Assembly: GCA_963710365.1 (NCBI GenBank)
Contig: CAVQAC010000019.1
Span: 552,969-616,968, forward strand
Direction: 5' to 3'
DNA from: an uncultured Planctomycetales bacterium
Lineage (GTDB): Bacteria; Planctomycetota; Planctomycetia; Pirellulales; PNKZ01
Length of the DNA: 64,000 nucleotides
A program made the translations under genes and the position numbers. Shown piece after piece: positions 1 through 64,000 of this stretch (the first letter of the stretch is position 1; every line of letters starts with the position of its first letter). The notes beneath the pieces were generated by a model. The model made no database searches, was not told the DNA's origin, and saw only the letters and a program-made list of their open reading frames with translations.

Positions 1-236
1 TCTTTAGCCATCCTGTTGCGTCGCGCGCAACTGTCCGGCGCATCCTCAACGAACGGCGGCCGTCGCAGTTGTTTCGATGGCTTCGTAGAGCCGCGTCGAT
101 TCTGGCCGTTTGGGTGTGTTTACCCTATGCAAGCGATCGCCCGCCGCTAAAACGCTTGGTCCACACGCAGCGGATCGAGTAGATTCGTACGCATGGGATT
201 TGTTCGACAGGCGAACACAACAAATGGGGGCGGCGC

Positions 237-1522
237 GTGCGCTGGGGGTCGCGACTGCTGAAACCATTGGGCAAGGCTTTAGCCGCCGACGCCGACTTGG
301 AAGAGTTGCTCGGCGGAGTCAAAGATTGCCAGCTCAAAACGGCCAACGAGGCGCTGGCCGTTTGTGCGTTGTTGCGCACGTTTCCGCGGGCGACGGGCAG
401 CTACGGGCTTTTTCACTCGTCGCTGCGTGATGTAGCCGGCTTTTTCCAACAGGTCGAAAGCCAGGCGGCATTCGATGTCCTCAAGGAACTGGGCGTTCCC
501 GAGCTGTGCCGCATTTACCGATCGCTGGCTGCTTCCAAGGATGAGGACGTCCAAGGTGATCTGCTGTTCGTATTGAAGATCCTCACCTTCTACTGGCATG
601 ACGAGGGGACCAAATGTGTGATCGAGGCTGCACGTCGCGGCATCCGCTCGGATGGTTGGTTGTGGGAGGTGATCCTTCAGTCTTTCGACAAGGACCATGG
701 GCATTCACAATACGTCATGCACGCGCTCGCCGACCCGCTGCCGGAAGGTTTCATTGCGATTGCGCTCGTCGATGCAGCGAACAGGCTGGCTGACCAGGGA
801 GTTGCCTTTCCGCATCCGTTCGACAGCGCCGCGGGAACCGCTCGACTCAAGCAATGGCTGACCGGCGACAATCCAGATAAATACAGCTACGCGAATAGTG
901 CAACGCTCGCTCTGCCTTATCTGACACGGCAAGAGCGCGACGAACTACTGTCGATCGCCTGCGTGCATCCTAGTGCTCACGTGCAGATCGCTGCGGGCTG
1001 GGTAGGCGGCAAGCTCGGGCGGCCGGCCGGTATCGAACTATTGGCCCATTGGTGTCTCGACGTACGATATTCAACCCATGCCGCGAAGCTGTTGGCCGAG
1101 TTGCAGGCGCCGACGCGATACCTGCGCGAGCTCGCGAGCCAGAATTCGAGGCGATGGCCGAGATGTGCAACTGGCTTGCGCATCCCAATGAATTTTCCCG
1201 ACCTCCCGATGGCATCGAACTATTCGACCGACGAACGCTGTACTGGCCGCCCACCAACGATGCCCGAACCGTGTGGCTGTTCAAATACCGGTACGAGCCA
1301 ACGGGAGACGAGAAGGAGGACGTCGGGCTCGGCATGGTGGGTGGCTCGACAACCTTCGCCTTGTTCGGCGATACGAACCCCGACATGAAGCCTTTGGATG
1401 CCTACGCTCTGCACTGTTGTTTCGAACTCGATTTCAACGCGGACAAGCGTGCGCCCAAGAAACGATCGATTGCCGCGGGACTCAAGCTGCTGCGAAAGCA
1501 CAATCCCCAGCTAGCGGATTGA
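237..1522 (+). pseudogene. conserved hypothetical protein split over two frames (one frame break about 1100-1140)
   Basis: ORF 237-1388 (GTG start) reads as plausible protein to about ..THAAKLLAEL and then degenerates (QNSRRWPRCATGLRIPMNF). The overlapping ORF 1049-1522 becomes protein-like exactly there (EPEFEAMAEMCNWLAHPNEF...KLLRKHNPQLAD). No family recognised. Confidence 0.45.
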
Positions 1523-1544
1523 CGGCGCCCCCATTCACCCGAAC

Positions 1545-3409
1545 TCACGCCGAGTCGAGGATCTTCATGTTCGGGCAGATTTCCGCCAATTGCTGTTCCA
1601 TGTAGCGGATGATCTGGGCGCTGGTCTGCATCCGCAACACGCGTTGCAAGATCTGCTCGCTGTGCGCCACGGTCAAATGGCTCACTAGCTCTTTGATGAT
1701 CGGCACGAAGGCCGGGCTCATGCTGAAGCTGCGCAGCCCCATGCCGAACAGCAGCACGCACACCCGCGGGGCCGCGGCAATTTCGCCGCACAGCGTCACC
1801 GACTTGCCGGCCGCCCGGCTGTGCTTGATCACGGAATCGAGCACGTGAATTACCGCCGGGCTCAACGGCTCGCAAAGATGGCTGACCTTCGGGTTGTCGC
1901 GGTCGGCCGCCATCAGATACTGCACCAGATCGTTCGAGCCGATGGAAACGAAATCGGAAACGGTCAACAACGAGTCGATCGAAACGGCCGCCGCCGGCAC
2001 TTCGATCATCATGCCGATCGGCACTTCGGCAAACGGCTTGCCCTCGGTCTTGAGTTGCCGGGCTGCACGGCGTACCAGCCCGCGGACCTTGCGCATTTCC
2101 TCGAGCGTGGTGATCATCGGAAACATCAACCGCACGCTGTTGGGCTGTCCATCGTCGCTATGCGAGGCTCGCAGCACCGCGCGAATCTGCGTGACGAAGA
2201 ATGCCGGATGCTCGAACGACAGGCGGATTGAGCGCCAGCCCATGAAGGGATTGGCCTCGCGGCTATGGCCCAGATACGGAATCGTCTTGTCGCCGCCCAG
2301 ATCGAGCGTGCGAATCGTGATTCGCCGCCCTGGACTGGCGGCGATGATCGCGCGATACGTGTCGACCTGCTCTTCTTCGTCCGGAACATCGGGATGCGTG
2401 AGGAACAGGTATTCGGTGCGATACAGACCAACGCCCGTGGCGCCCATGCCGCACGGCCGCTCTGCGCGTCGCCAATGCGGCTGATGTTGGCCAGCAGTTC
2501 GACATGTTCGCCGTCGGCCGAGATCGCCGGCTGGTCGCGATTCTCGGCCAGGGCGTCTTTCAGATCGACGAACTCGCGTTGCAGCTTACGGTAGGCGGTG
2601 AGTGTTTCGTAGTCGGGATTCACCAGCACGTGCCCTTCCCGGCCGTCGACGACGACCGTGTCGCCGTTGCTGACGTCGTGCAGGATGCCCGGCACGCCGG
2701 AGACCGCCGGAATCGCGCGGCTGCGGGCGAGAATTGCGGCATGGCTGGTTCGGCCGCCGGCCTGGGTGACGATGCCCGCCACTTCGCGCTCGCCGAGCGT
2801 GATCACGTGCGACGGCACGAGCTCGTTGGCCACGAGAATGATCGGCCCGGGCATTGCGTCGGAATAGGGTTGAAGCACCTGCGACAGGTGGCCGCTGAGA
2901 CGGATGATCACGTCGCGGACGTCGGCCAGCCGCTCTCTGAGGTATTCGTCCTGGGTGCGACTGAACAGCTCGGTGTATTGGGCCAGCAATCGCTGCAGGG
3001 CTGTCTGGGCCGTCTGTCGCGAGTCGACGATCCAGGTTCGAACCTTGGCCGTGAATGCCGGATCCTTCAGGATCGATTCGTGGACGTGAAAGATGGCGGC
3101 TTGTTCATGGCCGACTTGCGATTCGACCTTGGCTGCCAGCGCCCGTAGATCGGCCGCGGTCTTTTCGCGGGCCTGATCGTACTGAGTCAACTCACCCAAA
3201 ATCTGCTGATCGTCGAGCGGGCGTTTCTCGTCGCCTATGAAGATCTCGTGAATGCAATAGGCCTGGCCAATGGCCACGCCAGGCGACACGGCCAAACCAC
3301 GGTGTAAGACGAGCGGCTGACTCTTGGCCGATCGGCGTTTGTCGCTCGCCGCCGGCGCAGCGGCCGAGGGGCGTTCGGCCGGCGACGGTGATTTATCGGT
3401 AAAAGGCAT
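1545..3409 (-). pseudogene. ptsI: phosphoenolpyruvate-protein phosphotransferase (PTS enzyme I), one frame break about 2449
   Basis: The N-terminal piece (frame of ORF 2126-3409) carries the phosphohistidine region GIVTQAGGRTSHAAILARSRAIPAV. The C-terminal piece (ORF 1545-2447) carries the PEP-utilising barrel motifs GVGLYRTEYLF, IGSNDLVQY and LCGEIA. The join ..IGDAQSGRAA / MGATGVGLYRTE needs a 1-nt correction. Confidence 0.9.
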
Positions 3410-3489
3410 GCCTTGTTCCGGCCCACGAGCAGGCTATCACGGCGTGTCGCACTCTGCGTGCCGCGCCTCCGTTGTACCCTGCCGCCCGA

Positions 3490-4878
3490 CTAGGCTGCAA
3501 TTCCCTGCTCGGGCCGGGCCGGATCGCCTGCCAATGCCAATGCCGGAACCACCGACCGAGAAGCCGTTAACGCCAACAGCGGCTCCGGCTCGCCGGCCGA
3601 AGGAGCGATGTCCGCAGTACGCGGCAGAAGCAAAAGGGCCGCAAAACGGGCCACGGTCGACACCGCAAACAGCGTCAGATAAACCGCCGGCGTTTTGCCG
3701 AAGTACATCAGCGTGGCTCCCCCGGCAAGCGAACCGACGACCGTCGCTGCGGCATTGGCCAGATTAAAAATCGTTAATACACTGGTGCGTTCGTCGTCGG
3801 CCACCGCTTCGAGGAACAATAACGCAGTGCTCAATTCATAGGCCGCCCAGAGCACACCGACCGTGAGCTGCAAGGCAATCAGATAGGCAAAAGAATTCGA
3901 AATCAGCCACGCCGCCGACAACGGCGCAATTCCCACGCCCCCCAGCCATAGCAGCCGCTTGGTGCCGAATCGTCGGGCAAAGCGGCCCAGCGCCGGCAGG
4001 GCGATGATCCGCGATACATAGGCCGCAGCCACCAGAACGACATACTGCCAGTAGGGAAACTTCAACTGGTAGAGCATATAAGGATTGAAATAAGGCCCCG
4101 CTATTTGCACGGCCGATTGCACGGCCAGCAAATAGACCAGCACGCCCGCGCCGCTGGGGCTCGAGAAACGCTCTCGCATCTCGCGCCAGGAGAGCATCCG
4201 ATGCCGCAAGGCCGGCCCCACCGGTTCGCTCTGCCTGCTCAGAAAACAAACGCTGATCATCCGGCCGGTCGTGGCGACGAAGAACAACAGCGCAAAGGCT
4301 TGCAGCGTGATGCCCCAAGCTGAGCCCCAGTGCAACCAGATGCCGCCTCCGACGAACCCGGCCAAGAATCCTACCTGGCTGAATTTCGTCCGCCTGGCGA
4401 AATATGCGGCGCGTACGCGGGTCGGCACGATCGTGCCCATCCAGGTGTTCCAAGCCGGGCCGGTCGACAAGCCGGCGCCCCAGTACAGGGCGGCAGCGCC
4501 GAAGACAAGCAGCATGGGTACGTAACCGGTAAGCGCGGCGATCAGCAACGGCACATAGACCAAACCTTGCAGTGCTGCGCAAGGCAGAATCCAGCGCCGA
4601 AACGAACCGCATCGCTGCAAGGCCCATGGAGCCGCCAACTGCAGTATCGATCCGACCAGCAACGGAATCGTAGCCACCAGCCCCGAGGCGATTTCGCCCA
4701 TCCCCGCCGCCAACGCAAACGCCGGCAGATAGGTCTCGCCGATGCCGACCATGACGCTGAACGAGGCCCCGTCCCCCACGCCGGCCCCCAGATTGCGACG
4801 CAGGACCGGCGAGCGCAATCGCCGGCCAGGCATGGGAGGCACGTGGGTACGGTCTAATCTACGAGAAATCTCTGCCAT
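3490..4878 (-). CDS. MFS-type transporter
   Basis: ORF 3490-5127 trimmed to the ATG at 4878 (MAEISRRL..), because the longer 5' extension runs into the divergent gene at 5087. It is about 460 aa with roughly 12 hydrophobic segments and basic inter-helix loops (e.g. GRFARRFGTKR). Confidence 0.7.
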   Translation of the reverse strand: MAEISRRLDRTHVPPMPGRRLRSPVLRRNLGAGVGDGASFSVMVGIGETYLPAFALAAGMGEIASGLVATIPLLVGSILQLAAPWALQRCGSFRRWILPCAALQGLVYVPLLIAALTGYVPMLLVFGAAALYWGAGLSTGPAWNTWMGTIVPTRVRAAYFARRTKFSQVGFLAGFVGGGIWLHWGSAWGITLQAFALLFFVATTGRMISVCFLSRQSEPVGPALRHRMLSWREMRERFSSPSGAGVLVYLLAVQSAVQIAGPYFNPYMLYQLKFPYWQYVVLVAAAYVSRIIALPALGRFARRFGTKRLLWLGGVGIAPLSAAWLISNSFAYLIALQLTVGVLWAAYELSTALLFLEAVADDERTSVLTIFNLANAAATVVGSLAGGATLMYFGKTPAVYLTLFAVSTVARFAALLLLPRTADIAPSAGEPEPLLALTASRSVVPALALAGDPARPEQGIAA

Positions 4879-5086
4879 GAAGAGCAAATGAACTGGTGTA
4901 TACGCGACGCGGAGAAGCTCGAGGCCTTCAGAAGTGCTTCCGCCGATGGGCCCCGCCAGAATGTCGCGGGATGATACCAGCGTCGCCGGAGCGCGCGAAG
5001 GCGAAGCCGGACCTTGAAGATTGGGCCCAAGGGGAATAGATTGCTGGACGAAAAGATGCACCCAAACCTTGCGAGATCGCCGCCTT

Positions 5087-6190
5087 ATGAAAGCCGTCGC
5101 CATTCGTCCCGGAATTCCCAATAGCATCTACTTGACCCAACTTCCCAGACCCAACGTCAACGATATTCAGGGCGGGCGAGGCGTTCTGGTCAAGGTGCTC
5201 AAGGTAGGCGTCGACGCCACCGATCGCGAGATCAACGAAGCCAAATATGGCAACGCTCCGCCGGGCTACGATTTCCTGGTGCTGGGGCACGAGTCGTTCG
5301 GCATCGTCGAAGAGGTCGGGCCCAACGTTACGCACGTCAAGCCGGGCGATTATGTCACGGCCACGGTCCGTCGGCCCGGCAAGTCGATCTACGACTTGAT
5401 CGGCACCAACGACATGACCAGCGACGAAGTCTACTTCGAGCGCGGCATCAACCTGCTGCATGGTTACCTGACCGAGTACTACGTTGACGACGCCGAGTAC
5501 ATCGTGCAAATGCCAGTCGGCTTGAAGCACTTGCACGTGCTGGCCGAGCCGATGAGCTGCGCCGCCAAAGCGGTGCAGCAGGCCTACGAAGTGCAGCGCC
5601 GGCTGAAAGTCTGGCGGCCACGATTGGCCTTTGTCTGCGGCGCCGGCCAGATCGGCTTGCTCACGACGTTGATCCTGCGACTGCGCGGGCTTGAAGTCTA
5701 CACGCTGGCCCGCACGGCCCCGCCGACGTTGCCCTCGGAAATCGTCACGGCCTTGGGCGCGCATTATGTCAGCACGCGTCAGAAACCGCTCAAGGATCTG
5801 GCCAAAGAGGTCGGCAAACCCGATCTGATTGTCGATGCCACCGGCGCTAGCGCCATGTCATTCGGCGCGATGGAGGTCTTGAACCTCAACGGCGTGCTGG
5901 TATGGACCAGCATCACCGGCGGCCAGGAGAAGCACGAAGTGCCGGCCGACAAATTGAACCTGGAATGGGTGCTGGGCAACAAGCTGTTGCTAGGAAGCGT
6001 GAACGCCAATCGCGAGCACTTCGAAATGGGAATCCGCGACCTGGCGATGGCCGAGATGAACTATCCGGGCGTCATCCAGCGGATTCTGACGCATCCCGTA
6101 CAAGGCCTGGAAAACTACGAGCAGATGATGAAGCTGCTGGTCGACGCCAAGAGCGCGTTGAAGGTCTACGTCGAAGTCGCAGCAGGATGA
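5087..6190 (+). CDS. glucose 1-dehydrogenase-like medium-chain dehydrogenase (archaeal GDH type)
   Basis: MKAVAIRPG.. start. [16 protein letters not shown], the Rossmann motif [10 protein letters not shown] and IVDATGAS are colinear with Sulfolobus/Thermoplasma-type GDH. The usual GICGTDRE is VGVDATDRE here, and the structural-zinc Cys loop is absent. Confidence 0.65.
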
Positions 6191-6200
6191 TTCCGGTGAA

Positions 6201-6300
6201 GTAGGGTGCTCTGCGAGCACAATTCTTACGCGAACACACTCGATTAATCGCCTGACTCCGTTTGCGAACTCTGCACAATGGTGCTCGCAGAGCACTCTAC
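6201..6300. repeat. 20-nt inverted repeat (1 mismatch) with a 60-nt spacer between convergent genes; possible bidirectional terminator or REP-like element
   Basis: 6201-6220 gtagggtgctctgcgagcac pairs with 6281-6300 gtgctcgcagagcactctac (reverse complement gtagagtgctctgcgagcac). The right arm overlaps the stop codon of the hydrolase gene. Confidence 0.6.
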
Positions 6301-7678
6301 TGCTTGGCTTCTTCGGGCGCAACCGGCCGGAGCCGCTGCATCTCGACTTTGAAGTCGCCCAGACTGGGCCAGCGCAAGCGGCGATCGAGATCGACTTCGG
6401 CCACGGCGATCGTTCCCCACACGTCGGCCTGGGCCAGCGGCTGACCGTCGTGGCCGTAGATGGCCGAGATCATCCACTTGGCCGCGGCGTCGGTGTAGGT
6501 GCTGGAAATCACGTACACGTGGTTCTCACAAGCCCGCGCGCGCCCAATAGCGGATTGCAGCCCGCCACGGGCCAGGCAATCACTTCAGCGCCGTGGAACG
6601 TCAACTGCCGGGCCACCTCGGGATAGAAGCCATCGTAGCAGATCATCATTCCAACTTTGCCGAAACGAGCCTCGAAGACAGGATACTCGTGCCCTGGCTG
6701 CAAGCCCGATTCCACTTCGCCGCGCGGCAACGTGACCTTGCGGTACTTGCCCACCAACGCACCGTCGGGGCCGATCAGGGCTGCCGTGTTGTAGATCAGG
6801 TGCCCGTCGCGCTCGGTCAAACCCGCCACGATGTACATATCGTACTTCTTGGCCAACCCGCCGAAATAACGCGTCGAGGGCCCCGGTATGGGTTCGGCAA
6901 CATCGACCAGCTCCTTGCCGGTTCCGTACCAGGTGAGCGACTCGGGCAGAACGATCAGATCGACCTTCTGTTTGGCGGCTTCTTGAATGAATGGCTCGAA
7001 CAGGCGGCAATTTCCTTCGGGCGTCTTGTCGGCACTCTTGGGCCGCAGATGCACGGTGGCTAGCCGAACGTGGCGGCCGGCCGGAGCCGATGTCTCCTGC
7101 AGCGAAAGGCCCGAGTACTCGACACGTCCGGGCGTCCAGATCAGATAAAGCTCGATGATCGCCCGCGCGGCCTTGGTGGGAACGTGATACGTGTCGGACA
7201 GTTCGGTCCAACCACGTGAGTCGGCCGTTTTGTCGGTGGGATACTCGGGCTCGGCTCGCGGTTTAGGCGAAGCGTTATAATGGACTGTGGGGCCTGGCTC
7301 GTCATGATTGACGGCGCGGCCTTTCTCGTCGCGCCACTCGATGCGCACGTAAGCCGAACGGCGCGGCACTTCGACTCCTGTGGTCTTGCGCAGCACCGAG
7401 AAGCGATAGCTCTTGCCGCCCGTCACCGGCACCGTCGCCTGCCACCAACCGTGAGCCCCTTCCAGACCGGCGGCATCGAGCACCAGGCTGCCTTGCCCAT
7501 CGACGCCGCCCGGGACGAAGCTGGCCTTTGGTCGGATTTCATCGCGCGGAGCCTCGGCCGTCCACTGATAACCGCGATAGTTCACCGGCTCGCCGGCGAG
7601 CGCCGACCCCGTCACACATGAAGATAGAGCCGCGATGATGGCGACAATCGCGGATCGGGAACGCGGGGATGTATTCAT
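6297..7678 (-). pseudogene. secreted carbon-nitrogen hydrolase (nitrilase-superfamily) protein with N-terminal extra domain, one frame break about 6520-6535
   Basis: Signal-like N-terminus MNTSPRSRSAIVAIIAALSS. The C-N hydrolase core has DLIVLPES (Glu), GKYRKVTLP (Lys) and MMICYDGFYPE (Cys). The C-terminal continuation [13 protein letters not shown]...[10 protein letters not shown] lies in the frame of ORF 6297-6518. Confidence 0.75.
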
Positions 7679-7818
7679 GGCGAATCTCCGAGGAAGGCGC
7701 AAGCGGGCGGATTACCCGCGTCATTCTACCGTGCCTCGAATGGCAACACAAAGTTACTGACCAAAACAGCCACCTCATTCGATCTGATGAGACCCGAGGC
7801 GCCACGCGACGAACATTG

Positions 7819-8265
7819 TTAAATCGGCCGGATGCGTCTGACCTGCGGCTCACAAGCGGACACCACGTCGATGACATGGTTCAGGCAATTGATTCCCCAG
7901 TGCCGCAGCAGTCCAGGATACTCGTCACTTGCGAAGGTCGCCCGCGCCACGTAATCAAGGAAGTGGGATTTCTTGTACAGGCACAACAACCGACCTTCCC
8001 AGGCCTCTGCGTCATCAAGCGTACAAAACGATTCGTTCCGCACGGAGTAGCAGACGTACGTCTCCCAGACCAACACAAAAAGCCGGCAGCTTTCGTCGGA
8101 CTCGATACTACGGCAGCCAGGGATTACGTTCCCAGGCGACACTTCGAAATTCTCTGGCGGACCTTCAGATTTTGCCTCCTCAATTTCGAGTCGTAGCGAA
8201 TTATCTCTCGGCTCGGTGAGCTCGCGCAAATACAAGTACTTACAGTCGTCGATCTCAGCAGACAT
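7819..8265 (-). CDS. hypothetical small cytoplasmic protein (immunity-protein-like; speculative)
   Basis: ORF 7819-8394 trimmed to the ATG at 8265 (MSAEIDDCKYLYL..), giving 148 aa with no signal or TM segment. GC is lower than in the flanks, and it is divergent from the next gene. No family recognised. Confidence 0.4.
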   Translation of the reverse strand: MSAEIDDCKYLYLRELTEPRDNSLRLEIEEAKSEGPPENFEVSPGNVIPGCRSIESDESCRLFVLVWETYVCYSVRNESFCTLDDAEAWEGRLLCLYKKSHFLDYVARATFASDEYPGLLRHWGINCLNHVIDVVSACEPQVRRIRPI

Positions 8266-8460
8266 ACGTCGGACCCAAAAAATCAATGGAAATACTGCAT
8301 CACGACATCTTACCACTTCGCAGTTCATTACGTGAGGACGGTCATGCGTTCCGAGCCGCGGACGCCCGGCAACGTGATCTCCCAGTACTTGCACCCGCTC
8401 AGGGCATCAACCACAATAACGCGCGGCCCCGCCCCAACTCCTGCCAATGCGATTTGCCCT

Positions 8461-9436
8461 ATGAACCGTTTATGCTTTTGGTTCGTGCTGATTGCCTGTT
8501 TCTGCGATTCGTTCTCGACGTTTTCCCAAACGCCGACGCGTAAGCCGACGGTGTGGATGTGCCCACCGGGATTTGACGGCGGCAAGCATTTTGCCGAGCT
8601 GTTCGAAAAGCCCGACGAGTGGCAGCAAACCCGTAAGGCGATCGACGTGCTGGGCTATGCCGACCTGAACTTCAAGAAGCACTTCAGCGACGAACAGTTG
8701 CAGGCCTGGCTTCCCAAATTGAACGAGTGGGGCATCAAGCTCGGGCTCGAAGTCGGCGCCATCAAGGCTTGGGGCCAGAACCGGTGAAAAAGCGTTCCAG
8801 GCCGAGCAGCCAATCTGGCAGCGGATCGAGCGGCTCGGGGGCAAGATTCATTCGATCGCCATGGATGAGCCGCTGTGTTGCTGCCGCAAGGAGATCCACC
8901 AGCCCGACGACTATGCCGTCGCGCGAAACGGCCAATTACATCGCCCTGGTGCGAAAGCATTATCCGCAGATGCTGATCGGCGAGATCGAGCCGTATCCAT
9001 TTCTTTCGCTTGGACGAGCACATCGCCTGGATCGAGGCGTTGGAAAAACGCCTGGCCGAATTGCAAGTTCGCGGCTTGGACTTTTATCGGCTGGACGTGA
9101 ATTGGGTGGAATTCAACGCGCAAAGCCGCGGCATCGTGGCGCGAAGTCCGCAAGCTGGAGCAGTACTGCCGCCGGCGGAAGCTGCCGTTCAGTCTGATCT
9201 ATTGGGCCTCGGGCTATCCGGCGCTCGAGCGTCGCGGGCTGGCCGACGATGCGGCCTCGTACGTTTCGATCATGCAGCAAGGCTACGATTACGCGCTGGT
9301 CGACGGCTCGCCGGATCAGATCGTGGTGCAAAGTTGGATCAATGCGCCAAGCCGCAGCGTGCCGGAAACGGTCGACTTCACTTTCGCTCGCACGGTGCTC
9401 GACTTTACGCAGCGTTTCGCGCGGCCGAAAAAATAG
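8461..9436 (+). pseudogene. secreted hypothetical protein, at least 4 frame breaks (about 8780, 8925, 9005, 9130)
   Basis: Signal peptide MNRLCFWFVLIACFCDSFSTFSQ. Protein-like sequence continues by hopping frames: ..LEVGAIKAWGQ / TGEKAFQAEQPIWQRIERLGGKIHSIAMDEPL..DDYAV / ETANYIALVRKHYPQMLIGEIEPYPFLSL / DEHIAWIEALEKRLAELQVRGLDFYRLDVNWVEFNAQSRG / WREVRKLEQYCRRRKLPFSLIYWASGYPALERRGL...TQRFARPKK, with a stop at 9434-9436. Confidence 0.5.
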
Positions 9437-10212
9437 CGCTGGCCGAAGCCGCGTGGGGTATTCGCCCTACTCATTCGTGATCGGGTGTTGAGGTCGGGTT
9501 ATAATCGCGTTGGGTTGCACTTCGCTGTGAATGAGGCCGCGATGACGACGCACGAGAATTGCCCGCGATAACCGAGGTGATTGCCTACGGCAGCGCTGAG
9601 TATACCGTCGAGCTGGTCATTGACCTCCAAGAGCTCTTGTGCAGACAGTTCCGCCTGTGGCGAATATTGCTCGAATCCCACGCCGTTGACGACTTGATCC
9701 TCATTTATCCCGATTGTGTACGTAATAACGACGCCAGTCCCGGCGAACCTTTGGCCAACACGCTGGCGAGGGTCAACGCGCACGCACAGGCCAGCAAGAG
9801 ACTCTTCAGCCGATATTCGATCATCACCAATCCTGACTACTACCAGTCAACTGAGCCTCCGCGGTTTTGCGAGGCCAACGTCGCTTACAACGCGGAGACC
9901 GCCGAATGCGATCCAGGTTGGCCAAGATTCAATACGGTCGCCGAACCACCTGAGCTGACGACCGACGAATACCTTGAGATCGAGAACGATCTAGTCCCCG
10001 CGTTGGAACGTTATGGGCATGTCGTTACAAAAAGCGACCTCTCCGATACGTCGAAAGAGAAGCTCCATGCCCTCTGGTTGCTCCGCACCTCCTGGATGCA
10101 ATGGGACCGCACAAGGATTCTGGTCAAATACGGAAACCAAGAGTTTTCAGACGGCCTGATTCGAGATATTCAGTCGGCACTGCAAAACTGGCCGCTGTGG
10201 CGCGTGGCGCTA

Positions 10213-11388
10213 TAGTGTCCTGAGTTATAAATTCGCTGAAATAGTCTTGCGCCTGGCCGCGGGCCGTGTAGGCTTTCTCGAAAGGAGAAAGCCGATGGCT
10301 ATGGGACGACCGAAAGCGGAGTTGGTTTTGAGCGACGAGGAGCGGCAAGCGCTGGAACGCTGGGCGCGGCGGCCGAAGAGCAGTCAGCAACTGGCGCTGA
10401 GGTCGCGAATTGTATTGAGTTGTGGTGACGGTCGCACGAACCAGCAAGTGGCCAAAGAGTTGCGGATCAGCATGCCGACCGTGGGCAAGTGGCGAGCTCG
10501 CTTCGTGGCGCGGCGTTTGGACGGGTTGTTGGATGAACCACGGCCGGGCACGCCGCGCACGATTAGCGACGAACAGGTTGAAAAAGTGATCACCAAAACG
10601 TTGGAAACGAAGCCGCAGCACGCGACCCACTGGAGCACTCGCGGCATGGCGAAGGCCACGGGCCTGAGCCAGACGGCGATCTCCCGGATTTGGCGAGCTT
10701 TCAACCTTCAACCGCACCGCACCGAAACGTTCAAGCTGTCGACCGACCCGCAATTCATCGAAAAAGTCCGCGATGTCGTCGGCTTGTACATGAATCCGCC
10801 CGACCGGGCCATCGTCTTGTGCGTCGACGAAAAGAGCCAAGTGCAGGCTTTGGATCGCAGCCAACCGCTGCTGCCGATGAGTTCTGGGCAAGTGGAACGG
10901 CATACGCACGACTACGTTCGCTATGGAACTACCTCGTTGTTTGCGGCTTTGGAAGTTGCGACCGGAAAGGTGATCGGTAACTGTCAACAACAGCATCGGC
11001 ATCAGGAGTTCATCAAGTTCCTGGAACTGATCGACGAGCAGATTCCGGAAGTGCCTGGGATTGAAATTCACTTGGTCATGGACAACTACGCCACGCACAA
11101 AACGCCCAAGGTCAAACGTTGGTTCGCTCGGCGTCCGCGTTATCATGTGCATTTCATTCCCACGAGTTCATCGTGGCTGAATCAGGTCGAGCGATTCTTT
11201 GCTGAAATCACGGAGAAACGCATTCGTCGCGGCGCGTTCCGTAGCGTGCAAGCCCTTCGCAAGGCGATCGAAGGATACCTGGACCACCACAACCGCAAAG
11301 CACGGCCGTTCGTCTGGACCGCCGACGCTGATTTGATTCTCGCCCGCGTTAAAAAGGTTTGTAAACGGATTAACAACTCAGGACACTA
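10213..11388 (+). mobile_element. IS630-family insertion sequence (boundaries +/-2 nt because of TA duplication)
   Basis: Terminal inverted repeats TAGTGTCCTGAGTT (10213-10226) and AACTCAGGACACTA (11375-11388). Removing the element and one TA restores ..GCG CTA GAC GCT.. (A L D A), i.e. a CTAG target. A single intact DDE transposase ORF fills the element. Confidence 0.9.
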
Positions 11389-11389
11389 G
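10295..11389 (+). CDS. IS630-family transposase
   Basis: AGGAG 8 nt before the ATG at 10295 (MAMGRPKAEL..). It has an N-terminal HTH region, then LCVDEKSQVQAL, HLVMDNYATHKT and SSSWLNQVERFF (DDE triad context). The stop codon lies in the right terminal repeat. No frame break in 1.1 kb. Confidence 0.9.
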   Translation: MAMGRPKAELVLSDEERQALERWARRPKSSQQLALRSRIVLSCGDGRTNQQVAKELRISMPTVGKWRARFVARRLDGLLDEPRPGTPRTISDEQVEKVITKTLETKPQHATHWSTRGMAKATGLSQTAISRIWRAFNLQPHRTETFKLSTDPQFIEKVRDVVGLYMNPPDRAIVLCVDEKSQVQALDRSQPLLPMSSGQVERHTHDYVRYGTTSLFAALEVATGKVIGNCQQQHRHQEFIKFLELIDEQIPEVPGIEIHLVMDNYATHKTPKVKRWFARRPRYHVHFIPTSSSWLNQVERFFAEITEKRIRRGAFRSVQALRKAIEGYLDHHNRKARPFVWTADADLILARVKKVCKRINNSGH

Positions 11390-11497
11390 ACGCTGAAGAC
11401 ATACGAGACGTGCGGTTCGTTTATCCGGACTTCATTCGCTGAGTCGCAAACGCTGACGGATCCTAGTGACCCGAGAACACCGAGACGGGTGATGGAT

Positions 11498-12461
11498 ATG
11501 GCGAGCCATGGAAACTGCCCGCGGTTCCCTTCCCTAGCGGAATGTGCATTACGCTACAACGTTTCCGAATCGGAGCGAGAATCCGACGAATTAATTCACC
11601 AGAGCGAGCCCGATCTGCCGCCGATTAGCGACGTCGAGATTTCGCTGATTTATCGGCTGCCACAACCGGTCATCGACAAACATAACCGTGCGCACGGTTT
11701 CACGGATCAAGGGGCCGATTATTACTACCTGGTTGGCGACCGTTGGGAAGATGACCGGACGTTTAACGTCACGGCATACGGCAATGCCGAATACACCGCC
11801 GAGCTTGTGCTTGATCTCCAACTCCTGCTGCGCCGAAAACTGTCGCTTTGGCGAATCGCACTCTTGGCCAATGTGCTCGATGACCGTATTTACGTCTATC
11901 CGGAGTGCGTGCGGAACAACGACGCGACGTTAGACGAGCCCCTTGCGGTGACCCTGCGGCGAGTGAACGCCCATGAACGGGCATGGCGACAACTAGTTAA
12001 TCGCTATTCAGTCGCCGAACAACCTGGATATAGTCAGCGGACCTCAGTGCCCCCGCGGCTTTGTGAAACAAAAGTCGCATACAATGCTAATGAGGCCGAG
12101 TGTGCTCCTGCGTGGCCTCGATTCAACACCGTTTCCGACCCGCCGGAACTTACCACCGTGGAATATCTCGATCTCGACGGTGAGCTAGTCCGCTCGCTTG
12201 AGCAATACGGGCCGGTCGTTTGCAAGAATCACTTATCGGATACATCCAAGCAAAGGCTCAATGCGCATCTGGCTGGTCCGAACGACAGTTATGCAGTGGG
12301 ATCGGACGCGAATCCTGATCAGGTATGGCGAGGAACGATCCACCCCGGAGTTGATTCGCGAGATCCAAGGCGCCCTGCAATGCTGGCCGCTGTGGCGCGT
12401 GGCCTTGGACGCCGAGGATGAACGCGACGTGAGGTTCGTTTATCCGGAATTCATTCGGTAG
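11498..12461 (+). pseudogene. paralogue B of the tandem two-domain family, one frame break about 12265
   Basis: MASHGNCPRFPSLAECALRYNVSESERE... is colinear with paralogue C up to ..SDTSKQRLNA. The rest (LWLVRTTVMQWDRTRILIRYGEERSTPELIREIQGALQCWPLWRVALDAEDERDVRFVYPEFIR) lies in the frame of ORF 12198-12461. Confidence 0.8.
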
Positions 12462-12513
12462 AATGGCCCGTGGGAAGTAGCCGAGACTTTACTTCACCGA
12501 AACCGAGCCCTGC

Positions 12514-13473
12514 ATGCCAACTCACGACCATTGCCCGCGATATCCATCATTGGCCCAGTGCGGCCTACGTTACAATCTCTCTGATTCAGAACGGGAAAAC
12601 GACGAGGAACTGCATCAGACCGAGCCCAACGTCCCGCCGATCGGTGATAAAGAGTACGGCCGGATCACGAGGGCCATTACCCCGGTGATCGAAAAACACA
12701 ATCAGCAGTATGGTTATACGGACGAAGGAACGGACTACTACTACCTGATGGGCGACCAGTTTCGCGGCGACAGAACGATCGAGGTCACAGTCTACGGGAA
12801 GGCCGCCTACACGCGTGAGTTTGTCAGCGCTCTACAGTTGCTTCTGCGCCGCACTCTCCGACTCTGGCGAATACTGCTGGTAGCGAATGTTCGTGACGAC
12901 CTGATCCTTGTTTATCCGGATACGGTGCGAAATAACGATGCCGTTCCCGGGGAGTCATTGGCGGATACGCTGGTGAGAGTGAACGCCCATTCACAGGCGT
13001 GGCAGCGACTTTTTCACCGCTACCTGGCAAGCGCTGCACCGGGGTACCGACAGCCCATGGAGCCACCGCGATTGTGCGAAATGAAGGTTGCCTACAATGC
13101 CGCATCGGAAGAAGTCGATTCCAACTTGCCAAGGTTCAACACGATTGCAAATCCACCGGAACTTACGACGGACGAGTATCTCGACATGGAGAAAGACCTG
13201 GTTCCTGTACTCGAACGGTATGGGCCAGTTGTTACAAAGAGCGACGTCTCAGACCTGACGAAAGAGAAACTAAACTCGCTATGGTTAATTCGCACAACCG
13301 CTATGCAATGGGACCGCACGCGCATCCTAGTTCGTTATGGCACCCAACAATTCACCCCGGAGCTGATTAGCGGGATTCAAGGCGTCCTGCAACGCTGGCC
13401 GCTATGGCGCGTGGCTTTGGACGCCGAGGATGAGCATGAAGCGCGGTTCATCTATCCAAACATGATTCACTAG
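12514..13473 (+). CDS. paralogue C (intact, 319 aa) of the tandem two-domain family; function unknown
   Basis: Full-length ORF with ATG start. It contains an internal duplication: GDRTIEVTVYGKAAYTREFVSALQLLLRRTLRLWRILL..LILVYPDTV versus WDRTRILVRYGTQQFTPELISGIQGVLQRWPLWRVAL..ARFIYPNMI. The N-terminal motif H-x2-CPR[YF]PSLA-x-C is conserved across the paralogues. Confidence 0.8.
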   Translation: MPTHDHCPRYPSLAQCGLRYNLSDSERENDEELHQTEPNVPPIGDKEYGRITRAITPVIEKHNQQYGYTDEGTDYYYLMGDQFRGDRTIEVTVYGKAAYTREFVSALQLLLRRTLRLWRILLVANVRDDLILVYPDTVRNNDAVPGESLADTLVRVNAHSQAWQRLFHRYLASAAPGYRQPMEPPRLCEMKVAYNAASEEVDSNLPRFNTIANPPELTTDEYLDMEKDLVPVLERYGPVVTKSDVSDLTKEKLNSLWLIRTTAMQWDRTRILVRYGTQQFTPELISGIQGVLQRWPLWRVALDAEDEHEARFIYPNMIH

Positions 13474-13624
13474 CCGAGCGCTTGTATTGCGGCATGAATT
13501 TGCGACTACGCGCCTTCTTTCTCGCGCTTTGTACAATATTTTGATTGCAATCAGGCCAGCGACTCGCGTAAGCTTCATGTGAAACGAGGTATCAGCCGAG
13601 CCCAAAGTCTCAGGTATCCCAAGA

Positions 13625-13670
13625 GCCCGTTGTCGGAGCCAGTCAGCGCCTCCGCCAGCGGGCTTTTTTT
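13625..13670 (+). terminator. intrinsic terminator after the paralogue array
   Basis: GCCCG..CGGAG-loop-CTCCG..CGGGC stem followed by T7 (13664-13670), about 150 nt after the stop of paralogue C. Confidence 0.6.
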
Positions 13671-13729
13671 ATTTGGTCATTACAGATTGGCATCGCGTAG
13701 CGCCAACCGCGAGTCACCAGAGAATTACC

Positions 13730-14383
13730 ATGGCAGAAGGCCATCATTGGGTGCCGACATCTGTTCGTAAGAAGCTTGAAACCTTCCTGTCAACTGATGC
13801 GCAGAAAACCTTCAAACGATCCGTCACGGGAGATCCTTACGGAGTCACTCACGATGCGACATCCCAAAATGGCGTCTCGCACAATGAATATAACCAGCGA
13901 GTTATGAGCAAGTTAAGCGAGAAGATTGATCGGCTGCGAAATGAGGGCGCTCTGGTTAAGGGAAAGTTAACGGGGCCCCAGGCCGAGGCGTTCGTCGCTG
14001 GAATCAAGAAGAATGGTCTCGGCGATAAACGAATTCAGCTCTTCAACCAGGGAGTCCTCAAGACACTCAAGTTAATTGCCCTCGGTGGCATTATGATGAA
14101 GGGCCTGGAACAAGCAGCGAGAGCTCAGAATCTAGGCAATGCGGTCATAAGCAATAACCACTATAAAAATGCGGTAGTCGCGTTGCAGAGGGGCGATTGG
14201 CGACGGGCAAATGCGGAAATCCAAGGTGGATATCCAAGCGGTAAGAACCTGGTCGATGACCTGATAAATGCAGGCTATTACAGGGACGGATTGACCCTGC
14301 TTGGTCTTTGGCAGCGGCGGGAGAAGGACTTCATCAAGATCGAAAACGGCCAGAGCGTGGCAGGCGTGCCCGACGATTTCTGA
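13730..14383 (+). CDS. stand-alone HNH/EndoVII-fold nuclease-like protein of the GHH/AHH type (putative), with a C-terminal helical domain
   Basis: MAEGHHWVPTSV.. gives an HH-x2-P signature as in ColE9-type and AHH/GHH toxin domains. It is followed by ..YGVTHDATSQNGVSHNEYNQRVMSKL (H...N-G-x-x-H-x-x-Y). This is the lowest GC in the window (two hand-counted 60-nt samples gave 43% and 47%). It has its own upstream AT-rich region after a terminator. Confidence 0.4.
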   Translation: MAEGHHWVPTSVRKKLETFLSTDAQKTFKRSVTGDPYGVTHDATSQNGVSHNEYNQRVMSKLSEKIDRLRNEGALVKGKLTGPQAEAFVAGIKKNGLGDKRIQLFNQGVLKTLKLIALGGIMMKGLEQAARAQNLGNAVISNNHYKNAVVALQRGDWRRANAEIQGGYPSGKNLVDDLINAGYYRDGLTLLGLWQRREKDFIKIENGQSVAGVPDDF

Positions 14384-14546
14384 TCCCAGGCGCGAACCAA
14401 GCCCCGGAGCCGGGCGACGAAAATGCGAACTGGGGAGAGGCGACCACGCACGCGGGCCGCGATTCAAGAGGTATTGTCAGACCGATGCGATCCCGGCGCG
14501 CGCTCGCGCCGGAATCGATGGTCTTCGTTGGCCTCGGCGCCGGCTG

Positions 14547-14575
14547 CCGTTGGGCCTTCAAGAGTGGCCCAACGG
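14547..14575. terminator. 10-bp perfect hairpin between convergent genes (GHH-like gene and fliA)
   Basis: CCGTTGGGCC-ttcaagagt-GGCCCAACGG. There is no U-tract on either strand, so the terminator role is tentative. Confidence 0.35.
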
Positions 14576-14592
14576 TCCGCTGAATTCGGACA

Positions 14593-15427
14593 TCAACCGC
14601 CGAATTCGGGGCGACGCCGTTCGAGCTGCAATTGCAGCCGCTGCACGATCGAGCTGTGCATCTGGCTGACGCGGCTCTCGGAGAGATCGAGCGTGGCGCC
14701 GATCTCCTTCATCGTCAACTCTTCATAGTAGTAGAGGATGATGATCAGCCGCTCGTTGCGATTCAATCCCTTGGTCACCAGCCGCATCAGATCTGTTTTC
14801 TGGATGCGGCGGGTGGGATCCTCGCCCTTCTTGTCTTCCAGGATGTCGATCTCGCGGACATCCTTGTAGCTGTCCGTCTCGTACCACTTCTTGTTCAGGC
14901 TGATGAGCCCCACGGCGTTGGCCTCGAGCATCATCTTTTCCAGCTCGGGCACGCTGATCTGCAACTGCGTGGAGAGCTCGGCTTCCGTCGGGAGCCCGGC
15001 CCAGCCTGGCTTCCAATGTCTTGAGAGCTTCGTTGAGCTTGCTGGCCTTGGAGCGCACCAGGCGCGGCACCCAGTCCATGGTGCGCAGCTCGTCGAGCAT
15101 GGCCCCGCGGATACGCGGCACGCAATAGGTCTCGAACTTTACGCCGCGACCCAGATCGAAAGCGTCGATCGCATCCATCAGGCCGAACACGCCGGCCGAA
15201 ACCAGGTCGTCCAGTTCGACGCCCTCGGGGAGCCGTGACCAGATGCGCTCGCCGTTGTATTTGACAAGCGGCAGATACATCTCCACCAGCTTGTTGCGCA
15301 GTTCCTGGTTGGTGATATCGACCTTGAAGGCTTCCCAGATCTGCGTCACTTCTTCCGAGGCGACGGTGGTTGCCATGCACTCCTCCATGCTTGCACGCGG
15401 CGACTTCTTTTCTTGATCGAGATCCAT
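14593..15427 (-). pseudogene. fliA: flagellar RNA polymerase sigma factor (sigma-28 / FliA), one frame break at about 14990
   Basis: N-terminal frame (ORF 14723-15427): region 2 LVEMYLPLVKYNGERIW, DLVSAGVFGLMDAIDAFD, FETYCVPRIRGAMLDELR. C-terminal frame (ORF 14593-14964): regions 3-4 ..LNRNERLIIILYYYEELTMKEIGATLDLSESRVSQMHS. The join LGRAP / TEAELSTQLQISVPELE sits at a GGG run (14990-14992). Confidence 0.9.
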
Positions 15428-15491
15428 CTCGATCTAGTGCCGTACGGCAGCCGTTTTCCGGCTGCAAGTCTATCCTGGACGGTTTGCGAAG

Positions 15492-15755
15492 CTAAGCGGG
15501 CTTTGATTTGCCCGCCGGCTGCGAAGCTTTCGCTTGGCGAGCCGCCGACAATTCCGCACTCACGCGGCTAGCAATCGCATCATCCACGACCCACGCGGCA
15601 ATCGCTCCTAGTATGTATCCAATGACCGCAAACACCAGCAGGCTCAGCCAGGCATGGAACAACGTCGATTGTGTTCCAGCACCGTGGATGATTCCCTGGG
15701 CCACGGTCGCCACGAAGGCCACCAAACCCAGGAAGCCGGCGTAATTGCGAGCCAC
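15492..15755 (-). CDS. small membrane protein (2 predicted TM helices) between flhG and fliA
   Basis: 87-aa ORF with a GTG start preceded by GGGAG. It has two hydrophobic stretches (FLGLVAFVATVAQGII and LSLLVFAVIGYILGAIAAWVV) and sits within the flagellar operon. Confidence 0.45.
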   Translation of the reverse strand: MARNYAGFLGLVAFVATVAQGIIHGAGTQSTLFHAWLSLLVFAVIGYILGAIAAWVVDDAIASRVSAELSAARQAKASQPAGKSKPA

Positions 15756-15836
15756 CTTCTACTCCCAGCGACTGCCGTTCGACTCGACGTAACCGGTACA
15801 AATTAACGGCTTGGTCCGTACCGACAGTAGCCCCAA

Positions 15837-15844
15837 TTATCGGC
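15837..15844 (-). promoter_or_regulatory. candidate sigma-28 -10 element (GCCGATAA) upstream of the small membrane protein/fliA pair
   Basis: Exact GCCGATAA on the minus strand, about 80 nt upstream of the GTG at 15755 and downstream of the flhG stop. The -35 is poor (TCAA at 17-nt spacing instead of TAAA at 15). Confidence 0.3.
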
Positions 15845-15907
15845 TTGGCGGGTCGTGAGAGTTGAATTGTTTTCTCCGATTCGAACATTTTCATGATTGA
15901 TTTGGTT

Positions 15908-16783
15908 TCAGGCGCTCGCCGCGCGGGCGCCGCTACGGCCTGACGGCTTGCGAATGCGACCCTCGTCGCTGGTAGCTGCCGTCAATGATTGTGCGAGTTG
16001 CTCGATGGCCCTGGTGGCGTCGCAGTTCGGGTACGCCAGCACGAACGGCACGCCCTCGGCTGCCGCCTGCGTGACGCACGGATCGCTGGGCAGCTGGCCG
16101 GCCCCGCTGATCTTCAATCCCAAGAAGCGGCGGCAGGCCCGCGACAAGCGTTGCTGGACGTCTGCCGTGGTGGCATGGTCGGCGGCCTCGTTCACCAGCG
16201 ATTTGAGCAAGGGGCGGGGCCCGGCGGCACACAGCACCTTCACCGCGGCATAAGCGTCCATCAGCGACACCACGTCGGGCGTCGTCACCAGCAGCACGCA
16301 ATCGGCCGCTTGCCAAAAATGGCCGATCACTCGATTGGCTCCGCTGCCCACGTCGAGAATGATGTAGTCGGCGTGCGCCCCCAGGCATTTGAGTTGATGA
16401 ATCAATCGCTGTTGGGCCGCGGGCGAGCAATCAACCAGTTCGCCGCGTCCCCAGGCTCCCGGCAGAACCTGGATTCCGGCCGGGCCGCGTTCCAAGGCCT
16501 CGTGAACCGAAAGGGTGCCTGAGAGGATTTCCGCCACGGTGTGGACCGGTTCCTCCAGGTGACACAATCGACCGGCATCGGCCTGCTCCAAGTCGGCGTC
16601 CACTAGCACCGTGCGGCGTCCGTCTCGGGCCAGGGCAATGGCCAGATTCACGGCGATCGTCGTCGTGCCGACGCCCCCTTTGCCGCTGGTGACCACGATC
16701 AACTTGGGAGGTTGTTCCGCGGCCGGAGGGTGCAATGCTGCTCGCAACACCAATTGTCTCAATTCGTTCGCTTGATCGGGCAT
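15908..16783 (-). CDS. flhG: MinD/ParA-type ATPase FlhG (FleN/YlxH)
   Basis: Deviant Walker A VVTSGKGGVGTTTIAVNLA, with DADL and ILDVGSG motifs. It lies directly downstream of flhF, as in other flagellar clusters. Confidence 0.85.
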   Translation of the reverse strand: MPDQANELRQLVLRAALHPPAAEQPPKLIVVTSGKGGVGTTTIAVNLAIALARDGRRTVLVDADLEQADAGRLCHLEEPVHTVAEILSGTLSVHEALERGPAGIQVLPGAWGRGELVDCSPAAQQRLIHQLKCLGAHADYIILDVGSGANRVIGHFWQAADCVLLVTTPDVVSLMDAYAAVKVLCAAGPRPLLKSLVNEAADHATTADVQQRLSRACRRFLGLKISGAGQLPSDPCVTQAAAEGVPFVLAYPNCDATRAIEQLAQSLTAATSDEGRIRKPSGRSGARAASA

Positions 16784-16790
16784 GGCAGGT

Positions 16791-16902
16791 TAGTGATGAG
16801 TGATGAGTGATAAGTGATGAATGGAAAAGACGATGTGCTCAACGATGAATGACAAGTTCAAATGCGGGGCATTTAGCACTTATCCTTGAGCATTTATCAT
16901 TG
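16791..16902. repeat. inverted heptanucleotide arrays (AGTGATR)n filling the flhF-flhG intercistronic gap
   Basis: Left arm 16791-16824 tAGTGATGAGTGATGAGTGATAAGTGATGAATGG. Right arm 16870-16902 CATTTAGCACTTATCCTTGAGCATTTATCATTG, an imperfect complement with 7-nt periodicity that overlaps the flhF stop at 16897-16899. The left arm ends 7 nt before the flhG start. Confidence 0.7.
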
Positions 16903-18047
16903 CCCTTCCAGTCCCAGCACGAGCCTGGCCAGTCGGCGGGCATCGGCCGGTGCGATATCGTCGGGAACATTCTGCCCATCGGTCACATAACTCAAAGGAA
17001 GCTTGCTGGATCGCAACAACGGAAGCAAGGAACCCAGACCCATGGCTTCGTCCAGCTTGGTAAGGATTAAAGCCGTCGTGCCGACCTCGGCAAAACGCTC
17101 GGCGGTGCGCTGGAGCGTCGAGCCGCCGGCTACGCTGCTGAGCACCAGATGCACTTCATCGGCGCCGGCTTCCGTAAGGAAGGATCGCAATTCCTGAATC
17201 TTGACTTCATCCTTGGGGCTGCGGCCGGCCGTGTCTAACAGCACCAGGTCGAGATTCGACATCGACCGCACGGCTTCGCGCATTTCGCGGGGCGTTGAGA
17301 CCACCTGCATGGGCAGATCGATGATATCGGCGTAGGTCCGCAACTGCTCGACGGCCGCGATTCGATAGGTATCGACGGTGATCAGCCCGACCTTGCGCTT
17401 CTCGCGTAAGCGGTAGTTGGCCGCGAGCTTGGCAATGGTGGTCGTTTTGCCCACGCCGGTCGGACCGACGAGCGCCACGAGATGCGCGCGGCCGGCGGTC
17501 AACGCCAGCGGCCCGGCAACATGAATCTGGTCTTCGATCGTCCGAGCGATGTGGGCCTTGAGTAGCATCGGATCATCGCCTGCCGTGGCCGAATGACGCA
17601 TGCTGTCGACAAGTTCACGAGCCAGATCTTCGCCGACCTCGGCATCGATGAGATCCGTATAGAGCCGGAACAGCGACTCGGGCAGGTCCGGCTGATGCGA
17701 TTGGCGTGTCCGACGGCAGAGGGCTTCAACCATGGTTTGCAGTTCGCTGAGTTGGCCCTGCACTTGTTCGCGAAACGGATCGCGAGTTTCTCGCGGCGGT
17801 TGTGCTGGCGCGACGGGCGGACGAGGACTGGGCGGCGGCTGTTCGGGCTCGCGCGGCGGCAGCCGGCTGGGCACGTTCACCTGCGACGAGGCCAGAACCT
17901 CGATCTGTCGAAGCCCGGGGATCCAGCGCAACAGTCGGCTGCCGCAGATTTCCCGAGTGTGCAATACCGCCGCGCTCGGCCCCAGGTCGTGGCGTACCAT
18001 GAGAGCGCCTCTTGCATGGTCCGGGCGCGATAAGTCTTGACTTCCAT
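16897..18047 (-). pseudogene. flhF: flagellar biosynthesis SRP-type GTPase FlhF, one frame break about 18000
   Basis: LVGPTGVGKTTTIAKLA (G1), DTAGRS (G3), LTKLDE (G4). The true N-terminus MEVKTYRARTMQEALS (ATG at 18047) lies in another frame and joins ..VRHDLGPSAAVLHTREI. Confidence 0.85.
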
Positions 18048-18094
18048 GGCAGGTTGATCGATCGGTTTTTAAGGTGAGAAAACAGGTTCTTCCG

Positions 18095-20172
18095 TTACGT
18101 TCGGGCCGGCGGCACGTCGGCGACCAGTCCCAGTGATTCGATCTGCGTATCGCGCGTGATTTCGTTGTAGCTCAGCACCACCAACTGCGGCAGGTGCGAG
18201 GATGTCATCTGCTTGAGCGCCGAGCGGATTTGTGGGCTCACCAGCACGATGGGCGGATGGTTCGTGCGAATCAGTTTGTCCAGCTCCTTGCCGATCAGCC
18301 GGCTGATCGTTTCGATGGCCGTCGGCGACATGCGGATGAACAGGCCTCGATCGTTGTGCTCGAAGCCGGCTCGAATACGGTCCTCCAAGGCCGGGTCGAG
18401 CGTCACGACGTACAACCGGCTGTTGGCGTCGCGATAGCGGCTGCAAATGGTGCGGGCCAACCGATGGCGGACGTATTCGGTCAATAACAAAGGGTCGCGG
18501 GTGCGGCCGGCGTAGTCGCCCAGCGTTTCCAGGATCGGACTGAGTTGGCGGATCGGCACCTGCTCGCGCAGCATCATCTGCAGGATCTGTTGCACTTCGG
18601 CCAGCTTCAACTGGCCGGGAATCAATTCGTCGACCACGGCCGGCGAGGCTTTTTTCAGTTCGTCGACCAGATGCTTGGTGGCGTCGCGACTGAGAATTTC
18701 ATCGGCATGCTTGCGAACCGTTTCGGTCAGATGCGTGGCCAGCACGCTGACCGGCTCGACGACCGTATAGCCCAGCATTTCGGCCTGGTCGCGCTGCGCG
18801 GGTTCGATCCACACGGCGGCAGTGCCGAAGGCCGGCTCCTTGATTTGCAGGCCCTTGAGCTTGCCGGTGGTCACGCCGGAATCCATGGCCAAGAGCATTG
18901 CCGGGTAAATGACGCCGTCGGTGACCGGCACGTCCGACACCTTGAGCCGATAGGAGTTCTGTTCGAGCCGCATGTTGTCGCGGATGCGGACCTTGGGCAT
19001 GATGATGCCGATTTCGGCAGCCACGTTCTGCCGCACGCGTTGCACGCGCTCCAGCAAGTCGCCGCCGCGTTTGGGATCGGCCAGCCGAATCAGGCCTACG
19101 CCGATTTCGATCTCCATCGGATCGACGGACAGGTAGTCTTCGATGCGTTCTTCGGCCGGCTTCTTCTGGTCGGCCTGGGCCTTGGCCTGGGCGACCACCT
19201 TGGTCTGCTTTTGCTTGCGCGAAAGCATCACCGCCAGCGCGCCGCAACCGCCGCCGATGGCGATCAAAGGAGTCTTGGGCAGGCTCGTGAACACCAGCAT
19301 CAGCAGAAATCCGGCAGTCACGGCCAGCGCCTGCGGACGCGAAAACAACTGCGACATGAAGTCCGCCGGCAGGCTGCTGTCGTTGCTCGAACGCGTGACG
19401 AGCAAGCCGGCTGCCAGCGAGATCAGGAAGGCCGGCACCTGGCTGACCAGGCCGTCGCCGATCGTCAGCTTGGTGAAGATTTCAGCGGCGGCGCCGATAC
19501 TCATCCCCGATTCGATGACGCCGATGAACAGTCCGCCCACGATATTGACCAGCGTAATCACGATACCGGCGATGGCGTCGCCGCGCACGAATTTGCTGGC
19601 ACCGTCCATGGCCCCGAAGAAATCTGCCTGGCGGCTGATGTCCAAGCGTCGGCGCTGAGCTTCGCGTTCGTCGATCACGCCGGCGTTCAGGTCGGCATCA
19701 ATGGCCATCTGGCGGCCGGGCATGCCGTCCAAGGCAAAGCGCGCGGCGACTTCGCTAATGCGCGTGGCGCCCTTGGTGATGACGACGAACTGAATCACCA
19801 CGATGATCGTAAAGATAATCAGCCCCACGACGACCCGGTCGCCGGCCACGAACTCGCCGAACGTACGGACGACCTCGCCGGCCGCCAGCAATCCGTGGGT
19901 CTGGGCGCGGTGAGTATCAGCCGCGTCGTGGCAACGTTGAGCACTAATCGGCCCAGCGTCGTGGCCAGCAACAGCGAGGGAAAGATGCTGAATTCCAGCG
20001 GCGTGCGCACGTAAATCGTCGTCAGCAACATGATGACGGCGACGCTGATGTTGATGGCCAATAACAGGTCCATCAGCGCCGGCGGCATGGGCACCATGAT
20101 CACCAGCACGCTGGCAATGAAGCCTAGCGGCAAGATCAGGTCGGCCGCACGGCTGAGCACGTTACGCGCCAC
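18095..20172 (-). pseudogene. flhA: flagellar type III export protein FlhA, one frame break about 19905
   Basis: The C-terminal 598-aa piece carries the FHIPEP core (GAMDGASKFVRGDAIAG) and the cytoplasmic domain. The N-terminal TM piece (..ADLILPLGFIASVLVIMVPMPPALMDLLLAINISVAVIMLLTTIYV..ATTRLIL) is in the frame of ORF 19819-20427. The start is taken as the GTG at 20172 (VARNVLSR..), which is uncertain. Confidence 0.88.
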
Positions 20173-20600
20173 CGGCCGCGGGCAATACACCAGAAGCCAT
20201 CCGTGTCTCCGGTGGTAAGCCGTCAGAAGCGAAGATTTGAACAGGTAGAAAAGAGGGGCGGAAGTTACTGAAAACACTGATGGATGTCCAGTCCGCTTTC
20301 CGCCCCCCGGCAGGCGGACGATCGTCAGCATTGCAGGACTTGCAACTGCCTTCGATCGTAGCCGAGAGGGAAGCGGGGTTGACTTGAAATCGCCAAACCG
20401 GCTACCAATGCTCACCCTCGTCGGCACGCTGATAGCGATGCCGCCACCATGCGGGCAAGGCCCTGCCGGTCGATGGGCAAAAGCGCTTCAAGTCGCAAGC
20501 GGCCGAGGGGCGATAATCCAACGGCTGTCTGGAATCAGACAGACTCAGCATTGCTGAAAACCAGGCCGAATTCATCGGTCGCGTAAACGAGCAAACTCAA

Positions 20601-21116
20601 ATGACGCAGACAAAACGAGCATTCTGGATATGCTGCGTCATCCTCTGCAGTTTTGCTGCTGGCTGCGGCACCGATGCTGGCAACGCTCCGGCCACCAACG
20701 CAGAATCAAAAACCGATTTGCAGGTGCCGCTCGAGGGAGAGGTTCCGTTCGTCGAAGGGTTCCGCCATGGCTGGGAGGTAGCTCATAGCCAAGGTAAACC
20801 GATATTGATCTTATTCACCGCGCACTGGTGCAACTACTGTCATGCCATGGCTCGCGAGGCGCTATGCGAGCCCTCGGTGGTAAAGCTGGCGCAGGAATTT
20901 ACCTGCGTTCTGGTCGACGCCGACGCCGAACCTGAGATCTGCCGACAGTTCCGAGTTCGCGGGTATCCGACCATTCAGTTTTTGTCGCCGCGTGGGCTGC
21001 CGCTGAACCGGCTGACGGGCAAACAACCTCCGGTCCAACTGGTCAACGAGATGCAGGCGGCTTTGCAGGCAGTCGCGCGGCGAGTTGACGAACCGGCGAC
21101 GCCCCGACGGCTGTAA
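20601..21116 (+). CDS. thioredoxin-fold lipoprotein (WCNYC active site)
   Basis: Lipobox CSFAAGC near the N-terminus and the thioredoxin-like motif FTAHWCNYCHAM. It lies on the opposite strand inside the flagellar cluster. Confidence 0.7.
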   Translation: MTQTKRAFWICCVILCSFAAGCGTDAGNAPATNAESKTDLQVPLEGEVPFVEGFRHGWEVAHSQGKPILILFTAHWCNYCHAMAREALCEPSVVKLAQEFTCVLVDADAEPEICRQFRVRGYPTIQFLSPRGLPLNRLTGKQPPVQLVNEMQAALQAVARRVDEPATPRRL

Positions 21117-21406
21117 TGCAATCTTATACAACGACCGGGGGGGATATTGACCAAAGTCATGTCTTCAAATGACATCGGCCAATAGGGCTCACAGCGAGCG
21201 GCGTGGCTTGGCGTTATTTTGCCCAGCTTAAGCCGCTTGCCCCGGCCGTCGTTGTGAAGGTAGTATAGCAAACGAGCGTCAAAACCGCCGAATGCGGGGC
21301 GCAATCGATGTCGTCGAGCAGACCATCGTTATATACGCACCCTTCGGACGCTTCCTCGGGCTAAGCACAGTCGCCGGGGATTGCTGCTTATCCAGGATAC
21401 GTGTAC

Positions 21407-22552
21407 ATGGCGGTCGCCTCGGACCCATCCGCGAAACAGGCCAAGAAAGACGCCCCCGCGCACGAATGGTCGCCGCCGTTCTGGATGGGCATGGATTGCG
21501 CCAGTTGGTTGAAGCTGCTGTGGCGCAATAATTTCGCGGTCGACTTACCACACTCTCACATCGCCGCCAGCATCACGGCGATGAGCGTGCTCCATAGCTT
21601 CTTGGGCACTGTGCAGACGTTGCAACTCGGTTGGTGGTTGCGGCGAGCCAAGGTCGCGCAGCCGCCGGTATTCGTCCTGGGCCACTGGCGTGCCGGCACC
21701 ACCTTGCTGCACGAGTTGATGGTGCTCGACGAGCGCCATACGTCGCCCAGTACGTACGCCTGCATGAACCCGAGCCATTTCTTGGTGTCGGAGACGTTTG
21801 CGCACCGCTGGCTCAATTTCCTGCTGCCGTCGCACCGCCCGATGGACAACATGCCGACCGGCTGGGAGCGTCCGCAAGAAGATGAGTTTGCCCTGGCAAA
21901 TCTGGGCTTGCCGTCGCCCTACGTGACGATCGCCTTCCCGAATCATCCGCCGCAGTACCAGCAGTATCTGACGCTCGACGGGCTATCACCCCGCGACGTC
22001 GATCACTGGAAGCGCGGGTTGATGCGTTTCCTGAGTCACGTCAGCTACCAAGCGCCGGAAAAGCGAATCATCCTCAAGTCCCCGCCGCACACAGGCCGCG
22101 TCAAGACGCTGTTGGAAATGTTTCCCAAGGCGCACTTCGTGCATATCGTCCGCGACCCCTATACGGTTTTCGCTTCGACAACGAATCTTTGGAAGACGCT
22201 GTATACCAAGCACGGCTTGCAGACGCCGCGTTTCGAGGGTTTGGACGAATACGTGCTGCAAACGTTCGAACGAATGTATGACCAGTTCGAACGCGACCGG
22301 TCCCTGTTAAGCGCCGACCAATTCTGCGAAATCCGTTACGAAGATCTGGTGCGCGATCCTGAAATGGGTGTCCGCCGAGTTTACGAACAGCTCGACCTGG
22401 GCGATTTGGATAAGTTCCTGCCGGCATTGCGCGGCTACCTGGCGAGCATGGACGGGTATCAGACCAACCGCTACAACCAATTGACGTCCGATCAGCGCGA
22501 TCAGGTGGCCCAGCGCTGGGGCCGGTTCTTCCGGCAGTACGGATACGCGTGA
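21407..22552 (+). CDS. sulfotransferase-family protein
   Basis: PAPS-binding-like 5'-PSB motif VLGHWRAGTTLLHELM, with downstream KSPPHTGR and IVRDPYTVFAS. 381 aa from the ATG at 21407 (a GTG at 21401 is also possible). Confidence 0.7.
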   Translation: MAVASDPSAKQAKKDAPAHEWSPPFWMGMDCASWLKLLWRNNFAVDLPHSHIAASITAMSVLHSFLGTVQTLQLGWWLRRAKVAQPPVFVLGHWRAGTTLLHELMVLDERHTSPSTYACMNPSHFLVSETFAHRWLNFLLPSHRPMDNMPTGWERPQEDEFALANLGLPSPYVTIAFPNHPPQYQQYLTLDGLSPRDVDHWKRGLMRFLSHVSYQAPEKRIILKSPPHTGRVKTLLEMFPKAHFVHIVRDPYTVFASTTNLWKTLYTKHGLQTPRFEGLDEYVLQTFERMYDQFERDRSLLSADQFCEIRYEDLVRDPEMGVRRVYEQLDLGDLDKFLPALRGYLASMDGYQTNRYNQLTSDQRDQVAQRWGRFFRQYGYA

Positions 22553-22590
22553 ACGGACGAAGAGGGCTCAAACAGCAGATCAGTTCGCGC

Positions 22591-23669
22591 TTAACGCCGT
22601 GGATCGCGTAGCGGCTTCTTGTTGCCGTTCAATTGATAGACATACGCCAGCACTTCGGCCACGGCAGCGTACAGCGGACCAGGGATCGGCCGATTGATGT
22701 CGACGTCCTTGTAGAGCGCCTGCGCGAGCGGCTTCTTCTCGACGATCGGAATGCCGTGCTCTAGCGCCAGCCGGCGAATCCGCTGGGCAAGTAGGCCAGC
22801 TCCCTTGGCCACCACCACCGGCGCCGCCATCTTCTCGGGCTCATAGCGCAAAGCCACGGCCAATTCGGTCGGATTGGTGACCACCACGTCGGCCTCCGGA
22901 ACCGTCTTCGATAACCGATGCAGCACGAGTTGCCGCTGCACCGCCTTGCGACGGGAGATGACCTGTGGATCACCCTGCAGGTTCTTCATTTCGTCGCGCA
23001 GCTCCTGCGTCGACATCCGCAGATCCTGCTCCTGCTTCCACCACTGGAAGCCATAATCCAGAATGGCCAGCAGTAACAAGGCGATAGCCGCCTTGAGCAC
23101 TGTCCAAAAGATAATCTGCAGCAGGTAGGATCCGATCTGCGCCAGTGACAAGGTGGCCAGCCCGAGAATCGTGTCGCGCTCGTCTTTCAGCGACCAAAAG
23201 CAAACCGCCGCGACGACTCCAATCTTGAAGAAGCCCAGCACCAGCCGCACCACGCCAGCCATCGAGAACAGCCGTTGCAAGCCTTGCAAAGGGTCGATGC
23301 GGGAGATGTCAGGGGCAATCTTCTCCGGCAGAAAGAGCAGTCCAACTTGTAGCACGTTGGAGCCCACCGCAACCAGCAGTATCACCCCCAAGAGCGGCAA
23401 GCCGACGGCGGCCAGCAAACCCAACAGACGCAGGAACTCACTGGTGACGAACTGGCTATCGGCCGAGAGCCAGGCCTGCCCGCCCCATTGCTCGATCCCC
23501 AGGTTGCCGAAGAAGCCGATCAGTGATCCGCTCAACCAATAGAGCGTCAACAGCGCTCCCAGCAACAGCAATGACGATCCCAGATCCTGGCTGCGCAACC
23601 TGACCTTGCTCGCGCCTGCTGGCGGCGGTGTGGTGTTGCTTCCTGGGTTTTTTCGTTTCCCTGTTCCAT
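22591..23669 (-). pseudogene. flhB: flagellar export switch protein FlhB, N-terminus spread over three frames (breaks about 23600-23625)
   Basis: The core frame has ..RMSTQELRDEMKNLQGDPQVISRRKAVQR.. and the autocleavage site VVTNPTELAVAL. The canonical N-terminus MEQGNEKTQEATPHRRQQAR (ATG 23669) / EQGQVAQ / SQDLGSSLLLLGAL is recovered only by two 1-nt corrections about 25 nt apart. Confidence 0.85.
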
Positions 23670-23680
23670 AAATCAAATAC

Positions 23681-23883
23681 GGAATGGGGAATGAGAACAA
23701 ATGGGGAATGTCGAATGGGGAATGGGGAATTCGGAACCGATGAAATCAACTGAGAGTTGAGCGTAAGCTCGGATTGAATCGGTTGCTGGAAACTTTTGAT
23801 CGTTCAAATTCCCCATTCCCCATTCCCCATTCCCCATTCCCCATTCCCCATTCCCCATTCCCCATTCCATACTCCCCATTTCC
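23681..23883. repeat. inverted heptanucleotide arrays (GGGGAAT)n / (ATTCCCC)8 filling the fliR-flhB gap; G-quadruplex-capable on the mRNA strand
   Basis: The right arm has 8 perfect ATTCCCC units at 23808-23863 plus degenerate units to 23883, and abuts the fliR stop at 23884. The left arm 23681-23732 has about 7 degenerate GGGGAAT units and ends 11 nt before the flhB ATG. The spacer is 75 nt. Confidence 0.85.
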
Positions 23884-24650
23884 TCAGCTCCACATCTCGC
23901 GCATCAACTGCCAGGCCTGCTCGAGCTGCTCCTGGAAAACCCAGGCTACCGTCCCCAAGGAGACGCCTAGCGCCGCAAAGGTGACCAGCGCGCCAAACCG
24001 AATCCAAAGGAAAGCACGTTGAGTTGCGGCAACGTGCGAGTGATCAGCCCCAACACCACGTTCGACAGTAGCAGGGCCGCCGTGCAAGGCGCGGCAATTC
24101 GCACGCCAAGTTCGCAGCTCAGGGCGACGAGCGTAACCAGGGTCTCGGAAAATGACGCCATCGGCGTGCCCGTGCCCGCCGGCATGGCAATGAAGGTATC
24201 CAACAGTCCACCCAGCACCATCCGATGGCCGCCGATCGTGACAAAGATGGCCAAGGCAAACATATTCAGCACCTGCGACAGCAAGGGAACATCCGTGTCG
24301 AGGTCGGGATTCAGAACTTCGGCCAGCGACATGCCGCCCAATTGGCTGATGATCTGGCCGGCCAACTGCACGCCCGACAAGATGATCATCACGCCCAGCC
24401 CCAGCACCAAACCCAACAGCGTCTCACAGCCGAGTGTAATGACGTAGCCCAACAAAGTGGTGGGCATCGAAAACTGGCCGCCTAGCTGTGCCGGCGTCAC
24501 CAGCAGCGCCAAGGCCATCGATAGAAACACCCGCACCTGCGAGGGAACATTGGCGCCGCCCAGGACCGGCACAGTCATCACCAGGGCGCTGGTGCGAAAC
24601 AGCACCAACGTGAACACGAAGAACTGCGTCAGATCGAACGGTGGGATCAT
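23884..24650 (-). pseudogene. fliR: flagellar export apparatus protein FliR, one frame break about 24000
   Basis: MIPPFDLTQFFVFTLVLFRTSALVMTVPVLG.. is a polytopic membrane protein. The C-terminal 30-40 aa (ALVTFAALGVSLGTVAWVFQEQLEQAWQLMREMWS) continue in the frame of ORF 23884-24087. Confidence 0.8.
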
Positions 24651-24737
24651 ACGCCAGTTGCCAGCAGCCGGTTAGCCGTCGCCTCAATGGCAAGTCCTGG
24701 CTTGCCTGCGGTTCGTGCTCCGCGAACCTTCGCCCCG

Positions 24738-25010
24738 TCAGAGCAACTCGGGAATACCTAGAAATACGTCCTGCACGTAACGCGTCATCTGCCCCAAGAG
24801 CCAGGGGAGCGTCAGGGCCAGCGTCACGATCATGGCAATCAGCTTGGGCACGAACGCCACGGTTTGCTCTTGGATCTGGGTGACCGCTTGTAACAGACCG
24901 ACGATCAGGCCAACGAGCAGTCCCGCCAGCAACATCGGCGCGCTGGCCAACATGGTCATCACGATCGCTTGCCGACCGATATCGATAACGTCTTGAGGAT
25001 CCATATTCAC
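24738..25010 (-). CDS. fliQ: flagellar export apparatus protein FliQ
   Basis: 90 aa with two TM segments, the QAVTQIQEQT motif, and a position between fliP and fliR. Confidence 0.9.
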   Translation of the reverse strand: MNMDPQDVIDIGRQAIVMTMLASAPMLLAGLLVGLIVGLLQAVTQIQEQTVAFVPKLIAMIVTLALTLPWLLGQMTRYVQDVFLGIPELL

Positions 25011-25041
25011 TCTGCGGCGCGCAGGCCGCGGCCAAAGGCCG

Positions 25042-25835
25042 TCACGTAAAGGGTTGAAAACTGTCCAACAACATACCGACGGTCAAATGCCAGCCGTCGA
25101 CCAGCACGAACAGCAGCAATTTGAAAGGCAACGACACCAGCACCGGGGGCAGCATCATCATGCCCATCGAGATCAACACGCTCGACACGACCATGTCGAG
25201 CACCAGGAATGGCAGGTAGATCTGAAAGCCGATCAGGAACGAAGTCTTCAGTTCGCTCAACATGAAAGCGGGCAACAAGGCCTGCAGCGGCACGTCGTCG
25301 TAGCTTTGCGGAATGGTTTTGGTCGGCATGTGCTCCAAGAACAGCCACACGTCGTCGCTATTCCCGGTGCGCTCGATCTGCATGCTCATGAAACGACGCA
25401 CGGGAGCCACGCCGGCATCCCAAGCCTGTTCGAGCGATGCCTGGTGACTGGTGTAGGGTTTGATCCCCTGATCGTAGACTTCTTTCCACACCGGGGTCAT
25501 GACTGCCAGCGTGACGAACAGGGCAATCGAAGTGATGACCTGGCTGGGCGGCAACGTTTGGGTGCCCATGCCTGGCGCAGCAATCCCAACACGATCACGA
25601 CGCGGACAAAACAGGTGGTCATCAACAAAACGGCCGGCGCGAGACTCAGCACGGTCAACAGCAGCATGACCTGCAGCGTCGAACTCAGGCCTTCGGGACT
25701 GGTCCAGACCTCCGGGCCGCCGCTCAGCGCGCTGGGCAGTTCGATCCGGGCCGGGCTGTTCGGTATGTCTTGCGCCTCGGCCGGTAGAATCAAGACGACG
25801 AACGCGACGCTTGCCAGCGCAAGCCACACGGGCAT
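25042..25835 (-). pseudogene. fliP: flagellar export apparatus protein FliP, one frame break about 25565
   Basis: N-terminal piece [22 protein letters not shown]...[20 protein letters not shown] (frame of ORF 25497-26015). It joins ..[26 protein letters not shown]...[42 protein letters not shown]. Confidence 0.88.
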
Positions 25836-25869
25836 TCGCCCACGCCGCCGTGGTTGTGGGTTTGAAATC

Positions 25870-26544
25870 TCAACCACGATCCGCCTCCGCGTCCTTCGGT
25901 CGGTCGTCGAAACCTTCGCTGGCCAATTGCAGATCGTTGCGACGACGCTCCAAGAAACCTTTGGCCGGCTTTTGGCTGAATTGCTGAAACACCTGCCGAA
26001 AGGCCGCCGAAGCACTGTGCGGATGCGATTGTTGGCAAAGCCCGGCCAGGCGGTCGACTTCCAGCGGGTCCGTGATTTCCGTCAGCGTTTCAACCGCCCC
26101 CGGTGCCACCGACAATAGCAACAATTTGCTTCCGCAACGCACCAGGTGCGCATGCTGACGGCCCGTTAAAGGAACACGACCCAGCACCTCGACGACTTCG
26201 CTGGGCAGCATTCGTGGCCCCGCCGGCATGCTCCGCCGCAACAGCCAGATTGACACCACGAACAAACCCAGCACCAGGCCCAGAGCTGCCAGCATCGTGG
26301 CCAGAGAAGGCAGTGGGCTTCGGGCAGTCAGACCCTCACGCGCGTTTTGCGTCGAAGGCGTGACTCGCAGCGGCAACCGCTCGCGTTGCCCGGACATCGG
26401 CAGCGGCTGCGCGCCCGTTGCGACACCGCGAGGAGCGATTGAGCCATTCGCCTCGGTCACGATGCGCGGCCGGGTCGCCATTTCACCCGCCGGCGCAGGC
26501 TCGGCCAGGACCAATAGCAGGATCGCAGCCGCGGGGTTCATCAT
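25870..26544 (-). CDS. fliO: flagellar biosynthesis protein FliO-like
   Basis: One TM segment (LATMLAALGLVLGLFVVSIWLL) is followed by VEVLGRVPLTGRQHAHLVRCGSKLLLLSVAPGAVETLTEI, as in FliO, and the gene sits upstream of fliP. The start is set at MMNPAAA (26544), because the longer ORF would translate the heptamer repeat. Confidence 0.6.
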   Translation of the reverse strand: MMNPAAAILLLVLAEPAPAGEMATRPRIVTEANGSIAPRGVATGAQPLPMSGQRERLPLRVTPSTQNAREGLTARSPLPSLATMLAALGLVLGLFVVSIWLLRRSMPAGPRMLPSEVVEVLGRVPLTGRQHAHLVRCGSKLLLLSVAPGAVETLTEITDPLEVDRLAGLCQQSHPHSASAAFRQVFQQFSQKPAKGFLERRRNDLQLASEGFDDRPKDAEADRG

Positions 26545-26569
26545 CCGTGAATCCAAAGTGGAATTTGGT

Positions 26570-26657
26570 AAGTGATGAGTGCTAAGTGCTGAGTGGTGAG
26601 TGAGGCTGAGACGTGGATTGCTTTGCACTCATCACTGATCACTCCTCACTCATCGCT
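26570..26657. repeat. inverted heptanucleotide arrays (AGTGNNN)5 / (CACTNNN)4 filling the fliN-fliO gap
   Basis: 26571-26605 AGTGATG AGTGCTA AGTGCTG AGTGGTG AGTGAGG. 26626-26657 CACTCAT CACTGAT CACTCCT CACTCAT CGCT abuts the fliN stop (26658). The spacer is 15 nt. Confidence 0.75.
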
Positions 26658-27221
26658 CTATTTGTCGCTTGATATCAATTCGGCGACGCGAACGCAGAAG
26701 TTATCGTTGAGCACGAGCACTTCGCCGCGAGCGATCAAGCGCCCGTTGACGTAGATGTCGACCGGGTCGCCGGCCAGCTTATCCAGCGGCACGACGGCCC
26801 CTTTGCGCAGCCGGAGCACGTCTTCCAGGTACATGTTCGTGCGCCCTAACTCAATTTTCAGATCGAGCTCGACGTCTCTCAACAACTCGAGTGTCGCATT
26901 TTCCTGACTGGGCGGAGCGCCGGTGAATTCCTCCAGCTTGAACGGCTTGGCCGCAGACGGCATTGGGCTGCCTGGGCTGTCGATCGAAGCCAGCGCGCGC
27001 TCGGCCTGGTGCAACAATAGTTCGATATCCTCCGTGGGCGGGCCTGCATCGCCCTGCTCACCGCCTGACGAGGAATCGTGCCGCGCGGAGGCCGATTGAA
27101 AGAGAGACTCTACGCCCGAGGCCGAAGAACCGCCGGAAGTCTTTCCGGCAGCTGTCCGCGCCTCCTTCATCAGCGCCTCGATGTCTTCCTGGCGCAACGT
27201 CTGAGATTCGGGCTCGGCCAT
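26658..27221 (-). CDS. fliN: flagellar motor switch protein FliN/FliY
   Basis: The C-terminal SpoA domain reads [69 protein letters not shown]. The N-terminal [10 protein letters not shown] motif resembles the CheY/CheC-binding peptide. Confidence 0.85.
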
Positions 27222-27299
27222 TGGAATCCATTCCTTGGCTGGGAAGAAGTGCTGCGGGCGCGGTATACGACGAATCCGGCGTCTGCCGCAGCGGGATCA

Positions 27300-28016
27300 C
27301 TATTGCTCGACGAACGAGAATTCGCTGAAGATCACTGCTTGTAAGTACGGCTTGCCGAAGGTTTTGTTAGTTGTCTCCAAAATGCGCCTTTTGAGCAAGC
27401 CCAACCCCGCCTCGGTGAAATCGGCCATGTCGACCGTGCGGACCATCGTGATTACCTGGTCGCGAAAGCGTTGCTTCTTGGCATTGAATACGCTGCTGAA
27501 CTCATCCACCTGGCTGTTGAATACCGCGCCGTAGATATGGAAGTCGAGACGTAGCGTGGTGTTCGAGACGGGCTGGTATGCTGTCACCCGAAACTCGCCC
27601 AAGTCCATTTCTTCGGAGTCACCCAGCAGCTTGCGAGCGAGTCCCGCCATCAATTTGGCTTCACCGTCGGTCAATTTGTCATCGCCATGCTTGCTGGCTT
27701 TGTGCTTGCTATCACCGCCCGACTTGTCTGCCTTGTGCTTACTGTCTTTACCCGATTCGGCGCCGTGCTGACCGGCTTCGGCCTTATCGTGTCCCGAGGC
27801 TGGCTCGTCGACCATTCCGTCTTCCATGCCAGCAGCCGCCGGAGGAGCAGATCCGGGCAAATAGAGAAACGCCGCCACGCACTCGGCGAGCGTCGTTGCC
27901 AGCACAAGGCAGGCCACGATCAGCCCGGCCTTGGACATGCCCCCGCCGTGGGCGGAACTATCCGCCACTGCCGTGTCCGCAGAACCTGTGGCCTTTGGAT
28001 GAGCTTCGTTTGCCAT
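27300..28016 (-). CDS. fliL: flagellar basal-body-associated protein FliL
   Basis: One TM segment (AGLIVACLVLATTLAECVAAFL) and a C-terminal FliL domain (FRVTAYQPVSNTTLRLDFHIYG...ILETTNKTFGKPYLQAVIFSEFSFVEQ). The start is set at MANEAHP (28016). Confidence 0.75.
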   Translation of the reverse strand: MANEAHPKATGSADTAVADSSAHGGGMSKAGLIVACLVLATTLAECVAAFLYLPGSAPPAAAGMEDGMVDEPASGHDKAEAGQHGAESGKDSKHKADKSGGDSKHKASKHGDDKLTDGEAKLMAGLARKLLGDSEEMDLGEFRVTAYQPVSNTTLRLDFHIYGAVFNSQVDEFSSVFNAKKQRFRDQVITMVRTVDMADFTEAGLGLLKRRILETTNKTFGKPYLQAVIFSEFSFVEQ

Positions 28017-28240
28017 GATTGCATCGTGAAACAGTGTGGGGGCGTGCTCTAAAACCGACCAGGAGAATGTAGCTTTTTCCTGGATGGCGGCAGGCGACGC
28101 GATGCAACCCATTTGACCACAAGGAGATAGAATCGCAAATGGGATTCTAGACCGGGCCTGGGGGGCGTAGCAGCGTGGGCTTACGGAAGCCCCATAATGC
28201 CGCCAGAGAACGGCCCTGCTGTTGGCGCCGTCGTCCGCGT

Positions 28241-28462
28241 TCAGCGGGCCGCAGCTTGCTGGGCGTAGTGCGGCGCGGGAATCAGATGCTTCGACCGCTG
28301 GTAGTCGAGCGCCCGGCGCATGACTTCGTCGAGCGACTCGCGCACCACGAGCCGCTCGCCGGTCGTCAGCGAGACGAACGTATCGGGACGTCGTTCGATG
28401 TAGCGAATCAGTTCGGCATTGAGCACGAACTCCTCGCCGCTAAGGTGCGTCAGTTTGATCAT
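28241..28462 (-). CDS. flbD: flagellar protein FlbD
   Basis: MIKLTHLSGEEFVLNAELIRYIERRPDTFVSLTTGERLVVRESLDEV matches the FlbD family pattern. Its ATG overlaps the flgE stop in an ATGA. Confidence 0.85.
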   Translation of the reverse strand: MIKLTHLSGEEFVLNAELIRYIERRPDTFVSLTTGERLVVRESLDEVMRRALDYQRSKHLIPAPHYAQQAAAR

Positions 28463-30960
28463 CCGAGTTGACCGAGTTGTAACAGATCCTGGAGCAGAGT
28501 ATTGGCCGTAGAGATCACGCGAGCATTGCCTTGATACTGCGTCGAGGCGGTGATCAAGTCGACAAGGCTTTGGCCGACGTCGGTATTGGATTGCTCCAGC
28601 GCACCGGCGGTGATGGTGCCCGCGCTATTCTGACCCGGCTGGCTGGTAATGGGCGAGCCCGAGTTCGGACCTTCGACAAACAAGTTCTGGCCTTGGGCCA
28701 CCAGGCCTTGTGGGTTGGTGAACGTGGTAATGGCAACCTGGCCCAGCGCGCGTTGGGTTCCGTTGCTGAAGACGCCCGTGATGGTGCCGTCCGAGCCAAT
28801 GTTGTAGCTGGAAAGCGTGCCCGGCGCAAAACCGTCTTGCGAGCTCGACGCCAGGCTCGCGCTTTGAGCCGCCAGTCCGGAAACCTTGGAAAAATCGATC
28901 GTGAACGTCAGAGGGTTGACTGCCGCAACCTGGTCGCGATTGATCGAGACCGTATCGTTGGTCGCGTTGACGAAGTTGCCGTTGCCGTCGAAGGTGATCA
29001 GACCCGTCCCCACGTTGATCGCGGCATTGGTGCCTTGATTGCCCGACGAGTCGGCATACCAGCGATAGACTGTGCCGGCCGCGCTTTCCGATTGCAATTC
29101 AGCCGTGACGGTCACGTTCACGGCGTCGCCCAGCGAATCGTATACGACTAGATTCGCGGTCGCACCGGTGCCTACGGCCTGCTGCGCGGTGTTGAACGAC
29201 AGGTTGACCTCCTGGTTGCCGGAACCATTGTTCAAGGTCAGGGACCCCAACGGCACGCTGATCGCGCTGTTGGTGCCGTTGTAGCTGGTGACGACGATCT
29301 GGCCACTTTGGTTGATCCTGACCCCGGCCGATGCTCCCGACGAATCTGCCGGAGGGGTGTCCGAACCCGGGGCCAGCGTAATGCCGGACGCCTGGGCCAT
29401 GAAATCCATCAGGTTCTGCACGGTCGACGTGCCCGTGATGGTAAATGTCTGCGGAGTCAGGGTGTTGGATCCCACCTGGGGCGAGAACGACAGGGTTCCA
29501 CCGGGCAGAAGCTTTTGCGATCCGGAAGGAGTTTCAACCAGCACATCGGTCAACAAGGTATCGGGAGTGGCTGCCGGGCCGTTGACGTTGAGCACCGCAC
29601 CCAGCTGCCCTGCCGCCGCAGTGCTTTTCGAAGCCAGGGTGCTGTCTGATATGTCATCCGTATAGCTGTAAGTCGCCTGGCCTGGCACAACCGTGATCGG
29701 CGCGGTGATGAGCTGGTACTGGCTGGGGTCGGCCGTCGTGTTGCGGTAAATGTTGATCTTCGTGTAGTCGTTGCTGTTAGGCGAGGGTGGGGCCGGAATG
29801 TTGGTTAGCTGGATCGTGCCGTTGACGACATTGACTGGCCCGACCAGCGGAGACGGACGACTTTCGGTGCCGTTGGCCGTCGAGTACGTAATGTAATAGG
29901 AGTAATTCCCAGTCAGGGTCGTGGAAGGCAAGGTCGTCGTCTGGGCGGCCAGCGTCGCATCTGGCATGGTGTCTTGGTAACTCGTCGTCGTCGTCGTGTC
30001 GACGTTCGAGACCAGCCGATAGGTGCCCGTGCTGTCGGCGCGAAAGATGCCTATTTGCGGGTAATTCGGATCGGTAGGCAAGTTGCTGAAGTCGACTTCG
30101 TTGTCGCTGGCGCCGGTCGTCACGGTGATGGGGGCCGTCGGCGTGCCATACGTTCCCGAAGACGGATCATAAAAAGCCAACTCATAGCTGTAGTTAGCAC
30201 TGGAACTCACACCCTGCCCGGCCGGAACACTCGTATCATCGGTCGTAGTGGGAGCCGTCACCGTGGGGATGTCGGATGCCGCTGCCTTGGCTCCCGCCGG
30301 CGGCGTCGACCATGAGCTATCGCCCAAAATGGCCGATGTCTGGATCTGAGCGGTCGTGGCAATCGATCCACTCGGCGGCAGTGTCCCTTGCATGGTGACG
30401 TCGCTCGTCGCCTTGGCCACGGTCTTCTGGCCCAGCGGAATCGTCAGCGGTTGCGTAGTTCCGCTGTTTTGCACGACAAAATTGGTGTTGACGCCGTACC
30501 CCATCAGCAACTGTCCGCTGCTGGTGGTGAGCTGGTTGGATCCGTTGAGCTGGAACTCTCCATTGCGCGTATAAGACGTTTGACCCTCAACTTGCCCATT
30601 GCTCGACGACGTTCCGCTGGGCGAGAGCACGCTGAAGAAACCATTTCCTTGGATCGCCAGGTCCGACGGATTCGAGGTCGTTTGCAACGAACCTTGCGTG
30701 AAGTCGGTTTGAATGGCCGCCACCTCGACGCCCAAACCAATTTGCGTCGGGTCGGTGCCGCCGCCGACGCCGCCTGAAACGCCCGCCGGCGCCGAACCCG
30801 CGCTCAACGTCTGGGCGAACTGCGTGGCGAACAGCGCATTCGACGCTTTGAAGCCGACCGTATCGGCGTTGGCCACGTTGTTGCCGGTGACGTTGATCGT
30901 GGTTTGACTGGCATCCAGCCCGGAGATCGCCGTGCTGAAAACGGAAGATAGGCTACTCAT
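28459..30960 (-). CDS. flgE: flagellar hook protein FlgE (833 aa, large central insertion)
   Basis: The N-terminus is SGLDASQTTINVTGNNVANADTVGFK and the C-terminus is GALEQSNTDVGQSLVDLITASTQYQGNARVISTANTLLQDLL. The middle about 450 aa is Thr/Ser/Gly/Asn-rich beta-type sequence. Confidence 0.9.
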   Translation of the reverse strand: MSSLSSVFSTAISGLDASQTTINVTGNNVANADTVGFKASNALFATQFAQTLSAGSAPAGVSGGVGGGTDPTQIGLGVEVAAIQTDFTQGSLQTTSNPSDLAIQGNGFFSVLSPSGTSSSNGQVEGQTSYTRNGEFQLNGSNQLTTSSGQLLMGYGVNTNFVVQNSGTTQPLTIPLGQKTVAKATSDVTMQGTLPPSGSIATTAQIQTSAILGDSSWSTPPAGAKAAASDIPTVTAPTTTDDTSVPAGQGVSSSANYSYELAFYDPSSGTYGTPTAPITVTTGASDNEVDFSNLPTDPNYPQIGIFRADSTGTYRLVSNVDTTTTTSYQDTMPDATLAAQTTTLPSTTLTGNYSYYITYSTANGTESRPSPLVGPVNVVNGTIQLTNIPAPPSPNSNDYTKINIYRNTTADPSQYQLITAPITVVPGQATYSYTDDISDSTLASKSTAAAGQLGAVLNVNGPAATPDTLLTDVLVETPSGSQKLLPGGTLSFSPQVGSNTLTPQTFTITGTSTVQNLMDFMAQASGITLAPGSDTPPADSSGASAGVRINQSGQIVVTSYNGTNSAISVPLGSLTLNNGSGNQEVNLSFNTAQQAVGTGATANLVVYDSLGDAVNVTVTAELQSESAAGTVYRWYADSSGNQGTNAAINVGTGLITFDGNGNFVNATNDTVSINRDQVAAVNPLTFTIDFSKVSGLAAQSASLASSSQDGFAPGTLSSYNIGSDGTITGVFSNGTQRALGQVAITTFTNPQGLVAQGQNLFVEGPNSGSPITSQPGQNSAGTITAGALEQSNTDVGQSLVDLITASTQYQGNARVISTANTLLQDLLQLGQLG

Positions 30961-31050
30961 CTCTCAATCCCCCAAATCGATGAAACATGCCGGCCAAAGG
31001 CCTTGCGGTAATATCGGTTCGCAGTTCTCTGCGCAAAAAACTATTTCGCC

Positions 31051-31470
31051 TTACAATACTTGTTGGACATTCGAGAGCTGAACCGTGCTGTTGCCCACGA
31101 CCAGCGACGGCGTGCCATTGTTCATGACCACGCTGCTCACCGTCCCATTGACGCTGTCGCCATTACTGTCCAAGCCCACGATGTTTTGATTGAGCATCAA
31201 GCTGGCCGCGCTCAGCCCTTGGCCCAAGGACAAGCCGTTCAGCGTGGTGTTGAGTTCGGTCGTGGACTCAATACTCTGCATCTGGCCAATTTCCTGCATG
31301 ATCTGCGACGAGTCTTCCGGCGAGGTCGGATCCTGGTTCTGCAGCTCCGTGATCATCAACGTCAGAAAGTCGTTCATGCTCAAATTGGCGAACGGGTCGG
31401 CATTGCTGACCGCCGACGAAGTATTCGACGAGGACGAGGAACTCGCGCCGCCTACTGAACCTGTGGACAT
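31051..31470 (-). CDS. flgD: flagellar hook capping/assembly protein FlgD
   Basis: NDFLTLMITELQNQDPTSPEDSSQIMQEIGQMQSIE is the FlgD N-terminal signature. The gene lies between fliK and flgE. Confidence 0.88.
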   Translation of the reverse strand: MSTGSVGGASSSSSSNTSSAVSNADPFANLSMNDFLTLMITELQNQDPTSPEDSSQIMQEIGQMQSIESTTELNTTLNGLSLGQGLSAASLMLNQNIVGLDSNGDSVNGTVSSVVMNNGTPSLVVGNSTVQLSNVQQVL

Positions 31471-31578
31471 GACAATCTCCTTGCACTAAAGGCGGATGAT
31501 CGGGGTCTGAAGGCAGTTCCAGGTGCCTCTCGACGTCGTTTTGTTTATCGCAGTTCCGCTTTCGAATCTCATTTCTCG

Positions 31579-33385
31579 TTAGATCACGACGTTCAATTGA
31601 CTGTCGCCGATTACGGCCTGCGAACTGGTGCCACTCGCCTGGCTGGCATCGGCCGAAGTTGCAGCTACCGTGCGACTCGCTCCGCCCGTTTGTGTGTTGT
31701 AACCCGCCCATGCATCACGATTGGGGGTGTTCGGCAATCCGCCGGACGATTGGCCCATCAGGTCGACGTCGAACCGGGCGACCTTAATATCCTGTTGCTC
31801 GAGCCGGTCGCGTAGCGTTGGCAGATTGTCCAGCAGCATCGTCCGGGCTTCGGGCGTTTCCGCTTGCACGTGCGCGGTCAGTTGCCCCTGATCGATGCGA
31901 ACTTCGACCTGCAACGACCCTAAATCCGGAGGGCTCAATCGCAGCTTCAGCGAACCCGATTGATTACCTAGCGCCTGGAAAGCGTTCGCCACTCGCTGCA
32001 CGAAGCGGGCCGCGTCGGTCCCTCCGGCCCCGTAACCAGATTGCGAGTAATTCGAGCCGCTCGTCAATATCTCGAAATCCAGAGCTGTTGGCTGCGTTGG
32101 CAGGCGCCGCCGCAGTCGTAGCCTGCGCGGCAGCCGATGCCGCGGATGCAGCGTTGGGCTGGGCCGTCGAACTCGACTGGCCCGCGATGCCGTCTCCCTT
32201 GTCGGATTTACCGTCGGCCGTGGCAATCGACGCTGTTGGGCCCAAGGCCGAAACCGCCACACTCGTCGTCGCGTCGGTCAAGGCTGTCGCATTCGCCACG
32301 GCCAGCGGGGCGGAGAACTGGGCCGCAATCGCAGCCGGCGGCGCCGTCAAGGATGCAGCCGCTTGGGACTGGTCCGAACCGGCTGCATGTTTCCCGGCAA
32401 CCGGCACAGCCTGTGCTGCAGAGATTGCCATGGTCGTAGTTGAATTGCCGGTCGTCACCATGGTCGTGGTGTTCGCAGTGCCGACCGCGGTCATGGTTGT
32501 CGGTGGGTTCTGCGGCGCGACAATTGACACAGTCGTCGCAGGCGTCTGTGGGGGTCGCCCTCCCGTTGCCGGCTGAACCGTCGCAACGCCGGTCGGCGGA
32601 GCCACCGCGGCCTGCGGCGTAGGCGTAGCGGCGGGCTGCGAACCGGCCGAGGCCTGCACCACGCTTGGATTATTGGGACTGCCGCTGTTTTGAGTTGCAA
32701 CCGGGTTCTGAGTCGCTACGGCGTTTTGACTCGCCAACGCATTCAAGCTTGAACTGGAATTCGCGGGGTTTGCTGGCTGCGTGGGGCCTGCTGGGGTTTG
32801 ATTGGTCTGTGCCACGACCGTCGTCCGCGTCGTGGTGGGTGGCTGCTGCTCGGCAGTACCATGGGTCGCTAGGACGGGTGGCCCTGGCACACCCACGCTA
32901 ATTTGCTGCAAAGAGTTGCTCGTTTGGTCGGTTGCGTTCGGTTGTGATTTCGAGCTTTGGCCCGCACTCAAGGTCTTGCTCGCCGGCGAGGCCGAGTTGT
33001 CGTCCGTAGACGGAGCCGAATTGGCGCCGGCAGGAGTGGTGCTCGGAGGGGTCGAGTTGGCTGGACCATTGGCCACGGACGAATTGGACGACGCAGAAGA
33101 ACTGGAATCGCCACGGGCAGATGGAGAGTTGGCCGAGGGTGCTCCGGGATTGGTCGCCGCGGCCGAAGAATCCGAGAGCTGAAGCTGGTCCGTGGGCGAG
33201 GCCGGGGCCGCGTCGCTTGGCGACGAGCCAGCCGCCGACGTTTGCAATGCCTGTTGCAGTTGGTCGCCAAAGGTGCCGGCCGATTGCTGGTCATTTCCGG
33301 ACGAGCCACCACTGGCCGCAGTCCCGGAGGGATTCGACGCGAAGGCGGCCGGCGTCGCAAAGCTGTCCACGTTCAGTACTACCAT
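31579..33385 (-). pseudogene. fliK: flagellar hook-length control protein FliK, one frame break about 32075
   Basis: A long low-complexity Ala/Thr/Pro/Ser/Gln N-terminal region (ORF 31964-33385) joins a C-terminal Flg_hook domain in the frame of ORF 31579-32262 (LKLRLSPPDLGSLQVEVRIDQGQLTAHVQAETPEARTMLLDNLPTLRDRLEQQDIKV). Confidence 0.8.
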
Positions 33386-33410
33386 ACCTCGTCCTTGCCT
33401 GTGCCAGCGG

Positions 33411-34106
33411 TCACGGCCCCTGGCTGGGCACCGGTTGCAGTTGGGTTTTGGCCTCGTCGATCAGCGTCAGTTCGGGTTCACCAGTGCGAATCAGTTTCAG
33501 AATCCTGGCAAGTCGATCGCTCTCGTCGGGCGTTTTGAATTCGGCGAGCAACTTGGACCGTTTGGCCGGCGCCATCGCCGAGATCAGGGCCACAACGTCC
33601 TTCATGCTCCCCTCGTCCATCATGTGGACGATTTGCTCCTTGGCCTGTTTGGGTTTCATGTTCTCAATGAGCAGCCGCGTGGTTTCGGCGTCGGTTGAAA
33701 GCGTCGCGGAGCGGAGTTCATTGAGTTGTTTTTCGAAGGCGCTCTTTACTTGTGTATATCGGCTTCTTTCGTCCACTAGTTTGGTCTGGTCGAGCTGGAA
33801 CTCTTGAACCTGGTTCTGCAACGACTGCTCACGCAGTTCGAAGTCGCGGCTTCTGATGGCCCGCGCACGCGCAACGTCGACCAGCGCCACGGCCTGCTGG
33901 CGGTCCGGCGCCTCTTCCTTCTTCTCTTCGCTCGGCAGGACGATGCGGGCCTTGCCCTGTGCCACCGCCAGCCATCGTTCCAGCCGGCTCTGTTCGAGCC
34001 AACCCTGCGACCAGCAATAGCCGAGCCCCACGACCTGGGCCAGCACGGTGCCGATCGACAGGCTGGCCACGATCAGGCCCGCCAGCCGAATTAACTTACC
34101 AATCAT
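33411..34106 (-). CDS. MotE/YlxF-like flagellar protein (MgtE-N-like C-terminal region)
   Basis: N-terminal TM segment (LAGLIVASLSIGTVLAQVV), a coiled-coil middle and a C-terminus IENMKPKQAKEQIVHMMDEGSMKDVVALISAMAPAKRSKLLAEF. It occupies the ylxF slot between fliJ and fliK. Confidence 0.6.
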   Translation of the reverse strand: MIGKLIRLAGLIVASLSIGTVLAQVVGLGYCWSQGWLEQSRLERWLAVAQGKARIVLPSEEKKEEAPDRQQAVALVDVARARAIRSRDFELREQSLQNQVQEFQLDQTKLVDERSRYTQVKSAFEKQLNELRSATLSTDAETTRLLIENMKPKQAKEQIVHMMDEGSMKDVVALISAMAPAKRSKLLAEFKTPDESDRLARILKLIRTGEPELTLIDEAKTQLQPVPSQGP

Positions 34107-34548
34107 AGGGCGGTCTCTTGTGGCCGCAGCCGTCCGGCAATTTCATCCAGGTGCTCCAGCGCATCGCGCTCCGCACCGCGCGCCAGCGCTGAAACTGTGT
34201 TTCTCGCAGCTTCTCCAGCACGCGCACGTCCTGGTCCGCCCAGACCAGGGCCTGCCGGCGCTTTTCCACTTCGGCATTCATATTGGCCTGCTGCTGTTCG
34301 AGATTGTGCTTCTCCAACAGCAGGACCATCTCGTAACGTTCGGCAACCAGCAAACGGTCAATATCGACGGCTCCGCGCGGCGCCGTGTGCATCTGCCGGG
34401 CTTCATCAAGCTTGAGCCGCAATTGCTGCATATCGCTATCGAGCGACGCCTGGATTCGCATGACCTCGGCCAGTTGCGAGCGGCGTTCGTCGCGCACCGC
34501 CTCACGCAGCCGCACCAGCGAGTCGAGCCGGAATTGGAATTTCTTCAT
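34103..34548 (-). pseudogene. fliJ: flagellar export chaperone FliJ, probable frame break about 34185
   Basis: MKKFQFRLDSLVRLRE.. is coiled-coil FliJ-like. The listed ORF ends ..SAMRWSTWMKLPDGCGHKRPPYDW (not protein-like), whereas the +2 frame reads AERDALEHLDEIAGRLRPQETAL with a stop at 34103-34105. That stop forms an ATGA overlap with the next gene's start (34106). Confidence 0.7.
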
Positions 34549-35912
34549 TTATTCACCGTCGTTTGGGAAGTCATGTTGGCCTGGATGCGCTGAATGCAGC
34601 GAGCCCGCAATTGCAGAAGCGCTCGCCGCGCTTCTTCCACCGAGCTCCGTTCGTCGACTCGCTGGCGAAGGAACTGTTGAATCGATTCGAGCATGTCGAT
34701 CGCCAGGTCGACCGTTCGCTGACTGCCGCGACGATACGCTCCGATCGAAATCAGATCTTCATGGTCGCGATAGGTCGCCATTAACTCGCGCACGACTCCG
34801 GCTGCTTCGCGATGGTCTTCGGGCGTGATCTCGGTCATCAAGCGGCTGATGCTCTCCAGCAGATCGATGGCCGGGTAGTGATTGCGCGTGGCCAGCTTGC
34901 GCGACAGCCAGGTGTGGCCGTCGAGCAAGCCGCGAACCGCGTCGGCAATCGGTTCGTTGGCGTCGTCGCCTTCGACCAAAACCGAATAGAAAGCCGTGAT
35001 ACTTCCCTCCGGGCTCCGGCCAGCTCGCTCCACCAACCGTGGCAGCATGGAAAAGACCGAGGGGGTGAAGCCACGCGTCGTCGGCGGTTCGCCAGCCGCC
35101 AGCCCGATCTCGCGCTGTGCCAGCGCAAAACGGGTCAGTGAATCCATGACCAACAGCACGTCCCGGCCCGTATCGCGGAAGTATTCGGCGATGGCCGTGG
35201 CGACGAAGGCGGCGCGAGTTCGCAACAGGGCCGGTTCGTCGCTGGTGGCCACGACGACGACGCTGCGGGCCAGCCCTTCGGGCCCCAAATCACGTTCGAT
35301 GAATTCATTGACTTCGCGGCCTCGTTCGCCGATCAGCCCGATCACGTTCACCTGGGCCGACGTATAGCGGGCCATCATGCCCAACGTCACGCTCTTGCCC
35401 ACGCCCGAACCGGCGAAGATGCCCATGCGTTGTCCCTTGCCGCAGGTCAGCAGTCCGTCGATGGCACGGATGCCCGTCGACAGCGGCGTATCGATCCGCG
35501 GCCGCTCCACCGGATTGGGCGGCTTGCGGTCGAGCGGAGTTCGCTCGGGCAGCGTGGGCTGAGGTCGGCCGTCGATGCAATGACCCATGGCATTGACGAC
35601 GCGTCCCAGCAGCGACGGCCCGACGCGAATCCAGCTCTTGGTCCGCTTCAGGCGCACACGGTTGCCATGCCGGACGCCTTGCATGTCGGCGAAGGGAAAC
35701 ACCAAGGTATGTTCGGCGTTGAAACCAATCACTTCGGCCTCGAGGACGCCCCCTCCGAGCCGCTCGATTTCAACCAGCGCGCCCACCGGCGCCGGAAAAT
35801 CGGCCACGGCCGCGGTCATGCCGACCGTTCGCACGATGCTCCCTTCGAGCGCCGTGGGAATCAGCGTCTGTAATTGGTCGGCCAGTTCGAGCATGATGCG
35901 ATCCGTTCCCAA
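34545..35912 (-). CDS. fliI: flagellum-specific ATPase FliI
   Basis: Walker A GIFAGSGVGKSVTLG and Walker B VLLVMDSLTRFA, with F1-ATPase beta-like colinearity. The reading frame is intact. Confidence 0.95.
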   Translation of the reverse strand: MGTDRIMLELADQLQTLIPTALEGSIVRTVGMTAAVADFPAPVGALVEIERLGGGVLEAEVIGFNAEHTLVFPFADMQGVRHGNRVRLKRTKSWIRVGPSLLGRVVNAMGHCIDGRPQPTLPERTPLDRKPPNPVERPRIDTPLSTGIRAIDGLLTCGKGQRMGIFAGSGVGKSVTLGMMARYTSAQVNVIGLIGERGREVNEFIERDLGPEGLARSVVVVATSDEPALLRTRAAFVATAIAEYFRDTGRDVLLVMDSLTRFALAQREIGLAAGEPPTTRGFTPSVFSMLPRLVERAGRSPEGSITAFYSVLVEGDDANEPIADAVRGLLDGHTWLSRKLATRNHYPAIDLLESISRLMTEITPEDHREAAGVVRELMATYRDHEDLISIGAYRRGSQRTVDLAIDMLESIQQFLRQRVDERSSVEEARRALLQLRARCIQRIQANMTSQTTVNK

Positions 35913-35921
35913 CGATCTTCG

Positions 35922-36575
35922 TTAAATCAATTCTTCCACGATCCGGTTCAACTGCGATTCGAATTGCTGATCGATCGATCCATGGCGGGTCTCTACGCGA
36001 CAGCCGCCGGGCGTGACTGCGCGGATCCGGCACCACTTCGCCGCACCAACGCGCGATACCTCGGCCGCCAGCGTCTGCACCTGTTCTCGCAGGGCCGCGT
36101 AGTCGTCCGGATTGAGCAATACCCGCACTTCGGTGCTGCCGCGTGACAATTCCAGCGCTTCGCGCATCAGGGGCAAGGCAACCTGCGGGTCCGATTGCAG
36201 TTCACGGCGCAACACGCGGGCGGCCATTCGCGCCGCCAGACGGATGGCGCCATTTTCCCATTGCGCCAGCCAACCCGGTTGGGCTTGCACGATTCCCTCG
36301 ACCGCCGCCCGCAAGGCGGGCAATACCGTCTTCATCTGCTCGGCGACCTTTTTATCGAGCAGATTGTTGGCCTCAAGTTGCGCGGCCTTGCGGCCTTCGT
36401 TCTCCGCTTGTTGACGAATTGCCTGGGCTTCTTTCGAGGCCTGCGCAAGAATCTGCCGGGCCTGGTCGCGAATTTTCTCCAGGTATTCGTCGGCCCGCTG
36501 AGCCATGTCGTCGAAATTGAACGCCACGCCATGGATGCCGCGATTGCGATCGGTAGCTTTGATAATGGTCGACAT
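35922..36575 (-). CDS. fliH: flagellar assembly protein FliH
   Basis: 217 aa with an N-terminal charged coiled coil (AQRADEYLEKIRDQARQILAQASKEAQAIRQQAENEGRKAA) and a C-terminal FliH/YscL-like domain. It lies between fliG and fliI. Confidence 0.75.
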   Translation of the reverse strand: MSTIIKATDRNRGIHGVAFNFDDMAQRADEYLEKIRDQARQILAQASKEAQAIRQQAENEGRKAAQLEANNLLDKKVAEQMKTVLPALRAAVEGIVQAQPGWLAQWENGAIRLAARMAARVLRRELQSDPQVALPLMREALELSRGSTEVRVLLNPDDYAALREQVQTLAAEVSRVGAAKWCRIRAVTPGGCRVETRHGSIDQQFESQLNRIVEELI

Positions 36576-36590
36576 GCTGTTGATCTGTGG

Positions 36591-37617
36591 TTAGTGGCTA
36601 CCAACGTACTCGTCACGCACGCTGCCTGCGGCAACACTCCCCGTAGCCGGCAGCTCAATTCGGCCTTCGCTCTCCAAGCGCGCGCTGTGCGGGCGAGCTC
36701 GCGTTGGGCTTCCTCGACGTCGCTCAGCCGCGTGGGCCCCGGGGTGTTGAGCGCCTTGCGCAAGGCCTTGCCTTCGGCGGCCGGCAGCAGCCGCAATATC
36801 TGTTCCAACAGCGAGACAGGCGCCGTGGCCAGCGCCAGGATGACGATCTCCGGCTCGGCCGATGCCAGGATCGTCATCAAGGTCTCGTCGTCCAGCCCGG
36901 CCAGGTCGTTGAACGTGAATTCCACTTTCCGCTGGACCAGCCGGCCCGCCAATTGACGGTCGTGCTTCGCCAGGTTGGCCAGCATGTCGCGCTTCACGCC
37001 AGGGTCTGCCGCGGCCAGGATGCTGGCCACGGCCTTCACGCCGGCGGCGCGGCGGCGCTCGTCGCGAATTTGTTCCAGGATGCGGGTTTTCAATCCCCGC
37101 TCCACTTCCCATAAAACTTCCGGGTTGGCGTCGTCCAGATCGACCAGCCGGCGAATGACATCAACCTGCAAGGCCGGCGGCAGTGGCGCCAGCACCTCGG
37201 ACGACTGATCGGGCGACAGATGCGAAATGACCAGGGCAATCGTCTGCGGATGTTCGCCGGCCAGCAGTTGCGTCAACTTGTGGGCTTTGGCTTCGTGCAG
37301 AAAACGGAACGGCACCGGTTCGTCGCCAGATTCCCATTCGACGGCTGCATGCGCCGCGCGCACGGACGACGTTCGCCCGGCCCGTCAAACGCAATGCCGG
37401 TTGGATGGTCAGTCTGATCGTTGGGCCCGACGCCAAAGAACTCATCGATTACCTGATTCTGTTCGCTGGCATCGATCTCTGGAAGCTCGACCATCGCCTG
37501 CCTGACGAGCGACGCTTGCTCGGCCGACATCTGGTCCAACAGACGATCGGCCGTCGCCCGATCGAGGCTCGAGACCAGGATGGCCGCTTTACGGAGGTCT
37601 GGTTTTATGTCGTTCAT
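36591..37617 (-). pseudogene. fliG: flagellar motor switch protein FliG, two frame breaks (about 37360 and about 36685)
   Basis: MNDIKPDLRKAAILVSSLDRATADRLLDQMS.. (N-terminus). The middle frame has HPQTIALVISHL, VERGLKTRIL and FNDLAGLDDETLMTILASAEPEIVILAL. The C-terminus ..ARALESEGRIELPATGSV..stop lies in the frame of ORF 36591-37112. Confidence 0.88.
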
Positions 37618-37703
37618 GGTTAGCCGCGAAAGAAAACGAAGGTCTTCGAACTGTCTTGTGACCTGCCGTCGATGTCTCTACCCTGCTGCTCTCTCTATTT
37701 CCG

Positions 37704-39380
37704 CTAGGTGGCACTGCCGATCCAGCCGCGGAGAATGTTGGCCGCGGTATCCGGATCCTCACGAACGATCTCGGCCAATTCTTCGCGCAGATTCGAGCCG
37801 GCTCCCAGCTTCCGCCGCCAGCGCGACTTCGATTTTTGACTGTCCTCCGGCGCCGCATTTCCCGCCTCGACCGGGCTGGCCGCCACGGTTTGCGGCAGAA
37901 TCGACGGCAATTCGGGCGCCGCAGCCACGGGCGCGTTGATCAGCGACCGGAGCATCATCATGCTCACGAGCACCAGGCCGATCGTGCCCAACGTGGTCCA
38001 ATAGTTCCCTAGCCAGGCCACTGCTTTGTCGACGAGCGGCGGCCCCGCGTCTGTTTCGCTAATCACGTGCGAGAACGACGTTACCGTGACCAAGGGCGTA
38101 CCGTTGTCGGTGCCGCCAGCCGGCTGCGGCAACATGTTGGTGACGAACGTCCGCAGCTTCTCGGTTTCCTCTTTCTGAATCACCTCGAGCGCCCCCTTGT
38201 CGGGCGTCTTGGGGGCCTCGCCAACCGGAGTCGGGTTTCGCTGTCTCCAGACCTGCTCGAAATACGTCGAGGGAACGCCGATCACGGCGCTCACGCGCTT
38301 CGGCGTCAGGCCGGCGAGTTCCGTCAGCGTGTGGTCGCGTGAGGGCGCGTTTTGCACTTCGGTCGAGCTTTGGTCTTCGGAGGATTTGGTCCCCCCACCC
38401 CCGCCGGCAAGCCGTGCCGGCTGGTTCGGACCCTGGGCTTCCAGTCCTGGCCGGCCGCCCCCGGCGCCGCCGGGCTCCATCGTATTGGTCGTGGTTTGTT
38501 CGACCGATCTGAGCACGGCCACTTGCTTGGGATCGAACATTTCCCGTTCCTGTTTCGTACTGAGCTCCTTGTTCAACTCGACGTTGGCCGTAACCGTCAC
38601 GCCGGGAACATAACTCAGCGCGTTGTGGATTTGTGCTTCATACATGGCCTGGTACTCTTTCATGCGAGTGACAAAAGGATCTTCTGACGCACTGGCCAGC
38701 CCGTCTCCTGAGCGGCGGCTGTACGTACGACCGTTGAGATCGATGACGCTCACGTCCTCGGGCGACAACCCGGCGAAGGCGCCGGCGACGAGATGCCGGA
38801 TCATCGGCACCTGCCTCTCGTCCAAGGGGAGCATGCCATGGCGCTTGACGCTGACCGAAGCGCTGGCCAGCGAGTTTTGGCGAAAGCCCGTTTTCTTCTG
38901 GACATCGTACTGCACGGCGGCCTTTTCGATGCCGTCCATTGAGAGGATGATGCTGGCCAACTCCTGCTGCTTGGCGGCCTTGATCATCTCTTCTTGCGCT
39001 TGGCGGCTGGTGAACGGGGTGACCTTGCCAATTGCGCCGCTAAGATAGTCGCCGAAGTGGGCTGGCAATGCGCCGTGATCGACCAGGGCCGCCATGTAGG
39101 CCGCCTTCTGTCCGGCCGGAATGCGAATGCGGCTGCCGACGATGGTGTAGCCGTTCAAACCGGCCTTGCCAAAGGCCGCTTCCATGGCCGACATTTCGCC
39201 GGCCGTGAAGGGTTGCCCGCCCAGCAAGTCGGCGTCGCCGCCGGCCATTTGGTGGTTGAACAGATAGGCCAGACTGATGACGACCACGGCCAGCAATAAG
39301 CCGGCGGTCAGCCGTGCTCCGGGCGTCATCGACTTGAAAAGATCGTTGATCTGGGCCAAGGCCTTATTCAGCACATCCAT
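37704..39380 (-). CDS. fliF: flagellar MS-ring protein FliF
   Basis: 558 aa with an N-terminal TM (LTAGLLLAVVVISLAYLF), a YscJ/FliF periplasmic region, a second TM (TLGTIGLVLVSMMMLRSL) and a C-terminal FliG-binding tail. Confidence 0.9.
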   Translation of the reverse strand: MDVLNKALAQINDLFKSMTPGARLTAGLLLAVVVISLAYLFNHQMAGGDADLLGGQPFTAGEMSAMEAAFGKAGLNGYTIVGSRIRIPAGQKAAYMAALVDHGALPAHFGDYLSGAIGKVTPFTSRQAQEEMIKAAKQQELASIILSMDGIEKAAVQYDVQKKTGFRQNSLASASVSVKRHGMLPLDERQVPMIRHLVAGAFAGLSPEDVSVIDLNGRTYSRRSGDGLASASEDPFVTRMKEYQAMYEAQIHNALSYVPGVTVTANVELNKELSTKQEREMFDPKQVAVLRSVEQTTTNTMEPGGAGGGRPGLEAQGPNQPARLAGGGGGTKSSEDQSSTEVQNAPSRDHTLTELAGLTPKRVSAVIGVPSTYFEQVWRQRNPTPVGEAPKTPDKGALEVIQKEETEKLRTFVTNMLPQPAGGTDNGTPLVTVTSFSHVISETDAGPPLVDKAVAWLGNYWTTLGTIGLVLVSMMMLRSLINAPVAAAPELPSILPQTVAASPVEAGNAAPEDSQKSKSRWRRKLGAGSNLREELAEIVREDPDTAANILRGWIGSAT

Positions 39381-39468
39381 CCGTGGAACTCCGCAAGCTC
39401 AGTTGTTTCGCGACGGGCCGCGTCCTGCGGCCGGTGGTCGTATCGACGGTGTCTTCAATTCGGCTGCG

Positions 39469-39777
39469 TCACACGCGAATATCCTGCACGTCCTGGTAAG
39501 CCTGGACCAGCTTATTGCGAACCTGCATCATCATGCGGAACGCCATGTCGGCCTTCTGCACGGCGGTCAGCACTTCGGCCGGGTTGACGTCGCCGCCCGT
39601 GGCAAAGGACTCGACCGCCTGGTTCGCATCCTGCTGCATCGAGTTCACCTGCTGGATCGAATCCAGCAGGAAGTCCTTGAATGAGCCGGCGCTTTGCCCG
39701 CCAATCCCACCGGTCGTGGCGGGTGGCGTGGGCAGTTGCAGGCCGCGAAGCCCTTGAATGGGAGCTGTCATCGTCAT
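39469..39777 (-). CDS. fliE: flagellar hook-basal body complex protein FliE
   Basis: 102 aa. FKDFLLDSIQQVNSMQQDANQAVESFATGGDVNPAEVLTAVQKADMAFRMMMQVRNKLVQAYQDV is the FliE signature. Confidence 0.9.
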   Translation of the reverse strand: MTMTAPIQGLRGLQLPTPPATTGGIGGQSAGSFKDFLLDSIQQVNSMQQDANQAVESFATGGDVNPAEVLTAVQKADMAFRMMMQVRNKLVQAYQDVQDIRV

Positions 39778-39819
39778 TCCTCACCGGGAGAACATACACG
39801 GCAGCGTGTCGTGTGCGAA

Positions 39820-40242
39820 CTACGCTAAAATTCTGAGCGTCTGTTGAAACAAATCTTTGGTGACTTCAATCACGCCGACGTTGGCTTCATAAGACCGCGT
39901 GGCTTCCAAGGCATCGGTGAACTCCGTCATCAAGTTGATGTTGGGATAGGCCACGTACCCCTCGTGCTCGCCTTCCTTGACTGCATCCGGATGGCCAGGC
40001 TGATAGCGCCACCGCGGCTCGGCCTCGGACTGCTCGACCGATTGAACCTTGACGCCGGCAGCTCCCAATGGGCTTTGCAACTGGTCGTCGGTTTGGAAGA
40101 CCACGAAGCGCGGACGATAAGGCTGAGCCTCGCCGGCTTCATTGTGCGTCGTTGAGATGTTGGCCAGGTTGTTGCTGATGGCCGTCATCCGCAGACGTTG
40201 GGCCATTAGTCCGCTGGTGCTGATGTCGAGTGCCGAGAGCAT
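39820..40242 (-). CDS. flgC: flagellar basal-body rod protein FlgC
   Basis: MLSALDISTSGLMAQRLRMTAISNNLANISTT.. with C-terminus YEANVGVIEVTKDLFQQTLRI. The start is set at 40242. Confidence 0.9.
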   Translation of the reverse strand: MLSALDISTSGLMAQRLRMTAISNNLANISTTHNEAGEAQPYRPRFVVFQTDDQLQSPLGAAGVKVQSVEQSEAEPRWRYQPGHPDAVKEGEHEGYVAYPNINLMTEFTDALEATRSYEANVGVIEVTKDLFQQTLRILA

Positions 40243-40299
40243 TGCGATAAATCCTTTATTTCCCCCTGCAATCTTCCGCCTCACCTGCCGATACTTGGG

Positions 40300-40716
40300 T
40301 TACGCTTTTTCACTGATCGCCGATTCCAATAACTGGAACTGATTGTTGAGCACGCTCATCGCCATATTGTGCTGCATCTGGTTCTTGGCCAGTTGGGTGA
40401 CTTGTTGTTCGACGCTCACATTGCAGTCGTCGTGGCGGAGAATCGCTTTCAAACTATCCCGGACGCTGGAAAACTTGCGATCGCCAAGGCTGATGCGGCC
40501 CATGGCCAGCCCTCCACCCTGCGGATCGCGACGACCGGCATCGATGGCTTTGCGAAGTTGGCTCTGGAACACGTCCGTGTTCAAGTCCTGCGTTTGATAA
40601 CCAGGCGTATCCATATTGGCGATATTCCCGGACAGGACTTCGTGCCGGGCCTGGGCAAAGTTGACCACCTGCTCCAGAACCGGAATTGTCGTGCCGTTAA
40701 AGAGTGCTGACAGCAT
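40300..40716 (-). CDS. flgB: flagellar basal-body rod protein FlgB
   Basis: LEQVVNFAQARHEVLSGNIANMDTPGYQTQDL with C-terminus MQHNMAMSVLNNQFQLLESAI. It is the first gene of the cluster. Confidence 0.9.
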   Translation of the reverse strand: MLSALFNGTTIPVLEQVVNFAQARHEVLSGNIANMDTPGYQTQDLNTDVFQSQLRKAIDAGRRDPQGGGLAMGRISLGDRKFSSVRDSLKAILRHDDCNVSVEQQVTQLAKNQMQHNMAMSVLNNQFQLLESAISEKA

Positions 40717-40754
40717 GTTTCAAGCCCTTTCTCCAGTGGATGCTCCGAATTCGA

Positions 40755-40770
40755 TGCAATTGGTATGCCG
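40755..40770 (-). promoter_or_regulatory. sigma-54 (-24/-12) promoter of the flgB operon
   Basis: The minus strand reads cGGCATaccaaTTGCAtcg, i.e. GG-N10-GC with a TTGCA -12 box. It ends about 40 nt upstream of the flgB ATG (40716), and a sigma-54 enhancer-binding protein gene is immediately upstream. Confidence 0.6.
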
Positions 40771-40994
40771 CCGGTCCGCGAGAACCACGGCTCCATCCGT
40801 TGTGCGACGCAGACGCCCATCGGCAAACCCGCGAGCGTCAAAGGGGTTAGCCGTCCGCCACTCGGCCTTCGGCCCCCTGCGAAACCGCTTCGTGGCGACG
40901 TCGATCGGTCTGCATCGCGCAGAATCTGCTGCTGGCAATCGGCAGATTTTGCCGATGGCGATCGAGTTCGTTCGTGGCTGTGAATGCATACGGT

Positions 40995-42434
40995 TCATCC
41001 GGCTCTTGCCAATTTCCTCGCCCGCGGGGCATAGCCATATTCTTTGAGCTTACCCGAGAGCGTTCGTAGACCGATGCCCAGCGCTTCGGCCGTCTTGGCG
41101 CGATGCCCTTCGAAGTGGTCCAACGTCGATTCGATCAGCTTCCGCTCCATGTCGTGCAGACTCAGGCCGACGGGCAAGTCTTCGGACGTTGTAATCGAAT
41201 CGCTGCCGGGCGCCGCAATCAACCAGGGCCGCAATTCATCGGCCGAGATCGGACCGTCACCGCCCAGCACGCTTGCCCGCGTTACGATGTTCTGCAATTC
41301 GCGGACGTTCCCCGGCCAGTAATAACCCAACAGCAAGTCGTCGGCGCCCGGTTCGAGCCTGGCCGGCTCGCGGTGCAGGCGCGCGGCCGAGCAGGTTAAG
41401 AAATAATCGACCAGCTCGGGAATATCTTCGCGACGCTCGCGCAGCGGCGGCACTTCGAGCGGAATTACCGCCAGGCGATAGAACAGGTCTTCACGGAATC
41501 TACCGACGGCGACTTCCTGGCGTAGATTTCGGTTGGTCGTGGCCAGGACGCGCACGTCGACGTGCCGCGTCTCGCTCGAGCCGACGCGTTCGAAGCTTTT
41601 TTCCTGCAAGACCCGCAGCAGCTTGGCCTGCAATGCCAGATCGATCTCGGTGACTTCGTCCAATAGAATCGTGCCACCGTCGGCAAGTTCAAAGCGCCCG
41701 GTCCGCGAAGCATCAGCGCCGGTGAAAGCGCCACGCTCGTGTCCGAACAGTTCGCTTTCCAACAGGTGCGCTGAAAGGGCGGGACAGTTCAACCCGATCA
41801 GCGGCGCGCCGGCCCGGGTGCTGGCCGCATGCACGGCCTGGGCCACCAGCTCTTTGCCCGTGCCGCTTTCGCCCGTGATCAGCATGGTTTCGCCGGTCGG
41901 GGCGGCTCGGGAGATACGATTTCGCAAGGCCTGCATCGCCGACCCGGAACCGATCATCACCGGCGAAGCCCCCGCCCCCGCGTGCTCGGCGGCCGGCAAC
42001 GGCCGGTTGTGGTCGAGCAGCCGCCCATGGGCCACGGCTCGCTCCACGAGTTGTTCGAGCCGATCGGCGGCAAATGGTTTTTCGATGTAGTCGAAGGCTC
42101 CGTGCCGCATCGCTTCGACGGCCGAGCCCACGCTGGCGTAAGCCGTGACCATGACGACCTGGGCCCCATGCTGACGCCGCTCCAGTTCGCGGATGAATTC
42201 CAGCCCGCTCATGCCGGGCATTTGCAGATCGGTGAGCACGACGTCGACGCCCTGCTCGGCGAGATACTGCAGGGCTTCCACGGCGCTGGACAGGCTTTCG
42301 ACGTGATGCCCTGCATGACGCAGGATATCGGCCATCGAATCGCGCGCCTGGCGGTGATCGTCAACAACGAGAATCCGGCCTTGAGCCGAGACACTGGTGA
42401 TGGTTGCGCAGGTGGTCCGCGATTTGGTGCTCAT
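40995..42434 (-). CDS. sigma-54-dependent response regulator (FleR/FlrC/FlbD-type: REC + AAA+ + Fis HTH)
   Basis: Start MSTKSRTT.. (42434). REC domain RILVVDDH...VVLTDLQMPGMSG. AAA+ domain with GESGTGKE, the GAFTGA loop (ERGAFTGA) and GTILLDEV. The C-terminal HTH is AKTAEALGIGLRTLSGKLKEYG. Confidence 0.9.
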   Translation of the reverse strand: MSTKSRTTCATITSVSAQGRILVVDDHRQARDSMADILRHAGHHVESLSSAVEALQYLAEQGVDVVLTDLQMPGMSGLEFIRELERRQHGAQVVMVTAYASVGSAVEAMRHGAFDYIEKPFAADRLEQLVERAVAHGRLLDHNRPLPAAEHAGAGASPVMIGSGSAMQALRNRISRAAPTGETMLITGESGTGKELVAQAVHAASTRAGAPLIGLNCPALSAHLLESELFGHERGAFTGADASRTGRFELADGGTILLDEVTEIDLALQAKLLRVLQEKSFERVGSSETRHVDVRVLATTNRNLRQEVAVGRFREDLFYRLAVIPLEVPPLRERREDIPELVDYFLTCSAARLHREPARLEPGADDLLLGYYWPGNVRELQNIVTRASVLGGDGPISADELRPWLIAAPGSDSITTSEDLPVGLSLHDMERKLIESTLDHFEGHRAKTAEALGIGLRTLSGKLKEYGYAPRARKLARAG

Positions 42435-43293
42435 GCGGCAGCCTCCAGGCGCTGCGCGGGATACGGATCGTGAACGCGGCCCCGCCTTCAGGACAGTTCG
42501 TGGCGAGCACTTCGCCGCCGTGTACTTCGGCCACGCGATCGACGATGGCCAGGCCCAACCCGGTGCCCGTGCTCTTGGTCGTGAAGAACGGCTCGAAAGC
42601 CCGGCGGGAAACTTCATCGGACAATCCGGGGCCGGTATCGGCAATTTCCAATTCGACGGCCTCAGGCCCGGCATAGGCAGTGAACACCAACTGACCACCG
42701 TCGGGCATGGCGTCAATGGCGTTCAAGGCCAGATTGAGCACGGCCCGCCGCAGCATCTCGCGGTCGGCCAGGGCTTCGAGTTGACCGGCGATGTTGATTT
42801 CCACCTCAATGCCCTGCGCGGCCAGTTGCGGCGCCAGCGAAGAACGCACGTCGTCGATCAACTGGCGAAGCGGGAGGCGGACCAGGTGCGGGTCGCGTTC
42901 GGCGGTAAAGTGCAGCAGATCGTTGACCGTCGTATCCAGCCCCATCACGCCGGCCTCGACCTTATCCAGAACTTCGCAACTGCCGGAGTCTTCGGAGATC
43001 CGCCGCCGTAGCAGGCTCAGATACAGCGAGACCGGCACGAGATTGTTGCGTACTTCGTGAGCGATGTGCGAGGCGATCTGGCCCAGGTCAGCCAGACGAT
43101 TCTTGCGAGCCAGCTCGCGATTCTTGATTTCCAATTCGTCGGTCAGACGCCGAACCTCTTCGCGCAACGCGGAGTGCGTCTGCTCCAGACGAACGGTGGC
43201 GCCGTGCCAGGCAGCCAACACGGTTTCCAGGTCGGTTTCGTCGGCCTGACACATGCCTGTAGAGAAGATGTCGTCTTGCATGGCTTGCCTCAT
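42361..43293 (-). CDS. cytoplasmic sensor histidine kinase (FleS-like); true stop probably at 42431
   Basis: H-box LGQIASHIAHEVRNNL, N-box LNLALNAIDAM, G1 DTGPGL, G2 STGTGLGLAIV. The start MRQAMQ (43293) forms an ATGA overlap with the upstream stop. The listed tail (WRLPHEHQIADHLRNHHQCLG..) looks like read-through. A 1-nt shift gives ..IPAQRLEAAA and a stop in an ATGA overlap with the regulator start. Confidence 0.85.
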   Translation of the reverse strand: MRQAMQDDIFSTGMCQADETDLETVLAAWHGATVRLEQTHSALREEVRRLTDELEIKNRELARKNRLADLGQIASHIAHEVRNNLVPVSLYLSLLRRRISEDSGSCEVLDKVEAGVMGLDTTVNDLLHFTAERDPHLVRLPLRQLIDDVRSSLAPQLAAQGIEVEINIAGQLEALADREMLRRAVLNLALNAIDAMPDGGQLVFTAYAGPEAVELEIADTGPGLSDEVSRRAFEPFFTTKSTGTGLGLAIVDRVAEVHGGEVLATNCPEGGAAFTIRIPRSAWRLPHEHQIADHLRNHHQCLGSRPDSRC

Positions 43294-43745
43294 GACTGAC
43301 TGGAGATATCGAGATGCCCGTGAGGGCGGCATGGATCGGACAAATAGGCCCCGCGGGCCTGGCTGGCCGAGTGGGCGGTTCGCAGCCGGACCGCGACTTC
43401 GTCGCGGCGCTCGATCAACCGGTTTTCGCTGCGCTTCTCTTGTCGCATGACCTCGCGGAACAACTCCTGGCCGCGCTCGATCAACTCAGCACAACGGGCC
43501 CGCGCGGCCGGGCTGGCCCAGAGTCGCTCTTCGGGCTTCTGGTCGCGAAATGGATTCAACGCACCCTCGATTTCTTGCAGTCGAGTGATCAGCACTTGCT
43601 TGGCCGAAAGGAGCTTGATCAATTGGGTCACATCGCCCGAGTCGACGAGTTGGAACTGCTGGCGCCCCAATTCGTGAAGTTGGACCAGGCAGTCGAACTT
43701 GCGACTCATCAGTTCCGTGAGCAGGTGCGTATCCAGAACCGTCAT
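43290..43745 (-). CDS. FlgN-like flagellar chaperone (putative)
   Basis: 151 aa, all-helical. The pattern LLTELMSRKFDCLVQLHELGRQQFQLVDSGDVTQLIKLLSAKQVLITRLQEIE resembles FlgN-family N-terminal heptads. Its flagellar context supports the call. Confidence 0.45.
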   Translation of the reverse strand: MTVLDTHLLTELMSRKFDCLVQLHELGRQQFQLVDSGDVTQLIKLLSAKQVLITRLQEIEGALNPFRDQKPEERLWASPAARARCAELIERGQELFREVMRQEKRSENRLIERRDEVAVRLRTAHSASQARGAYLSDPCRPHGHLDISSQS

Positions 43746-43830
43746 GGGGTCTCGGGCGCTCGTGCGATGGTTGAGAGGTACATGCCCTGCAAGCAGGGCA
43801 ACTGGCGTCCGCTATCCAATACTCTTGAGT

Positions 43831-46284
43831 TCACAACGTGGTCAATGAATCGAGGTAGTCTGCCCACTGCTGACGCGTATAGTTGGTTGCCGCGTTGAAA
43901 TCGGACTTTTCCGGCAGATGATCCAACGCCACCCGAGCAAGCTGCAAGGCGCTGCGGGCTTCGTCCGTCCGATTCAGCCGGCGGTAGCAATTGAAGATTT
44001 CGACGTAGGCTTCGAGCACCTCGGGCAGGCCCTGGTAACGATTGATGATCGCCAAATAGGCTTGGATTGCCGGCTCGTAGCGTCCTAACTTGAACAGCAC
44101 GGCGCCGCGGCCAAAATAGCTGTTGCGTAACATGCCGCGTTGCCAGGGCGGCAGCGGCGAATCGGCTCCCCGGTGCTCGAAAGCTTCCAGCACCTGGTCG
44201 TAGTAACCCAAGGCATCGTCCAGCGCATCCTTGACGCGACGCTCCCGCTCCGCTTCGGTAATGCCACCCTGGGCGCTCTCGGCCGCCAGCGCGGATTTCC
44301 AATAGGACTGAGCCAGCATGTAGCGGGCTTCGAGGGCCTGCGGATCGCGCGGATAACGCGTGACGGCCTCTTCCAGTCGATTGACGGCCTCGTTGTGGCG
44401 TCCGGCTTCGTACAACAACCGGCCCAAGGCAAACAGCGATTCTCGCCATTCCTGGCTGGCGGGCGTGAGATAGTCGCTATCCAGGTTCTCGTGCAGGCAA
44501 GCCTCGGCACGGCTGATTTGGCCGCGCTCCAGATGGGCTTCGGAAGCCAGCAGCCGGGCTTGAAACGAAGCCACGCTCGTGGGATCCAGGTCGATGCACT
44601 CTTGCATGATCGCCAGGGCTTCTTGCGTTTCGCCCCGCGCGACCAACGATTGCCCCAGGCCCAGCAAGGCCAGCGGTCGCCGATTGCGAGATTCGAGCGA
44701 CATGTACTCGCGGAACTCGTGAGCGGCGGCCGGATAATCGCGGGCGGCCAGCAAGGCCTGGGCCGCTTCCCAGATGAATTCGGGATACTCGCGCGTCGTG
44801 TAGTGCAACTTGCCCAACTCGCGATAGGCGTCGCCGGCCAGCCCCCAATGCACGCGGCGCCTCGCGTTCGATCGGCTCGGCTTCCGAGTCGGGCGTTTGC
44901 GAGGCCTGCTCGTCCAGTCGGCGAGCCCAAGCTCCGTGCGTTTGCGCCAACAACTCCCAGCGACGGCCGACGTCGAGCAGCGATTCGCAGACTTTGGTCA
45001 ATTCCAACACGGCGGCGAATTGCCGGACGCTGATCAGCCGCTGCAACTCGGTCGAAAGCCTGGCCCGGGCGGAGCTCATTGCCAGCCAGCGATTCTTGGC
45101 ATTCGGTTTGGCCTCCCAGGCCTTGACATAGTCTCGGTAGGCGTCGAGCGCCTCGTCGTTCTGTCCGGCGCGACTGAAGAACTCAGCCGCTTCATAAGCC
45201 GCCGCCGCGCATTCCGGCGTGTTCGGAAACAGTTTCCGCACGCGTTCGAATTGAGCCTGCGCCGCCTGGCCATCTCGCATGGCGCGGTAGCAGATCGCCA
45301 TTAGATAGGCGCTGCTGGCTGCCGACTGCTCAGCCGCGGGATCGAGCCGTTGGCTGGCGGTAAAGGCCTTGAGCGCTTCCTGGTACTTTTCCTGCGCGGC
45401 CGCCGGCAACGGCTGATCGGCCGTGGTGGGCTGCTTGTCGAGCGCTGCGGCCTGCGCCATCAGGATTCGGCCACGCCAGAATTCCGCGTCCGACGGCCGA
45501 TGCGTTTTCGCATGCCGGGCCAGCGCCGCCAGGGCACCGGACCAATCGCTCATCTGAAATCGGATGCGCGTCTCGAGCAGCAGCGCTTCGTCGCGTTGCT
45601 CGGGAGTCAGGCTGGCATCGGCCAGGAAGGCGGTAACGTGCTGCAGCGCCTGCGGATAATCGGCCGATTCTTCATTCGATTCGACCAGCGCCAACAACCA
45701 GTTGGCTTCGGCCCGGTGGTCCCCGTCGAACCGCAGCGAGTCTTCCAGGTAAGGCCGGCAGGCGGCCTCTTGGCCGCTGGAAAACATGGTCTTACCGAGC
45801 AGAAACAAGCCGTTCCCGCGCGTCTCGTCCGAAAAGCCTGCATCGCGAGCACGCTTCAGCGACGCCGCCGCCAACGTGTACAACTCGACCTTGTCGGGGC
45901 CTTCCAACGGTTCGGCTTCGTGAATGGCCACCTGGCCAAGGATATACGGCGGCCAGAAACGTTGCGACCTTGGCAGCCGATTGCCTTGGCCCAAGACCAT
46001 CGCGATGCGACGGGCGCGTTCGTAATCGCCCTGCTCGATGGCTTGACGCGCTTCATTGATTGTCGGCAATGCCCGGGCCACGGGGTGCGGCGCTTGCCCA
46101 GCGTCCACAGTCCTATGCCGGCCACCAGCGGCACCGTCATCGCCGCCACGGCCAGCAGGACGGCCATCTTCCACCGTCCGCGCCGCGGGGATGGCTTCCC
46201 CACGCTGCCGGCGACGGTCTGCAAGCGCGCTAGCCAACCGGCCGAGGGCTTGTTCGACGGCTTTGAAGATGGCGTTTGTGACAT
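43831..46284 (-). pseudogene. large membrane-anchored TPR-repeat protein, two frame breaks (about 46085 and 44842-44846)
   Basis: N-terminus MSQTPSSKP...MAVLLAVAAMTVPLVAGIGLW (TM). This is followed by more than 700 aa of TPR-like repeats (e.g. AYLMAICYRAMRDGQAAQAQFERV, GRYEPAIQAYLAIINRY). The second break lies in a C5 run: ..EREAPRALG / LAGDAYRELGKLHY. Confidence 0.7.
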
Positions 46285-46549
46285 GGGCGGCAACCGCGCA
46301 GCACGCAAGAAACCGGAAGTGAGCGACAGACCCAGGGTCCGCGAGGCTGCCTGGACAGCTTCTTCGGAACCACAACCCGTGTACGGTCCGATTCCTCCCG
46401 CTCGATTTATGAAACCAGAATGGTTCCATCACCAGTGCGGGCTGATGAGTACGAAAAGAGGAGGAAAGGCGGCGAACTTGTACTCGAAAGAAGTCACGGG
46501 TGTCAATGCGCGTTTAGCCGCCGTGATTCGCTGAACACTGAACGGAATC

Positions 46550-46693
46550 GAACAGAAGGTCGCGAAGAGCGCGAAGGAAGGAATAAGAAATCGAGGCGAG
46601 ATGAAACGGGCGAACAGCAACAGGTCGCTGGCGCGCGAGCGCAAGCATCCGATGCTATTGGTCTTTCTTCGCGTCCTTGGCGTCCTTCTGTTC
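46550..46693. repeat. about 32-nt imperfect inverted repeat with about 78-nt spacer in a 520-nt intergenic region
   Basis: 46550-46581 GAACAGAAGGTCGCGAAGAGCGCGAAGGAAGG pairs with 46660-46693 (reverse complement GAACAGAAGGACGCCAAGGACGCGAAGAAAGACC). Confidence 0.6.
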
Positions 46694-46804
46694 CAGGAGC
46701 GCCTCGATGGAATCCGCAATCAGATGCCAGGCCGCAATCATGCCCACGCAAGCGTGGAGCATGGCATCCAAGCGAGCTAGCGGCGGCGACCTTCGCGAGC
46801 ATCG

Positions 46805-47553
46805 CTAGCGCGGCGACGCTGTGATCTGTTCCATGATCCAGCGATCCATGTCGGCGAGCATCAACGGAGACATCTGATGCCCGCACGGGTACTCCCGCAA
46901 GGCCACGTGCATGCCGGCCGAATGGAACAGCTTCAGGTTCTCGCAAACCGAGGCCGTGGGGAACTTCTGACTTTCACGCCCGCAGGCCAGGAAGACAGGC
47001 ACGCGCCGCGCTTCGCTCAGCCGCATCAGCGGCATGCGGCCGGTGGGAAACTCGCCGCCCAACGATAGCACGCCGGCAAAGCTTTCCGGATGGCTCATGG
47101 CCAGCCGAAAGGCCATCGTTCCGCCAACGTCGAAGCCGGCCAGGTACACTCTTCGCGAAGCCAAATTGTAACGCTCGGTGCGCCAACTCGATGACGTCGA
47201 ATACCCGCTGTTCGGCTAGCGCCACGTGCGCGCCTGCTCTGCGACCAACTATAGCCGGGCCGCCCGCGATCGGTTTCCACCTCGACCGTGCCGCGCAGCG
47301 ACGCGCCGACGTAATTCCGCATGCTCACCAACGGCATGACTCGCTTCAAATGGTTCTCGTCGTCGCCCGAGCCGTGCAGCCAGATGAACAGCGGATAGGC
47401 GTAGTTCGACTCGTAATGCTGCGGGGCGAAGAACGCGCACGGGCTGTCACCGCGGACCGGAGCAAACAGGCCCAAACTCGGCTCTGCCAGCGGCGGCAAT
47501 TCCGGGCCTGCAAGGGCTTGCGAGGCGGGAGCAAACGCTTGGATTCGATTCAT
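46805..47553 (-). pseudogene. alpha/beta hydrolase (phospholipase/carboxylesterase family), two frame breaks (about 47230 and about 47160)
   Basis: YPLFIWLHGSGDDENHL (N-terminal piece). The nucleophile elbow is VYLAGFDVGGTMAF, and the C-terminus has VFLACGRESQKFP...EYPCGHQM. The middle segment ALAEQRVFDVIELAHRA is in a third frame. Confidence 0.75.
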
Positions 47554-47652
47554 TTTCGCCTGATCTTTGAATTTCGGGAGCGGGTCGTAATTCGTCGCCG
47601 GCCGATTTGCGATGAAACACGCAAACGGCGGGTGACGGCTGCGGTCAACTCG

Positions 47653-48444
47653 TTACGGGCTGCTTTTCAATTCGCTGATATTCAGTTCCGTGTCGCGGCC
47701 GATGATTTCTTCAACGGGGAACTTCGCACCGGGACAGCGCGTGGCTCCCACGTCTTGATGGCACACGATGTTTGGCGGATTAATGTCGAATCGCTCTGCC
47801 AGCGTCCGCACCAATTCTCGCGCCGCCACTACCTGCCGGGGCGTGGGCGGGTAATTGTCGAAATTGCCGACCAGGCAGATACCAATACCTTCTTCGTTGT
47901 AGCTACGGCTGCCGGCATGGGCGCCGTGCAACTGTTGTTTCCAGCGGAAAGTGGGCTCGACCAGGCCATCGGCCATGCCACGGCCGTTTCCGATCAAGAA
48001 ATGATAGCCGATGCCCAGCCAGGGATTCCCCGCACGGTCCTTGCGTTGCCGATGCTCGGCGTCGATCGCCACGACGTCGCCAGAATCCGTCGCGGTATGA
48101 TGCAGCACTATATAGCGCCAGCGTCGCGGCGGAACCTCGGGCTGGATGTCGCTGCGAAACGATACCAGGGCTGTCGGCGTTGCGGCCGAAGCTTCACTGC
48201 CCGAAGCTTCACTGCCCGAAGCTTCACTGCCCGAAGTTGAAACCCTGCCCGAGGTTGGCGACTCTGCAGGCGATTGACGCACGAGCAGTGCAGTGCTGGT
48301 GAACTCGGCGGATGACACCCGAGCGGCACTGTCACTCGCACAGCCGATAACCGCATGCATCGTTGCCATAGTGCAACCCAACAAGAGCAAGCGCGAGACC
48401 AGCCTCCTGCGTTCGATTGCCGACTCTCCTGCTTGCGCCGGCAT
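47653..48444 (-). CDS. N-acetylmuramoyl-L-alanine amidase (Amidase_2/PGRP) lipoprotein
   Basis: Lipobox-like LLLLGCTMATMHAVIGCAS. Amidase_2 core YIVLHHTATD...GIGYHFLIGNG...GAHAG..NEEGIGICLVGNF...HQDV..TRCPG. Confidence 0.85.
   Translation of the reverse strand: MPAQAGESAIERRRLVSRLLLLGCTMATMHAVIGCASDSAARVSSAEFTSTALLVRQSPAESPTSGRVSTSGSEASGSEASGSEASAATPTALVSFRSDIQPEVPPRRWRYIVLHHTATDSGDVVAIDAEHRQRKDRAGNPWLGIGYHFLIGNGRGMADGLVEPTFRWKQQLHGAHAGSRSYNEEGIGICLVGNFDNYPPTPRQVVAARELVRTLAERFDINPPNIVCHQDVGATRCPGAKFPVEEIIGRDTELNISELKSSP
48187..48236 (-). repeat. 15-bp tandem repeat x3.3 inside the amidase gene (encodes SGSEA x3)
   Basis: cgaagcttcactgcc is repeated at 48187, 48202 and 48217, with a partial unit at 48232. 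It translates as SGSEASGSEASGSEAS in the linker after the lipoprotein signal. Confidence 0.9.
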
Positions 48445-48759
48445 GGTTTTTCTTCCGGCCAAGGAACTGAACGCCGGGAAGGCTGCGGACTCTAATGCAT
48501 CCCAAGGCCGCATGTCAATGGCAGCCCTGCGGCACCGACTGCCCGGCCCAATTCGCCATTCGAGACGAATTCATCTTCCCAGCCCGGATAGTGGCGCTTC
48601 GCCAGCATTGCATCGCCGGCATTTGCATCGGTTCGCTCACGTGCCCACCTCTCGTTGCTCGCTTGGCCGCTTCGCACGATCCCACAAGTTATGCCCCGGC
48701 GGTGCTAGCAATCAGGGATTGATGGCTCGCTCAGGAAGCGCATGCCGGGGGCGAACGCT

Positions 48760-49832
<1,073 letters not shown>

Positions 49833-50025
49833 TCAAGTCAAGGGCCCCCCATCCCGGGCCGCACGCTCCGACTTTGCCTGCCGCAGCCAGCGAAACCTCC
49901 ATCTATTTGCGTGCGCCCGGACCCCTTGCCAAAGGCCTGTTCCGGTCATGCCGGCCCCACGCGGCGCCGGCAACTCTAATCCTGGCGGCCAAAGTCGCGG
50001 CCGATCTGTTTCGCAAGTTGGTAAT

Positions 50026-50101
50026 CACAAGCCCGACGCGCCAGCGAGGGAGCGCAATCTGCAACTCCCACAGAATCCCTCGCTTGCGCGTCGGGCTTGT
50101 G
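50026..50101. repeat. 26-bp near-perfect hairpin (1 mismatch, 24-nt loop) in the mdh / TPR-gene divergent intergenic region
   Basis: 50026-50051 cacaagcccgacgcgccagcgaggga pairs with 50076-50101 tccctcgcttgcgcgtcgggcttgtg. Confidence 0.8.
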
Positions 50102-50265
50102 TTTGCAAGCGGAGGCCAAAATCTCCCCTACTTCAAACACTGAGCGGGCAAAGTGCTTGCCGACACCCAGGGGCCCCTTTAAGCTGTAAGTGTAGGTAAC
50201 GAGGCGGCCGCGAGGGGCTGCGTCGGTAGCGAACATCGGCAACGACCTGGTCAGGAGCGGTTGGC

Positions 50266-51318
50266 ATGAAGAAGCTCGGCATCACGCTGGCAATCTTGGG
50301 TCTGATCAGCGCGGCAAGCCCGTTGCATGCGGCCGACGTGCTCAAGAAGATCTCGACCAATACCACGATCAACGGACGTTTCACCAACCTGGGCAAGTCC
50401 GAGGTCACCATCGAGAAGACCTCAGGCGCGTCGGAGACGGTGCCGGTCAACGATATCGAATGGTTGTCCTTCGACGGAGAGCCGACGATCCTCAAGACCA
50501 TCCGCACCCAGTCGACCAACGGCTCGTATGCCGCCGCGCTCACGAGCCTGGGCAAGATCGATCCGGAAAGTGCCACCCGGCCCGAAGTGAAGCAAGAGTT
50601 GATTTACCTGCGTGCCTTCTGCCACGCCAAGCAAGGCATGGAGAACGGAGACGCCAAGGAAATGTTGGTCGCCGGCACGGAGATGCACTCGTTCGTCAAA
50701 GAGAGCCCGACGAGCTATCGCACTTTCCCGGCCTATGAATTGCTCGGCGACTTGCTGGTCTCTTTGGGCAAGCCCGAACAGGCCGAGATCTTCTATAAGG
50801 AACTAGCGCAGGCGCCTTTCAATGAGTACAAGATGCGCGCCGGCGTCGCCATCGGCGAAGTGCAGGTGCTGCAAAAGAAGTTCACCGTGGCGTTGATCAG
50901 CTTCGATGCCGTGCTGCAATTGGCGGCGCAAGACAAGACCGGCGCCGGCGAGTCTGAAAAGCTGGCGGCCACGCTCGGCAAGGCCCTGTGCCTGGCCCAT
51001 GAAGGCAAGGCCGACGAAGGCATCAAGCTGGTGGAAGAAGTGATCAACGCGCTGGCTCCCGACGAGGCTGCGCTGTTGGCCCAAGCCTACGTGACGCTGG
51101 GCGAATGCTACCTCACAAAGCCCGACCAACAGGTTCAGGCTCGGCTTGCTTTCCTGCACGTCGACGTGCTCTATCCGACGCAGATCAAGGCCGAAAAGCA
51201 GGCGCTCGACCACCTGGCCGTGCTCTGGGCCAAGGCCAACAAGAAGGATCGGGCCGAAGATGCCAGGCAGCGCACGGCGCAACTCGTCGCCGGCGCCCAG
51301 GCAGCGGCGGCGGAATAA
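50266..51318 (+). CDS. secreted TPR-like repeat protein
   Basis: Signal peptide MKKLGITLAILGLISAASPLHA, then helical repeat sequence (e.g. AELIYLRAFCHAKQG, AYELLGDLLVSLGKPEQAEIFYKEL, AQAYVTLGECYL). Confidence 0.65.
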   Translation: MKKLGITLAILGLISAASPLHAADVLKKISTNTTINGRFTNLGKSEVTIEKTSGASETVPVNDIEWLSFDGEPTILKTIRTQSTNGSYAAALTSLGKIDPESATRPEVKQELIYLRAFCHAKQGMENGDAKEMLVAGTEMHSFVKESPTSYRTFPAYELLGDLLVSLGKPEQAEIFYKELAQAPFNEYKMRAGVAIGEVQVLQKKFTVALISFDAVLQLAAQDKTGAGESEKLAATLGKALCLAHEGKADEGIKLVEEVINALAPDEAALLAQAYVTLGECYLTKPDQQVQARLAFLHVDVLYPTQIKAEKQALDHLAVLWAKANKKDRAEDARQRTAQLVAGAQAAAAE

Positions 51319-51362
51319 CGCCCCGGCGGAAGCGCGTCATTCCCCATTCCCCATTGGGCTTC

Positions 51363-52304
51363 TCATGCCCGCGGATGGAATTGCTTGTGGACGGCCTTGA
51401 GCCGGGTGTGATCGACGTGCGTATAAATCTGCGTCGTCGAGATGCTGGCGTGTCCGAGCATTTCCTGCACCATGCGTAGATCCGCCCCGCCGGCCAGCAT
51501 GTGCGTGGCGAAACTGTGTCGCAACGTGTGCGGGCTGACGCGCGACGACGCGCCGACGCGCCGCGAATAGCGTTTCACTAGTTCCCAAATCCGCTCGCGG
51601 CGCAGTTGCCGGCCCGATCGCGACAACAGCAACCAGGGCGGCGGCGACGGTGCTTGCGCGGCCAGTGCCGGCCGTTCGCGTTCGAGATACGCCGTGATGG
51701 CTTCAGCGGCCCGTCGGCCCAAGGGAACCAGACGTTCTTTGTCTCCTTTCCCTTGGCACATGCAAAAGCCGGCATCCAGATGCACGTCGCGCATGGCCAG
51801 GTTCGACAATTCCGAGGCCCGGCAACCGGTCGCGTACAGCAATTCGAGCATCGCCCGATCGCGGCGCCAGCAGGCGTCGGACGGAATCGGGCTGGAGAAC
51901 AGTTCTTCGATTGCCTGCGGCGATAGCACCTCGGGCACGCGCTGCCACAGCTTCTGGCTCCCCAGCAATTCGACGGCGTTCTCGGTGAGCACTCCTTCCA
52001 ATTGCAAGTAGCGGAAGAACAGCTTGAGCGAGACGATGTGCCGAGCCAGGCTGGCCGGGGCCAGTTCCTTCTCGTGCAGCCAGCCCACATAATCGGCCAA
52101 TTCACGGACCGTGAGTGCCGGAATCTTTCGGTTGCTCAACCAGACAAAGAACTTCCGCAAATCCCGGCGATAGGCCACCACCGTGTTGTCGGCCAAATGG
52201 CATTCCGTACGCTGATAATCGGCAAATGCCTTGACCCAGGGGTGCTCGGGCGCGGCGGCGCCAGGGCGGACCGGCGGAACGAGCGGTTTGCGTTTGGCGG
52301 TCAT
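51363..52304 (-). CDS. site-specific tyrosine recombinase XerC/XerD
   Basis: 313 aa. It has an N-terminal SAM-like domain (ADNTVVAYRRDLRKFFVWL) and a catalytic domain with ATGCRASEL (Arg), HTLRHSFATHML (H-x-x-R) and LGHASISTTQIYTHV (Tyr). Confidence 0.88.
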   Translation of the reverse strand: MTAKRKPLVPPVRPGAAAPEHPWVKAFADYQRTECHLADNTVVAYRRDLRKFFVWLSNRKIPALTVRELADYVGWLHEKELAPASLARHIVSLKLFFRYLQLEGVLTENAVELLGSQKLWQRVPEVLSPQAIEELFSSPIPSDACWRRDRAMLELLYATGCRASELSNLAMRDVHLDAGFCMCQGKGDKERLVPLGRRAAEAITAYLERERPALAAQAPSPPPWLLLSRSGRQLRRERIWELVKRYSRRVGASSRVSPHTLRHSFATHMLAGGADLRMVQEMLGHASISTTQIYTHVDHTRLKAVHKQFHPRA

Positions 52305-52465
52305 ATCTATTGTTTATCGCCTTCGACGGGGCTCCCTCATGCCGCCGAATTCCCGGTCTCCCGTTTCGGCACTCGACCGCCGGCAACTTCAACCGTTTTG
52401 CGCGGAATAATCGTCAGCGCCGTCCGGGGCGTGTGGTAAAGTTGTAGGCCGCCCCGGCGCAGGAT

Positions 52466-52559
52466 CGGCCGAAGAATAACTTCTCCACAGCCCCCTCTCC
52501 CCTTTGTGGGAGAGGGCAAGGGTGAGGGGGAAAACAAAATCGAAGTTATTCTTCGGTCG
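52466..52559. repeat. nested palindromic (REP/MITE-like) element in the xer-galE intergenic region
   Basis: The outer stem is cggccgaagaataacttc (52466-52483) / gaagttattcttcggtcg (52542-52559). The inner palindrome is ccctctccc-ctttgt-gggagaggg (about 52493-52516), followed by caagggtgaggggg. Confidence 0.7.
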
Positions 52560-52605
52560 ATCCTAAGCGACGCTCTGGAAGAATCTGTGGTCCAGGAACT
52601 TTAAG

Positions 52606-53589
52606 GTGAACATTCTCGTTACCGGAGGAGCCGGTTACGTCGGCAGCCACGCGGCGCGATTGCTCGCCCGCGCAGGACACGACATTTGGGTCTACGACAA
52701 CCTCTGCCTGGGGCACCGTGGCGCGGTCGCGAAGGGCCGGCTCATCGAGGGCGAACTGCTCGATCGCGCGCGGCTGGTCGAAGTCTTCCGAGCCCATCGC
52801 ATCGAGGCCGTGATGCACTTCGCGGCTTTCGCACTGGTCGGCGAGTCGGTCAGCAATCCGGCCAAGTATTACCAGAACAACATCGTGGCCAGCCTGGCCC
52901 TGTTGGAAGCGATGCGCGAGGCCGGCGTGGCGAAGATCGTCTTCTCCAGCACCACGGCCACCTACGGTGTGCCGCAGCGCGTGCCGATCACCGAGGACGA
53001 ACCGCAGCGGCCGGTCAATCCTTATGGCTTCGCCAAGCTGGTGATCGAGCAGGCCCTGGCCGATTACGCCGCGGCGTATGGCCTCGGCTATGCTGCCTTG
53101 CGATACTTCAACGCGGCCGGCGCCAGCCCCGACGGCGACTTGGGCGAAGACCACACGCCCGAATCGCATCTGATTCCCTTGGTGCTGCAAGTCGCCTTAG
53201 GGCAGCGACCCGAGATTACGATCTTCGGCGACGACTACCCAACGCCCGACGGCACTTGCATCCGCGATTATGTTCATGTCGACGATCTGGGCACCGCCCA
53301 CGTGCGGGCCCTAGAGCGGCTGACGCCGGGCACAGGCTTGAAGCTGAACTTGGGCACCGGTCGCGGCCACAGCGTGCGCGAGGTGATCGACATGTGCCGA
53401 AGGGTGACTGGCCATCCAATCCCCAGCGCCAAGGGCCCGCGCCGGGCAGGCGATCCGCCCGAACTCGTAGCCAACGCCAGCCGCGCCGGCCGTGAACTCG
53501 GCTGGGAACCTCGCTATGCCGACTTGCAGTCGATCGTCGAAACCGCCTGGCGCTGGCACTGCACGCACCCGCATGGCTACGGCAATTGA
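52606..53589 (+). CDS. galE: UDP-glucose 4-epimerase
   Basis: GTG start. NILVTGGAGYVGSH, SSTTATYG, YGFAKLVIEQ (YxxxK), and a typical 327-aa length. Confidence 0.92.
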   Translation: MNILVTGGAGYVGSHAARLLARAGHDIWVYDNLCLGHRGAVAKGRLIEGELLDRARLVEVFRAHRIEAVMHFAAFALVGESVSNPAKYYQNNIVASLALLEAMREAGVAKIVFSSTTATYGVPQRVPITEDEPQRPVNPYGFAKLVIEQALADYAAAYGLGYAALRYFNAAGASPDGDLGEDHTPESHLIPLVLQVALGQRPEITIFGDDYPTPDGTCIRDYVHVDDLGTAHVRALERLTPGTGLKLNLGTGRGHSVREVIDMCRRVTGHPIPSAKGPRRAGDPPELVANASRAGRELGWEPRYADLQSIVETAWRWHCTHPHGYGN

Positions 53590-53696
53590 ACGGCCGTTCG
53601 CGCCGCGGATGAACAACTAAAGAGCTCCAAACTACCGGCAAGCTTGCGCATGCCGCTCGCCACTGCCTACTGCCCTCTGCCTACTACTAAAAGCCC

Positions 53697-54918
53697 ATGC
53701 CTCGCCTGATCAGCTTCTTCGGCCTGTGGGTGTTGATCGGCCTGGCCTGGCTGCTCAGTTCGCACAAGAGCCGGGTTAGCCTGCGACTGATTGCCAGCGG
53801 CGTGCTGCTGCAATTGGTGTTCGCTCTGCTGGTGTTGAAGACCGGACCCGGCCGGGCCGTCTTCGACCGGTTCAATGACGGATTCCATCTGCTGCTGAGC
53901 TTCGTCCGTGCGGGAAACGATTTCGTCTTCGGCGACCTGCTGGAAAAGCACCCCAACATTTTCGCCTTCAGCGTGCTGCCGAGCATCATCTTCTTCTCGG
54001 CCCTGATGTCGCTGCTGTACCATTTCGGCGTGATGCAGCGCCTGGTCCAAGTTATGGCGATCGTCATGCAGCGGACCATGGGCACGTCCGGCGCCGAGAG
54101 CCTGTCGACGGCCGCCAACATCTTCGTCGGCCCGACCGAAGCTCCGCTCGTCATTCGTCCCTATCTGCACGAGCTGACCGAATCGGAACTGATGGCCGTG
54201 ATGGTGGGCGGCTTTGCCACCGTCGCCGGCGGCGTGATGGCAGCCTACGTGCAGATGGGCATCGACGCCGGCCACCTGGCGACGGCCTCGGTAATTTCGG
54301 CGCCGGCCGCGCTGCGTGATCTCCAAGGTCATGCAGCCCGAAGTCGGTCAGCCGCAGACCCTCGGCCGGGCCAAACTCGATGTCGAGCGGCCCGCCGTCA
54401 ATATGCTCGAAGCCATCACTATGGGCGCAACCGATGGGCTGAAGCTGGCCCTGAACGTGGCGGCCATGCTGATCGCCTTCCTGGCGATGTTGGCCATGTT
54501 GAAGCATGCAATCGCCTGGACCGGATCGTGCTTCGGCTACCACTGGACGCTCGATGCCATGCTGGGCTATTGCTTTGCTCCTCTGGCCTGGCTGATCGGG
54601 GTGGAAAGCAAAGATTGCCTCGATGTGGGCGAACTGCTGGGCTTGCGCATGGCAGCCAACGAATTCCTGGCCTATGAGCGGCTGGCCGAATGGGCCAAGC
54701 CTGATTCGACGGTGCATCTCAGCGCCCGCAGCCACACGCTGGCCACTTATGCTCTGTGCGGGTTCGCCAACTTCGGCTCGATCGGCGTGACGATCGGCGG
54801 CATCGGCCTGTTGGTCCCCGAGCGCCAGGCCGACTTGGCGCGGCTCGGCTTGCGAGCCATGCTCGGCGGCACGCTGGCCTGCTCGATGACCGCCTGCATC
54901 GCGGGAATGTTGGTGTAA
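53697..54918 (+). pseudogene. nupC: NupC/CNT-family nucleoside transporter, one frame break about 54315
   Basis: The N-terminal piece has AFSVLPSIIFFSALMSLLYHFGVMQ, ESLSTAANIFVGPTEAPLVIRPY and GGFATVAGGVMAAY. The join ..VISAPAAL / VISKVMQPE.. leads to the C-terminal piece YALCGFANFGSIGVTIGGIG. Confidence 0.88.
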
Positions 54919-55000
54919 AGGCAGATTACTCCGGGCGGGATCGCGGGGTGTTTCACCCCATGCTGAACTCCATTTCGCGATTGGCAGGGCTTCTCAGCCT

Positions 55001-55089
55001 GTAGAGTGTTGTCGAGCTTTGCGCTGGCGCACCAAATCGCAGGTAAAAACCAAACGTGTTGCGTCTCGCAAAGCTTGACAACACCCTAC
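55001..55089. repeat. 23-nt inverted repeat (2 mismatches, 43-nt spacer) in the nupC / yhaM-like intergenic region
   Basis: 55001-55023 gtagagtgttgtcgagctttgcg pairs with 55067-55089 cgcaaagcttgacaacaccctac. It is flanked by the direct repeats GGTKTTTCACCCCA (54946, 55122) and CGCGATTGG (54976, 55113). Confidence 0.75.
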
Positions 55090-55248
55090 GACTCCAGACA
55101 AGTCTTCACGCGAGCGCGATTGGTGGTTTCACCCCACGTCGAACACTCTTTCGGCACTGGTGCGTTTGTGGCATCGCTCCATGCGCGACTAAAATCAAAG
55201 TCGACTCCATCGGCTGCGTACGCAATCTAAAACGGCGAGGACAAACGC

Positions 55249-56253
55249 ATGGCCACTAAATCGGCGACGATCGTTGCGCTGGAAGAACTGGAGAATGGGC
55301 AGGAGGCTGATATCTTTCTGCTGATGACGGCCAAGGAAGAGTTGACCACGCGCGACGGCAAGCCGTACTTCAAAGTCGGCTTTCGCGGCGCGACGCGGCA
55401 GGTGAGTTTTCCAATCTGGGCCGAGAGCACCTGGTCCGAAGCCTGCCGCAAGTCGTGGGCGGTCGGCGCGTTCTACAAAGTCCGAGCCGTCTATCGCGAC
55501 ACCAACTTCGGTCCGCAACTCGATATCCGCAAGATCCGTGAGGTCGTCGACGCCGATGCGGCCGACGGCTTCGAGCCGAACGTGTTTCTGCCTCGCTCGC
55601 GGTTCGATGCGGCTGAGATGTTTGCCGAACTGGTGTCGATCGCCCGCACGCACATTGCCGATGCCGAACTGCGTGCGCTGGTTGAACGGATCATGGAAGC
55701 CAACCGCTCACAGCTTCTGGAACTTCCGGCCGCGACGCGGAATCATCACTGCTACGTCGGCGGTTATTTGGAGCACGTCTTGAGCGTCACGCGGACGGCG
55801 CTCTACCTGGCCGAGAAATACGACGACTACTATCCCGACCTGCAGCCGCGGCTCAATCGCGACGTGCTGGTGGCCGGCGCGATACTCCATGACATCGGCA
55901 AGCTACGCGAAATCGCCTGGCAACCCGAGGGGGCGGCCTATCTGCCGGCCGGCGACCTGGTCGGCCATATCCTGCAAGGACGCGACATCGTTCGCGAAGC
56001 GGCAGCCGGCCGAAAGATCGATCCCGAGCTACTGTTGCGGCTGGAGCACGTGATCATCTCGCATCAGCGTTTGCCCGAATGGGGTTCGCCCAAGCCACCC
56101 ATGACGCCCGAGGCACTCTTGGTCCACTACGCCGACGACATCGACGCAAAATATCACATGATGTACGTCGCCTTGCGCGACGACACGAACACGGGCCATC
56201 TGACGAGCAAGCAGAACCAGCTCTATCAGAAGATCTACCGCGGATCGACGTAG
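55249..56253 (+). CDS. YhaM-like OB-fold + HD-domain (exo)ribonuclease/phosphohydrolase
   Basis: The N-terminal OB-like segment is DIFLLMTAKEELTTRDGKPYFKVGFRG. The HD domain has HHCYVGGYLEHVLSV and AILHDIGKLRE. Confidence 0.7.
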   Translation: MATKSATIVALEELENGQEADIFLLMTAKEELTTRDGKPYFKVGFRGATRQVSFPIWAESTWSEACRKSWAVGAFYKVRAVYRDTNFGPQLDIRKIREVVDADAADGFEPNVFLPRSRFDAAEMFAELVSIARTHIADAELRALVERIMEANRSQLLELPAATRNHHCYVGGYLEHVLSVTRTALYLAEKYDDYYPDLQPRLNRDVLVAGAILHDIGKLREIAWQPEGAAYLPAGDLVGHILQGRDIVREAAAGRKIDPELLLRLEHVIISHQRLPEWGSPKPPMTPEALLVHYADDIDAKYHMMYVALRDDTNTGHLTSKQNQLYQKIYRGST

Positions 56254-56296
56254 TTGGCCTCGAAATCGTGGCCCGAAGAGACCGGGGCGTCCTGAG

Positions 56297-56368
56297 CCCC
56301 GGGCGTAAGCCCGGGGATTCGCTGGACGACGCCGCCGCGCCATCCCGGGGCTCACGCCCCGGGCTCGG
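56297..56368. terminator. pair of 8-bp GC hairpins with GNRA loops between convergent genes (one per strand)
   Basis: CCCCGGGC-gtaa-GCCCGGGG (56297-56316, plus-strand sense). CCCGGGGC-tcac-GCCCCGGG (56344-56363) reads with a GTGA loop on the minus strand. There are no U-tracts. Confidence 0.5.
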
Positions 56369-57657
56369 GATACGTTGAACGAGTGCGTCTTCCGACGCTC
56401 GTTCGATCCGAGCCCCCAACCGCGCGAGCTTTTCTTCCAAACGCTGGTAGCCGCGGTCGAGATGATGGATGCGGCGGACGATCGTTTCCCCGTCGGCCGC
56501 CAACCCGGCCAGAACCAACGCCGCGCTTGCACGCAAGTCGCACGCCGTCACGTTCGCTCCGTGCAACCGAGCAACGCCGTCGACCATAGCCCGATCGCCG
56601 GCATGATCGATCTGGGCGCCAAATCGCCGGAGCTGATCGACGTGCCGAAAACGTTCCGGAAAGACGCAGTCGCGAATCGTGCTGCGGCCCGAGGCTACGC
56701 AGGCCAGCGCCATGAACTGGGCCTGCACGTCGGTCGGCACGCCGGGATAGGGAAGCGCGGCCAGTTCGATCGGTCGCAAGCCGGCCGGTCGAGGCGACGC
56801 TGACCGTATCGGTTTCAGTCTGCGACGGCCAGCCCGGCCCGATCGAGTTCGGCCAACACCGCGGCCAGATGCTCGGGCGCAACGCCGGTCACCTTCACGC
56901 TCCCGCCGGTAATGGCCGCGGCCACGCAGCAGCGTGGCGGTTTCGATCCGATCGGGAATAATGGAGTACGAACCGCCGGCGAGTCGCTCGACGCCCAGGA
57001 TCTCGAGCGTCGAAGTGCCCAGGCCGTCGATGCGCGCGCCAAGTCCGATTTAAGAAGTTGCCCAGGTCGACGATCTCGGGCTCGGTTGCGGCGCCGGTGA
57101 TGATCGTCCGCCCGCGGGCCGAGACCGCGGCGCAGAGCACATTGGCCGTTCCGGTAACCGTCGGCCCGTGCGGGCCGGCCAGATGAATTCGAGTGCCGCG
57201 CAACTGAGCGGCGCGGCCCACGACGTGGCCTTGCTGGATTCGCAGATCGGCACCGAAGCGCGGCCAGGCCGTGCAGGTGCAAATCGATCGGCCGCTCGCC
57301 GATCTGACAACCGCCGGGCAGCGGCACCACGGCCCTGCCACGCCGGGCCAGCAACGGGCCGAGCACGCAGAAGCTGGCCCGCATCTGCTGCACCAATTCG
57401 TAGTCGGCAAAGATTCGTTGCGGGGCGACGGTGGCAATCTGCAGCCGATCGTCCGGCCGGCGTTTGACTTCGACCCCCAAATAGCCGAGCAGCAGCGAAA
57501 GCGTGTCGACGTCGGCCAAATGCGGCACGTGCTCGAGCGTCACCGGCTCCGAAGCCAGGATCGACGCGGCCATGATCGGCAGCGCGGCGTTTTTCGCGCC
57601 ACTGGCCGCCACCGTGCCTGCAAGGGGAATCCCTCCCCGAATCCGCAGTAGGTCCAT
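56352..57657 (-). pseudogene. murA: UDP-N-acetylglucosamine 1-carboxyvinyltransferase MurA, at least 5 frame breaks; 3' end uncertain
   Basis: MDLLRIRGGIPLAGTVAASGAKNAALPIMAASIL.. (start 57657). Successive pieces lie in alternating frames: ..[20 protein letters not shown] / [34 protein letters not shown] / [30 protein letters not shown] / [21 protein letters not shown] / TETDTVSV / PIELAALPYPGVPTDVQAQFMALA...DRGYQRLEEKLARLGARIER. Confidence 0.88.
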
Positions 57658-57805
57658 CCGTGAACCGCTCTGATAAGTCCGCAATCATGTCGCCGCAAGT
57701 CGAGCGAGCATTCTAGCCGATCAATGCCGGCCGTGCCCAGGCGATGTTGGGGGGCAGTAACTAGACCAATGGCAGGGAGCATGCTCCAAATAGCAGAGGC
57801 TGTTG

Positions 57806-58700
57806 CTAGCAGCGGCGGGCCTGGATCACCCGGGCGTGACCGGCCAGATCTTTGATCGTCGGCGAAAGCTCAAACTGTCCCTGAGGCTTCGACCAGGCGG
57901 CGAACGTCGGACTCGATGGCCGGCCCGATCTCGACCAGCAGCCAGCCGCCGGGCACGAGCCGCTCGGCAGCCTGCGGAATCAGCCGCTCGATGATCTCGG
58001 TCCCGCTGCGCGCCGGCTTCCAGCGCAATCCGCGGCTCGAACTTGCGCACGTCGACCATCAGAGCATCCATTTCCGACGATTTGACGTACGGCGGGTTGC
58101 TGACGACGAAGTCGAACCGCCGATCCGCCGCAACGCTCGCGAACAGATCGCTTTCGACGAACTCGATTTTGTCCGCCACGCCGTGGTCCTGGGCATTTTC
58201 GCGAGCCACGGCCAGTGCCGCCGGGCTGATGTCGATGCGCCGTGACAGCGCTGTCGGGAAGTTCTGGCGCGGCACAAACGGCCAGGATGCCGCTGCCGGT
58301 GCCGACGTCGGCGATTCGCAGCGGGTCGCTCGACGATCTGGCAGCCTGCTGTTTCGCCAGATCCAACAGCCGGATCAGCAAGAACTCCGTCTCGGGCCGC
58401 GGGATGAGCACGTCGGGCGTGACGCGAAACGCAGAGCGAATAGAACTCGCGCCGGCCGACCAGGTAGGCCACCGGCATGCCCTGGGCCCGTTGGCGCACG
58501 AACTCGCGGAACTTTTGCCGCACGGCTTCGGGGGGCTGCTCGTCGAACGTGGTGTAGAGCTGAATTCGCGGGCAGCCCAGGGCATGGGCCAGCAGCACTT
58601 CGGCGTCGAGCCGCGGGCTTTCGGCGTCGCGCTGGCGCAAGAAGTCGGTCGTCCAGGCAAGCAGCCGGCCGACCGTCCAAACTTCTTCGGTCTGGGCCAT
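57806..58700 (-). pseudogene. prmC: release-factor glutamine N5-methyltransferase PrmC (HemK), about 4 frame breaks
   Basis: [35 protein letters not shown] / [30 protein letters not shown] / ..[25 protein letters not shown] (NPPY) ..FEPRIALEAG / GTEIIERLIPQAAERLVPGGWLLVEIG / FELSPTIKDLAGHARVIQARRC, with a stop at 57806-57808. Confidence 0.85.
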
Positions 58701-58720
58701 GGCCAGCTTCCCCCGCGACG

Positions 58721-59797
58721 TCAATCGATGGTGTCCATGGCGCTGCGTTGCTGCTGACGATCGTATTCGATCAAGCGCGTCGATGACCGGTCCGACGTTG
58801 CCCGACAGGATATTGTCGAGCTTGTAAAGCGTCAGGTTGATGCGGTGATCGGTAAGCCGATTTTCCGGAAAGTTGTAGGTGCGAATCCGCTGGCTGCGGT
58901 CGCCCGAGCCGACCAGCGTCTTGCGGTCCTGGGCCCGCTTGGCCTGCTCCTCGGCCCGCTTCTGCTCGTACAGCCGTGTCTTGAGCACGCGCAAGCGCCC
59001 GGGCGAAGTTCTTGTGCTGGCTCTTTTCGTCCTGGCACTGGACGACGATGTTGGTTTCGTAGTGCGTCAGCCGCACGGCCGATTGCGTCTTGTTGACGTG
59101 CTGGCCGCCGGGGCCGCTGGCCGAGAACAGATCCTTGCGGTAATCCTCGGGCTTGAGATCGATTTCGACGTCTTCCGGCTCGGGCAACACGGCCACGGTG
59201 GCGGCCGAGGTGTGGATGCGGCCCTTGGCTTCGGTTTCGGGAACGCGCTGCACGCGATGTCCGCCGCTTTCGTATTGCAGCGCGCGGTACACGCCTTCGC
59301 CTTCGATGCCCAGGATCAGCTCCTTGAAGCCGCCCAGCTCGGTGGAGTTCATGTCGAGCACTTCGACCTTCCAGCCCTTGGCTCTCGCAGTAGTGCTTGT
59401 ACATGTCGTACAAGTCGCGGGCAAACAGCGCGGCCTCTTCGCCGCCGGTGCCGGCGCGGATTTCCATCACGCAACGCGAGCGGTTGGCGTCTTCGCCGCC
59501 GATGGTCATGTCCAGCAGTTCGTTCCAGTACACCTCGCGCTGGGCCTTGAGCTCGGGCAATTCGGCCTCGGCCAGTTCGCGCATTTCCGGGTCGTCGCCC
59601 TCGATCATCTTCTGGGTTTCGCCGATCTGCTGATTCAGTCGCCGGAAATGGCGGTACTTGGTGGCCACTTTGGCCAGTTGACCGTGTTCGCGCGCAACGG
59701 CAGCCAGTTTGGACGAATTGGCCAACACGACGGGATCGGAAAGCTGACTTTCCAGCTCCTCGAACCGTGCCAGTTGTTGATCGAGCAGTTCCTTCAT
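58721..59797 (-). pseudogene. prfA: peptide chain release factor 1, three frame breaks (about 59395, about 58990, about 58770)
   Basis: [44 protein letters not shown] / [59 protein letters not shown] (GGQ) / [42 protein letters not shown] / [16 protein letters not shown], with a stop at 58721-58723. Confidence 0.92.
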
Positions 59798-59975
59798 CGC
59801 CTTCCCTTGCAGCAATCAAAGCCTGGCGGCCAAATTGCCCAAGGGCCAGTCTGCCCGAAGACCAGGGAAAGATGGCGCGAAACCTTTCGAGGCGCATCCG
59901 TCGCGGCATCTTGCGCCGCGCCGCCGGAGCTGCATTAACGAACGCAGCCGTCAGAACGTCCTGTTCGCGAATGCG

Positions 59976-60245
59976 CTAGCCTTCGCCACCTTCGGTCGAA
60001 GCGGGAGCCTTGGCGGCCTTCTTGCCGCGATTCAAGCTGGCGTAGCCCGCGCCGGCGAACTTGCTCTTGAACTTCTCGATGCGGCCGGCCGTGTCGAGGA
60101 ACTTCAGCTTGCCCGTAAAGAACGGATGGCAAGCGTTGCAAATATCGACCTTCAGTTCCGGCTGCGTGCTGCGTGTGACGAACGTGTTTCCGCAGCCGCA
60201 CTTGACCAGGGTCGGCACGTACTTGGGATGAATGTCTTTTTTCAT
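59976..60245 (-). CDS. rpmE: 50S ribosomal protein L31
   Basis: [46 protein letters not shown].. (CxC...CxxC zinc type) with a Lys/Ala-rich C-terminal tail. Confidence 0.95.
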
Positions 60246-60350
60246 GGCGAGACCGAATTCCTTGCCGCAGCCGGGCTTGCGTAAATCACCGACCGAGCAT
60301 CAAGCATGGCCCAATAACGGGCAGATCCAATCGAATAAGAACCTAGAATC

Positions 60351-61096
60351 TTAGCAACCGGGCCATCGGTAGGCAAGAGGCTTTGGCTGGCAATGCCGGC
60401 CCGGGCAGCGGGGGCCTTCGGCCGCAAATACTGTGGGAATAGTTCGATGACCCTCGTGCTGGAACTGCTTGGCGAGGCGTTTTGCGTCCTCGCCGAGCCG
60501 CTTTTTGAATGGCTCGTTGGGGCCTGCGTCGGCATTTGGCAGGCGGCCGTCGAAGTCGTCAGGTACCGGCGGCTGGAACGCGACGAAAAGAGCCGGAAGC
60601 AACAGAAATAGTCCAAACACCGCGATTAGCCAGCGAGTGCAATGACGAATAACGCTACGGTCGCCGAACATGCGCCGAGCAGCCCGGCTGCCGCGCTCCA
60701 CCAGACGCTGCGACGCGGGGCGCCGATGCAACCTCCCACCAATAAACCCGTGACTGCGACAATGGGAGGCGCCCAGTCGCCCAACCGCTGAAACCCGTAG
60801 TACAAAAGCAGCGCAAGTGCGGCCACGGCGGCGACGGAAGCGGTAATCGCGCCCCACCAGAACTTGCCTTGAAGTGCGCCGACAGATCCTCCCAGCAAAA
60901 AACTCGGCAGTGCAAGTCGGGCGATGAAGCCTAATGGAATTAGGTCGCGATGCGTATGGCAGCGCACGGTGCCGCCGACTCCGGACACCACGCCTGCGAT
61001 GGCGCATAACAGCGATATGGCAATGCGTCTTAACATGACACGGACTTGAGGCCTCATCGCGGCGTAGCGCCTAAAACCACTCATTGTGTCGCCCAT
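60351..61096 (-). pseudogene. hypothetical polytopic membrane protein, probably one gene with a frame break about 60628
   Basis: ORF 60626-61096 (4-5 hydrophobic helices) ends ..ATVALFVIALAG. The overlapping frame continues the helix (LIAVFGLFLLLPALFVAF) into a soluble tail (QPPVPDDFDGRLPNADAGPNEPFKKRLGEDAKRLAKQFQ). The 3' end is poorly defined. Confidence 0.35.
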
Positions 61097-61169
61097 GCTT
61101 CTCTAGCGTTTGCACCCGCAACAGATCGCGGGCCTGCCTAAGCAGTCGTAATGCCGCTGTAACAACTGG

Positions 61170-61561
61170 TCATCCAGCCTTCTCGCGGCAGAACGCCGCG
61201 ACCTGCGATTTTCCGGCGTCACCGCGAGCCACGGCCAGAGTAATTTCGACCAAACCATCTTCATCGGCGACAATCTGGACGTCGTTCATCGCGAGGAAGA
61301 TGATCGCCGAAGCGGCGCCGTTCGCTTGTTCCCATCGACGAATGGATGGTTCTGAACAACGTGGTACAGATACGCGCCGCCATCTCGAACAGATCTCTGT
61401 GCAACAGTTCGCCTGCGAACGAAGCCTGCGGCATTCCCAGCGCCGATTGCAGCAGACCCACGTCGCGCACACCGTCACCACCGCCGTAATGCTCGATCAA
61501 AGCTGCGGTGAATACGCAGCACGTGATCGAGATCCAAGAACTGGGGCTGCACGGCAGGCAC
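61170..61561 (-). pseudogene. doc: Doc (Fic-fold) toxin, three frame breaks (about 61500, 61380, 61320)
   Basis: A GTG at 61561 follows immediately after the antitoxin TAG. The pieces are VPAVQPQFLDLDHVLRIHRS / LIEHYGGGDGVRDVGLLQSALGMPQASFAGELLHRDLFEMAAR / YLYHVVQNHPFVDGNKRT (Fic/Doc motif HxFxDGNKR) / GAASAIIFLAMNDVQIVADEDGLVEITLAVARGDAGKSQVAAFCREKAG. Confidence 0.8.
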
Positions 61562-61789
61562 CTATTCCGCAAGGCGCTTCATCGCACGACCGAACCGCTT
61601 GTGAACCATCTCCAGCGCCTCTTGGAATTTCTTGTCTTCCGAGCGTTCACGCACGGGCGACAACACCAGACATTGCCCGTCGGTGATGATTTCAAACGGC
61701 GTGTCTGGCGAAACTCGCAGGATTTCGAGAATCGGCTTTTCAATCACCAGTGCGTAGCTGTTGCCATGCTTCGTCAACGTTTTGATCAT
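61562..61789 (-). CDS. AbrB/SpoVT-fold antitoxin (Phd/MazE-like partner of Doc)
   Basis: MIKTLTKHGNSYALVIEKPILEILRVSPDTPFEIITDGQCLVLSP is a typical swapped-hairpin AbrB/MazE N-terminal domain. It is 75 aa and directly abuts doc. Confidence 0.8.
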   Translation of the reverse strand: MIKTLTKHGNSYALVIEKPILEILRVSPDTPFEIITDGQCLVLSPVRERSEDKKFQEALEMVHKRFGRAMKRLAE

Positions 61790-61899
61790 GGCGATACTCC
61801 AGGGTCGTTGCCACTTAATACCAACATTGTAGCACCGAAACCCCGCGCGTGCGATGCCGATGGCATCGAATATTTTATGCCCTCCGCTCTATTCTCTCT

Positions 61900-63459
61900 C
61901 TAGCTTTTGCGCCGCAGCAGATTGCCGGGACGCTGTGGGCCGGTGGTTTGCTCGTACGCCTTGCGCGCCTCGGCGGCTTGCCCCAGGGCCTCGTACGAAC
62001 GGCCCAGGTTGTAGCGGGCCCCTTCGGTCCAAGGGCCATCAGGCGTGGCCTTGAGCGTGCGCTCGCGGAAGTAGTCGATCGCGACCTCGAACAGCCCTCG
62101 ATCAAAGGACACCAGTCCCAACCAGTAGCTGGCGTCGCGCTTGGCGGTTTCCAGGTTCTGCTCCGCGTCGGCTGAAAGCTTGCCCTGGGCGCGGGCTTCG
62201 TGCAGCGCTGCCTCGGCGGGGCGGCACTCCTGGTATTCGTGAATCGCGTTCCGCTCGCCCGTGTACTTGCCCATCAACTGCAGCACGCGGGCTTGCCAGA
62301 GTTTGGCCGGCGGATCGATGAAAGGGCTCAGCTCGCGAATCGAGGCCTGCCGCCCACGCGAATCGGCCGCTTGCTTGCGGGCGGCTCGCTGATAGGGCAA
62401 CGTCCACAACCGCGTGCCAGCTATAAGCGGATTCTCCTTCAGCCGATTGGCAACCTCGCTCGGATCGGTCGAGAGCACCAATCGGCTGTCGCCGGCCAGA
62501 TCGAGTTCCATGAGCCGGCCACGTTCGGTCAGGTACAACGGCGAAGCTTCGACCAGCGCCACGACGCGGCTGAATTGGTCCGGCTTGAAGCGGTAGGGAT
62601 GCTCGGCGTCGAGCTTCCACTCGGCAAAAACCCGTTCGTCGGCGACAGCCTGGGCGAGCGTCGCCACGCCCTGCCCGCCGGGGCTGGGGATCGGCAGCCC
62701 ATACACCGGATCGAACAGGTACAGAACTTTTTCCAGGAGCACAGCCGGCAGCCAGGCATCGGGGAGCTCGCCCCGCTCGGCGGCCGGACCGGCCTGGGCC
62801 AGCAGTACGGCATCGAGCCCTTGCTGGCGGGCAAGCAACAGCCAAACCCAAGCCCGATCGACCGCTTCGCCGCGGCCAAAAAGCAGCGTCTCCCAAGGGC
62901 GATGCGGCCAGGCGACGGATTCTTCCGACCGTACCGGTTCGAGCTGAATGTTGCGAATCGTCCAATCAAACAGCAGCCGAGCCCGGGTGAGATCGTCCAG
63001 TTCGCGGCCAACCGCCGCGCGGGCCACATCGCGAATCCAAACGGCCTCCTGCAATGTCAGGCCGTCTTCGCGATCGAACTTGAACTGCGCCAGGTTCTCC
63101 AGCGACGGCAGCTTACGAACGTCGGGGGGCAACTCGGCCACCAGCGGATCCACCTGCCAGCCCGCGATCGGCTTGCGGAGCGCGATCCACTGGTTCAATC
63201 GGCCGAGGATCTGCGGCAGCACATCGTTGGGGTTGTAGCGATCGACTTCATTCAACAACCCGACGGCATTGACGAACAGCTCTTCGACGATCTCCTCGCG
63301 AGCCGCGACTCCCGACGCGGCGTCGACTTGCATGCTCGAACCCGAGCAGCCGACGAGCGGGAGAAGCGGGACGAAAAAAAGGAGTAAAAGCGGAAAGCTG
63401 AAAGCGGAAAGCCGACGAAGCCGAACGCTAAAACGCGGCGAGGAGTTCATACGATGCAT
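61900..63459 (-). CDS. lipoprotein with C-terminal TPR-like repeats (central region possibly transglutaminase-like, unverified)
   Basis: Signal and lipobox ..LLLLFFVPLLPLVGCSG. The C-terminus has ASYWLGLVSFDRGLFEVAIDYFRE and ARYNLGRSYEALGQAAEARKAYEQ. The 519-aa frame is intact. Confidence 0.55.
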   Translation of the reverse strand: MHRMNSSPRFSVRLRRLSAFSFPLLLLFFVPLLPLVGCSGSSMQVDAASGVAAREEIVEELFVNAVGLLNEVDRYNPNDVLPQILGRLNQWIALRKPIAGWQVDPLVAELPPDVRKLPSLENLAQFKFDREDGLTLQEAVWIRDVARAAVGRELDDLTRARLLFDWTIRNIQLEPVRSEESVAWPHRPWETLLFGRGEAVDRAWVWLLLARQQGLDAVLLAQAGPAAERGELPDAWLPAVLLEKVLYLFDPVYGLPIPSPGGQGVATLAQAVADERVFAEWKLDAEHPYRFKPDQFSRVVALVEASPLYLTERGRLMELDLAGDSRLVLSTDPSEVANRLKENPLIAGTRLWTLPYQRAARKQAADSRGRQASIRELSPFIDPPAKLWQARVLQLMGKYTGERNAIHEYQECRPAEAALHEARAQGKLSADAEQNLETAKRDASYWLGLVSFDRGLFEVAIDYFRERTLKATPDGPWTEGARYNLGRSYEALGQAAEARKAYEQTTGPQRPGNLLRRKS

Positions 63460-63469
63460 GCTTCGGCTT

Positions 63470-64000
63470 TCAGTTTTCCGCTTTTGTTTCTAGCTGCTCG
63501 ACGGTTTCACGGATGGCGAGGATTCTCCGCAACAACGCGGGGAATTCTGCCAGCGGAACCATGTTCGGGCCGTCGCTCGGCGAACTGTCCGGGTCGGGAT
63601 GGGTCTCGAAAAACAGCCCGTCGACGCCGATCGCGGTCGCTGCTCGAGCCAGCGGCTCGACCATGGCCCGATTGCCGCCGGTGGTCGAACCCAAACCGCC
63701 CGGCTCCTGCACGCTGTGGGTGGCGTCGAAGATTACGGGCACGCCAAACGATTGCATCTGCGGAATGGCCCGCATGTCGTTCACCAGCCGGCCGTAGCCG
63801 AAGAACGTGCCGCGTTCGCACAATAGAATTCGCGAACAGCCGGACGCTTGCAGCTTGGCGACAACGTGGCGCATGTCCCAGGGGGCGAGGAACTGCCCCT
63901 TTTTGACATTCACGACCCGTCCCGTGGCGGCGGCCGCCACCAGCAGATCGGTTTGCCGGGCAAGGAAGGCCGGAATCTGCAACACTTCGCAAACTTCGGC
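63470..64000 (-). CDS. kdsA: 3-deoxy-8-phosphooctulonate synthase KdsA (partial; 5' end beyond window)
   Basis: [67 protein letters not shown]. The ORF is open to the window edge. Confidence 0.92.

Follow-up and report, generated by a model that had tools for sequence, protein, structure and literature searches.

A convergent pair of heptanucleotide repeats in the fliR-flhB spacer of a Pirellulales flagellar export operon and the intercistronic mRNA stem that it may form

The 214-nt spacer between fliR and flhB in the window analyzed here, a 64-kb stretch of DNA from an uncultured Planctomycetales bacterium, is filled by a G-rich heptanucleotide array and an inverted C-rich arm. We favor the reading, at a probability of about 0.55, that this is a repeat pair generated by slippage which forms a stem in the mRNA between the two cistrons. 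The element is a member of the class of G-rich heptamer repeats known from Xanthomonas (GGGAATC) and Nostoc (GGGGA(C/T)T), and it is also part of a wider habit of Pirellulales, in which intergenic spacers are filled with heptamer arrays.

The spacer lies within the operon fliN-fliO-fliP-fliQ-fliR-flhB, all six genes of which were assigned to the minus strand by Pfam searches, in agreement with the original prediction that the G-rich strand is the mRNA strand in front of flhB. The fliR gene (23884-24650, minus strand; PF01311) carries one frameshift at about 24000, near the 3' end of its 227-codon open reading frame (23967-24650), which stops early at 23967, as compared to 256-257 amino acids in relatives; the FliR C-terminus, ...MREMWS*, agrees with that of the relatives L013, L018, and L019. 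The flhB gene (22591-23669, minus strand; PF01312, E = 8.7e-102) is interrupted near 23600-23625 by two deletions of 2 nt each, which comparison with L011 and L013 located in a GCGCGCG run and in CAGAGC, and the FlhB N-terminus MEQGNEKTQEATPHRRQQ agrees with the intact relatives P0001 and P0121. The assembly of the window is indel-prone, with many split open reading frames, and the frameshifts of fliR and flhB are not present in intact relatives; therefore, the exact count of repeat units could be slightly off. Pseudogenization of both genes linked to the repeat was rejected as an explanation of the frameshifts, since split open reading frames occur throughout the window.

The fliR stop codon TGA occupies positions 23884-23886 (minus strand), and the first repeat-like unit starts 3 nt 3' of it. 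The G-rich 5' arm (23808-23880, minus strand) comprises 10.4 heptamer units (TRF period 7, 90% matches, score 125). Exact pattern matching confirmed the perfect (GGGGAAT)8 claimed on the mRNA strand at 23863-23808, and the degenerate units ATGGAAT and GGGGAGT lie 5' of this run at 23864-23877 (minus strand). The nine GGGG tracts that had been predicted are present as well, but not all of them are separated by the 3-nt loops claimed, because the gap between the first and the second tract is 10 nt. The following 75-nt central segment (23733-23807, minus strand), delimited by repeat search and fold, would make up the apex of the predicted hairpin; it contains a small inverted repeat of its own (23735-23747 with 23772-23784) and is not alignable with the central segments of the alleles L011 and L013. 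The C-rich 3' arm (23681-23732, minus strand), detected by TRF (23681-23730, 6.7 copies, 69% matches) and as inverted repeats, is real though degenerate, and it lies 75 nt downstream of the G array as had been noticed. It reads ATTCCCC ATTCCCC ATTCGAC ATTCCCC ATTTGTTCTC ATTCCCC ATTCC, with four exact ATTCCCC units, and its last unit, AUUCCCCAUUCC, as well as the CGYAUUUGA that follows, are conserved in L011 and L013. The 11-nt linker GTATTTGATTT then leads to the flhB ATG at 23669-23667 (linker and start codon together 23667-23680, minus strand), and the distance of 11 nt given in the original prediction is in accordance with the coordinates 23681 and 23669-23667. The best inverted match between the arms covers 37 nt with 89% complementarity, or 32 nt with 94% complementarity across the 75 nt. 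Searching for (GGGGAAT)3 with at most two mismatches returned nine matches against 0.00 expected from 100 dinucleotide shuffles. GGGGAAT sites are two in number in the 64-kb window, namely 23808-23880 and a short (GGGGAAT)2 at 51338-51355 (minus strand) between two convergent genes, while single heptamers occur at chance level.

An open reading frame of 68 codons (23879-23673) opens just past the fliR stop, spans the spacer, and is closed by a TGA that precedes the flhB ATG by 3 nt. The L013 spacer shows the same arrangement with 26 codons, and the central segment of L011 is stopped in all three frames. As stop codons are impossible in both repeat arms, this frame is probably a coincidence, and it was set aside as a candidate gene.

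The same type of repeat was found at the fliR-flhB junction in five related species with 78-88% nucleotide identity over fliR and flhB, and both the GGGGAAT unit and its site are kept in L011, L012, L013, L018, and L019 at 12-17% divergence in coding nucleotides. The ratio of G to C units is 4:3.7 in L013, 10:5.5 in the window, and at least 15.6:1.7 in L011. In L013, four G units and 3.7 C units, set apart by a 17-nt loop, make up a perfect 26-bp inverted repeat, and the variant unit GTGGAAT of one arm is mirrored in the other arm as ATTCCAC. Perfect G units number at least 15.6 in L011 and at least 10.9 in L012, with only 1.7 C units, whereas for L018 (at least 5.6 units) and L019 (at least 9.9 units) both contigs end within the array. 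In L020, which is 22% diverged, a degenerate GGGAATG/ATTCCCC pair is present in a 77-nt spacer. In relatives at 65-72% FlhB amino acid identity, the fliR-flhB spacer is free of repeats and measures 26, 24, and 3 nt, and the repeat is absent from this junction in L001, L002, L003, L005, and L007-L009. A metagenome scan with the conserved 3' flank TCCCCATTCCGYATTTGANNNATGGAACA yielded no contig beyond the one already known. The idea of a recent slippage expansion is a reasonable one, as every relative has its own perfect array of different length.

For the RNA from 23890 to 23660 a fold of -113.1 kcal/mol was predicted as compared to -74.8 ± 4.3 kcal/mol for shuffled sequences (z = -9.0), which bears out the hairpin potential that had been pointed out. 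The G-quadruplex (G4) potential was likewise supported: the G arm alone is predicted to form two four-layer G4s at -61.3 kcal/mol (ViennaRNA with G4 energies), and near-identical DNA oligonucleotides form K+-dependent G4s (PMC4692102). The original prediction had regarded hairpin and G4 as mutually exclusive. However, about 10 units of the G arm face about 5.5 units of the C arm, and in the minimum-energy structure of the window allele with G4s allowed the long stem is kept and the four surplus G tracts are placed in one apical G4, so that both coexist; with G4s allowed, the energy is -125.1 versus -114.4 kcal/mol, and -133.2 versus -122.3 kcal/mol with longer flanks. In L013, where three GGGG tracts are intact, only a hairpin of -69.5 kcal/mol is predicted, and for L011 three G4s on a 12-bp base stem are predicted. 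Neither the hairpin nor the G4 fold is thus predicted to be conserved across the alleles, and a conserved switch between the two is not supported.

With respect to the start of flhB, positions -25 to -13 show a predicted probability of being unpaired of 0.00, and for AUG to +12 this probability is 0.82 in the window allele and 0.59 in L013. Since the AUG is predicted to be accessible in all alleles, the predicted effect on the start of flhB is modest. Coupling to a ribosome terminating at fliR, modeled by forcing stop-12 to stop+15 to be unpaired, was not adopted as an explanation: positions -25 to -13 of the window allele were still fully paired. In this model the unpaired probability of positions -12 to -1 changed from 0.32 to 0.44 in the window allele and from 0.30 to 0.68 in L013, the small gain in the former being due to predicted re-pairing of the repeats in another register.

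Heptamer arrays are not confined to this spacer. A second hairpin with heptamer arms is located in the fliN-fliO spacer of the same operon (26569-26658, minus strand; TRF, sequence, and fold), where units of the (GATGAGT) type are followed on the mRNA by units of the (CACTCAT) type; it is without G4 potential and its predicted fold has an energy of -34.5 kcal/mol (z = -4.0). The third spacer with a heptamer array lies between two minus-strand genes (16792-16902, minus strand; identified in the same way), with a purine-rich arm that begins at the upstream stop codon and a (CATCACT)4 that ends 9 nt before the next ATG; here, predicted pairing between the arms is weak (z = -1.9). In the loci of Pirellulales that were compared, 31 period-7 arrays were detected in 222 kb as compared to none in shuffled sequences, and 7 is the commonest tandem-repeat period. 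The 8-10 independent inverted heptamer pairs all have the G arm 5', none being reversed. Their units vary from locus to locus, both arms matching each other within each locus, and the same architecture is also built in this lineage from the units AGTGATG, GATGAAG, ACAGGTG, and GAATGAT, which cannot form G4s. The pairs at L016 and L001 sit between convergent genes. In L022, a Thermoguttaceae relative, the majority of heptamer arrays have no inverted partner, and pairing is therefore not universal in the wider heptamer habit. A search of the literature on heptamer repeats in Planctomycetes returned nothing specific.

The class to which we assign the element was described by Rehm et al. (2015; PMC4692102) as tandem arrays of 2-26 units that are intergenic, mostly between co-directional genes, and found at the same position with different length in related species. 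In Xanthomonas, about 180 sites per genome carry the repeat unit, 70-75 convergent pairs are present per genome, and the G-first arrangement was reported there as well; moreover, (GGGGATT)3GGGG DNA oligonucleotides formed K+-dependent G4s with T1/2 above 95°C in CD data, and a competition between G4 and stem-loop has already been proposed for the class, which has no demonstrated function (PMC4692102). The fliR-flhB element shares the 7-nt unit with a tract of three to four G and an A/T-containing loop in tandem (here the exact (GGGGAAT)8 in the 10.4-unit array), the position on the sense strand of an operon between co-directional genes, 3 nt after the fliR TGA, the convergent inverted partner (C arm, 23681-23732), and the kept position with variable unit number (L011, L012, L013, L018, L019, and L020). 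Unlike the known members, it is found in Planctomycetota (Pirellulales), its unit is GGGGAAT, and its architecture is also made from units unable to form G4s.

Long heptanucleotide simple-sequence repeats are generally in excess in bacteria according to Mrazek et al. (2007) as summarized in PMC4679880 and PMC4692102, and those summaries make no mention of Planctomycetes. Cyanobacterial STRRs are similar in that tandem heptamers are concentrated in non-coding DNA with a sporadic phylogenetic distribution and a proposed slippage origin, whereas they are described as direct arrays and not as convergent pairs. Marine Beggiatoaceae, whose genomes have few Shine-Dalgarno sites, carry TAACTGA heptamers that precede start codons by a few nucleotides; these repeats were suggested to act post-transcriptionally, and they consist of a single unit genome-wide with one inverted pair in 170 sets (MacGregor, 2015; PMC4679880). 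In a comparable manner, the C-rich or pyrimidine-rich arm ends 6-12 nt before the ATG here, in L004, and in L022. The TAACTGA repeats differ in being neither G-rich nor endowed with hairpin or G4 potential. REP/BIME elements of enterobacteria are stable stem-loops in operons near stop codons, which can protect the upstream mRNA and uncouple neighboring cistrons; in REPs, a single palindrome of 20-40 bp with a conserved GTAG/CGTC head is dispersed in many copies and mobilized by a dedicated transposase. They are a functional analog of the fliR-flhB element, but each locus compared here has its own unit and microsatellite arms, and the data contain no dispersed copy of the core.

Several other explanations have to be weighed against a slippage-generated pair that forms a stem. 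The tract might be a neutral, slippage-prone microsatellite, expanded in a tolerant spot and without measurable effect on flhB or the operon. This would be in line with its absence from most relatives, whose spacers measure 3-26 nt, with the extreme variability of arms and central segment between alleles, with an AUG that is accessible in all of them, and with a published repeat class without known function (PMC4692102). However, unit and site have persisted in species that are 12-17% diverged, and in L020 a degenerate pair remains at 22% divergence; a single polarity in all 8-10 pairs is not what pure slippage predicts, and it is improbable that a stem of -113 kcal/mol, 12 nt away from a start codon, has no effect at all. 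The variant mirrored between the arms of L013 points in the same direction, although template-switch correction of quasi-palindromes could explain it without selection. We consider neutrality unlikely, though clearly to be reckoned with. A G4/hairpin RNA switch, in which flhB translation is set by a G arm that alternately folds into a quadruplex and pairs with the C arm, would make use of the nine GGGG tracts, of the two G4s predicted for the isolated G arm, of the great stability of K+-dependent G4s in near-identical DNA oligonucleotides (PMC4692102), and of a C arm adjoining the flhB start codon. Such a switch is nevertheless hard to reconcile with the coexistence of both predicted folds in the minimum-energy structure of the window allele, with the lack of a conserved two-state architecture (L013 being predicted as a pure hairpin and L011, with 1.7 C units, as mostly G4), and with the sister elements of AGTGATG, CACTCAT, and other units, which share the architecture but cannot form G4s. 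Furthermore, bacterial RNA G4s are reported to be for the most part unfolded or counterselected. Hence, we regard the switch as distinctly improbable.

Phase variation classically affects flagella, and frequent gain or loss of units within a population might switch or grade flagellar export and motility. Unit numbers among relatives indeed vary (4, 10, and at least 16), and four short-read contigs break within the array, which fits long or heterogeneous arrays. Yet the tract lies neither in a reading frame nor in a recognizable promoter, a search of 23300-24300 on the minus strand having detected no promoter-like site; because it is intercistronic, unit changes cannot shift a reading frame, and the length differences are between species (78-88% nucleotide identity) and not between strains. 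In the strict sense, the contingency tract of the original prediction was therefore not confirmed. Additionally, eight near-clonal Thermoguttaceae contigs from other samples, at least 99.96% identical to L022, showed no indels and a ninth, 98.3% identical, had indels only outside the heptamer arrays, a comparison that bears solely on short arrays of another lineage. For the class as a whole, Rehm et al. considered phase variation unlikely, since the associated genes are functionally random (PMC4692102), and we find it very unlikely for this locus. For a terminator or attenuator, or a mobile REP/MITE element inserted between fliR and flhB, one could adduce the long GC-rich stem followed by the moderately U-rich tail GUAUUUGAUUUAUG, the imperfect palindromic architecture, and the similar pairs between convergent genes (L016 and L001). 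On the other hand, a terminator scan was negative at the element, the tail is interrupted, and in other family members the C arm is not followed by a U tract. The 75-nt core and its flanks had no further copy in the window and the relatives' loci compared, no target-site duplication was visible against the empty sites, and the arm units differ between loci, so that they are not copies of one mobile sequence. Both variants are thus extremely improbable. Candidate families from Rfam 15 were rejected, too: only plant miRNA-precursor and 3' UTR families matched, at 26-29 bits against gathering thresholds of 85-100, which is the generic signal of a long hairpin.

Returning to the slippage-generated stem, we propose that the element consists of two convergent heptanucleotide simple-sequence repeats, presenting a G-rich arm 5' and a C-rich arm 3' on both strands, and that replication slippage generates the array and keeps its units homogeneous. 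Within one Pirellulales lineage of genus rank, the repeat pair would have filled a fliR-flhB junction that had been very short before, and it would be transcribed within the flagellar export operon. Its main consequence may be a very stable intercistronic stem that begins at the stop codon of fliR and closes about 12 nt short of the flhB AUG; the inserted material would be looped out, and flhB positions -25 to -13 would be buried while the AUG is left open. By analogy to REP-type stem-loops, such a stem might dampen or insulate initiation at flhB and act as a barrier to 3'-exonucleases for the upstream message, and its strength would be set by the unit counts of both arms. G units in excess of C units could also fold into G4s, and we thus propose that the predicted G4 is a by-product of arm imbalance and not a conserved switch. 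Against this explanation stands the fact that the long stem is not conserved, the base stem predicted for L011 being only 12 bp.

A more far-reaching view, which we regard as improbable, is that convergent heptamer pairs act under a polarity rule as a rheostat tunable by slippage, by which the cistron that follows, FlhB in this case, would be adjusted in a graded and heritable way. The G arm would always be transcribed first, so that the C arm following it would be captured at once, whereas a C-rich arm emerging first would expose a Rho loading site. The ratio of G to C units would set both the leftover G arm available for G4 formation and the extent to which the downstream leader is buried, and the alleles with 4:3.7, 10:5.5, and at least 16:1.7 would represent three settings.

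Considered alone, the fliR-flhB locus is of small stakes, being a repeat of variable length between two cistrons of an operon, with an at most putative effect. Its natural alleles in closely related species, however, include a perfect hairpin without a strong G4 at one extreme and, at the other, a tract dominated by G4 that has hardly any partner arm, and this allelic series offers ready material to test whether G-rich heptamer repeats act in bacteria, a question left open by the 2015 study. Taken together, the results suggest Pirellulales as another phylum-level home of heptamer repeats, with diverse units and a G-first polarity that is invariant in the sample. If confirmed genome-wide, this polarity would call for a mechanistic explanation.

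The spacer between fliR and flhB lies between cistrons of a flagellar export operon, with its G-rich arm on the mRNA, as the original prediction had held, since FliN, FliO, FliP, FliQ, FliR and FlhB are all encoded on the minus strand according to Pfam; by its FlhB relatives, the organism belongs to the Pirellulales (Planctomycetota). Starting 3 nt past the fliR stop codon (TGA, 23886-23884), a period-7 array opens with GGGGAGT and ATGGAAT and continues as eight exact GGGGAAT units (23863-23808, minus strand, by sequence match), for which TRF reported 10.4 copies over 23808-23880 (score 125). This G arm is followed on the same strand by a unique central segment of 75 nt (23807-23733) that contains a small internal inverted repeat, a degenerate C-rich array (23732-23681) in the order ATTCCCC ATTCCCC ATTCGAC ATTCCCC ATTTGTTCTC ATTCCCC ATTCC, and an 11-nt linker to the flhB ATG at 23669. 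The two arms are complementary over 37 nt (89%) or, in a shorter alignment, over 32 nt (94%), and three tandem GGGGAAT units with at most two mismatches occurred nine times as compared to 0.00 expected in shuffles. The array and its partner were thus confirmed, as was the proposed series of nine G tracts at 3-nt spacing, except that the most upstream GGGG tract lies 10 nt from the next. A 68-codon ORF (23673-23879, minus strand) starts 4 nt past the fliR stop, spans both arms and is closed by a TGA lying 3 nt upstream of the flhB start codon; the same arrangement is present in L013, the locus of a close relative, and absent from the related L011, and it is probably a by-product of stop-free repeat arms.

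Split ORFs, i.e., overlapping same-strand ORFs in different frames, are common in the window (e.g., 1545-3433, 33411-37384, 40995-43811 and 53691-54918). Two 2-nt losses were found in flhB (~23600-23625), in a GCGCGCG run and in CAGAGC, and one frameshift in fliR (~24000), none of which is present in intact relatives. We read the lesions as assembly indel errors and not as biology; the assembly looks indel-prone, probably long-read, rather than containing pseudogenes. Because of such errors the exact heptamer count is slightly uncertain.

Five further alleles were found at the fliR-flhB junction. In L013, whose FlhB shares a 90%-identity cluster with an intact FlhB 94% identical to that of the window (P0001), the 89-nt spacer consists of GGGGAAT GGGGAAT GTGGAAT GGGGAAT, a 17-nt loop and ATTCCCC ATTCCAC ATTCCCC ATTCC, which together make up a perfect inverted repeat of 26 bp; the variant unit has its mirror image in the opposite arm. 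L011 and L012 (FlhB 94%), contigs from two samples that begin inside the array, hold ≥15.6 and ≥10.9 perfect units, respectively, with ATTCCCCATTCC as sole remaining partner. L018 (FliR 94%) and L019 (FliR 90%) break off within the array, following ≥5.6 and ≥9.9 units, respectively, and L020 (FliR 84%) has a degenerate version in a 77-nt spacer. The carriers have in common the repeat unit, its location and, immediately ahead of the AUG, the final C unit together with its 3' flank (AUUCCCCAUUCCGYAUUUGA); between alleles, the central segment could not be aligned. Nucleotide identity over fliR and flhB is 78-88%, and the carriers are different species rather than strains. The repeat is absent from relatives at 65-72% FlhB identity (spacers of 26, 24 and 3 nt) and from most of the GTDB representatives compared at this junction, and L004, from another Pirellulales MAG, has other heptamers there. 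The presence of an own perfect array in each lineage fits continuing slippage turnover, in line with the recent expansion that had been suggested; the length differences seen are between species. In the fliQ-fliR spacer, L018 (120-200) and L019 (1655-1735) carry a long palindrome of GC-rich sequence (GGGTGCCATGCCCACGC...GCGTGGCCATGGCACCC) that was not recognisable in the corresponding window spacer (24651-24737).

Folding of the window spacer without G-quadruplex (G4) energies predicted one long stem of ~56 pairs (-113 kcal/mol, z = -9.0). When G4 energies were included, the best structure kept the stem and formed one apical G4 from four surplus G tracts (-125.1 vs. -114.4 kcal/mol without it; -133.2 vs. 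-122.3 kcal/mol with longer flanks). Since the predicted optimum holds both, hairpin and G4 do not appear mutually exclusive in this allele, contrary to the original prediction. For L013 a pure hairpin was predicted (-69.5 kcal/mol, G4 not chosen), and for L011 three G4s above a basal stem of 12 bp (-143.0 vs. -58.6 kcal/mol); in these models neither long duplex nor G4 is conserved across alleles. In the partition functions of both the window allele and L013, flhB positions -25 to -13 were completely paired and the AUG to +12 was mostly open (unpaired probability 0.82 and 0.59, respectively). A ribosome modelled on the fliR stop codon hardly opened the flhB leader of the window allele, as the repeats shift register and pair again.

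Two further spacers of the window are made of heptamer arrays. In the same operon, the fliN-fliO hairpin (26569-26658, minus strand; -34.5 kcal/mol, z = -4.0, without G4 potential) pairs GATGAGT-type units starting at the fliN stop with CACTCAT-type units whose end lies ~23 nt ahead of the likely fliO start codon. Between the minus-strand genes 15908-16789 and 16897-18171, the spacer 16792-16902 carries a purine-rich arm that begins at the stop codon of the upstream gene, followed by (CATCACT)4 ending 9 nt before the next ATG; pairing between the arms is weak (z = -1.9). A short (GGGGAAT)2 lies at 51338-51355 and a perfect 15-nt tandem repeat, (CCGAAGCTTCACTGC)3.4, at 48186-48236 (TRF score 102). 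Across 222 kb of non-redundant Pirellulales sequence, seven was the commonest tandem-repeat period (31 arrays, none in dinucleotide shuffles); units vary by locus (GGGGAAT, AGTGATG, GATGAAG, ACAGGTG, GAATGAT, ATGAATG), the two arms within each locus are complementary, and between co-directional genes the arrays extend from the stop codon across the spacer and leave 6-30 nt before the next start. In all 8-10 independent inverted pairs, drawn from L001, L004, L007, L009, L013, L016 and the window, the G/purine-rich arm is 5' and the C/pyrimidine-rich arm 3', identically on both DNA strands (two-sided probability ~0.002-0.008 under equally likely orientations). Speculatively, this polarity might keep a C-rich Rho loading site from becoming exposed. 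In the 21 kb of the Thermoguttaceae contig L022 (1-21083) there are 18 period-7 arrays, built from at least 14 different units; most are unpaired, and as many as three different arrays adjoin one another within a single spacer (17863-17971). In L022, (TTCATCC)4 lies 4-10 nt upstream of the fliQ and fliR starts (8665-8694 and 9033-9062) with no complementary partner nearby, and in L004 upstream of fliR and flhB (43-72 and 928-958).

G-rich heptamer repeats are known from Xanthomonas (GGGAATC) and Nostoc (GGGGA(C/T)T); a Xanthomonas genome has ~180 sites with 2-26 units each, ~90% of them intergenic, chiefly between co-directional genes, and contains 70-75 pairs in convergent orientation (Rehm et al., 2015; PMC4692102). 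Between species the position is kept and the length is not, the majority of repeats are transcribed, and GGGG-tract oligonucleotides form K+-dependent G4s with T1/2 > 95°C (PMC4692102). The fliR-flhB element agrees with this class in every architectural feature tested, and the "convergent" rule reported for Xanthomonas describes the same polarity as found here. Cyanobacterial STRRs and a general heptanucleotide excess have been ascribed to slippage (Mrazek et al., 2007, as summarized in PMC4692102 and PMC4679880), and Beggiatoaceae carry TAACTGA repeats just upstream of start codons (PMC4679880). No such heptamer repeats were found in the literature on Planctomycetes.

The best-supported reading is that the element is a slippage-generated heptamer repeat pair of this known class. 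We propose that, in one lineage of about genus rank, the pair invaded a fliR-flhB junction that had until then been tight, after which each arm would have expanded and contracted independently. A purely neutral repeat is a serious rival, if an unlikely one; no function was found for the G-rich heptamers by Rehm et al. (PMC4692102), who also judged phase variation unlikely. A strict contingency locus, as had been envisaged for the perfect array, is poorly supported: the L022 arrays did not vary among eight contigs from other samples at ≥99.96% identity. Poorly supported as well are a terminator and a mobile element. The G4 idea was partly borne out: formation from surplus G units is a real physical possibility, and competition of stem-loop and G4 in inverted pairs was considered possible by Rehm et al. 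(PMC4692102). As a selected feature, however, the G4 is unlikely, because sister elements of the same architecture are unable to form one and because L013 lost this capacity yet kept a perfect stem.

The most probable consequence of the slippage-generated pair would be a stable intercistronic mRNA stem that reaches from the fliR stop codon to a point ~12 nt ahead of the flhB start codon. REP-type stem-loops offer an analogy, under which the stem could weaken or insulate initiation at flhB and shield the upstream mRNA. The repeat class and the idea of G4/stem-loop competition are known; the member of the class in the Pirellulales fliR-flhB spacer is new. The G-first polarity, invariant in the heptamer pairs sampled, deserves follow-up, as does the natural allelic series, which would allow hairpin and G4 to be tested directly against each other.
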